Of a stretch of DNA of 64,000 nucleotides, positions 1 through 64,000 are shown piece after piece (position 1 is the first letter of the stretch; the number at the start of each line of letters is the position of its first letter). The stretch spans positions 12,400,001 through 12,464,000 of the forward strand of contig JBHGNT010000020.1 of NCBI GenBank assembly GCA_043228905.1, read 5' to 3'. The notes below the pieces were generated by a model. That model had not been told where the DNA came from, searched no databases, and worked only from the letters and a program-made list of their open reading frames with translations. This DNA comes from Azolla caroliniana (taxonomy: Eukaryota; Plantae; Polypodiophyta). The position numbers and the translations under genes are program-made.

Positions 1-650
1 CTGATACCAGATTTTAACTAGTGTGATAGGGCATGGCACCATCTAATTCATTCATTTATTCAAAAATCAATACCAACGATAAGCAAATTCTATTATTGCA
101 AATCCTTAATCGATATGATGGCAAAATTGATGACTTGGCATCACAAAAACAACAATCAAGTTCAGAAAATGAATAGTATTTAACAGATTGGTGAAATAAA
201 GATTGGAAAATGAATAGGCAATACTGTCTTCGGTTTTAGCTAGAGGTCCTCATTTCTAGAAGGAAAATGTTCCTCAAATTTTCATTTAAAAACTAGTTTC
301 TCTTTTTATGTCTAATATTTAACTTGAATTCCCATACAAAACGTTTTTATGGTTATATGGTCACCAACCTTCTAGGCAGTTCTTAACCTTGCTTTCATTG
401 CTAATAAGCTTGAAAAACTCTTTATTTCAGATAATTTGATCCTATGGTCATATGACCACTTCAAGGCTTCCACATTACAGGTATCTCCTTATTGGATGTT
501 TTTTACCCTTTGTGAATTTATGTGCTAGTAAGCTTGAAGTCTCATATTCAATACTTATATTAAACATTTAAGTTTACAGTATAGAGTCTTTAAGAATGAC
601 ATTTTATTTCTAGCATAGAGTGAAAAGTAAGAACCACTAAGAAACTTAAC

Positions 651-3521
651 CTTGATTGCAGCTATCCTTTTGGCATTCAGAATTGGGTCGCTATGTATTC
701 TCCTCATTCTTCTCGTAACTGAACCTGTACGGTCATCCAATGCCTAGAAATGAAAGAAAGAAACACCATATAGCTACATTGAATATTCTGCTTGAATATT
801 CTTCGAAGTAAAGCTACCTTGCCAACCTGGCAAATGGAGGTAAGCAATATGTTACACATTCAATGTCGTCAGACCTTGAGAGCTCGCCGTATTTTTTCAC
901 GTACGTCCAGAGAAGGTGAGGTATAAATTCGTTTGGATGTTCTCCTTGGTGGAAGTTGGATATCCATGTTATCTATTATATCATCATCTTCAATTGGAAG
1001 CATTAATGGACCACTGCAACAAATGCATTATATTCAATGTACACAGAAGGATGGAATATTCCAAATTTGATAACTGCAATCTTATTCATAAATAAAAAAA
1101 CAGCAAAAAAAAAAATCACAATTAGATACCATGTCTTTTTCTCCTCCCAAAGTGTGTCATACATTGGTTGTGCTGGAGCAGCACGGTTTCCCATACATCT
1201 CAAGCACATCTTCAAACCCTGGTTCATTAGAAGTTTAAAGAAGTGACTTTTTTTTACTCTTCCAAATGGCAATCTCTTCTGAAATAACAGAAACATAATT
1301 AAAATCACAAAAAGTCGCCTACCTTTCCAGCACATTGTGCGCAAGAGAAATCGATAGTAATTTCACATTGTGGACACACTATATATCCACGACCTCGACA
1401 ATCAGGGCAAGGGAGGGTCCTCAATAATTCTCCATCTTCCCCATACCAATCCCTTATGTGAGATCTTGCTATTTTTGAGCTATAAACATCCATTCCCAGT
1501 TGCCAATAGTTATCAAGCATGAAAACATTGTAAAATTCATCACACACAAAAGAACATCCGAAATAGAACTAACTTAGAAGACTCTTTGGAAGGACCTAAG
1601 ATATCATCAAACAGATCTGAATCCATCAACAAATTCTGCATGTAGCAATAAATAAACATATGTAAGTATCATAATAGAGCTATATGTTTAGACTTACATT
1701 CAGATGCACATAGATCAAGTGTATTGCAAGAACAATAAATATTGCCTGGTAGAACATTATGCACTTTGCTTTAAACCAAGTTATCAATCATAGTTGGTAT
1801 AACGAAATTAGGGAAAATCTTCAAAATACCCCGATTATTTCTTTATTTCCCTACATATTGCTGACATTTTGTTGATTCCTCAAGCACCATTGGTCAGCCC
1901 CAGAAAGACAGCGTATTTGAGCAATTATAGGTAGATCCTTAGTTTCGTCATCATCTGCATATTGCTTTCTAGATGTATCTGGTTGAGTAGAAAAGCATCC
2001 TATATATAAAATGGTTTTTTATATTCCATTTTTTAAGCTTGAAAAAAATGATCTCATCACAAACAAGTATTGTATATCTCATCCTTTACAGGAAACAACT
2101 TTGAGAAAAACAAGTGTGCCTGCAAAATAAAGTCTATCCTCAAAAAATCGTTCACATTTCCTATGATATTAGCCTATATTCAGAGTATTTAGCATGCCAT
2201 ATTATTTACCACGTCTATACTTCCATGGGGTTTGAGAATTACTGTATGGTTGGTGCACAGAAAAAACATGGTTAAGTGAGGACATCACTTCTCTCAAAAT
2301 TGGCAAGCATGACCAAGATAGACCAAGTCAAAATTTCAGCCAAATGTTGTGTGTACGGCAAGAAAGTCAATTGTGGAACTAAGTACCGTAAGAGACAACC
2401 AGGTAAGGAGGAATAACTTATATGAACCTTGTCGTAATCCAATTCCCCTTCTTTATCCATGAACCGATCAGTGCTTTATTGACTTGCTGAATATCCAAGG
2501 AGGCATGTGTTTATGATCTGCTTTCTACTAAGAAGGCCTTTAGATCAACCTAATCAATCTGCTAGCGCTGTAATACTTTCTGGATAAGTTCACCGTAGCT
2601 ACCCTGTTTTCATATCCACAACTTCATCCCATGTGGTTGCCATTCCCAGCTACGATATATAATTATTATCTTTGTGACATGGATCCTCAATACATTTGTG
2701 TTGATTCTATTCTCATGATATGATATTTCAGATTCGTTTACATGGGGTTGTATTCCAAATATCTGTGGCATAAAAAAATACCATTATATGTATTTCATCT
2801 CTTCGCACCTCCAAACGCTTCTCCATGCTGATGTCCACTGAATTATTATTGCCTTCTTAAAACATACTCTCACCCATATTAGTTTACATTCCCTGATGCA
2901 TGTTTTATTATCAGCAACATTGTTCAAATAGAGGCAAAATTGTTCACTTGTTTTGACTACGATCTAGCTCATATACGTGCTTCATCTGCTATGCACTTAG
3001 CACTTATTTAGCTTTAACGCATGGTATTGGGAAAAAGAGAAAGAAAAATCATCTATGAAAGGTGAGCTGTGATCAGCTTTTTTGTTAGATCCATTACAGC
3101 TCATATATGGATGCTAAACAATGCAAAAAATAATCATCAGGGATGGAAAAATTCAGATGTTCAGATGCACATTCCCATTGAGATGAATAGATCGCTAAAC
3201 CCATTAAGTCTTGACAGTTCAAAACCAAAAGTCTAGCACATGCTATTCTTTCATAAATTGTCACTGTTAAATTCCTCTACATTAACGGACTTCCCATTAG
3301 CAATTGAGGACACTTTTGAAAGATTAGGATTTTTGAATGCATACATACAAGCACACATATGCCTACATACATACCCATGAGTGGAATTGAGCTCGATGAG
3401 ACGAAGCAGGGCCTAGAAGATGAGACAATAAACACATGGGTCTCCTCATGTTGATGAAATGGAGCCCTAATCCACAGAAAGGAGGCATGAGGGAGGGTCT
3501 CCTGAGGAGGAGAGGCTCCAT
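651..3521 (-). CDS. DnaJ-type zinc-finger / CCHC zinc-knuckle family protein (Arabidopsis At5g20220-like); 3' exons lie outside the window
   Basis: GT-AG exons ~1323-1480, 1130-1218, 875-1013 and 651-743 join in frame to RDWYGEDGELLRTLPCPDCRGRGYIVCPQC...CAQCAGK/GLKMCLRCMG...EDDDIIDNMDI...RRTSKRIYTSPSLDVREKIRRALK/ALDDRTGSVTRRMRRIHSDPILNAKRIAAIK. This matches the At5g20220 family as recalled (CPTCRGRG, SKRIYQSP, IHRDPVLHAQRVAAIK). Upstream exons (~1575-1636, and first exon 3375-3521 MEPLLLRR...) are tentative. Confidence 0.75.
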
Positions 3522-3533
3522 GGATGTCTCTTC

Positions 3534-3582
3534 TCTTCTTCTTCTTCTTCTTCTTCTTCTTCTTCTTCTTCTCTCTCTCTCC
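3534..3582. repeat. (CTT)n / (CT)n microsatellite just upstream of the putative start of the zinc-finger gene
   Basis: Direct reading of the sequence. Confidence 0.9.
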
Positions 3583-3732
3583 TCTGTGTGGGTCTCGGTG
3601 ACTCTGCCTATCTGTGGCTTCCGTCTCTCCCTGTTCCAGAGACGTGGCTCTCTCTAATTTGTTTGCTGCTGCTAATAATCCTTTTCATTGCCTCTATTAT
3701 TTATGGCAGAAAAGAGATTTTTGGAGACCTCC

Positions 3733-4025
3733 CAGGAATCGGCAACAGCTCGGTTCAAGCCCGAACCGAACCGTTTAAAACGGTTGGTAGGTCTGGGGGT
3801 TTGGTTTATGCTTGAGCTTCTCTTAACAGGTTTGAGCTCGGTTTGGGATTGCTCAAGCTGAACCGTACCAATTTGGGCCAAAACCACTTAAGGTTTAATC
3901 GGCTTGGCTACACTGGTTTAGCAACCAGTTCAATTCAAGTCTAGAAACTCCCCAACCGTTTTAAACGGTTTGGTTCGGACAAGGCCAAACTAGTTAAGCC
4001 GAAACTGAACCATTGTCGATCCCTA
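3733..4025. mobile_element. hAT-like MITE, degenerate
   Basis: Imperfect TIRs (CAGGAATCGGCAAC... / ...ATTGTCGATCCCTA), an internal inverted pair CCGAACCGAACCGTTTAAAACGGTTGG / CCAACCGTTTTAAACGGTTTGGTTCGG, and many AACCG motifs. The TIR resembles that of the MITE at 62955. No TSD found. Confidence 0.65.
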
Positions 4026-5515
4026 TGTTCATCTACATCTTTTTTTTTGGGGGGGGGGGGGGGGGTGTACAATCCGATCAATACAAATAACTTGGATACA
4101 TCTACTTTTGGACATCCCGATATCCTGGTAGTTCTCCGTTGTCCGATCATGCATTCTCTCGGTAGTCATTTCCCTGATGCATAGCTCAATGGATGCAGCT
4201 TGTCTTCGCCTACAATTCTGTCGACTCTCTCTATTTTGAGATCATTACTTGTCAATAGCAACCCGATAGCACAAACCCAATCAAATGTAAACAGGACATG
4301 CATGATCCTATGTGTTTCAAGGTTTAGTTGCAAGGACACAACACAATGGTTATTTCATAGTTTAACGTGCTTTTTGTTCCATGTGTATATACTATAGATG
4401 AAGCTTGGGATGAATGCATCAATTTGTCAATCAAGGAGCCATGGAAATTGCAGAAGCTTGAGATTGAAAGGCAGCATGATATTCAAGTTAACGAACATCT
4501 AGACAATAACATTAGTTTTCCATGGTAGTGCCCCCATTATGCAAACATAGGTGAATGCATGCTTTTGGTCACAATGGCATATGTTCAAAATGTTAGAGAG
4601 CACATCCAATTTGGGGTGCATGTCTACTTGTCAAGCAATATAGTATCATCAAAATTAACCCTTGATCCTTGCAAAGTATGTGTCCAATTTAGGTTATCTC
4701 AAAGGTCTTATGGGGTCATTTTGCTACATATCTAATTTAGTATGAACTTTGGTTACTTATAGATACTAGACACAAGGCTGCTGAATGACTCTTGTTTCCA
4801 AAATGGTTTTAACCAGAGCATCCTGCACTCCCAAGTTTATAAGAAATACATCATGTGAACAAGCATCAATTACCCTCATAAGTGTTCTTAACAAAGACTA
4901 GTTCAGTCAATGCGATAGATTGATTCGCCATTAGGATAAACAATCTAATGTATTGTACAAAATTTGGAGAAAACATCTTCAAAAGTTACATGAAACTATT
5001 GTCATCGTGACCAACTCCAAGAAACAACTCAGCCAACAAGCACCATTCCATAACAAAGTTTAACCATGCACAAGTTAACATTTTTTGGGATACCCAAAGT
5101 TTTCATCAATCTTGAGAAACAAATCAACATGAATACCAACATTTTATACAGGGTTAGGGTGTACAAAAACTTAAAACACTAGGAATGTGTCTTGTATGAA
5201 CATCTTGAAGAACAATTGTTTGTGAATAAATTTAAGGTGAACCCAATAGTGCTAGTCCTAGTGAAACGTTTACAACTAAATAAGACATCTAAAGCATACA
5301 AAGAATACCAATTGATCTTAGAGTTAAAGACGCTATATTTATCATACACTCTCACACTTACACCATGTGGTGTTTCTGGGAAAAGACATTTATATATAAT
5401 ATACAACTGAGGAACTATGGATTCCAAACCAATTTTTAATGGTATATTTCTTGGATCAACCTTGAGCTACAATAAAATTGCACGAGGAGATATAAATGAT
5501 GACACCATGTTTATT

Positions 5516-11135
<5,620 letters not shown>

Positions 11136-11195
11136 GCCGTCCCTCTTCTCCGTTCCTTTTATTTCTTTCTTCCTTTCTTAAACTTCCGTTTTCCC

Positions 11196-11197
11196 TT

Positions 11198-11228
<31 letters not shown>

Positions 11229-11375
11229 TTCTTCTTCTTATTCTTCTTCTTATTCTTCTTATTCTTCCTCCTCCTCCTTCTGTTATCCCCCTTTCTTCTT
11301 CTTTTCTCCTCCTTTCTCTCTGCTAATTCCTCTTCGTGACTGAAATGGGTATCATCACTCTGTTTTAATGGGTAT

Positions 11376-11411
<36 letters not shown>

Positions 11412-12070
11412 GGAAGGAAAAAGCACCAAAAGTCTGCATTAAGAGATGCAAATATAGATCATGGGATTCAAACACAACCCCTCCTCCCCTGTCCATGTCT
11501 CCATGTATGTATCTATGTATGTATGTATGTATACATGCATGCATACATACATATACATACATATACATGCATGCATGCATGTTGTTCCTGCTCTGTTTCT
11601 CTTTCCTCTCATTTTTCTCCCAAAAGTTACATTATACATAGTACATACATACATACATATGCATATGTATACATACATATACATACATGCATGCATGTTG
11701 TTCCTGCTCTGTTTCTCTTTCCTCTCATTTTTCTCCCAAAAGTTACATTATACATAGTACATACGTACATACATATATACATGCATGCATGCATGCATGC
11801 ATATATATATGCATACATACCTTGATATGGGTGTGTGTGTGAAATGCCCATTTGGGTATATGCATACATACCTTGATATGGGTGTGTGTGAAATGCCCAT
11901 TTGGGTATATGCATACATACATATATACATGCATGCATACATACCTTGATATGTGTGTGTGTGAAATGCCCATTTGGATATATGCATACATACATACATA
12001 CATATACATACATACCTTGATATGCGTGTGCGTGTGTGTGTGTGTGTGTGAAATCCCCATTTGGATATAT
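11196..12070. repeat. Low-complexity block upstream of CIPK: (CTT)n, (GAT)n, CATA/TATG/CATG repeats, a ~116-bp duplication and ~4 copies of CCTTGATATG(GT)nGAAATGCCCATTTGG
   Basis: GTTGTTCCTGCTCTGTTTCTC at 11581 and ~11697; CCTTGATATG at ~11820, 11871, 11944 and 12015. Confidence 0.9.
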
Positions 12071-12122
12071 TGACTACAAACACCTAAGTCAAATGCATGG
12101 TTGTATAATAATACCTAAGATC

Positions 12123-12412
12123 ATGGGTAAATGGGCTTCCCCCTTGAGGATCCCGATATATATTGAGCATAACACCAGACTACCAGTTATAGGAACCCCT
12201 GTCACTCTTCGAGAAAAGCCGTTTCAAACGTAACGGACTATGGTGGGTGTTTGCTTTCCAGACTTTGAGAAGAATAACTGAGATGATGGGTAAATGGGCT
12301 TCCGAGGATCCCGATAAATATAGCATAGCACCATTCATAGGCATCCTTGTCGTTCTTCGAGAAAAGTAGTTTCAAACGTAACGGAATATGGTGTTTGATT
12401 TCCAGACTTTGA
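12123..12412. repeat. Imperfect ~160-bp tandem duplication
   Basis: ATGGGTAAATGGGCTTCC...TTTCAAACGTAACGGA...TTTCCAGACTTTGAG occurs twice. Confidence 0.85.
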
Positions 12413-14230
12413 GAGATGTCTTTTCTTTTTTATGTTTCGTGCTTGCCCCCTGTGAGGGCGTTACTGGAGACATGTAGCAGAACTTCCGAGTAGTAACAGG
12501 CAATTATACACTTTCTATACTCATGCCCTCTGAGAAGGTGAAATGTTGCACATGTGGAAGATGAAATCCTATCAATTTTCACTATTGTTTATTGGTGCGA
12601 AGCAATTTTCACTCTCATTGATGCTTCTTTGGGTTGTGTATTTCATGAATTTGAATTAACGGTTGACACGTTTGAACGATAAGAATGTATTGAAGAGAGC
12701 GTCATTTGACAATGCAATCATCATGATTGCGTTACACCCAAGTTGTATAGTGTTTTTACCAAATACATAGAGGAAGATGCACAATATTATATTAATATCA
12801 TGGAAAAGGTTTGCATGGATACTAATTTGACTTGTCAATCGCTCCAATACAAAGGATGTACTTGTAAAGGCTCGAAATAAGGATAAACCTTGCATTGCAT
12901 ACAATAACAAAGAGTCCACTTCAAACAATAAAAAGCTTTGACTACCTGATCCTTGACTCTTGAGGTTCCCTCCAATCCTAGATAGGATTAATGGTGCTAA
13001 TAAGTGCTTATTGGGCATTTAAGAAGATAGCTCCAATGCGAAGAATTTATTTGTGAAGTGTCAAAATAAGGATAAACTATACGTTGTGTACAGTAGTGAG
13101 ATCCACTTAAAAGCTTCAAACATCACATCCTTGAGGTCTTGAGGTTCCCTCAAATCATAGATGGAATCGATGTGTTATTTGTTGCCTTGAAGCAAGAAAG
13201 GGGGTTTACTTTACATTTAGGAATATATGTATTTGCGGAGAATTGAGATGTTGAGTTCTTTAAAAAAATAAATCATGTTCCACATTTTGGTGACATTAGC
13301 CCTTCCTAATAGGGTGATAGCACCCACAAGTTCACATGGAAAGAGTTTGAAGATGATTGAAAGCATTTTCTTATGAAGTTTCTTCAAATTCAAGATACAA
13401 ATGGCATACTTTTAGGGACTACATGACGCCTTCTTCTTTTTTCCTGAAAAATATCCTTTCATTAGTTATGAACAATTATTACAATAAAAACTGACCTACC
13501 ATCAAGCTACCATTGATCTGGTGCATTCTTCCTTAGGTCCCATCCCTCAAGGACTACATGACGCCTTTGTTGAGATCATGGACAAGTAAAGGGATGTTGA
13601 ATATGTGCTTAACAAATTATTACTTTTACTTGACATTAGGCTCATAGACTTGCATGGGTAGCTAGTAAAAAAACAATTCAAATGTGCACAAAAGCAAAAT
13701 ATCAAGTTCTTGATTGATTTGCAAGTTAGGTAGGTATATGTGATTTTGAAGAGGGGGCAGCGGGATTACACTTAGAGGGTTTTTTTACAACCCAATGCAT
13801 AGTGGGGACTCGGGAGGCCGAAATGGAGGCTCATACTTGACTCATTTCTTTGTGTATGTTGTGCATCAAACTACAAAACCATATTCTTCTCCAAATGTGC
13901 AAAAACACTCTCCTATGCATGCGAGAGCCCATCCTCTTGTTTGGAATCGACAATGACACTTCCATTAAGCTAAGCTCATGTTCTTTTCAATGTGAGAGGT
14001 GCATTTGGTGCATTGGTGAGGAGTCTTGTTGATTACACATGACCTATTGCACACTTTTTCTCTCTAAGACATGACATTCATTCTCAATTGCAAAAATCAT
14101 CTATAAAATCTTGAACACTAAGAGTCGTTTACAAAGTCAGGACTCCATAGGCACTCTATGGAAAATATTCACTTTGGTTCCATAAGTCATCTTTGACTTT
14201 TGAGGATTCTCAACCACTCTTCGAGGCATT

Positions 14231-14421
14231 CTAGCTTTTTTGTGGTATGAATGTAAACTCTCTCTCTCTCTCTAGCTTTTTTGTGGTATGAATGTAAACT
14301 CTCTCTCTCTCTCTAGCTTTTTTGTGGTATGAATGTAAACTCTCTCTCTCACTCTAGCCTTTTTGTGGTATGAATGTAAAATCTCTCTCTCACTCTAGCC
14401 TTTTTGTGGTATGAATGTAAA

Positions 14422-14456
<35 letters not shown>
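14231..14456. repeat. ~42-bp minisatellite, 5 copies
   Basis: CTAGC(T/C)TTTTTGTGGTATGAATGTAAA(CT)n repeated in tandem. Confidence 0.95.
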
Positions 14457-14461
<5 letters not shown>

Positions 14462-17356
14462 TCATATATTCTTTTTACGTGGCGGGATCCACTCATGCCA
14501 CCTCAATTTGTGCCCAAAAAACAATAGTTATGTCTTTCCTTCTTATTTTATTTAGGTGGTTACTTGGTACCTTATGGGGATATTATGAAAATATACTCCT
14601 GTTACTAATATATACTATGACAACTAAGTATGCTTGATCTTTCTCAACATTGTGTGTGTGTGTGTTGGTTGATCAAAAAATGATTCCTTGATCTCCTGAA
14701 AAAAATTGTAACGTTCGGAAATTCTCTCTCTATCAGTTCAATATCATGAAAACGTGTTTATGCTTCTTATACATGGATCATTTAGGCAGGATCCTGCTCA
14801 AAAATATATGCATGCAATGCATTAATTTAGAGAATGATTTGTGATTTCTTTCTGTCTTTCTCTTATTGTCTTTTGTTTAAAAAGTAAGGATTGCATGTGT
14901 GTGTGTGTGCGTGTTTGCACAAAAGCATTGTATTATAACAGAATATTGCTATACATAGCAATGTAGCATGACAATAGTAGATACTAGAGTGTCATTGCTA
15001 GACCAACAAACCTAGAAAACTATGAATATATTTGACCAATCCACCAAACAATGAGGCATTCTTGATTCTCTCTCCCCCCTCCTCTTTCTATAGAGATAGC
15101 AGATAGTTTGCTTAAGCCGTAATTTTCATCTGAATGCCATTTGTTTTACAACATGAAGACAATTGTTACTTCTTGCACGTCCTTCTCAAGCTTTTGAAGA
15201 CGTTGATATGGCATTTCATTTCAACCATTTTCCCGTAAAGATTATTGTATTATGCACATTAAAAAGTTACAAAGGTGCAGAGTACTAGCTCACATGACTG
15301 TTATTGACCATATAATAGAAAAAGAAAATCCTAAATATTGTTGATGATCAAAATAAACCTAAAAAACATGTTTTTTGAAGTTGGAAAGAGTGAGACTACG
15401 CAAAAACAACTTCCTCAAGAGTTCAGTTGAGAACGTATAAATGGTCATAGAAAGGTGGTCACATGACTTCATTGACAATCTTAATTCAAGAATTTTCAAA
15501 ACCTCTCCACTTGTTTGAAGGTGAATGGAGCTTTAGCATAGAGATATGACACATCCAACTTCTGGAACACACCAATGATGACATGTTCTTGTGAAGAAGA
15601 TCCATTGTAAAGAAGACTTCAGGTTGTATTTCATTCCATGTATCTCTCATCTCAATGCCGCAAAAACTTAACATCATATTGTTTAGTCAATTCCATCATC
15701 TCATTTAGAATCGTGGGAGTGTGCTCCAAGGTACAAAAATGGAGATATGATTGTTATACTTTAATGGATCACTCAATGCACACATGAATACACTTGATCA
15801 ATACATGTTTTGCTCATTGTTACCTTAGAGGGACAAAATAGAAAGAGGAGGGGAGATAATATGTAATGCAATTTTTACTTGTTAAGAATCACTTTTTGGC
15901 CTAGCACGTGGATAAAACATACATACTTTCTTGGACTTTTAAACCATAGATGTCGTTATAGTGGGTATTAGCTATTCACCCTTCTTATATTTGTTAATGA
16001 TTTATACATTTTTTTATTTTTGCCTCTGCATGTTCCTATCATTATTTGATTGATTTCTTTCAACTCAAGGCTTACTTATAGTTATCTCATCCCACAACAT
16101 TGGGCTACAACGCATTGGTGCTAGTGGGTCAAGTTATCACATTTAGTGGTAGTAACTTGCCAAAGAAGTTGGAAATTTTTTTGGTTGGTTAGTCATCTCA
16201 TAGTTTCTATATGGTTTCCATTTAGTACAATTTTTTCTTTCTCGAGTGCTACATGATTGCTTGCATTACCCCTTGTTGGTGGACTTGGTATGGCCAAAAT
16301 TTTAAGGTTGTTATTTGATCATGTGGAAAAAATCTAAAATGTCGAGCATGAGGACTAGAAAGAAACAAAGCAAAAAGTGAAATTTATTGGTAGTTTGCTT
16401 AAGTTTCTTGTTACTCATTGTTTCTCTCTCACATTCATTAAATTATCATTGTTTATCATTACTTCAGTAATGTCATATCATTAATGTTATTTGATACTTG
16501 TTGATATTATTTTTTTAGTTACTTGGGTCTAGAATTATTCTAAGTGATGCTTATGATTCAATTACTTCAGGTAACATTGGCTTATTCCATTGTATTGGAC
16601 CAACTATGGGCATGAATATTTACTACAATAATTGTATATTAGTTACCATTATTCGGTGCTTACTTGATTACTTAAGATTGCTTGTCATGGATAGAGCCAA
16701 GGATTTGATAACCCACATTGTTGTCAATGAGGCATATCCTAGATTATTATTGTGGGTAACCCACATTATTGTCTATCATGCATATGTTGTATCACACTTA
16801 CTTTCTTAAAAAAACTTATGTTTACAATGTCTATTGTTGTATTATGTATATGTTATCATATGGTTGTGTATGGGTATGATTGGGTTGTGTATGTCCCTTT
16901 TATGTGGGTTGATGTGTACAATTGGACAATATTACTTGTGTAGTTTAATGTTCGTTAATATCTATGCTTGAGTTATTTTGTGGTTATTGATGCATATGGT
17001 GAGAACATGTTGACATTTTCATTGTTCTTTGAATGCATATGTTTGAATTTATGAGTGGTCATGGAGGTTGTCTTTACGTTGTTGATGTTTTGTTGAACAT
17101 TTCCTTTCGATTGTTTTATGCAATATGGAATGCTTCTCAATTAAGAAGGTAGTTATTTTATCGTAATTTGTCGATATGATGCTAGTCCCTTCACGATTAT
17201 TTTAAATTGAATATATGCAATGGTAGGTTGCTCCAAGTTGACTAATATGTGGCTGGTCATCGCCTCATGACTATCTCTAGTTCTTTATAGCCATTCAATA
17301 TAGAAGTGGTTAGATCATGATTTGTCTTTCTCAAGATTCACATGGTGGTGGTTGCA

Positions 17357-17735
17357 TCACAAATATTGCTAGTATAGCCATTGTAAATGTGAAGACAATG
17401 TTGAAGCTCCCAACAATTGGTTGTGATGATAGAACTTGTAGAATTTACATTTCGAGAAAATGTCAATATATGTCACTCCGATGATGGGTAAAATTGGTTT
17501 TTGTTTTAAATTGTCACCATATTCTGTGGTTAAAAAGTGGATATTTTAGTGCACCATATGTTGGAAAATCTATCGCAACCATTCATTAAAGCAAATGCAC
17601 GATTCATGTACTAATCACAAATATTGCTAGTATAGTCATTGTAAATGCGAAGACAATGTTGAAGCTCCCAACAATTGGTTGTGATTATATAACTTGTAAA
17701 ATTTACGTTTCAAGAAAATGTCAATAGTCACTCCT
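17357..17735. repeat. Dispersed ~115-bp direct duplication
   Basis: ATCACAAATATTGCTAGTATAG...GAAGCTCCCAACAATTGGTTGTGAT...GAAAATGTCAATA at ~17357 and ~17615. Confidence 0.85.
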
Positions 17736-19493
17736 ATTGGGTTACCCACAATAATAATGTGGATTGATGGACAAACCCACAATATTGTCAACATAAGAGA
17801 TAAAAATCGATTCATACTTGCTTCATTCTTATTAGTACATGTGGGCCCATCCAAATTTCTTCGTGCACTTAGCACAATGCTGTCGAGAAAATCAATCCAA
17901 TCAAAAGGTTCGACTCCTATTTTGTGTCGCAAAGATCAAGTCTCTGCATTGAGTATCCTGGTTTTTCTTCAAACTGTTGTATTGCCTCACACTTGTAAAT
18001 ATCCTTTCCATTGTAAGGCAAACAGGCCATCATAGTTGATGGATGTGGACATGTGACCATGTCCAAGACAATGTGAGACCATACTTAGTCTAAGGCACAC
18101 AACCACCTAACTGCCAAACTCACCCATGTAGATCAAGCAATGCATCAAAGATTTGATGACATTATTAACAAGATAACAAGACATTCCATGATGATATAAA
18201 CATGACAATATTTGAGGTTGCCAAAAGCCTTGTATGGGCTGAGGCAAGCTCTACGGACAAACCTCTTTTGTTCATGTGGATTGATGGACTCCACTTGGAG
18301 AGCTTGAGACACTGCCCTTCATGTTCATCTCTTTGAATTGCACCAAGGCGATACACCCTTTTATGTATATGCATCTACAGCATGTGGGAAATGTGAATCA
18401 TGGATGTCAAGATCCATAATTAACAGCAATGGTGAATAAATCATATGTCTGAATAAGTTTTACAAGGCACTAACCTGAAACAAGTGCTACATTAGAGAAT
18501 TAGTCCACTATAATAACATAAATAGAGGCTCCAATTATTGAATTCTGTGCTGAGCTATAAACCACAATTATAAAACAGTAAATATTCCCATTAATCAATT
18601 ACATTGTCTCACATATCTTCCATGGTCCAATCAATCAAGCACTATAGTTTATCAAAATAATTAACTGATATGATGAGATAATGATATCCATACAATTCAA
18701 TGACTTTGGGTAAAGCATCTTGAATATTAGAGGCTGAAGAAGAATACCAAGAAGAAATAAAAAAATGGAGGACATTTTGAAGAGCAAGTTGGAAATCTTG
18801 TTGAACTTCACAGATGATTTGAGTTTAACTAATCAAAAAGTATAGTTGACCATCTACTCCATACTTAAAGATCATTTTGGGGAATTAGTTAAATAAAAAT
18901 TCGTAACTTGATGACCTGAAAAACTTTACAAGTCTCACAGCACTTTCTTTCACTTGAAAATGAAGCACAATAAATACCAAAAACCTCAAACACTACCAGA
19001 TTTGGAGAAGTCACATTTCAACAGCGAGCTTAGAATGATTAAGATATCCTTTTCATCACTTTAACATCAAACAAGGTTCAAAACCGCAATTAGGGTATAC
19101 CCTACATCCAATAACAGAACCACATGGGATAGAAACATGCCAATAGAGAAATGATATCAGAATACATAAGACATACTGCGCCAAAAGGGAAAATTTGGCA
19201 CTCCTTCATTCATAACAATGTACTTGCACATCCAACAACACCTACAAAGAAGAGATGTGACATGCATGTGTTACTCCCAATGTCTGTATGTATACAACAT
19301 GATCTTCAAATGATCAATAACACTTGTTTCCACCCACTGTCTCCTGTCAACGTCTTCCCGACAAGTCGAGAGAAATCATATGTTACCCAAATGACAGAGA
19401 GATCCAAGTTTGTACCTTGCTTTCCAACATTTTGATGAAAGGATATGAATTTGTGGCTTTAAAAATCATACATACATATATATGATTGGTGGA

Positions 19494-22400
19494 TTACTCA
19501 TCTTCTTGTTCAGACCTTTGTTTCTTCCATCGATACGCAGCTTCAAGGATCTTCAGATTTGGTTGCATTCCCGTCTCCTCTGGGAAAATGTAATCTGTGT
19601 ACTCCTCAAACCTACAAATATCAAACCAAGCAATCAAAAAGTGTGACCATCAATCAGTCCATAAATGTATTTTCAAAAAAACAAATGAGCATCGAAGCGC
19701 GCAAATAGACATATGCATAAATATATGAAAGGGGTAGTATCAACTTCCCCCTTCATAATTCTGAAAATATAAGTACATATCCCTCGTACAGGGTAATATC
19801 CATAGTTCAACTATTGATTTTCCCTATTCAGCATAGATACATACATATGCATGTGTTTATATAATAAATCATATGTGTGCATTCACACCATCCTCTAAAA
19901 CAGTCTTAACATTATTTATACAAAATTTACGTACCCTGCCGATGTGCCATCATCATTGAATAGAGGACGCTTCCGCTTGACTCGCCTCGGCATCTTCTTT
20001 TGTACAATGGAAACGTCGCCTAGGTCCCCAAAGCTCTTCTCCATGTCCCTCCACTCCTCCAATAACATTGCTCTCTCCTCTTTCTGGTCTGGGGCAGAGG
20101 TCCTCAAAGACTCGAAGGCCCTTTCAAATACATCTAACACATTGAAACAAAAACATTTAAGAATAAATCATCAACGTTTACTTGGCTAAATCAATGCCAA
20201 CCAAGCCAAATAGCCATGATTTTGTAGACATATCTCATATATGAATATAACAATACAAAGAAACCAAGAAACCACACACATGCATCTATACCTATATTTT
20301 GATATGTATAGCATATACGATGTCAAATAGCCATGATTTCATATAAATATCTTATATATGAATCTGACAATACAAAGATACCACGTACATGCATGTACCT
20401 ATATTTTTTATTTATATGTATAGCATACATGATGTCAAAGTAAAGGATGTTTTCCGCATGCACACACTCATGGAACACTACCAAATCCATTTAGAGATAC
20501 AACCACTATATATCATATACCAAATAGCACAATATAAATTTTCCTACTTTCTTCATAGTGAAACAAGAACAACCTGAAGTTTCTGAATACGTACGAAAAA
20601 GCAAGATTGATTTATCAGCTAACATACCTCGAGATCTGAGAAGGTGCTGCTTTTTATGAGCAATCACATCATCTTCTTCAACAACACCATCGTCCAAAGG
20701 AATAGTTGCCTCAAATTTCGCATAGCTCACCCAAACTTTCAAATGCTTTGTCCGGTCCAGGAGACGATCATATAGTTCTCGGGTTCGATCGTGTTCTCCC
20801 TCTGAAATTTCAAATTCAATATATGCCTGCCACATACATGCAAAAAACTTCAGTAGGCATAGTGAGGAACACAAAATAATATTATTTTGATCTCATATAT
20901 TAGATATTAAGAGAAATGTACAAAAATATCTGTAAATGCTCAACGACTGCCCAAATTTCCTTTTGAATTTCTGATATTCCCAAAACAGCCCTCATTTTTC
21001 AAAATTCTCAAAAACTACTTCTCTTTACGATTTGGGGTATTTTGCAAGTTTTCAAAACAATAGAAGCATTTAGGAATTTGAGAAAGAGAAAATTGTAGAG
21101 ACATATGTTGTTTGTTTCAGGAATTTCAAAAAATGGATGGTTGGGTAATTTCACAAAAATTAGGGGTATTTTAATAAAATGCCCCTAAAAATTAATTATA
21201 ATACCTTCCAAAGCAATTCTGGCATGTCAAGAACAGGTTGTGCTATGGCCAACTCAAAGATAGCACGACCTCTCTCTGTTTCTCCTAGGGATCTCTCAAG
21301 CTCTGCGAATTTGCTCCATGCATAACAATTTGAAGGTGCCCATTCAAGATATTTCTCATAAAGAGTTCTACATCTGTCTATGTTGCCAAGTTGCAGCTCG
21401 ATTTCAATGTATGTCTTGAATATCTACCAAATAATACAATTTAGTTAATAATTCCTCATTAGAATTGTGCCATAAACAACTTACAAAAAGAAATTTCTAA
21501 TGGTTATGGAATTCATATGAGAACTAATGAAAGAGCTCATTGTATTGTGTCAAAATCAATGTACTTTATTGAGTTCATATGACATTTAATGAAGAGCTTA
21601 CTTTATCCTTTGGTGCCATACCAATGGCATTACCAAGAATCCTTCGAGCTCCCTTCAGGTCCTTTTGCCTAATTTCAAATTGAGCTGCTAGAATCCAGAT
21701 CTTTGCAAAGGAAAATTTCTTGTGAGGAATAAGCTTTAGACATTCCCTGGATCAAATGACCAAAGTTGGAATATTTTGTCATAAACTTAACATTATAAAT
21801 ACAAGTACCATTGTATTAGTAAAGATAATTGGTTTATCTATAGATCATACTTATAGATATCTCGAGTTCTATTCATATCTTGGGCCTCCAATTCTTCAAA
21901 TAATGCGTAGTTAATCCTGTGTAAAATGTAGAAACATAGCTAAAACTTCAGTGGGGATTTGGGTATACAAAAGTCTGACTAGGAAAAAAAGACATTGACA
22001 ATTATCTGAATAATGCGAAAACACTACGAATCCCTGTAGATGCATCACAAATCCAGTAAGCAAACAAATCTATGATCATTGTTACAAATGTAAGCTGCAG
22101 GGACATATGGCTGATTAGATTTACCACAGTTGAAAATACGAACAATTAGCTAAGCTACATTCATCTATCATTCCATGTAACATCTTTGTGTGTGTATGCA
22201 TATGTTCATATATAAAATGTGCACACACACATGAGTGCATGTAGGTGTATGTGAGTGTATATGATGTTTGCATGCGTATAAACTCATGTATTCATAAAGC
22301 AAACTAATGGAAGTGTCAACTCCAAATATTTGCAAGAAAAATTATGAATATATGTAAGAAAATATGAACTTTCATGATCTGTTCATGATTGTTCCAATAA

Positions 22401-24472
22401 AATACTAGTTATCATATCTAAATATAGAGATCGTATATAGCACAAGTCACAAAACATGCATTGTCCATGATCATGGCCTAAGTCATCAAATAAACAATAA
22501 GACAACAATAAAAAGGGGAAAAGTTAAAAGACAGGAGAACAAGATGATGGCTTTAGATTACCATCTCATTGACAATTGTCCCATAGATAATAAGCAATTG
22601 AAAAACCAAGAAAACAAGAGAGAAGGGCCACAATCAATGTTCTCAGGCTATGTGATACAATATGAATAAGATATGAGATAGCACAGATTATTTACTGCTT
22701 ATGGTATCAGATATTCCAGCTATCAAAGAACTGAACATTGTACACTTAGAAGGATAGAAAGATAAGGAGAAAGAATTTGAGAGGAAAGAGGAAAAATAGG
22801 AGTAGAGTGGTGAACTTCAAAGTGAGAATGAGCATAAAGAATGAAAAAGAACTGCAGAAGAAAACATGAAAGAAAATGGATTAAATAAAGTCAAAAGTTT
22901 TCAGATAAAAAATATGACTGCACCTATGCAGAATACGACTGTAATGAAAATTTCATTCTTGATCATGGTTTCTCTTAAGAGTTTCAAGTAAATTATGTTT
23001 TGTTACTAACTATAGAGATAGTCACCACAAGGGGGTGATCATCATCATGTAGTTGGATTATAAATACTGAAATAAAATTCAAATATCAGCAAGCACTGAG
23101 AGTATTGACCAAAATAAGTCCTAAAAGAATATACTCCATTGGGTCATAAAGATTTTGAAAAACAACATGAACTGTTCATAAGAGCTTTTTCCTAAATGCA
23201 TATAGTAATACATGTTCCGAACATGGAATATCATGTATTTATTGGTTTTGCCAGCCACTCAATCTTCATGCAAAAACTGAAAAACTGAAAATCAGAAAAA
23301 GAACTCAAAATTCTGTACCAGAGATAAATATAACGTTGCCAATACCGCTTTTCCTCTGCAGGAGGTATATTAGCAATAGCCCTCTCATACACTTCACGAA
23401 CCCTTTCCTTGTTCCCAGCAGTCTCTTCCAATTTCGCATAATCAAACCACACATCATAATTGCGCCCATTTTTCTTCACTTCCTCCTCATATTGAAACCT
23501 CTTCCTTCCAAGCACAACATCCTCTATTCCTTCTGTATCACCAAATTGCTTCTCAAACACAACAAATTTCCTATAGAGCTCTTCAGCCTGACCTTTTGGA
23601 ATATGATCTAAAGCATACTTATAAATGCAACGAGCTCGATCAATTTCTTTACACCTCTCTTCAAATTGAGCAAAAGCAACAAAGAGCTCTTCAGTTTGCC
23701 CATCTTCACCGAGTTGTTCGATAGCTCTCTCATAGCAAGCTCGGCCACGAGCAATATCACCATTCTTCACCTCAAACTTTGCAAATCTAATCCACGCTTT
23801 CACAGTAGGGAGAGATTCGACATATCTTTCATAGATGTTACGAGCACGGTCGATCTCATTATACCGAATCTCGAACTTGATATAAGCTGCCCATCCATGA
23901 TGGTCAGGTTGCCAATCCATCCATCTCTCAAACACTTGTCGAGCACCCGAATGGTTACCAAGCATCTCTTCCATGTGAATATACTTATACCACAATTGAT
24001 CGACTCTAGGCAAAAGGCTAACAGCACGATCCCATACATTCCGAGCATGATTAACAAACCGATTCTTCATCTCCATCTCAGCATACTTGAGCCATAAGGT
24101 GGTGTTTCTATGGTCTACCTCTAAGGCTCGTTCCCATACAGACCTCGCCCTAGCAAAATCCTTTTGTGATTCTTCCCATTGGGCATATTTCACCCAAACG
24201 CTGATGTTCCATCGAACACGACGGATTTGGTCTTCAAATTCTTTTCTTCTACGGAGGCGATATTCTCCAAGTTCTTGACCATCGGTTATCTTCTGTTTCG
24301 GAGGTCTTATCTCAGCTTCTTGTCTCTCTCTAGCTTCTCGGAGGATTTGTTCAGCAGTGATTTGGATTTGGGCAGGAGTCTTGTTCTTCACTCGAGTAGG
24401 CCGGGGTAGCTTCACCTCCGTTTCTTTCCGGGTTAGAAACCCTAATGAAGGGTCTGCGTCTTTGAATGACAT
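19494..24472 (-). CDS. CRN: Crooked neck-like / CLF1 / SYF3 HAT-repeat pre-mRNA splicing factor (NTC/Prp19 complex), 7 exons
   Basis: ATG at 24472 ([46 protein letters not shown]). Exons 23319-24472, 21851-21916, 21602-21746, 21205-21423, 20628-20826, 19935-20133, 19494-19611, all GT-AG. HAT repeats throughout; C-terminus [11 protein letters not shown]...[14 protein letters not shown]. Confidence 0.95.
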
Positions 24473-24504
24473 TGTGTTTCTTCTTGATTCAAAATGAACC
24501 TTTA

Positions 24505-25170
24505 ATAAGTACCCTAACCCTAATATCAATACCAACACTAACACTGCCACTGATCCTTTGCTATCAGAAACACGTGTCAGCGAGAATCCTAATCTTAAAC
24601 TTCAACCTAATCCTAGGAGTGCAGAGCAGAGATACATATTCGTGGGTACCTTAATCCCAACACAAACGCTAACTCTGAGACAAACCCTAAAATTAAGACC
24701 CCGCGGGGTGGGGCGAAGATATTGAAAAACCTGGAGCTCGTTGGAAGGAGAGGAAGGAGAGATGGAAATCCCAAACCTTGAAATTCCAAGAAGAGAAGGG
24801 ATACTTATCTGCAGCTCGACGGACGGCAAGAAAACCCCGAAACCCTAACCCTAACCCTAACAGGGCTTTCAGTCTCAGACTCTGTTCTGTATGTGTCTCG
24901 AGGGGAGCTCTGTTTTACTTTTGTTCTTTTGGGGGGAAGGGGGGGCTAAATTCTAATGAAGGCTTCTTCAGTTTCTATAATATTTCAAAAATGCCCCTAC
25001 ACTATTTTCTGTATCTCCTAAGATATAGAAATTGAAGAAGTGTAGGGGCATCATAGGCGCACTTTTGGGTTTGCAATAGAGTCCATTGTTAGAGGCATCA
25101 GAGGCCTAGTTTAGGGTTTGTGGGTGAGTCCGTACTTAGAGGCATCAGATGCGCAGTTTAGGGTTTGTGG
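24505..25170. promoter_or_regulatory. Telo-box cluster in the CRN 5' region
   Basis: AAACCCTAA at ~24682, AACCCTAACCCTAACCCTAA at 24841-24860, ACCCTAACCCTAA at ~24511, and TTAGGGTTT at ~25111 and ~25158. Telo-boxes are typical of plant translation and RNA-processing genes. Confidence 0.55.
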
Positions 25171-25500
25171 GTGAGTCCGTACTTAAGAGTTCAAGGCAGG
25201 AAGCAAGGCGTGTAAGCATGCATCACCTAGCCTCCTCCCTCCATGGGTTGTATCCAATATGTCATAATGAACCCTTGCTCTAACTGACACGATCATTGCC
25301 TTGCCTTAAGAGTCAGCGTAATGAAATAAAAATGATCTTACTTGAAGTTTTAGAGTCCACGGCGGGAAGCAAGGTGCCTAGGGACACGTCACTGGGCCTC
25401 CTCCCTCCATGGTTTGGCCAATATTTCATAACGAACCCTTGCTTTGACCAACTGTGACTACCCCCAAGAGTCGGCGTATCAAATAAACAATATCTTGCAA
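25089..25500. repeat. Two adjacent local duplications (~47 bp x2, then ~170 bp x2 imperfect)
   Basis: TTAGAGGCATCAGA...TTTAGGGTTTGTGGGTGAGTCCGTACTTA twice; GGAAGCAAGG...GCCTCCTCCCTCCATGG...GAACCCTTGCT twice. Confidence 0.8.
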
Positions 25501-27829
25501 TGTTTAGGTTTCAAGAAAGATGTACAATATCGGGTGCAAGGGTTGGAGGGGGGTGGATGATGGGGGAAGAGGTTGGAAGTGAGGAGGGTGGTGTAGGAAG
25601 GACGAACAACAAGTCAATGATCTAATCACAAAGTGTGTTGGAAGCATTGGAAAGTCAAGGGAGGGGAGCTTGGACATCCTTTCATGAGTGGTAAGGGTTA
25701 AGAACTCCTTCTCATTCCTTGCGAGCTAGTGATGGGTCGCATGCCGAGTGAACATGGAGTGAGAGGTCTATCAATAACTAGTGTTATATGGTGGAAAAAC
25801 AAACCACATATTGACCAATGTTTCAAAGTCTCATTGGTAGGACAAGAGTATAATGGTGGCATGCTTCCAAAGATTGACTAATTGGCGCCTTATATGGCCT
25901 TTATTGAGATAAGAGGTGAGACCCTAGCTAGGGTTGTTATACTTTCGGAAGGGTGGAAGGTTGCAGGTTGGATCAAAGATAAGAAGTCAAAACAACCTCA
26001 CAAAGAGAAGGACTATTTTGATGCATGGGTTAGGGATAACAAGATGGGGATCGATGAAGTTTGCCTAATCTTGGAGCATCTTAGGTTCAATATGATTATG
26101 GCGGCGAGGATGTGAGAACATTGACAAACCTCACATGGCAAGGTAATCAAGCCTATGTCAACATGTGGGGAGAAGATAACAATCATAATTCCTACCAACG
26201 TTCATGAGTTGCTTGCAAACCTTGATAGATTGGGTGATAATTATGTTGATTGTCCAAAAAATGAGGTGCAAAGGGAGTTGAGCACTTAGATGTTCAACAA
26301 CCATATATACCGCGAGCTATGAGAGTTATCATGATGGATGAGAGGGCATCCAGGATGAGTTATGTGGTCATGATAAGGTGAAAAGATGAGTGTGAAGAGG
26401 TGCTGTTTGATGGACATGAGTGTCGTGACGTTGTTGGTGATGGTGTGGGTGAGAAGTGATGGAAGAGGGGTTAGTTGTTAGTAATGACTTTTGACTATAA
26501 GGGTTGGAAGCTTGATTAACGTGATTAGTAGTATTAGCTAAAGCAAATGATTAGTATTACTATATTGGTAGTTGTTAGTTGAAGGTGTTTATTATGGTTA
26601 GGATGATCCTCGATGGTGTCATCTCATCGTTGTCATCATCATATTAGTATTGTTATTATTGTTATTGTTTATTGACTTAGGTTGGTGGGGGGATGTTCAT
26701 GGAGTTCTTTCGGGATAGGTCGTTAGGTAAGTAAAGCTATTGGGAGGTGCAACAATAGCACGCACATATGTAAACTTGGCTTTTCATTCCTTTTCTTTTT
26801 GGTTTGTTACTTCTTCTTTCTCGGACTTTCCATGTGGGATGGGTTTTACTTGTTTTTACAGGGAGTGAGTGTGACTTGTAGTTTTATGAGTTTTTATTTT
26901 AATATTTATGTTGTGGGGTGGGTTATTACAATGTACTATTATTGTTTAGTACTATGGCTACTTCAAATATGGGGCTCGGGGTGGTTCGGATGTGGTGTGT
27001 TTTTTGTGTTATTTTTCTATGTGAGTTGTTTCGGTAGTTGATGCAGGTAACCCGCTTTTGTGCACCTTTCAGGGAGTTTGTTCCATGATTTTTGTGTGCA
27101 CTTTAGTCAGACAAGGAATTTTGGTGATGTGACTAGTTATAAGTCTTCATTTTTTTTAGGTTAGTTGTGGTCATCCGCCTTTGACCGGTCTTCGGGGTTG
27201 GCAATAATTTGGCTCGTTGGACTCAAATTTGCATGATGACATTATGGTTCATGTTAGTGTGTGTTGTATGTCTCGTCATCATCTCATGTCAAAGTTGTCC
27301 CGTGAGGTAAACTTTGCTCATTTCGACTAAATTTTGTGTTGTTGGGATGTGTTTCTAATTTGTGACTACATGTAGTGGAGATAGAGATATTATTGTTCAG
27401 TTGGTTAGTGGAGGTCGTTGGTTTTCCCACTCAGTTCCGTGTGGGTAGCTAAATTTGAGTGGTGCCTTTGTGCAAACCTTGTGCTTTTGTTAAAGTTTTA
27501 TGGACATGCCACAAGTCAGCTTGATATTTTTTTCTCCCATGGCATATCTCGTGGATATTGACCCATACTTGTGTTTTTCCTGGTCATTGTTATTGTCGAT
27601 GGTTTTGATATTTCCTTTTTCCGCTCTTTTTTTTGTATCCACCGTTTTGTTTTGTGTTGACGTGGTTTGGACCGTGACTGTTCGGGTGGTGGTCTTAAAA
27701 CCTTGGTGCCATTGTTTTATCATGTAGTGTCGATTGTGTCTTTGTTGTGTACGTCCTTGGTGTTGATGACGGTTATGATGTGGCCATTTAGTGTAATGCT
27801 CATTCTTTCGTCTATTAAGCCTTTGTTTA

Positions 27830-28350
27830 TGTTGAGAATCCAGTCCCTCTGAGTGGGATGGAGAACCAATTGGATTGGATGTGAAGCCGATCAACTGAAG
27901 GCCGAATCAGTCACTAGTAAACTTGGTCGAGGCCGAAAATCAACTAATAACCGATTCAGTTGATAGCTGAATCGATCGAAGCCAACTCGAGGCTATATTT
28001 GTAAATAGTCATGTATGAATACGAGTATAAATATATTTAGGGCAAGTAGTTAGGCATGATTATTGTTGTTGGAAGAAGATATAGTGTGTAGTTGCCTCTA
28101 TAACTAGAGTGAGAGAGTTGTAACTCTGCAGTCATCTGTTAGACAAAGAAGAACTCAAGGTCGTTGCCTTGAGATTCTTATTTGTGTATTTCCTCTTGAT
28201 ATAGTGATTCTGTCCGGAGTCAATGGGCTCCTGTGGTTTTCCCATATCAGGGTTTCCACGTTAATATCTTGTGTCTCTGTGTCAGTGCATCATTTTCTGT
28301 CTTTCTCGTTTGTACTTGGTAATCGATTGTGGCTGATCCCATATTCAACA
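27830..28350 (+). mobile_element. Solo LTR, probably Ty1/copia-derived
   Basis: TGTTGA...TCAACA termini with a perfect 5-bp TSD GTTTA (27825-27829, 28351-28355) and no internal domain. Strand and family inferred from a copia-like GTGGTTTT...GGGTTTCCACG motif near the 3' end. Confidence 0.88.
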
Positions 28351-28695
28351 GTTTATTGGGAAATGGATTCAGCTTTTGCTTAGTGTTAGTGCAATCATAC
28401 ATTGGCTAGCTTGGCACCAATCTTGCCCCAATAGGCAATTGTATATAGGACATTAAGCGGAAGACACAATCATTAATTGGGTGTGTACTAGAGATTGATT
28501 GGATTTGGCATGTGAGTGTGCATAGACAACATGATGTTGACCCTTCAAATTTGTGGTTGGTCATGGTGTTCATTTAGGATGGGGAATCCTAGGTCTTCCC
28601 AGATGTCGAACAAGAGGAGTGTAAATGATGTGCTTATATTGACTATAGTGGCCACACGAACTTTTGGTGTTGGCAATGTAGATAAAACATTTGAT

Positions 28696-31367
28696 TGTCG
28701 AAGAAGGAATTTATGAATTGGGTTGAAACCCCCCAGGGACAGAATACGTTGGCGATGCTTCAGGAGTTCGAAAGGCGGTTCACACGACTCTCGACGCTAG
28801 ACCGAACCGTGCTTGACACGATTAAGGTCTTGCTGTTTGTGAAGTCGGTTCACTTGCTCGATCGTGAAAAGGTGGGTCTCCTCTTGGAGACAGACGAGGG
28901 CCTCACGACTGACTGGGCAATGGTTAAAAGAGTTTATGGCCGTTTCAACAAACAACACGATTGGAATGACGTAGGGTTGTCGACAATCGGCCCGGGTGCG
29001 GGGAGGAAGCCGGAGGAACCGGTTCCGACAAGAACGAACGAAACAAGATGATGGCTCCAGTCGGGCACGACATCGGCCAACGTGGTAACAGGACCATCGG
29101 GGGGCGCAACTCTTGAGGACCTGACCAAGATGGTGCACGATCTCCAGATTGCGTAGGCTCGGAGGGACGGCGGGGGTCGCCGTTCGACTAGAGGTGTTGT
29201 GGTGTGACGCCATCGTGCACGTCCGGAGGGATTGTGCCGATTTCGCTGAGGCACTTAAAAGTGACGTAGTGTACCTTTGGAACGATCGGGTGCACGCCAA
29301 CGATACGCAGAGGGCCTTGAGGTAAATACCGGCCGGGGTGGGATGAAAAGTATAATGGAGGAAGCTGCAACCAAGAACGCCGAGGCCATTCACTACTCGG
29401 TGTCGGCGGGGATGGAGAGAAGGCCATCGGATCCAAAAGCAAAATTGAACTCTGGCCACTTGTGCTAGAGGGGCATGTCTAGTGTAAGGCTAAGGAAGGA
29501 AGAAGAGGACCGCGCGGAGAAGCGAGTCCAAGAGGGCACCGGATGGGACGATTCGGTAGAAGAGAAAACCGGCTTCGTGGAAGTTGCCTGCCAAAACTAC
29601 GAGGTTCTGGTGGAAGATAAGTGGGCCGGAAAGGCTGGAGAGGCCGGAGGGGCTGGTCCCTCGAACCGGTATGAGACCCAGAGTGGGCCGAAGAAGAATG
29701 ACGGAGGCCCAATTGGCTCACAGGAGAAGACGAAGTTGCCAGGCTTTCAGTTGAGCTCGGAGATAGAGAGGAAGACAGACCTGTCGAGGTTCTTGGAGGA
29801 ACAGATCCTCGACAGCTGGGTGGAGCTCACCCTGAGGGAGGTGCTAGGGATATCGAAGGAGTTCCATGACGACATTGTTGATCTCGTAAAAAGGAAGAGA
29901 CTGTCAACGGAGCCGGAGTCCGAGAAGTCGGTTGAAGTGAGGTTGGCCTTGATCGATGAGATGGCAGTAGAAGACGAATACGCCGAAAGCCATTACATGA
30001 GGCCGCACTCGGCAAGAGCTACCACGGAGACGCTGGTTCGGATCGGGGACGTGCAGGAGCCGGTGCTAGTGCTAATCGACCATGGATCAGAGATTAATTT
30101 AATGTCGATGGACTTCTACAAGAAGGGTAAATGGCCGATCAACACGAAGCATGGTTGGAAGATACGCGCTGCGACCCGCGCTACCGAAGAGCTTCATGGT
30201 GCGCGACCGAACATCCGAGTGAAAGTCAGGGATGTAGAGATCGACCAACAATTCTTCGTGTAGGAGACGTCTTCCCATCCGGTGATTTTCAGAGAACCTT
30301 ACATTACGGTAGCATGGATGGAAATGAAGGTGCTGGACAATGGTTCGGCCTATGCGAGGGTAAAGAGCCAAGACAGTAAGCACTCCGTCCAGTTTTTGAC
30401 AGTGCGGCCGAACCACAAAAGAAACCAGGATTCTCTTGGTGGCGAGAGTCGAGAGGATTTTTAACGAGGACTATCAAGGCATGGGGCCGCGATAGTCTGG
30501 ACAACTGGAAGAAACAACACACATGTACCATTGGTAGGAAATTTTTGCCCTCTGTTAATGGAGGTTGTACCCTAACTAGCATCGGTGGCTGGGAGAAGAA
30601 ACGAATCGAAGGATGCTTTAAGGCATGTGGTGCCTTAGGCTTTGACAACGAGATTAGAGGCGCCATGGAGGCGGTCTCATTCAATGACACCCTCAAGGAG
30701 ATCGAGAAGATAGTTGAGGAGGATCTTAGGGAAGGCGGATGTACGAAGTCATCGCGGACTTCGGGAAGATGATCGGGTTAGATCGGACCGACCGAATAGA
30801 CACCAAGTACAAGACTATGGATTGGAAGGTGAGGCCAATCGCAACTCCCTTGGTGGAGGACAGTTGGGAACAGATAAAAGGGGTCGCGACGGACCCAGGT
30901 TTAGGAGATGCGGCCAACATAGGACACCAATTCACTGACGAAACGCTACGGAAGCTCAAGACCGATGGGGGTGGCTTCCTATTGCCCGCGGAGAAGGACC
31001 GGTTTCGGAGGATGCTTGAAAGGCACACGAAAGCCTTTGTATTCTCGTCGTGTGAGATCGGGGCCGAGGTAGTAATCGACACAGATTGCCTGCCGATTCT
31101 CGGCATGGTTTCCGGATGCGTGACTCCGGACTTGGCGATTCTCAAGTGGGTTGCGTACATTAAGTCCCTGAATCCGTAGATAGGACACATCTCCGGAAAT
31201 GAGAACACCGTGGCTATTATGCTTTCGAGAAAGCGGTTTGACAACGAGGACGACATGGTGTCTGAAGACGAAGAAGTCGGCGAGAACTTCTTCGAGTCGG
31301 CCCAATTGAGGGCAAGCAAACGGGGCACTCCGGCCTTGAGCGAGTTTGACGAAATTGACTATGACGG
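28696..31367 (+). mobile_element. Gypsy copy A: degenerate non-chromoviral Ty3/gypsy fragment (gag, protease, linker; RT and most of RNase H deleted)
   Basis: LQEFERRFTRLSTLDR (gag), LIDHGSEINLM (aspartic protease), REDF*, KYKTMDWKVRP, then EVVIDTDCLPILGM. Collinear with copy C; multiple stops; no LTRs seen. Confidence 0.9.
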
Positions 31368-34300
31368 GTTTCAGACTCAGTGCAGTACGAGAGAATAGCA
31401 ACGCCAGAATGACACAAGAAAAAAAGTAACGTAAAGCAACAGAATAGATTGTCAACAGTAGTTAGGACGCGCGCGTGAAGCGTAGGGAATACAACTGGTC
31501 AGAGCCGGGAACAGAGCTTCGAGCTCTAGAGCAAACACACGGAAAAAGGGGGCCTCTGACCAGGAGCGCGTGGGCGTCTGGCACGAGCCGAGGGTTCCTC
31601 CCAGGGTTTGGTCGTAGAGGTTCAAAAGAGAACGAGTGAGCAAGCTACTTCTTCCTCTGCTTCTCAAGAAAAAAAAACGATCCCTAAAATAGTCTAAGGC
31701 CTCCACTTTTATAGCACAAGGAGTAGTCGTTACATCAGGTTTAATGACTCCTCGATATTCTCTCCTAGATTCTCTTCTTGATGTGCTCTCGCTATCTCAC
31801 CTTTGTTTCCGCGCTCCTACCCACGCGATATTAAATCCTCTAATAGTGCCTAACTTCCTAGTAATCGACAAATTTAGTACACCTAGTACTTACATAAATT
31901 AGTACAAAAAAAGGGGTGCACTTGTGCACACACACGTTCCCATGCATTTGGTGACGTTTCCCCCGATGGCTTGGAATCTTCACAACATCCACCCCCACCA
32001 AACCGCACATCCTCCGGTATGTGCCAGGTAGCGAGTTTAGTGGAGGATTCTAGGGCCAACCGTTACTCGTCCTCCCCGTCCGAGTCATCGTTTTCGATTC
32101 CCATCGTCGGGTCCGGTTCTGCTTCGTTCCACCTTTTGAAGGCCTTTATCCGCTTCCCTACTATCAGTGTCATCATCTGGGTCCCATCGAGCTTCGCGAG
32201 ATGGTATGTCCTGTTGTCGTTTGCGCAAGTCACCACGTACAGCCCAAACCACTGTTTTGCGAACTTACGCGTAGATCGATGTTGGTTGTCGAGACTGTTG
32301 TCATAGACCAGCACCCAGTCGCCTTCCTCGATCTTCTTTGGCCAGAGTTAGTGCGTTTGGTCAAACCTGGCCTTGTTTCTGGTCCGTGCCTCTTTTACCC
32401 TCGTTGTTGCCCATTCCACGTCTTCCGGCCTTCGCTCGAGTTGTCGAATGCGTGCCGCCAACAACTCTTCTCGGCTCATTTCATCGGTCCAATTGACCGC
32501 CATCCAGGAGGTAATTGTTCGTTCCACTGGCATGATGGGTTTCTGCCCGAACATGAGCTCTGCAAGCATGTACCCGGTCACCAAATTGTGAGTAGTCCGG
32601 TTCGCCCATAGCGCGTAAGGGAGTAGTCTTGGCCAGTTGCCGACTCGTCCTTCGCATGCACGTACTATGGCCTTTACGATCGATCCATGGCCCCGCTTGA
32701 CCTTCATGTTTGCTTCTGGGTTGTATGCCGTTGTGAGGGTCAACTTCACCCCTACTCAATCAAATAGTTCCTTGGCATCCTTTGCATCCAGCTCTCCTCG
32801 ATCGGCCACAATATTTCCTACGCACCCGTACCGGTAGACGACATCTTCAATCAGAAACTTGCACACGGCCGCGATGGTCTTGTTTGTCAACGCTCCGCCC
32901 TCCACCTGGTTTGTTAGATCTTCCCTTGCTAGCACCAGGTATCGCATCTGTCCTATTGCCATCGACATCGTCACCAAGTCGACCATCCATTTGAAATGTA
33001 TGGCCGACGGGTAAGTCGGGTGCAACTCTTCGCAATGTCAAACCACTGAGTGCATCTGGCAGCTCTCGCATGTCGACATGAAGTGGTGTACACCTTTATA
33101 CATTCCCGACCACCAATACTTATCCTTTAGCTTCTCGAATGTGGCCCATGTACCCCAATACCCGAACCAAGGGCTTTTGTGGAACTCTGATATCAGCTTC
33201 ACTTGATCCTCGGTTTGCGTTACTACCCGAAGTGGCGCGTCGTTCTGCTTCTTCGGATGCCTCCAAATTTTCCCGTTTCATAGGAAGTACTCGCACGCCC
33301 TCTTCTGGAGTAGACTTGCTTCCTGCCTTGTCCATGATGCGTCCGCCATCATCGTTCTTAGGAACCTTCCAATTAGAAGCCACTCCCCGTCGTAGTCGTC
33401 CTCGTTGAACTCGTTTAGGGGCGGAGTGCTTCGCCTATTTACCTTCATCCGTGTTGATTTGAAGAAGTCCACGCCGACCTCTTCATCTTCCGACACCATG
33501 CCGTCCTCATTCTTGAACCTCGCTCTGGAAAGCATATCGGCCATGGCGTTGTCTTTTCCGGAAATGTGTTGTATTTCCGGGTTCAAGGACTTGATGTACG
33601 CAATCCATCTGAGCATGCTCATGTCAGGAGTTGCGCATCCGGAAACCATATCGAGGATTGGTAGGCAATTTGTTTCTACAATCACTTATGTCCCGATTAA
33701 GTAGTCCTTGTCGACCTTAACCACCGAAACGATACCCCATAGCTCACGCTTGACCTGGGCGTATCCTCACTGCCGCTCGCTCAATACCTTCACGCCGAAC
33801 CGGATGGGGAAACGTGTGCCGTTCTCAACTTTCATGATTTACGACCCATCCGATTCCGGTCAGGCTGGTGTCTACCACGATTGTAAATTGGAGTGTCTGG
33901 TTTGTATACAGTTCTCCGTAAAGCCGGTGCAGTTGTAAGCATTTGTTTTAGTCTCTGGCCCATTTGAAATTCCTGCCTTTCTTTAGCAAGCCGTAGAGTG
34001 GCTCGATGACATGCGCGTAGTGCAGTATCCAAATGTGGTAGAAGGCGCATGCTCCCAAGAAACGTCAGACGTCGGTGATGGATCCACACTCCTCTTTCAT
34101 TACTGAGATGGCCTCTACCTTTGTCGGGGACGGCCTTCAACCATACGGTCCGCACAGGTGGCCGACCACTAAGATCTCTAGTTGTCCGAAAGCCAACTTC
34201 TCCCCAGAGAAGGTAGGTTGAGCGCCCTCAAGCCTCTGTAGTATCTTTTCGCAATCGGAGATGTGGTCCGTGACAAACCTTCGGCATCCGTTTGCTCTCG

Positions 34301-35704
34301 TTGACTCATCCTTCGTGTCCTTTGGACACCCCTTTATAGGAATCATCTAGGAATGGCATGGTGATGTCCGGGATGCAGTCCCTCAATACCTTGTTCATCG
34401 CATTCACCATGTGTGCCACCGAGTTTGTCCCTCCTTGCGGTAGGGTACACATCAGAACTAAGTCGAGAGGGGTTCGCATCGTTGTGATGTCCATGCTTTC
34501 GACGAAGGCTTCCCGACGAACTCGTCAATTGACGGACCGATTCCTGTATTGTGAATGGTCACCTTATTGACCAACTGCAAGTCTTGAATGAAGCGTAGCG
34601 TGCCATTCTTTTTTGGTACTGTAAACCACCGGTTGGAGTAAGTGGTAGTCGATGGTTCGAGGATGCCTAGCTCCACTTTCTGCTTAAGAAGCTTCATCAA
34701 CATCGGAATGTGAACTCTTGGTACCTGAATTGGCTTGAGACTCCACGGCACGTGCGACACCGTAACGATTACCATTGGTTCAACAACGGTCGGGTCGGCG
34801 CACTTGATCTCCCCCGACGAGAATGCGAAGGCTTTACCGTGCCTCTCGAGCATCCTCCTGAATCGGTCCTCTTCTGCCGGCATAGGAAGCCACCCCCACC
34901 TATCTTCAGCTCTCGCAACATCTTGTCGGTGAACCAGTGTCCTATGCTGGCCGGATCTCGCAAGCTTGGGTCGGTAGCGACCCTCTTTATTCGTTCCCAG
35001 CTGCCCTCCGGCAAGGGAGTCACGATTGGCTTCACCTTCCAGTCCACAGTCTTGTACTTGGTGTCCACGCGGGCGGTCTAATGCGCCCCGATTTTCCCTT
35101 TGAAGTCCACAATGACTTCATACATCTCGACTGAGTTAACCGGTATGAGCCGGTCTTCACTTAGACCTCCTTCGACTACCCTCTCGATTTCTCCAAGGGT
35201 ATCATCAAATGAGACCGCCTCCACAACGTTGCTGATCCCCTCTTCATGGCCCAAGGCTCCGCACACCTTTAAGTGCGCCTCGGCTCGTTTCCTTTCTCGG
35301 CCACTAATGCTGGTTATGGTACAACCTCCGTTATTGGAGAACAAAATTGTCCTTCCTATTGTATAGGTGTGGGGTTTGTTCCGGTCATCCAGACTACCCA
35401 ACCCCACGCCTTCATAGTCCTTTCTAAAAATCCTCTTGACCGTTATTGCCAAGGGTGTCCCGATTACGCTCATGATTCTGCCGCACTGTCAAAACTGGAT
35501 GGAGTGACGGTCGTCCTGACTCTTTACCCTTATGTAGGCCGAACCATTGTCTAGTACTTTGGTCTCCAGTCGAGCTGTCGTGATGTATGGATGGGAAAAT
35601 GTCTCTTGCACGAAAAAGTGTCGGTCTATCTCGACGTCCCCGATACTCGGTCTGACATTCAAACATGCCCCGAGCAACTCTTCCGTGGCACTAGTAGCCG
35701 TGCG
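31368..35704 (-). mobile_element. Gypsy copy B: partial 3' LTR (31368-31987), PPT and degenerate IN-RH-RT-PR; 5' end lost
   Basis: LTR edge ...CACAACA at 31987 next to the PPT (minus strand GGTGGGGGTGGA). Minus-strand TATA near 31710. IN (TTAYNPEAN, RKFAKQWFG), RT (LPQGGTNSV, MPFLDD) and protease C-terminus. Interrupted at 35705. Confidence 0.9.
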
Positions 35705-35980
35705 TGTCATGATATGGGAAAACTCGAACCCATGACCTTATGTTGCATGTGTCGAGCTCTTGACCATTAGACTATTTGTTGTAATACGAAATCCATATTA
35801 TTTTCATTTAAGTTTTACTATAGAAAATTGATGTATATTCCAGATTTCTCTGGAACATTCTAGAAACTTTAGGAGTACTCCTGAGAACACTATAAAAGGA
35901 GGCACAAGGCATTATGTCAAACCAAATTGGTTCAACACCAGTCTTAAGCCTCCTAACATAATATATAGCTTTTGTTATCA

Positions 35981-36045
<65 letters not shown>

Positions 36046-37412
36046 TTCCTTCTCTCGAGAGTTTTACACCTCCCTTAGTACTAATCCTCATCTTTTAGTA
36101 CTAATTCATTCTCTGTCTTAGTACTGCTCCTGACAGTTTGAACCTATTTGGGTCTCCTTCCTTCTCTTCCTTTATCTTCTTACTTCTCTCTCCCTTCATA
36201 CTAATCTCTTTTTCCTCTTTTCTCTCATACTATGGCCACTGTTAGCGCTCAAGAATATCAATCCATTTTTTCGGAGTTAAAATGCTTGAAAGAGAAGTTT
36301 CTCGCATTGGAACAAGAAAATCAACGACTGTTGGGGGAGCTTCAACAAATCTCCTTAGAGAAGCAGCAGACGCAACAACACGGGGAACTAACGTTACGCG
36401 TGCAATAGCTCGAAGCAACCATAGTAGCAATGCAACAACAAGGACCCTGTACGCAAGGGGTTCATAAAGAACCAAAGATCGGCCTTCCCATGAAATTCGC
36501 TGGAACGTGATCACAGTTTAGAGGATTCCTTAATCAGGTATGATTAGTCATTCAAATGCATCCTTCCCGATATCCCACCAATGCATCACGAGTGGGTTTA
36601 GTACGCACGTTGTTAAGTGGCTCAGCTTTGGCATGGTTCGCTCCGTTGTTAGAAAAGGAATCTCCTTTACTAAACAATTTTGAAGAGTTTTTAAGTGAGT
36701 TTAAAGCCTGTTTTGGAGATACTAACAACATAAGGACAACAATCAACAAAATCCGGCGATTAAGTCAAAGTGATCATCCAGCCCCCGCATACGCTGCAGA
36801 TTTCCGCCTACTCGCCTCTAATATCCCCTGTGATGACCAAGCACTTATGGAGCAATTTCGTTATGGTCTACGTAACGATGTCAAGGATTTACTCTTGACC
36901 TTCCCCGAAGAACCAAAGTCATTGACAGAAGCAATCAATCGCGCGGTGAGATGTGACAACCGTCTTTTCGAACAACGTTCGGAATGTCAGTTCCAGATGC
37001 CAAGGGCAAGATCTGAGCCCACCTACGCCTTATTGGTAGAAAAACCTTTTCCAAGGGAGTCATATAACACGTCATTGTGAACCATTATCAGAAGAAGAAA
37101 AGCAGCGACGCCAAGCATATCGACTATGTCTTTATTGCGGTGGACCAGGGCATATTGCAGTGAAATGTCCCCATAGGCCAAGAAGACAAGTGAACCAAAT
37201 AGTTGCTAGTTCTAATTGTACTAAACCCGAGTGTATTTTAGTAGGAATATCTGATAGTCCTAATAGTACTAATAGCCCAAATCTATCGAACAAATTTGAT
37301 GTCTTTAGTTAGTTAGAAGAAGAGTCAAACGACTAAGTCCAGCCAAAATAGGAGTCGTTTGGTTGGACAACCCTAGATCTATGCAACCTATTAGTAGTTC
37401 CATTCCCTCTAA
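35705..37412 (+). mobile_element. Truncated sushi/Tcn1-like Ty3/gypsy element: 5' LTR (35705-36135) plus gag
   Basis: TGTCA...TGACA LTR termini and TATAAAA at 35891. Gag LLSGSALAWFAPLLEK...YAADFRLLAS...QFRYGLRNDVKD resembles PEG10/RTL1/sushi gag; zinc knuckle CLYCGGPGHIAVKC at ~37127-37170. No pol or 3' LTR. Confidence 0.82.
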
Positions 37413-38199
37413 GCAAGCGACCCTATAAGAGCTCACTAAGATGGTATGGGACCTCCAGATTGCGCAGGCCTGGAGAGACAGTGGGGGACAATTGCATGAC
37501 CGAAGGCCTCGGTCGACCAACGATGTATGTGGTGTGACGCGGTTGGCCACACCCGAAGAGATTGCGCGGATTTTACCGAGGCACGCAGAAGCAATGTGGT
37601 GTACCTACGGAATGGGCAGGTTCATGCGAGTGAGACTTGGGAAGCCTTGGGTTGGAATACCGGTTGGGATGGAATGGAAGAAGCCACCGCGCGACATGCT
37701 GAGGCCATCCATTATGGCATTAGTCGGTATCCGGGTCGGAGGCGACAACGACCTGAAATCGAGACACTTCGGGTTCTGGACACTAGTGTTGGAAGGCCTT
37801 TTTGGAATACGGTTGAGGAAGGAAGAAGCGGACCGCACGGAGAAGCGGGTTTAGGAGGTTACGGGGTGGAACGATCCGGTCGAGGAGAAGACCGATTTCA
37901 TGGAAGCGGTGTCGTGAAGTTTCCCGCGCGTGTGTTACTTGGGCGGGACCACGGGGGTCTCGGACTAGGGAGTACTCAAGGGATAGAGAAGACCCGAGGT
38001 TTGCTTTATGACAATACTACTTCCCCACCCCTTCCCGAGCAAGGTCTCGTTCCCCTTTTGTTTTGTGAGGCCGGTGGCTCTTGTTGACCACGACTCGTCG
38101 ACCTTCCGAGATCACCGTACGAGCCAAGTGACCAAACGAGTACAAGCAAGATGAGCACGCAACATGAACGCACAAGGGGACGATAACACAAACACGAAT

Positions 38200-38720
38200 G
38201 TCCGTACGGCTTTATGAGGAGGAGAGGTGCATGGGCGCGCATGAACGCTCCCTTGTGACAAGACGTCGAACGTATGAGGAAGACACAAAACACACGCACA
38301 AAATGCTCGTATGCCTTTATGAGGAGGAGAGGTGCATGGGCAAGCCCGAACGGTCCCCTCGTCACAAGACGACCGAACGTACAAGGAAGACACAAACACA
38401 CGCACAAATGCTCGTACGCCTTTATGAGGAGGAGAGGTGCATGGGCAAGCCCGAACGGTCCCCTCGTCACAAGACGACCGAATGTACAAGGAAGACACAA
38501 ACACACGCACAAATGCTCGTACGCCTTTATGAGGAGGAGAGGTGCATAGGCAAGCCCGAACGGTCCCCTCGTCACAAGACGGTCGAACGTACAAGGAAGA
38601 CACAAACACACGCACAAAATGCTCGTATGCCTTTATGAGGAGGAGAGGTGCATGGGCAAGCCCGAACGGTCCCCTCGTCACAAGACGGCCGAATGTACAA
38701 GGAAGACACAAACACACGCA
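38200..38720. repeat. ~105-bp tandem repeat x5 in the copy C 3' LTR
   Basis: CTTTATGAGGAGGAGAGGTGCA at ~38210, 38315, 38420, 38525 and 38631. Confidence 0.95.
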
Positions 38721-39459
38721 CAATCAAAACATAAATATTAAATACCCTTAGAGACAAGGCAAAACCGAACACGGCGAAGACGAACCACGACCACCCGAAC
38801 GGCAAGCACACGGGCTCGCAACGACGAACGGGGCGGAGCAACGTTGAGTCAACGAAGCTTGGGCTCACGAGCCCGTGGCGATGGGGGGATGAAGGGGTAT
38901 GAGATGAAGAAAAGTGGTGAATAAGGAGATGAAGAGCTTCGAAAGAAAATTGGCGATAGTCTCATCCTCCCAAAACGTCCTCCCAAATGAGCCCCCCTCG
39001 ACCTCCTTTTATAGGAAAAAAAGAAGGGGGGGGGACGCCAAATTTGTCTTCAATGAAAAAGGAATAAAATTCCTTAAATCATGCTACACTGTAAGACTAG
39101 ACTCAAACCGTGCACCTCTAGCTAGTAGTCAATGTGACTATCCACTAACCCAATAACTCTTTCTTATATAATATGTAAGTCTATCTCTATAAATTTATAG
39201 CCTGTCTCCCCTCTACCCTTTATCTCACCTCTCTCTTACTTTTTGCACGAGCTTCTATACCTCCCTTTTACCCTTTCTTTTCCTTTTTATTTTGCATATG
39301 CACAATTAATCGCTTTTGTGTGCACACACATTGCACATGCACATTTTTGACCCCCTTTTCGCCGGTTTTTGCCACCCTCGAGCACGCCACATCACGACAT
39401 CCACCCCCACCAAACCGCACATCCTCCGGTATGTGCCAAGAATGGCGGGCTGAGGGTGG

Positions 39460-42400
39460 TTAGTAGTTCATTTCCTCCTCCTCATTGACCCCATGGCTTG
39501 TTGTTTGCTCGCCTTTGTTTTCATCAAGGTCATCGAGGTTTGGCTCCTTGTCGTGTCGCTTTTTGAAGATTTTGACCCGCTTCCCGGCTATTGGTACTGC
39601 CAGCTTAGTCCCATCGAGTTTAGCGAGGTGGTAGGTAGCATTATCGTTTGCACTCGTTACCATATACGGCCCGAACCATCGCTTTGCGAATTTCCGCATC
39701 GACCTATGTTGATTGTCGAGACTACTATCATATACAATCACCCAGTCTCCTTCTTCGATCTTCCGAGGGCGTAGTCGGTGTGTCTTGTCGAATCGGGCTT
39801 TGTTACTTAGCCTAGCCGCTTCTAACCTCTCCTTTGCTAACTCCAAGTCTTCGGGTCTTCTCTCAAGTTGCCTTATCCTTGTGGCTAGAAGCTCTTCTCG
39901 ACTCATCTCGTTTTCCCACGACATCGCTACCCATGAAGCGATCGTGTCTTCAATGGGCATCACCGGCTTTTGTCCGTACATGAGTTCAGCTGACATGAAA
40001 CCTGTAACTAAGCTATGAGTTGTTTTGTCGGCCCACAAGGCATAAGGTAGTAACCGAGGCCAATTCCCGACTCGCCCATCACAAGCTCGTACAATGGCTT
40101 TTACGATAGGCCCGTGTCCGTGTTCTATCTTTCCATTAGCCTCTGGGTTATAAGCGGTCGTGAGAGAGAGCTTCACTCCAAGTCGGTCAAAGAGCTCTGT
40201 AGCTTCGTGAGCGTTCAACTCTCCTCTATCGGCCACTATCTTTCCCACACATCCGTACCGGCAAATGACATCCTCGAGTAAGAATTTACACACCCCCGCC
40301 GTCGTTTTGTTTGCTAAGGTCCGCCCTTCTACTTGGTTTGTTAGGTCTTCTCTTGTTAGCACCAAATATTTCATTTGGCCCACTCTCATCGGCATCGAAA
40401 CCAAATCCACCATCCATTTGAAGTGTATGGTGAGTGGGTAGGTCGGGTGCAACTCGTCCCTATGGCGTATGTTGGAGTGTATCTGACAGCTTTCACACGT
40501 CCCCACGAAATGGGCGACATCCTTGTACATTCCTGGCCACCAATACTTCTCCTTTAACTTCTCGAATGTTGCCCACGTTCCTCTATGGAATTCAGACACC
40601 AATGTTGTCTGGTCCTCTTCCTTTATGACCACTCGTTGTGGCGTCCCCGTCCTTCTCTTCGGGTGCCTCCAAAGGAATCCCCCTCGTAGGAAGTACTTGT
40701 ACGCTTTCTTTCAGACTCTTTGTGCTTCCTGCTTCGACCATGAACTATCCATTGTCATTGAGCTTAAGAACTTGCCAATGTGTAGCCACTCCCCTTCGTA
40801 TTCACTTTCGTTGAAGGCGTGGAGTACTCGCACATCTTGATCATCTATAGATGCTTGGGCTGTCTTAAAGAAGTCAAGAGCGACATCCTCATCTTCAGAC
40901 ACCATGTCGCTTTCGCCTTCGAACCTTGCCCTCGATAGCATATCTGCCATGACATTGTTCTTCCCTGAAATGTGGTGAATCTCCGGGTTCATTGATTTGA
41001 TGTAAGCGATCCATCTTAGCATAGCTAGGTCAGGTGTTGCACACCCCGAAACCATCCCTAGGATTGGAAGGCAATCCGTCTCTATTACCACCTCTGACCC
41101 GATTAGGTAATCTTTATCCGCCTTCACTGCGGACACAATACCCCAAAGCTCACGTTTTACTTGGGCGTATCCTCGTTGTCGCTCGCTTAAGACCTTGGCT
41201 CCGAACCGGATGGCATAGCGTGTACCATGCTCTCCTTCTTGGTTGATGACCCATCCAATCCCTGTTGGACTCGTATCTACCGTCACGTAGATGGGCACCC
41301 CTTCCTTGTATACGGCTTTTCGTAAAGCTGGTGCCGCTACCAACATTCCTTTGAGCCTCTTCATTGCCTCTGTGTGCTCTTCCTCCCACTTGAACTTCCG
41401 CCCCTTCTGAAGTAGCCCATACAAGGGCTCGGCTAGGTGAGCATAGTGCGGGATCCAGATGTGGTAGAATGCACAAGCACCAAGAAATCGCCTCACCTCT
41501 GTTTGCGATTTACATTCTTCCCTCATGTTTGTGATGGCGTCCACCTTTGCCGGGGACGGCTTCCGTCCGTACGCCCCGCACAAGTGTCCCACCACAAGGA
41601 TCTCTGGTTGGCCGAATGCCGATTTCTCACCCGAGAAGGTCAAGCGTGCATCTCCGAGTCTTTGTAGAACCTTCTCGCAATCGGAGATGTGATATGCCAC
41701 AAAACGTCTGCACCCATACTCGTCCAAGGTTTCATCTTTCTCCGCTTCATAGCACCCTCTTATGGGGATGTCATCGAGGAATGGCATGGTGATGTCGGGG
41801 ATGCAATCTCTCAGTACCTTGTTCATTGCATTTACCATGTGGGCTACAGAGTTAGTGCCTCCTTGTGGCAAGGTACACATTCGCACTAGGCCGATAGGAG
41901 TTCGCATCGTCGTGATGTCCCTGCTCTCCACAGCTAGTTGGAATTGATCATACCCCAAGTATAGATCACCGATCGAATAAATAGACCTTCCAGCGAAGGC
42001 CTCGACGAATTCGTCAACACTCGGTCCGACCCCGGCATTTCGAATTGTCACTTGATTAACAAGTTGTAGGTCCTGGATGAAGCGTAATGTGCCGTTCTTC
42101 TTTGGCACAGTGAACCACCGATTCGAGTATGGGGAGCTTGATGGCTCGAGGATACCCATCTCGATCTTTTCCTTGAGTAGCTCAATCAACTTTGGGATGT
42201 GAGCTCTCGGAACGGGGATTGGCTTGATGTTCCACGGTACATGCGGCACCGTAAAGATCACCATTGGCTCCACGATCTTAGGGTTTACACACCCTATCTC
42301 ACCCGACGAGAAGGCGAAAGCCCTTCCGTGGCTTTCGATCATCCTTCTAAATCTTTCCTCCTCCCTAGGCAATAGGAAGCCACCCCCACCAATCCGGAGC

Positions 42401-42945
42401 TTCTGTCGCGTCTCGTCGGTGAACCGATGCCCTATGCCTCGTGGGTCCCGCAAGCTAGGATCAGCCGCTACCCCCTTTATCCGATCCCAACTATCGTTAG
42501 GCAATGGGGCAGCCACATGCTTCACCTTCTTGTCCACGGTCTTGTACTTTATTTGCACCTTGACCGTCCTCGCTTCCTCAATCGACCGCCCAAGCTCTTC
42601 GATGGCGGTGTACATGTCAACTGAGTTGACTGGAATTACCTTGTCTTCATTGAGGCCCGAAACGACTACCCTCTCCATCTCTCTGAGAGTGTCGTCGAAC
42701 GAGACTGCCTCCATGGCGCCGCTTATGGTGTCATCTTCCCCCAATAAATTACATTGTTTGAGATACCTTTCGTATCTCTTGGCCCTAGACTTATCTCTAT
42801 CACTTAAACTAGTAATTTTACAAGCGCCATTTTCGGAGAACCAAAATTGTTTCCTATTACATTTAATAGTTTTACAAGGGTTTAGGGTCTTAGTTTGCCT
42901 CGGGCTATTGCGGCCCCACTCTCTAATAGCCCGAATCAAAAATCC
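39460..42945 (-). pseudogene. Copy C pol ORF (linker-RT-RNase H-integrase) in the -1 frame relative to gag-PR
   Basis: ORFs 40711-42939 and 39460-40632 are in one frame, separated by a single TGA. RT GYDQF/LPQGGTNS/FLDD, RH VDTS...ETD, IN WMVDLV...VADRG...PEANG. A 7-codon deletion relative to copies B and D falls in the HHCC motif. Confidence 0.92.
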
Positions 42946-45087
42946 TCTCGGCTATCCCCTTTGAGGGAGGCTTGATTGCGCTCATGGTTGGGCCTCACTG
43001 TAAGGAACTGGACCAAATGCTTCCCATCTTGGCTCTTGACCCTCACATATGCCGACCCGTTGTCTAGCACCTTCGTCTCCATACGAGCCGCCGTGATGTA
43101 TGGTTCACCCAAGATGACCGGGTGCGAGGACATCTCTTGAACAAAGAAATTTTGATCTATTTCTATGTCCCCCACCTTCACACGTACATTCGGGCAAGCC
43201 CCGTATAACTCCTCGGTTGCTCGGGTCGCCGCTCTAATCTTCCACCCGTGCTTCATGTTGATCGGCCACTTTCCCTTTTTATAAAAGTCCATGGACATAA
43301 GGTTGATCTTAGAGCCATGGTCGATCAATGCTACCACCGGCTCTTTTACATCTCCAACCCGTACCGGTGTCTCCGTTGTCGCTCTCGCCCAATGCGGCCT
43401 CGTGTAGTGACTATCCGCACAGTCTTCGTCTTCCTCGGGGACCTCAGTTGACAATGCATTTACAATCGCGGGTTTTGCCACTTCTTGCTCCGTTGAGAGC
43501 CGCTTCCTCTTCATTAGGTCGATGATGACCTCGTGAAATTCTTTCTTGGCAATTCCGAGGACCTCTCGCAAGGTAAACTCTACGCGACTATCGAGGATCC
43601 TCTCCTCCACTACCTTCTTCAAGTCCGTTGCTTGTTCGATCTCCGAGCAAAGCTTGAAGTTGGGGGGGTTCCCCTTCTCTTTCCATCTTTCGTCGCGTGC
43701 TTGAGACTGGTTCGGCTCTTCCCTTCTTCGTGCACCTCGAGCGTCGTACTTCCTTGATGGACCGGCTCCCTCGTCATTTCCTACCTTCTTCTCTTCTACC
43801 ATTACTTCGTAGTTTTGGCAAGCGGCTTCCACTAAGCCTGTCTTTTCTTCCACCGGATCCTTCCACCTGGTTGCTTCTTGGACCCTTCTTTCCGCCTCGT
43901 CTGCTTCTTCTCTTTTGAACTTCCCCTTAGAGAGGCTTCCAAGGATTGATGGCCAAAAGTCAAACTCTTTCTCCTCTTGCCTCCTCCCCTCTTTCCCCAC
44001 TCGGATCCCAGCCGATGCCGAGTAGTGGACGGCTTCAACATTTCGTGCTTCGGCCTCCTCCATTAGCCTTCTCATGCCCCCTCGGCCTTGATTCAATCCC
44101 AACGGGCGCCTTGTCTCCGTCGAATAGACCCTATTGTTCCAAAGATAGACAATATCCTTTCTTAGGGCCTCTTGAAAGTCTCCACACTCCCTTCGTAGGT
44201 GGTCGGGGTTGTCACACCACATACATCTTTGCGCGAACGGGGGACGTCGATCTTGAGGGCCGCCACTCTCTCTCCTAGCTTGCGCTATTTGGAGATCTCG
44301 CACCATCTTTGTGAGCTCGTCTATTGCCGACCCTCCCGACGGTGCTTCAACCACGTTTCTCTCGGGGATGAACCTTGCATTTGCTTGCTCTCTTTCTTGA
44401 GGTATTCTACCAGCCCTGGGTTCGTGTGTCTCACTAATGGAGCCTGTGGATGTTTGGCCGCTCAACGGAGACCCGTCATTCCATTCCCTTCTCTTATCGA
44501 AGCGGCTACAAACCCGTTTTACCATAGCCCAATCCGTTGTGAGCCCATCATCAGTTTCGAGGAGGGACCCCACCTTCTCTCAGTCTCGTGCATCAACAAT
44601 CTTTATGAATAGTAGGACCTTGCTTGTGTCAAGCACCATCCTATCGAGCGTCGAGAGTCGCGCGAAGCGCTTCTCAAATTCTTGTAAAAGTACCATAGTA
44701 TTTCTCCCCTTGCCGGGAAGCTCAACCCACTCCATTAGATCCCTTTTCGAAATTCTGAGTGAGTCATCAAGGCCGTACTTCTCGAGGAGTCTTTCTTCGA
44801 ACTCCACCCAATTGCAACAGTTCGCTTGGATCTCGAGTACCTCCGCGTGGATACTCGGCGTTACCACTCTAGCGAATCCGGTTAGCCGCCTATCTTCGGG
44901 GACGTTTCGCATAAGCATTTCGGCCTTATAGGCATCCAAGTAGCTCGTGATATCTCTTCCATTGAACCGCCCCGTTGTGCTAACCATCGTCTCTATGGCC
45001 CGGTCTAGACCGGTGATGCCTTCTCGGGCATTTACCAAGCCGTCCACCGCCGCCGCCATCGCTTCAGCGAGTTCTCCTCCTCGCATC
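42936..45087 (-). pseudogene. Copy C gag-protease ORF with one premature TGA at 44580
   Basis: ORFs 44580-45113 and 42936-44573 are in the same frame. CCHC-like CMWCDNPDHLRREC, protease LIDHGSKINLM, ends GDSREDF*. Confidence 0.9.
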
Positions 45088-45108
45088 TTGGTTCTCCCTT
45101 GCCGCCCT

Positions 45109-45126
45109 TTCACGTCGGGATCACCA
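45109..45126 (-). other. Primer-binding site complementary to the tRNA-Trp 3' end
   Basis: Minus strand TGGTGATCCCGACGTGAA, 5 nt from the 5' LTR. Plant tRNA-Trp(CCA) ends ...TTCACGTCGGGTTCACCA as recalled (17/18 match). Confidence 0.75.
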
Positions 45127-45359
45127 ATTTATGTCGCGAAGTTTCGCGCGCGTGTGTTACTTGGGCGGGACAATACTACTTCCCCACCCCTTCCCGAGCA
45201 AGGTCTCGTTCCCCTTTTGTTTTGTGAGGCCGGTGGCTCTTGTTGACCACGACTCGTCGACCTTCCGAGATCACCGTACGAGCTAAGTGACCAAACGAGT
45301 ACAAGCAAGATGAGCACGCAACATGAACGCACAAGGGGACGATAACATAAACACGAATG

Positions 45360-45975
45360 TCCGTACGGCTTTATGAGGAGGAGAAGTGCATGGGCGCGCA
45401 TGAACGCTCCCTTGTGACAAGACGTCGAACGTACGAGGAAGACACAAAACACACGCACAAAATGCTCGTATGCCTTTATGAGGAGGAGAGGTGCATGGGC
45501 AAGCCCGAACGGTCCCCTCGTCACAAGACGGTCGAACGTACAAGGAAGACACAAACACACGCACAAATGCTCGTACGCCTTTATGAGGAGGAGAGGTGCA
45601 TGGGCAAGCCCGAACAGTCCCCTCGTCACAAGACGGTCGAACGTACAAGGAAGACACAAACACACGCACAAATGCTCGTACGCCTTTATGAGGAGGAGAG
45701 GTGCATGGGCAAGCCCGAACGGTCCCCTCGTCACAAGACGGTCGAACGTACAAGGAAGACACAAACACACGCACAAAATGCTCGTACGCCTTTATGAGGA
45801 GGAGAGGTGCATGGGCAAGCCCGAACGGTCCCCTCGTCACAAGACGGTCGAACGTACAAGGAAGACACAAACACACGCACAAAATGCTCGTACGCCTTTA
45901 TGAGGAGGAGAGGTGCATGGGCAAGCCCGAACGGTCCCCTCGTCACAAGACGGCCGAACGTACAAGAAAGACACG
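45360..45975. repeat. ~105-bp tandem repeat x6 in the copy C 5' LTR
   Basis: Same unit as at 38200, starting at ~45369, 45474, 45579, 45684, 45790 and 45895. Confidence 0.95.
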
Positions 45976-48900
45976 AATAAAGAAAGAAGGAGAGAAAGAA
46001 ACACGAACAATATTGACCAAAGAGTTAAATACGTGTTTGATTCTAATGCAAGAGGACCCTTTATAAAATAGGGTTTTTTTTTTACAATGGCAACTTATAG
46101 TTAACCACAAGCTCAATCAAAACATAAATATTAAATACCCTTAGAGACAAGGCAAAACCGAACACGGCGAAGACGAACCATGACCACCCGAACGGCAAGC
46201 ACACGGGCTCGCAACGACGAACGGGGCGGAGCAACGTCGAGCCAACGAAGCTTGGGCTCATGAGCACGTGGCGGTGGGGGGATGAAGGGGTATGAGATGA
46301 AGAAAAGTGGTGAATAAGGAGATGAAGAGCTTCGAAGGAAAATTGGCGATAGTCTCATCCTCCCAAAACGTCCTCCCAAATGAGCCCCCCTCGACCTCCT
46401 TTTATAGGAAAAAAAGAAGGGGGGGGTCGCCAAATTTGTCTTCAATGAAAAAGGAATAAAATTCCTTAAATCATGCTACACTGTAAGACTAGACTCAAAC
46501 CGTGCACCTCTAGCTAGTAGTCAATGTGACTATCCACAAACCCAATAACTCTTTCTTATATAATATGTAAGTCTATCTCTATAAATTTATAGCCTGTCTC
46601 CCCTCTACCCTTTATCTCACCTCTCTCTTACTTTTTGCACGAGCTTCTATACCTCCCGTTTACCCTTTCTTTTCCTTTTTATTTTGCATATGCACAATTA
46701 ATCGCTTTTGTGTGCACACACATTGCACATGCACATTTTTGACCCGCTTTTTCCCACCCTCGAGCACACCACATCACGACAACGGCCTGCCAAAACTACA
46801 AGGTTCTAGTGGAAGATAAGCGAGTGGGAAAGGGTGGAGGAGCCGAACCCTTTGGCCGGTACGAGACGCGGAGCGTGCCGAAGAGAAGTCACGCCGGCGG
46901 TCCCGGCTCACAAGAAAGATCGAAACCAGTGGGTTACTGGCTAGACTCTGAAATAGAGAAAGCGGTGAACTTATGGAAAGTCCTTGAAGAATAGATCCTC
47001 GACAACAGGGTGGAGCTGTCTCTGAGGGAAGTGTTGGGGATCGCCAAGAAGGAGTTCCACGACTCCATCGTAGACTTGGTGAAGCGAAAAAGGCTCACGA
47101 CTGAGCCAAAACCTCAAAACCTCGTGGAAGTGCGAACAACAGACTTAGATGACGCAGCCGGCGAAGATGAATTGGCGGATAGCCACTACTCGAAGCTACA
47201 TTGGGCGAGAGCGACCCCTGGAGACCCCGTCCGGATTGGGAACGTTCAAGAGCCAATGGTGGCGTTGATAGACCATGGATCCGAAATCAACATGATGTCC
47301 ATGGATTTCTACAAAAAGGGGAAGTGGACGATCAACACCAAGCATGGGTGGAAAATACAAGCAGCTACGCACGCTACGGAGGAGCTACAGGGGGCGTGCC
47401 CGAATGTACACATGAAGATTAGCGATGTCGAGATCGATCAACACTTTTTTGTGCAGGAGACTTCCTCGCACCCGGTGATCCTCGGCGAACCATACATTAC
47501 AGCGGCTTGTATGGAGACCAAAGTGTTGGACAACAGTTCGGCATACGCGCGGGTGAAGAGCCAAGACGGACGTCACTCCATCCAATTTTTTACTGTGCGA
47601 CCGAACCATGAGCATAACCGTGAATCTCTCAGCAACAACGACTGAGAGGATTTTTAGAGAGGGCTATCAAGGCGTGGGGCCACAATAGTCTGAACACCCC
47701 GAAGAAACCCCACACGTGTACCATAGATAGGGGATGTTGGTTCTCTGACAACGGAGGTTGTACTACAACTGGCGTCAGAAGCCGGGAAAAGAAGAAGGTT
47801 GAAGAGCGTTTAAGGGCGTGTGGTGCCCTTAGCTCCAAAGCAAGATCAGTGGTGCCATGGAGGCGATCTCTTTCGACGACACCCTTGGAGAGATCAGGAG
47901 GGTAGCCGATGAAGGCCTGAGCAGAGACCGGGTAATTCCGGTCAATTTCGTGGAAGTGTATGAAGTCATTGCAGACTTCAGTGAGAAGGTCAGGTCGGAG
48001 AAGATGTCCCTAGTTGACACCAAATACAAGACTGTCGACCAAAAGGTGAGGCTTGTCGTGGCTCCCTTGTCGAAGGGCAGCGAAGAGCGGAGGAAATGGT
48101 TCGTGCTAGACCCCAGTTTGCGGAATCCGGTCGGCACTGGTTCACCGACGAGACACTACGGGAGCTTCCTACTACCCGCGGAAGAGAACCGATTTCAGAG
48201 GATGCTTGAGAGACACGGGAAGGCCTTCGCATTCTCACCGGAGGAGATCGGGTGCGTCGACCCGATAGTCGTAGAGCCCATGGTTATCTTCACGGTACCG
48301 CACGTGTCGTGGAATCTCAAACCAAATCCGGTACATAGAGCTCACATCCCAAAGTTGATGGAGTTGTTGAATCAGAAGGTGGAGATGGGCATCCTTGAGC
48401 CGTCGAGTGCCCAAATTCAAATCGATGATTTATGGTGCCGAAAAAGAATGGCACATCACGCTTCATTCAAGACTTGCAACCAGTCAATAAAGTGACCATT
48501 CAGAATGCAAGGATCGGGCCAACCATCGATGAGTTCGCGGAGGCCTTCGCTAGAAGGTCGATCTACTCGGTTGGTGATCTATACTCGGGATATGATCAAT
48601 TCCAACTAGCCATTGAGAGTAGGGATATCACGACAATGCGGACCCCTCTCGACTTAGTGCGGATGTGTATCTTGCCGCAAGGAGGAACCAACTCGGTGGC
48701 GCACCTGGTAAACGCGATGAACAAAGTGTTGAGGGACTGCATCCCGGACACCATCATGCCATTTTTGGACGACATTCCAATCAAGGGATGTCTGGTAGAA
48801 GAGAAGAATGAATCGGTCGGACCAGACGGATGCCAAAATTTCGTGACAAACCATATCAATGACTGCGAGAAGGTGCTATAGAGGCTCGAGGGTGCGTGGC

Positions 48901-49321
48901 TCACCTTCTCCGTAGAGAAGTCGACTTTCGGCCAATCCGAAATCTTGGTGGTTGGGCACTTGTGCGGGCTGTATGGCCGAAAACCATCTCCGGCTAAGGT
49001 GGAAGCCATCTCCGCAATGAGAGAAGAATGCAAGTTGATTACAGAGGTCCGGAGATTACTAGGGGCGTGCGTGTTCTACCATATCTAGATTCCACATTAC
49101 GCACACGTCGTCGAGCCGCTCTACGGGCTGCTGAAGAAGGGCCGCAAATTCGAATGGAACGAGGAGCATGCGGAGTCGGTCCGAAGGCTGAAGGAGGCGC
49201 TTGCTGCGGCACCGGCCCTCTCGAAAGCGGTTTACGGAAAGGGTACCCCGATTTACGTGACCATGGACACGAGCCCAACCGGAATCGGATGGGTGGTCAA
49301 TCAGGAAGACGAAGACGACAT

Positions 49322-50177
49322 TGTCGTGGAGATTCACAACCATAGTGAGAAAACCAGAACTAATGGGAATATCAGCAGGGTGTGGCGTGAGCATTCACCC
49401 TTGTATACATGTGTAAGATAATGGGGTGCCTTTATGGCACCAAATAAGAGTTTATGTTGGGACAAAGAATCCTATGTAATATGGGATTTATCCCACATTG
49501 TTACACACCTCCTCATTGTGCTATGAAAGGAAGGGAGGGTCCCTTGAAAAAGGGTTGCCCATTTTGAATTAGGAGGGTATACCACTTAGGTCTAAAGTAA
49601 GGTAGCTTTTCTCTTCTTTCTTTCTTTCTTTCTTCCTTACTTACTTTCTTTAGGGTTTCATCTAGGTCTTCTTCTTTGTCATCATGTGGGTGGAATCTTC
49701 GTGTCTGTTTAGGGTTTAGTTTGGTTAAGAGCTTGTATGTCTTAAGGGGTTTTCGCTTCTGTCTCCTGTGCAAGACCCCGCTCGGTGTGACGAGCCCGAG
49801 AGCTCCCTGATCGGCGGCTTGGCAGCAAACTGCTATTCTAACCTAACCTACCTTGGTCCGGCTCAAGGCCAGAGTTGTATCTTGCTCTTGTATATATATA
49901 GTGTAGTTCTGTGCATCTATGTTTGTGTTGGTGTCTTTGGAGTTCCTTCTTTCTAGTTTTTGTACATAGGATGTGTGCGCCTAGTCAGTGTTGCGTGCAC
50001 GCCCTTTTCCCTCTCTCATTCGGTTGCTCCCGGTACGTATCCGGAAATGCTCTAGTTGGTGTCATGGCCGGTCGTGGGAAACAATGAAGCTTGACCTTCC
50101 ATGCTCCGTCTCTCTCTGGTCCAAGACCCTTGTGATCCCGCCCCGGATCTAACACGCATGCGCGGATTATCGCGACA
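49322..50177 (+). mobile_element. Solo LTR of a related gypsy family inserted in copy D RNase H
   Basis: TGTCGTG...CGCGACA termini and 4-bp TSD ACAT/ACGT. The 3' end (GATCCCGCCC...TAACACGC...TCGCGACA) resembles the U5 end of the copy C LTR. Confidence 0.88.
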
Positions 50178-51125
50178 ACGTAAGGTTCCCCATCCGATTT
50201 GGAGCGAAAGTATTAAGCGAGCGGCAACGAGGATACGCCCAGGTTAAACACGAACTTTGGGGTATCATTTCGGCAGTCAAGGCCGACAAAGACTATTTGA
50301 TCCAGACAGAGGTAGTAATCGAGACAGACTGCCTACCTATCTTAGGTATGATTTCCGGATGCGCGACTTCGGACCTGGCTATGTTCAGGTGGATCGCATA
50401 CATCAAGTCCATAAACCCGGAGATCTGACACATCTCCGGTAAAGACAATGCCATGGTCGATATGCTTTCAAGAGCGCAGTTTGACAACGAGGACGGCATG
50501 GTGTCAGAGGACGAAGAAGTCGGCGTGGACTTCTTCGAGTCGGCTCGTGTAGTAGCAGGGGAGGGGAGCACTCCGAGACTGAATGAGTTTAACAAAAACG
50601 AGTACGACAGGCAGTGGCTCCAGATAGGCAAATTCTTAAAAACATTTGCAACAGATGCGGCATGGACGATGTTAGAGACATAAATTAATGTAAGCATGAG
50701 ATAAGGATAGAAAATAGATAAATAGATAGAAAGGAGAGAGAGAAAGAAGGGTGCCGATCTACCCGACCACCCCCGAGCGAAGGGATCGAGACGGACTCAA
50801 GCCTCGATCGGCGTCCTATACCACCGTCGTGGCGTCGAGTCATACATGGTGCTGACACGCTCGCTACAAGAGTTGACCCACCACAAGACAGAGTCTCGAC
50901 GTAGTCAACAAGATGATGAAATGAGGGTAGCTAGGCCTCTTATTTATAGCGATACCCAAGGCCCCAGGCAAGTTCCCACTTGGCCTAATGGGTTGTCTCA
51001 ATCCCGAGGATTAAAAGTAATCTTCTCCTTCTTTACACTCTCATTTAACCCTCACACTTATCCACGTGTATAAAATACTACGGTAAATTCTTACCACAGG
51101 ATATTATATGGTCATGCCCGTAACA

Positions 51126-54100
51126 TACCATCAGATTGAGGATGATCCGTGGAGCTCATGCTCAACGTAGTTTCTAACTTCATAAAGACTTGCGTCCAGA
51201 AGTCACTAGTAAACTTTGGATCTCGATCACTCACGATATCCATCGGTAACCCATAAAAACGAAATAACTCATCAATGAATTGGTAAGCCAATTCAGGAGC
51301 TGTTACCGTGGTTTTAGTAGCAATAAATCTAGCCATTTTAGTTAGTCTATCAACCACAACCAAGATGGCATCATGGCCTTTTTGGGTGCGAGGAAGGCTA
51401 ACAATAAAATCCATGGATATACTTTCCCACTTATTATTGGGAATGTCCAAGGGATGTAAAAGTCATGCGGCTTTAAGTCGCTCGGCTTTGTTAACCTGAC
51501 ATTGGTGACATTTAGTCACATAGCTATGTATGTTAGGACGCATCTTAGGCCAATAAAATTGAGTGGAGATGAGAACGAGTGTAAGATGTATTCCAGGGTG
51601 CCTTGTTGAGGGTGCATCATGCCATTAAAAAAGAATCCTCTTTTTGACCTCGGGTAAATCTAGAACACAAACCTTCCCATTACGGTAGAGCAGACCGTTA
51701 GCAATGTGGAAGTATTCCTTCGAGGATGTGGCGGTGTCTGTTCCAGACTCAACTCTTGCCCAGTATTTTGCAAAATAATTGTCATCAAGATACTTTCCTC
51801 GAAGGTGATCATAAAGATATGATGATATTTCAGTGAAGCTAAGCATGTTAACTTCACGGATGCGACTTAGTGCATCAACGATAATGTTCATGGAACCTTT
51901 ACGATATCGTATGGAAAAATCAAAGTCCTAGATGAGATCAGCCCATCGTGCCTTACGACTTTTAGGTCTTGTTGATCACAAAACTATTTCAAGGACTCAT
52001 GGTCCGTAGTTACCACAAAGCGATTTCCATAAAGATAATGACGCCATGTTTTGAGCACATGTATAATTGCAAATAATTCCTTTTGTTGAACGGTATACCG
52101 ACATTGAGCAGAATCAAGTTTCTTACTCTCGAATGCTATTGGTTTACCATCTTGATATAAGACAGCACCTATAGCATAATCGCTTGTATCGGTTTCAACC
52201 TCAAAAGGTTTTGAAGGATCAGGTAAAAGAAGTGAAGGAGCCTTGCATACCAGGTCCTTGAGTTCCTTAAAGGCGAGGTCTAGTGTAGCATTCCAGACAA
52301 TAGGTTTTGTAGACTTACGCGTTTGACCTTTTAAAAGATCAGTAAACAGCGTCATCAATTGGGAGTAATTACGAAGGGATTTTCGCAAAAACCCGACAAA
52401 ACCAAGGAATGATCAAACTTCTCGAATATTCCGAAGAGTGGGCGAAAGCTTGATTTTCTCGATGCGAGAAGGATCAATTTCAACTCCTCGTTCGGTTATG
52501 AGATGTCCAAGATAAGTAATTTATTTCTTGAAGAACTCACATTTTGAGATCTTCGCGTAAAACTGTTTGTCACGCAATGTTTGTAAAACAAAACAGACAT
52601 GTTTAGCATGTTCTTGTAATGTATGGCTATAAACTAAAATATCATCCAAGAAAATAACGACAAATTTTCCAATTTGTTCTCGGAAAATGTCATTCATTTC
52701 TTGTTAAAATGTAGTCGGGGCATTGGTCAAACCAAAAGGCATAACCAAAAACTCATAATGGCCATAATGTGTACAAAATGTTGTTTTAGGAACATCGTCC
52801 TCACTTATACGAATTTGATGGTAGCTAGTATGGAGATCAAGTTTTGTAAAATACCGGGCTCCTTGGAGACGGTCAATTAGATCGTTAGCCCGGGGCAATC
52901 CATACGAATTCTTGATCATCACTTTATTCAAGCGTCGGTAATTAATACACATACGCCATGTGCCCTCTTTCTTTTTAACCTAGAGAACTGGTGCACCCCA
53001 TGGAGATTTACTATAACATATATAACCCATTCGTAAATAGTCCTTTAGTTGCTTAGATACCTCATCCTCTTCGGATCAACTTAAGCGATAAGGAGGTATA
53101 CTTATTGGTGCAACGCCAGGTACAATATCTATACGATGGTCTATATTACGTTTAGGAGGTAACCCATCTGGTAGTTCACTTGGAAAAACATCACGAAAAT
53201 CATTTAAGATTTCATCAAGTTGTTGTTGTTCAAAATATGTAATTGAACCGAGACATTATCGATGTTGTAAACGTGAATGTCCGGATCAAGTACACAATAA
53301 AATAGAGTAGAACAAGACAACTCGGATATTGATGGACACGAGGAAACAATCAAGAGGGATTGTTTTTTTACACATTGAATAAAATGAGTACAGTCGTTCA
53401 GTACAAATGTAATTAAATGATGAACCCAATCAATAGATAAAGAAGAGCTTTTATTATAGAACCAAGGATAACCCAGTATTACATCAATGGTACAAAGATT
53501 CATTACATGGAAGTCTACTTCCTCTATATAAGTGTCAATAGAGATTCGTAATGAATGAATCGCCCTGTTGATGTATTGTACTCTTCCATTAGCCAAGTGC
53601 ACCGTGTAGGTGTGATCACTTACGGTGGGTTGGATTCCCCATATCTGAACCAAACGATCATTCACAAAGTTGTGTGAGCTTCCCAAATTAAACAAAAATT
53701 GTACGGGAGATCCATTGATATACCCGTTTGCACATAGTAAATCATTGGGACCCAATACATAGTGAGAGAAAGAACATTGACAATTACTTAAATGATCTGT
53801 ATATACCCGAAGGACATTGGGAATCTGACCTTTATGTTTTGCAGCTTTAACTTTGTTGTCGTGCTCTTTCCGTTGGAGCTTTCGACATTGCTCTTTTGTA
53901 TGACCCTTCTTTTTGCAGAATACGCAAAAAGGATGTTGTCGCTTACAATCGCGATCCATGAATTTGTTGGGTGTCTTGCGTTTCCTAGCGAATTGCGACT
54001 GCTTAGTCCCGGGTGCTTCGTTGGGTTTGTTGTGATCCTTCTTCAAAGTGCGTTGATAGCGAAGATCTATTTCAACGGCCTCTTCGAAGGATTTTGGATC

Positions 54101-54770
54101 CTTATCGTGCACTATCCAATGATAGTCCGAATTGGGGATGCCATTGACAAAACAAGCTATTAACCAATTGTCCCCTTGTAGTCCCGATTTTTGGATTTAG
54201 GTTCTAGCATGGTGGACATAGTCTTCTAGCGAGAAAAACTTCCTGCTAGAGAGGTTCATTAAAGCTTGTGCTGCCTCAATTTGAGAGGGAGGTTGCAGAA
54301 ATTGCACCTTGAAAACTGTGACAAAATCTGTCCAAGTATCGGGCAATTTCCCCAAAGTACGGAGCCCACGCCACTAGGTGGCGGCCTTACCCCCTAGTTC
54401 TCGGCTGACATATGCAATCTTCGTACTATTTGGCATGGGATAGAGCTCAAAATGAGACTCCCATCGGCCCAGGCACGTGCAGATTGCTTCTTCGGTTCTT
54501 TCCTTTTTTTCTCCCGTAAATGGCTTAATGACAAACGATGGTTCACCCTGTCGCTCATCAGGTCTATTAGTCTCACGTTGTAGACTAATGAATGACACGT
54601 GCCTTGAGAGCACTTTGAGATTGCCGAAGTTTGGTCATTTGTTGAGCGGTGAAACTAAGGTATTGGGTTATTTGCAAAAAATATATCTCAATGGACATTT
54701 GTCCAGGAGGATTCCCTTGAGTTCCTTCCACTTGAGCGGATGACATCGGGTCGTTATTTTGAGCCATTAA
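51126..54770 (-). pseudogene. gag-pol of the chromovirus-type element (stops and frameshifts; integrase truncated)
   Basis: CCHC CVFCKKKGHTKEQC; degenerate protease (FNLGSSHNF); [29 protein letters not shown]; RH ETDTSDYAIG; IN WESISMDFI...IVSDRDPKFTS...HPQSDG. Confidence 0.92.
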
Positions 54771-55500
54771 ATGATTATTTCTAGAAAAGAAATAGGATAA
54801 GATTAGAGAGATAGTCATAACATCATGCATGTTGTAAACATATCATGGGCGAACATTAATCAATATCATTATCTCACGTCAATACCCCTCTAGACGTATG
54901 AGATGAGGATCAAGATCAGGTTACTATGGTAACACAAAGGTGTCTTAAAAACCATGGGGGTGACAAATGAATGTCTTTCCCTTATCTCTATATCGATTTT
55001 GTATGGCGGCTCCCCGAGGCTCAACCATGTATGTCCACATCATGAGTAGTTTATACACGAAAAAAATGTTAACAATAAACTATGTTTTTGTGCCCACATA
55101 TGTGGTTTCGGCTCTTTAAGTCCTATTACGAGGACCCTGAAGTGCACTTAGACCTCAAATCTAAACATGTGTTATAGTCATATGTATCAACGATGTTGTA
55201 TGGTCTTGGTCATATTTGAACTCGAGACCTCGAGAACAAATGCATTAAACACTTGAGCCAACCAAGTAGGTTGCTCTTCTTGAATGTTTAATGTTTCATG
55301 CATATAAGAGATATGCGAGACATTTGCCCATATATGGTTTTTTAAAAGAAACATATATGTCAAGAGTCCTTATTTCGCCCTCCTTTACTACAAAATATGT
55401 TGGTATGTTACCTAACCTCAAGTCTCGTAATTACGATGGCATACGCCAAAATGCAACCTAATGGTCAAGCCAAATGAGCCCTCTTTTCGTAGTAGGCCCA

Positions 55501-55559
55501 TGTAAAGAATCAAGAGATGGATTCTTATAAAGCGGAATAGGTGTGAACTGTGTGTGTGT

Positions 55560-55612
<53 letters not shown>

Positions 55613-58600
55613 AGATAGAGACAGACAGACAGACAGAGTATACGCAAGGTTAAGTATATTAGCAAAGGAGAAAGACTCAACACTATACAAGGTGGGAGGA
55701 GGGTGCTTTATGTAGTCACCCTCTCTCTTCATTAACTACAAGACTCATGGAGCATGGGGAATGTGAAAGCTCATAAGTTATGTGTCATAGAATATGATTT
55801 TATGACTCATACTAAACGCTAGAATACAAAGTGGTGACATAATGGTGACTTTTGACCGTTGGAGTGTCTCTTCACTCTCAAGGTGAGTTCACACACTAGA
55901 CCAAGTTGAGCTTGATTCTCAGCACGCCCCCTCAAGCTCAAGTCGGGTCGGTTTTAGACGGTATCCGAAATCCGCTTCATTTCACGTTCGGGAGTCCACG
56001 TCGAGTCACGTCTACTCGCTTTATGCGGAGTTGCGGAATCCATGCTCCAGCTTGCGTTGTGCGTAGTTATGAAGTTTGTGCTTCGGCTTGCGTCTTTCTT
56101 CGCAGCTTTGCGCGGTAGATCGGCTCTTCCCTGCTACGTTGCGTGGTTGTAGAATCCACGCGTTATTGCGTAGTGCGCGGTTGCGGAATCTACGCTTTAT
56201 TGTGTAGTGTCTTCAGTACTCCCTCTCAAGCTTGGCAGGTCAGGGATCGTTAATCCGAGATCGGTCATGAATTGCCATAGCTTGTCAGCTCCTAAGGCTT
56301 TAGTGAAGATGTCGGCCGTTTGAAGATTGGTGCTAATGTGTTGTAGGTCGACATCGCCAGCCAGAACGCGCTCTTGGATGAAGTCATAGTGCACTTCGAT
56401 GTGCTTTGTCCGGCGTGGAACACCGAGTTCCGAGCCAGATAGATATTGCTCATGTTGTCGCAGTAAAGGGAAATCGGATCCTTGATGGGTACGCCCAGAT
56501 CCTTCAAAATCCTCTTGAGCCATATGGCTTCACACGCAGCTACGACTGCACCCCTGTATTCCGCCTCCGTACTCGAAAGAGCGACGGTAGGCTGCTTCTT
56601 GCTACTCCAGGATATTGCTCCGCTGCCGAGGGAGAAAACAAATCCGGAGGTTGATCTTCTATCAACTTTGTAGTCGGCCCAATCGGCGTTTGTGTACCCC
56701 TCGAGTTGTATTGGCATCGTGGTCTTGTAGAGGATGTTGCAATCCATTGTGCCGCTCAAGTAGCGTAGAACTTGATTAGCGCAATCCAAGTGAGTATCAC
56801 GCGGAGTTTGCATGAATTGGCTAAGGAGACCAACCGGATAACTGAGATCGGGTCGTTTGATCGTGAGGTAGATGAGACTCCCGATGAGTTGCCGATACTG
56901 AGTCGGCTCACACGCTTTGGTGCCGGAGTTCGCATCTAGTTTGAGATTGCGATCGAGCGGGGTTGTCGCGGATTTGCACTTAGCCATCCCGAAGTTGTAT
57001 AACAAGTTGAGGATGTAGTGCCGTTGAGAGATCATGATTCCGGCCAGAGTCCGAATTACCTCGATGCCGAGGAAGTAGTGGAGCTCCTTCATGTCCGTCA
57101 TCTCGAACTTGTCAGAAAGGAGGGATTTGACTTTATTGATTTCGACGAGATGCTCACCTCCAATGACTAGGTCATCCACATATAAAATGATGACGATCGG
57201 ACTTGTGGAATCGCTTCGTATGTAGAGGGAGTTGTCCGATTTTGACATACGGAAGCCGATTTGATGAAGATATTGCGTTATCTTCGAATGCCAAGCACGC
57301 GGTGCTTGCTTGAGGCCGTAGAGTGGCTTCTCGAGTCAGCAAACCGCTTTCGGATGGGTGCTCGAGTTGAAGTCGGGTGGTTGGATCATGTACACCTCCT
57401 CTTCTAATTCACCTTGTAGAAAGGCGTTCTTGACGTCCATTTGATGGAGGTGCCACCCTTTCGTCGCGGCAAGCGCAATTACGGTCCGCACCGTCGTCAT
57501 CTTTGCCATCGGGGCAAAGGTCTCTTCGTAGTCAACGCCATGCGTCTGAGCGTATCCTTTCGCTACGAGTCGAGCTTTGTAGCGGTTTACGGAGCCATCG
57601 ACATTATACTTCACCTTGTAGATCCATCTGCATCCGATCAACTTTTTGTGTGGTGAGGTGGAAACGAGATCCCACATCTCGTTCTTCCGTAGTTCCTGCA
57701 TCTCCTCGTTCATTGCTTCGATCCATCGCGGGTCCTTCGCGGCTTCCGAAAAGGTTTCCGACTCCCGTACTATCGCTACCTTCATCATAAAGGCGTAATG
57801 GTACGCCATATAATCGTTGTAGCCGAATCGGCTTACGGGGTTTTTTCCACGGGTGGATCGGCGGAGCTTTTCATTTGTAGAGATGAGGTCTTTCTTAGCT
57901 CCGATTGGTACCTCGAAACCGCCGAACTCACTGTCAAGTGAGTGAGTCGACTCATCGTCATTGAAGCGATCGTCTTCGTATTCCGACATTTTCGCCTTGC
58001 CTTTGTCCATCTTCGGGCTAGGCGGTGATGTGCTTTGATCGCTCAAAGGCTCTTGTGGTCCACTCAATCGGGTCGTGATCAGACTTTCTTCGAATATGCG
58101 CATAAGGTGATCTTCATCCTCGATCTCTTGTTCGGCGAATTCCGGGTCGAGCGAAGTCGGAGTTGGAGTTGTCTCTGGTGCGTACCAAGATGCGGACTCG
58201 TCAAAAACAACGTCTCGACTTACTCGAGATTTTCGAGTTGAGGGGTTGTAGCACTTGTACCCCTTTTGCTCCAATGAGTATCCTACGAGGATACATTTCT
58301 CCGACATCGGGTCAAGCTTTTGACGCTTCTCGTCGGGGATGTGCACGTACGCTATCGCGCCGAATATCCGGATGTGCGATAAGTCCGGCTTCTTTCCAAA
58401 GTATTTTTCGTGCGGAGTGACCTCATGCACGCCGGATGTTGTGCACCGGTTCATTAGGTAGACGGCCGTATTTGCAACTTCGGCCCAATATGACTTGGGC
58501 ATATGGCTCTCGTTCATCATGGCCCGCGCTACTTCGAGGATGTGCCCATTTTTGTGCTCGGCTACTCCGTTTTGTTGCCGAGTGTGTCGGCAAGTGAATT

Positions 58601-61253
58601 CTCGTCGAATTCCTTCCTTTCGGAGATACGCCATGAAATCGTCTGAGAAGTACTCCTTGCCGCCATCCGATCATAGACATCGTACATGTCGGCCCGTGGC
58701 TTTCTCGACTTCATTCTTGAAATTTTGGAAGTGTCCGAACACTTCGCTCTTTCGCCGCATCGGGTAGATCCAAGTGTGCCTAGAGAAGTCATCGATGAAG
58801 AGCACGTAATATCGACATCCGCCGAATGTAGCCGTCTACGCCGGTCCCCATACGTCGGAATGGACTACGTCAAGTAGACCTTTGCTCACGTTTCGCTCTT
58901 TCGGGAATGGGTGTCGGTGTTGCTTGCCGAATTGGCATGCTTCACATACACCTTCAATCTCCTTCTCTTTGAATGTTGGGAGTCTGATGACGACTCCTTT
59001 CGATTTCATTGCTTTGAGTTTGTTGAGATTGATGTGGCTGATTCGCTTGTGCCATAGCTCTATGTCGGAGTCGGCTTTTGTATTCGCATACACCTTCAAT
59101 CTCCTTCTCTTTGAATGTTGGGAGTCCGATGACGACTCCTTTCGATTTCATTGCTTTGAGTTTGTTGAGATTAATGTGGCCGATTCGCTTGTGGCATAGC
59201 TCTATGTCGGAGTCGGCTTTCGTATTTTTCACGAACATGGCGGATTTCATCTCGCGTGAATCGAGAATGAACATCCGGCCCTCTCTTCGTCCGCGTGCGA
59301 TGAGTCGGCCCTCTTTTTTGATGAAGCAACCGCCTTGATTAAATCGAACTTGCATCCCTTGCTCTAAAATTTGGCCGACGGAGACCAAATTCTTTGTAAT
59401 GGTTGGTACATGCAAGACATTTTTAATGTAATTTCGCTTACCTTCTTTTCCGAACGAAACATTGCCAATGTGCCGAATCGGGTGCGTAGTGTCGTCTCCG
59501 GTTTCGACATAGCCGGGTCGGTCCGGCTCTCGAAGTTCTCAGAACCATTCTTGATGCAATGTCATATGGTTTGAGGCACCGGAATCGACGAACCATACGT
59601 CTTCCAGACCGGAGGCACTAGTTGAGGTAGCGGCCGACATAGAGTTTGCTTTATGTTTCATCATGAACATTCCGCCACGGTCGGAGTTGTGCGCATACAT
59701 TCCACCACGATTTTCGTAGTCAGAGTTGTGCCCGTACATTTTGCCACGGTCGGAGTTGTGTGAATACATTCCGCCACGATCTTCTAGTCGGAGTTGTGCG
59801 CGTAATTCGTGAGTTGTCGGCTTGTGGAAGCCGATTCACGCATCTTCTTTCGGCACTCTTCTTCGTGGTGGTCGAGCTTTCCCCAATATTTGCATTCAGT
59901 TGCGTTTTGACAGCTTGGGCCGGAGTGGAAGCTCCCCCTTCTTGCGAAGGTTCCTCGTTGGCCTCCATTTTGCGGCCGAAATTGGGAGTTGTTGTCGTAG
60001 GTTGGACCTCGTCTGCCTTGTCCTTGGCCGAATCGGCCTCTCGCTCGTCTGCGTCCTCTTCCTCCATTAGAGTGTGTGTCGAGCATGTGGCCTTCCGACT
60101 CATTGCTCCTTGTACGCACGAGGTTTTCTTCGACCAATAGCATTGATTGGAGCTCGAAGAAGGAGGGAGATTTCTCTCGTGCTAGAACGACGGTTCGCAT
60201 CGTGCCGAACCGTCGTGCGAGGCCGCCGAGGCATATTTGCACCATCTCATCATCATCTATACTTACGCTTATTGAGCCAAGAGAGTCGCAAAGCTCCTTG
60301 ATCTTCAAGGTGTATGTCGTGATGGACATGTCCCTTTGTTGAATTTTGTTCAACTCTTGGCGGAATTGAAGCTTCCTCGCGGTCGTGTTGGCGGCGAAAA
60401 TCTTTCGTAGATTTTCCCACGCTTCCTTCGGCGTCTTGGCTTCTCGAATGTAACTGAGCATGTGGTCGTGAACACATGTCGCCAAACAATACATCACACA
60501 GCTTGCAGCTTGCTCCCATGTCGCGTATCCGGGAGCCGCTTCGGCCGGTCGGTCTTCGTGCGCTCCTTTGATGTAGCTCCAATAGCCTTGTCCGACAAGG
60601 TATTGGTGCATCTTGTACTCCCAAGATGCGAAGTTGTTTCAATCCAACTCCTCGGTAGGGAGAGCGCTCCCCATTTGAGTATTCAGTATGTCGATTCTTC
60701 TTCTTCTTCTTCTCTCTTCGAATGCGAGCTATGTAGCGAAGCTACGATAGCGATGAGCCGGTTCTTGGTCGTCGGCGTGGAGCACAACACACGATCACGA
60801 TGAGGCGAATGGGCTAGATCGAGCTACCAAATCGCTCTAATACCATGTAAAGAATCAAGAGATGGATTCTTGTGAAGCAGAATAGGTGTGAACTATGTGT
60901 GTGTGTGTGTGTGTGTGTGTGTATGAGATAGAGAGAGAGAGACTGACAGACTGACAGATTGACAGAGTATACGCAAGGTTAAGTATATTAGCAAAGGAGA
61001 AAGACTCAACACTATACAAGGTGGGAGGAGGGTGCTTTATGTAGTCACCCTCTCTCTTCATTAACTACAAGACTCATGGAGCATGGGGAATGTGAAAGCT
61101 CATAAGTTATGTGTCATAGAATATGATTCTATGACTCATACTAAATGCTAGAATACAAAGTGGTGACATAATGGTGACTTTTGACCGTTAGAGTGTCTCT
61201 TCACTCTCAAGGTAAGTTCACACACTAGACCAAGTTGACCTTGATTCTCAACA
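55501..61253 (-). mobile_element. Full-length Ty1/copia element inserted in the leader of the chromovirus-type element
   Basis: LTRs 55501-55924 and 60846-61253 (TG...CA), perfect TSD GCCCA, PBS TGGTATTAGAGC (iMet) at 60834-60845, and PPT (AGCTTGAGGGGGCG) next to 55924. Confidence 0.96.
56197..60674 (-). pseudogene. Copia gag-PR-IN-RT-RH polyprotein, disrupted
   Basis: PR WFVDSGASNHM, IN VHSDVWGP/QQNGVAE, RT YKARLVAKG/QMDVKNAFLQG/YVDD, RH SSTEAEY/KHIEVHY. Several stops and frameshifts. Confidence 0.93.
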
Positions 61254-61714
61254 GCCCACATGGCCCATCACATGGTTACGTCATTACGAATGCCTCTCGT
61301 AAGAATGATCTCATGGTGGCATCATATCCATGTAACGAGGGAGGGATGTTGGATATGTGTGTCATAGGAGCGACCTCACATGAAGTGGGTCAAGCCCTAC
61401 ATACTCAACATCATTATGGCTATAGGCGTTTCTTTACGTAACGAAATATCGAAGTCACCAATGGGGATTTCAACAATAAAAAATTGTTGAAAAAAGGGAT
61501 GGTGACAATGCTATTCTCACGAAAATGTGAGGACGGCCACCAAGGTCCTTTCCCCGAAAAGGAAAACATTCGATTTAAAATCACGTAATAACTTATATAC
61601 ACATATGTATATTATCACATATATACAATCAACTACGTATACACGTGACCACATATGCCTATATTAAACAAATCGTTATATTTAATAGCAAAAAATGATG
61701 TAATCGAGATTCGT

Positions 61715-61975
61715 AATCGAGGCATATATACCTCTACGCACACGAGACATCCAAAAATAAGGGTCAATCGTAATACGCAATTGAGGTATTGACCTCTTAC
61801 GCATACGAAACCAAACGCATATCATTTACAACGAATTGAGGTATTGACCTCATACGCAAACGTAACATATGTTTGTGAACGTAGTACGCAATTGAGGTAT
61901 TAACCTCGTGCGCATACGACACTCATCACATATTAAATATATGTCAAATGAGGTATTGACCTCGTACACATATGT
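61715..61975. repeat. Array of palindromic GAGGTATTGACCTC cores at 55-56-bp spacing in the chromovirus-type leader
   Basis: Cores at 61783, 61838, 61894 (one mismatch) and 61950, plus a variant at 61719. Confidence 0.85.
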
Positions 61976-62954
61976 AAACGTTTTATATAACCAATTAATT
62001 ACCGCTACAACATCATTGAATCTATAAAAAAAATTACATATTAACCATACACATGATTAAATTGGGAGAAGAAAGAATAGAAAAAACAAGAAAGATTACC
62101 GAAGTTCCTTTGTTGATCCTTGTCTGCATGAAGGCCAATCGCACGTAGATCGATCGCCATCAATCAAGAACACAAAACACAACAAAAGAAACATTAGAAA
62201 ATGAGCTCAAATACCAACTGTTAGAGACATGGACTAATGTAAGCATGAGATAAGGATAGAAAATAGATAAATAGATAGAAAGGAGAGAGAGAAAGAAGGG
62301 TGTCGATCCACCCGACCACCCCCGAGCGAAGGGATCGAGACAAACTCGAGCCTCAATTGGCGTCCCATACCACCGTCGTGGCATCGAGTCGTACCTGGTG
62401 TTGGCACGCTCGCTACAAGAGTTGACCCACCACAAGACAAAGTCTCGACGTAGTCAACAAGATGATGAAATGAGGGTAGCTAGGCCTCTTATTTATAACG
62501 ATACCCAAGACCCCCAGGCAAGTTCACACTTGGCCTAATGGGTTGTCTCAATCCCGAGGATTAAAAGTAATCCTCTCCTTCTTTACACTCTCATTTAACC
62601 CTCACACTTATCCACGTGTATAGAATACTACGGTAAATTCTTACCACGGGATATTATATGGTCATGGTCGTAACAAACGAGGGATGAGGCGAACAGGATC
62701 AGGAAGAAGGCGTATCGGTTCTTCCTATGGAATGGGAGTATATGGAGGCATCCGAAGAACAGAAGGGAAGACCAGAAGCCGCTGTTGTCAGTGTACCACG
62801 AGAGCCCTTGGGCCAGTCACCGCGAAACGTGGGCCATGTTCAAGAAGCTGAAGGAAAAATAATGGTGGCCAGGAATGTACCATGATGCATATCAATTTGT
62901 GGCAACCTACAAAAGTTGTCAGATGCATTCCGCGATTCGGCACACAGACGAGCT

Positions 62955-63439
62955 TAACAATCGATAACGGTTTGGTTTGGTTTGGTTTAGGTTTAGATTT
63001 TTATTAACGGTTCGGTTCAGTTTCAACAGTAAAAAACGGTGGTTTAAACAATTTAACGGTTTTTTTTTTTAACTTTTAAAAAAAAAACAAAATTAAAAAT
63101 TTTAAAATTTGTTTTTAAACAATCTTTTCATTTTTAGACCTTATTCTCACATTTTAGGAACATCTTAAAATTTGTAAAAAATTGAAAAAATTAAATCTTA
63201 TAAATTTTAAACAATTAAAAATTAAAATTTTGACCTATGTTGAAAACCGAAACCAAACCACGCAACCGCGGTTTTTACGGTTAAATGGTTTAACGGTTTG
63301 AAAAATGTTTCACAGTTTGGTTTAGCGGTTTCATGGTTCGGTTCGGTTCAGGTTTAAAAAAATTTAAACGGTTCAGTTACAAGTCGGTTCAGTCAAGACC
63401 CTCTCAAACCGAACCGAACCGAACCATTGCCGATTGTTA
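62955..63439. mobile_element. hAT-superfamily MITE inserted in copy D integrase
   Basis: Perfect 8-bp TSD GACGAGCT (62947-62954, 63440-63447), TIRs TAACAATCGATAACGGTT / AACCATTGCCGATTGTTA, subterminal AACCG/CGGTT repeats and an AT-rich core. Confidence 0.93.
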
Positions 63440-64000
63440 GACGAGCTGCACCCGACCTACCCGCCGACCGTCCATTTTAAATGGATGGTGAACTTACTGA
63501 TGGTGCCGATGGGAGTGGGGCAAATGCAGTACCTGGTGCTTGCGTGGGAGGACCAAACGAACCATGTGGAGGGTCATGCATTGCAAAACAAAACGATTGT
63601 GGCCGTATGCCGGTTCTTAATCGAAGAGCTGGTTTGTCGATACGGATGCGTGGGGAAGATCGTGGCTGACCGGGGAGAACTAGACGCGTAAGAAGTCGAA
63701 GAGTTGTTCGGTCGGTTGGGGGTAAATCTCTCTCTCACTACGGGGTACAATCCAGAGGCGAACAAAAAGGCAGAACACGGACATGGGCCGATCGTGAAGG
63801 CGTTAGTACGAGCGTGTGAGGGACGAGTCGAGAATTGGCCGCAGCTCCTACCTTACGCACTGTGGGCGTACCGAACCACGCATAATTCGGTGACCGGGTT
63901 TATGCCAGCAAAGCTTATGTACGGGCAGAAGCCGATCATGCCAATGGAGTAGATGATCTCTTTGTGGGCGGCAATCGATTGGGCGGACGAAATGAGTCGG

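Follow-up and report, generated by a model that had tools for sequence, protein, structure and literature searches.

How is Pol made in a gypsy retrotransposon whose reverse transcriptase (RT) lies in a different reading frame from Gag and the protease (PR)? The question is raised by a 64,000-nucleotide stretch of the Azolla caroliniana genome (contig JBHGNT010000020.1, positions 12,400,001 to 12,464,000), here called the window, which contains four gypsy copies, A to D. Copy C, on the minus strand, is an element of almost full length, and copies A, B, and D are older fragments. Their features are given below in window coordinates.

42939..42945, minus strand: slippery heptamer G_GAU_UUU of copy C, the final two codons of the Gag-PR ORF
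42933..42938, minus strand: Gag-PR stop codon TGA of copy C (42936-42938) and 6-nt spacer to the conserved start of stem 1
42902..42932, minus strand: stem 1 of copy C and its loop; 10 bp predicted, the core arms being 42925-42932 and 42902-42909
42914..42919, minus strand: G-run in the loop of copy C, 5' strand of the predicted pseudoknot stem 2
42884..42887, minus strand: 3' strand of the predicted stem 2 of copy C, CCCT only (6-8 bp in most families)
42936..45128, minus strand: ORF1 of copy C, Gag (DUF4100, CCHC-like motif) and aspartic protease; premature stop at 44580-44582
43002..43376, minus strand: retroviral-type aspartic protease domain inside ORF1 of copy C, with a D-H-G-S motif near 43320
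39460..42951, minus strand: ORF2 of copy C in the -1 frame, broken by a premature stop at 40711-40713, with a linker of about 100 codons, RT, RNase H, and integrase
45110..45126, minus strand: primer-binding site of copy C, complementary to the 3' end of genomic tRNA-Trp with one mismatch
45132..46781, minus strand: 5' LTR of copy C, with CCGT (NCGN) directly before it
38010..39399, minus strand: 3' LTR of copy C, sharing 96-98% identity with the 5' LTR; final ~40 bases absent
30455..30498, plus strand: heptamer, TAA, and stem 1 of copy A; -1 frame open for at least 70 codons, stem-2 partner decayed
35369..35433, minus strand: heptamer, TAG, stem 1, and CCCCAC of copy B, with a 1-nt deletion in the loop
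47648..47713, plus strand: heptamer, TAG, stem 1, and CCCCAC of copy D, with a premature TGA two codons upstream

Four gypsy copies and their lineage

The initial annotation of the window had described a heptamer followed by a stop codon in all four copies, and the positions that it gave were correct when rechecked in the sequence, as were its stems, the TGGGG in the loop, and the CCCCAC in copies D (47708-47713) and B (35369-35374). It had also stated that every copy ends in GAG GAT TTT and a stop; the heptamer and stop are indeed present in all four, but the gag frame of copy D is closed two codons upstream of the site by an in-frame TGA (47643-47645) and therefore stops short of GAG GAT TTT. 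The placement of RT in a frame that is -1 with respect to gag-protease in copy C was confirmed by the overlap of the ORFs at 42936-44579 and 40711-42951, which are offset by -1 from each other, and tblastn gave the same -1 offset in copies A and D. One base is missing inside the loop of copy B, and its -1 frame therefore closes after 23 codons, while copy A has lost the C-run downstream of the loop. The window contains the sequence GAGGATTTTTRR 4 times, compared with an expected 0.07, an excess that is no test on its own because the four occurrences are homologous copies.

Pfam identified DUF4100 in ORF1 of copy C and RT, RNase H, and integrase in ORF2. Since the protease score was below the cut-off, we turned to the fold of ORF1. 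The structure model was confident at residues 116-240, with pLDDT mostly 80-97 over the protease stretch, and a Foldseek search with it returned the proteases of DDI1 (RVP), XMRV, EIAV, and HIV (best E 3e-7), and a search of PDB by sequence gave nothing useful. ORF1 thus carries the protease fold and the junction lies after the protease, as had been annotated. The named protein relatives were from the moss, liverwort, and fern genera Physcomitrium, Riccia, and Adiantum, and no relative was found in the viral contigs searched.

By target site, primer site, DUF4100 Gag, and length, the four copies appear to belong to a Phygy-like gypsy lineage, our trees holding only our own loci. Phygy is a non-chromovirus Ty3/gypsy lineage of Physcomitrella with a 4-bp NCGN target, a tRNA-Trp primer site, and a length of 7.7-10.0 kb (PMC6317226). 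An NCGN motif flanked the 5' end in 9 of 9 LTR pairs of the sister family described below and in the 5 C-family copies in which the LTR start was reached (CCGT at copy C), and 6 elements had an exact 4-bp target-site duplication. The primer site matches genomic tRNA-Trp, as in Phygy, and the elements measure 7.87-8.15 kb (9 copies) or 9.27 kb (2 copies), with the coding region filling the interior, so that the lineage is like Phygy in its NCGN target, its tRNA-Trp site, and its length of 7.9-9.3 kb. A search with general Pfam profiles showed no chromodomain and no extra archaeal RNase H in the pol of copy C. The ORF layout of Phygy is given as not determined in this plant classification of 2019, whereas an overlap of Gag-PR with pol in the -1 frame is read here; none of the plant gypsy lineages in the same table has overlapping GAG-PROT and RT ORFs (PMC6317226, Additional file 5).

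It was also noted that both LTRs of copy C contain a 105-bp tandem array of ~5-6 units (window 38196-38829 and 45355-45988), and that four tRNA-Trp-like genes, some of them degenerate, lie within 1.4 kb of the genome (L281:1451-2878). Three other features were seen on the minus strand of the window. An intronless 456-codon ORF with HAT/TPR repeats (Syf1/CRNKL1/PRP39-like) at 23231-24601 is a host gene or a large exon. A Copia element at 56292-60638, with repeats at 55567 and 60896, has gag, integrase, and RT pieces interrupted by stops. A distant gypsy element at 51121-54196, between repeats at 50670 and 62219, has a protease ORF at 53204-54196 and an RT that is 23-28% identical to that of copy C.

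Reading frames and the heptamer across copies and families

A search of the DNA of the same genome with the copy C junction gave 3430 first-look candidates, a figure that is not a copy number, and 40 of these were scored. GGATTTT was present in 27 of the 30 close relatives of copy C that were fetched, followed by TGA in 19, TTA in 7, and GGA in 1. A stop directly beside the heptamer is thus no constant feature, and its loss in 8 of the 27 relatives that keep GGATTTT speaks against the -1 reading. Of the same 30 sequences, 23 have their first RT match in the -1 frame, 4 have it in frame 0, and 2 in +1; 1 has no match. The RT frame failed to reach the site in 5 of the 6 off-frame relatives. In one of the 30 (L020), an indel has brought RT into frame 0 right after the stop, with 181 RT codons open only. 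Combining 90 loci from the A, B, and D junctions with 30 from C (2 unanchored, identical stretches counted once) gave 106 distinct anchored genomic copies, in which GGATTTT was found in 72, several rows being mis-anchored.

We also observed a sub-branch of the C family (L017, L021-L023, L025, L028, L029) in which TTA replaces the stop, so that Gag-PR extends for 18 more codons through the pseudoknot, with pol still in the -1 frame.

To compare families, we used 47 of 80 metagenome loci, which passed a filter on ORF length only (gag open for at least 280 codons; pol open for at least 400 codons from RT, or to the contig end); 76 of the 80 contigs carry record numbers close to one another and might represent repeats collapsed in assembly, and the sampling of hosts is narrow. 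The pol frame was -1 in 45 of these near-intact loci and -2/+1 in 2, and a continuous PR-RT frame, for which the initial annotation had asked that young copies be checked, was found in 0 of the 47. Furthermore, the pol frame was open upstream past the gag stop in 47 of 47 loci, by 10-121 nt in the representatives of the 25 families obtained by clustering at 88% identity. Both ORFs were whole in single genomic copies from three -1 families, with 730+1166, 771+1147-1149, and 710+1152 codons, respectively.

The heptamer was GGAUUUU in 20 of the 25 families, GGAUUUC in 1, GGGUUUU in 2, and GGUUUUU in 2, and all 23 families with pol in the -1 frame had an X_XXY_YYZ heptamer in the zero frame, G_GA being accepted. 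The gag stop was located 15 nt from the heptamer in 4 families. A heptamer in the gag register requires that the residue before the encoded dipeptide has a codon ending in G. Among 120 homologous Gag-PR proteins, 77 ended in DF, GF, or NF, 26 ended five residues after such a pair, 2 had VF and one further residue, and 15 ended otherwise; the residue before the D/G/N/V-F dipeptide had a codon able to end in G in 105 of 105 proteins against a background of 72%, the rows being related rather than independent. Seven of the proteins (P0071, P0073, P0079, P0108, P0115, P0118, P0095), known as protein sequences only, end in GF or NF or have VF near the end, and suggest that there are more variants of the heptamer.

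The pol linker after the site is under coding constraint. No stop was found in the first 100 codons of this frame in 25 of 25 families, compared with a mean of 8.3 stops in the other frames, and dN was lower than dS in the pol linker in 9 of 9 computable pairs. For the pseudoknot codons (the first 22 codons of pol), dS fell below the value for the linker in 8 of 9 such pairs.

A predicted pseudoknot and two offsets of pol

In 23 of 23 families with pol in the -1 frame, one and the same base, 6 nt past the heptamer, opens stem 1. The base of the predicted stem lies 4-7 nt after the heptamer, in line with the stimulatory structure 5-9 nt downstream that is expected of -1 signals. In the alignment of the 25 families, stem 1 was 97% paired, with two-sided changes at 6 of 8 pairs, and stem 2 was 77% paired in a fixed register, with two-sided changes at 5 of 6 pairs; this register was picked on these same sequences. 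Examples of stem-2 pairs are GUGGGG/CCCCAC, UGAGGG/CCCUCA, GCGAGA/UCUCGC, GGGACA/UGUCCC, and GCAGGGA/UCCUUGC. The covariation score was 0.40 compared with 0.24 in shuffled data (0 of 500 as high), a control that ignores the relatedness of the families, and with 0.10-0.18 for slid partners. The energy of pairing between the loop and its own downstream window was -11.2 kcal/mol, compared with -9.0 for the windows of other families (permutation p 1e-5) and -3.7 for other windows of the same element. Pairing of -7 kcal/mol or better was obtained in 24 of 25 families and in 14% of 375 controls.

We thus consider an H-type pseudoknot downstream of the heptamer to be a well-supported prediction across families, in which both stems covary, as the first reading of the four copies had suggested. 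The prediction is weak in copy C itself, where stem 2 comprises only 4-5 bp, with CCCT as the 3' strand, and the family of copy C (-7.0 kcal/mol for its representative) has the weakest or second-weakest stem 2 among families. Nor is the stem of copy C exceptional alone, with z -1.8 (z +0.5 for copy D). A search of Rfam with L001 and L201 gave no match at E up to 1.

With pol in the -1 frame, the heptamer kept, and both stems covarying, the proposal that programmed -1 ribosomal frameshifting links Gag-PR to Pol in this gypsy lineage, with the predicted pseudoknot as stimulator, is very probably correct, and -1 frameshifting is supported as the only reading that fits the family-wide data. Gag and protease share one frame, RT-RNase H-integrase are encoded in the -1 frame, and the two frames overlap at G_GAU_UUU with the two covarying stems after it. 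A ribosome with Asp- and Phe-tRNA on GAU UUU would pause at the pseudoknot about 6 nt downstream, and a minority would re-pair on GGA UUU and continue into pol. The junction peptide expected from such tandem slippage has one Phe followed by a Leu of the -1 frame, and not the two Phe of the peptide REDF/FLIRAI that had been put forward. The remaining ribosomes would stop 0-15 nt later and release Gag-PR, so that the protease would be made 1:1 with Gag, and RT and integrase would be a minor product. We infer from this an abundant Gag-PR and a rarer Gag-PR-Pol.

The 2 families with the other offset (L167 and L172) form a sister clade, with Pol proteins that are 80% identical. The Pol and Gag-PR trees, both with a midpoint root only, placed this clade among the -1 families with a support of 100/100 and 100/99, respectively. 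The site in these families is CAG GUU UUU, followed by one codon and then UAG, with 5 nt instead of 6 nt to the same stem 1, a stem 2 of 7-8 bp, and pol in the -2/+1 frame. An RG_GUU_UUU site with a second ORF in the -2 frame was found in L167, in L172, and in the genomic copies.

The L167 family is abundant in the genome of the four copies, with 1890 first-look candidates. Among 41 distinct sequences, the -2/+1 frame of pol was open through the junction in 29 and interrupted in 5, and the rest were frame 0 interrupted (5) or scored as -1 (2, one of them mis-registered and one interrupted). In all 12 long fetches of this family, the -1 frame runs into an immediate stop and frame 0 ends after a single codon; the -1 frame of L172 is open for a few codons before it closes. 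The whole pol of 1152-1153 codons was in the -2/+1 frame in five copies, three of which also had the whole gag frame of 738 codons, and LTR identity was 92.8-100% in the 9 copies with an LTR pair. With whole ORFs and LTRs up to 100% identical, the -2/+1 offset characterizes a family that has multiplied recently and does not result from decay.

Natural cases of -2 frameshifting are few, and the best-studied one is driven by a protein. We think it probable from the sequences that the sister clade reaches pol by a programmed -2 shift. With the site changed to AG_GUU_UUU and the spacer shortened by one base, pol has come to lie in the -2/+1 frame, and ribosomes would most likely enter it by slipping back two bases along the longer U-run. 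A move by -2 on GAU UUU would put the Phe-tRNA on AUU, whereas on GUU UUU it would land on UUU, so that the A-to-U change would open the -2 route. Spacer length alone was rejected as the determinant of direction, since the predicted stem base is 4-5 nt from the heptamer in 10 of 23 families with pol in -1, a count that also speaks against the -2 reading, and the A-to-U change is therefore needed as well. On balance, the comparison favours the view that the same pseudoknot would drive -1 shifting in most families and an essential -2 shift in the recently active sister clade, the switch consisting of the A-to-U change in the slip site and the loss of one spacer base.

The alternative for this clade is a +1 shift to pol, by forward movement of the P-site Phe-tRNA or at a shifty stop, which we regard as possible but rather doubtful. 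The +1 frame is mostly accessed by +1 shifting (PMC5009743), a -2 slip would leave the Val-tRNA without P-site re-pairing on AGG, and L172 and a few genomic copies read UUU_UAC, which allows perfect +1 re-pairing, with UAG one codon later. The abundant young family, however, reads UUU_GAC, on which +1 re-pairing would be poor. Moreover, the site fits the arterivirus -2 motif RG_GUU_UUU (PMC5644247), and the homologous pseudoknot has been kept one base closer to it, which favours -2 (PMC3458567).

The -2 shift of arteriviruses is among the nearest known likenesses to the -2 slip that we favour. The -2/-1 site of arterivirus nsp2TF is RG_GUU_UUU (PMC4937337, PMC5644247); the sister clade shares AG_GUU_UUU, and the genomic family has, like PRRSV, an immediate stop in the -1 frame. 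The arterivirus shift is driven by nsp1beta/PCBP bound ~10 nt downstream, without RNA structure (PMC4937337, PMC5644247), whereas a covarying predicted pseudoknot follows 5 nt downstream in the sister clade, where the shift would be essential for RT. A protein stimulator acting on the CCCANCUCC motif without RNA structure is thus not what we found at this site, which has the covarying pseudoknot instead, and the sister clade may work like the arterivirus -2 shift but is no member of that type. On a U6A slip site with a stem-loop or pseudoknot as the stimulator, shortening the spacer by 1-2 nt favours -2 (PMC3458567). The switching between -1 and -2 in that system was engineered, whereas here the change would be a natural one, in a retrotransposon with a conserved stimulator. 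Related viruses are also known to differ, the shift being -1 or -2 in Trichomonas vaginalis virus 1 versus 2-4 (PMC5009743).

Three further observations were made on related loci. A site G_GUU_UUC with a 6-nt spacer and pol in -1 was seen in one short contig (L188:1255-1310), a possible natural control for the -2 clade, and a search for this family in the genome of the four copies did not find it. Three elements, L367:1298-3572 (reverse strand), L368:748-3022, and the similar L192, have a whole Gag-PR ORF of 758 codons without a slip site or a long pol ORF in the fetched stretch; they are likely to be non-autonomous derivatives with Gag-PR only, the PR end of which resembles the AG_GUU_UUU family. 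One copy has an open frame of 510 codons downstream of pol (L365:6561-8091).

Competing explanations and known recoding systems

Three other explanations of the offset, which we consider equally and highly improbable, dispense with ribosomal slippage. The first is splicing as in Ogre elements, in which a junction intron would be removed from part of the transcripts, joining Gag-PR to Pol in frame. Ogre splices between GAG-PROT and RT (PMC6317226), the TTTTTAG of copies B and D looks like a 3' splice site, and PR is joined to RT in one chain in 13 longer database proteins or gene models. No conserved splice sites were found, however, among the 25 families. At most 4 of the 25 families share any one GT in the 59 nt before the end of the heptamer, one at -60 being present in 13; an AG follows the U-run in 10 families, and the YAG that is most frequent, in 18, belongs to the 3' arm of stem 1. 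Ogre has a spacer of ~274 bp, whereas here the ORFs overlap, the pol frame is stop-free, and there is no non-coding spacer with stops. The joins in the 13 fused proteins, which are known from the proteins only, skip the site and differ between models, and they look like predicted introns. Finally, splicing leaves the conserved in-frame heptamer unexplained.

Contigs from four runs were aligned with copy C. A joint at 42888-43877 in one run has AA..AG ends and a 3-base repeat and is out of frame; it was rejected as no GT-AG intron. One contig spans 42754-43723 of copy C ungapped and is given no weight as evidence, its run being only guessed to be RNA.

The second explanation is that Pol is made separately from an AUG ~76 codons into ORF2, either through re-initiation or on a subgenomic RNA. 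The Kozak context of this AUG is good in copies A, C, and D (gccATGG), and a Met at alignment column 117 is common to 20 of the 25 families. The first Met of ORF2 was nevertheless found anywhere from codon 5 to codon 110 among families, without a conserved AUG, and the frame upstream of the Met is stop-free in 25 of 25 families and under purifying selection, with conserved residues in columns 1-114. A constrained, stop-free frame before the Met means that translation from the slip site is needed.

The third, polymerase slippage, in which RNA polymerase II or RT would add one or two U on the T-run, could draw on the T4-T6 run at the site and on reports of structure-stimulated RT slippage in vitro (PMC5737552, PMC5737442), but the run has only 4 T in several families, and slippage would require neither the conserved G-G(A/G) start of the heptamer nor its gag-frame register. 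Read-through of the stop was rejected, pol not being in frame 0.

Programmed -1 frameshifting, the reading that we prefer, has close counterparts among plant RNA viruses. In wheat-germ extract, GGAUUUU and GGGUUUU have both been tested as -1 sites (PMC4737148), a G_GA start is a known exception in -1 heptamers (PMC5009743), and PEMV RNA2 uses G_GAU_UUU and BYDV G_GGU_UUU (PMC4737148, PMC5009743). The umbravirus, dianthovirus, and luteovirus signals are alike in their heptamers, in the stop at or just after the site, in the nearby downstream structure, and in the use of plant ribosomes (PMC4737148, PMC5009743). They differ in having a bulged hairpin that is paired with a distant 3' element, whereas a compact, local H-type pseudoknot is predicted here, in a retrotransposon. 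The pro-pol shift of MMTV and HTLV is located at the same position as the signal described here (PMC5009743, PMC12789967). These viruses require an earlier gag-pro shift, whereas Gag and PR are in one ORF here. The gag-pol shift of alpharetroviruses may be a parallel, if alpharetroviral Gag itself carries the protease. A review, against this parallel, places the alpharetroviral protease in pol (PMC5009743).

For plant LTR elements, the same review, of 2016, gives only cases with gag and pol in a +1 frame in its summary of a 2003 survey (PMC5009743). No published account of this signal was found in a search that covered mostly titles and the starts of abstracts, few subscription papers, and the 2003 survey through the review only, and the passages of PMC7466625 covered make no mention of ORF, frame, or splicing.

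Taken together, the recoding signal appears to be real and well conserved, the translation steps being those we infer from sequence, and its interest is raised by the -2 candidate. If confirmed, it would explain how an abundant lineage of repeats in seed-free plants is expressed, with a shift after the protease that would make the protease as abundant as Gag, and it would account for the introns that gene predictors invent at the junction. The families supply 25 natural variants of a compact pseudoknot, predicted to act on plant ribosomes, and the sister clade lets the direction of the shift, -1 versus -2, be tested with natural sequences. If true, the sister clade would represent a natural -2 shift driven by RNA structure in a nuclear retrotransposon, and would allow the mRNA-tension model of shift direction to be tested on a natural case.
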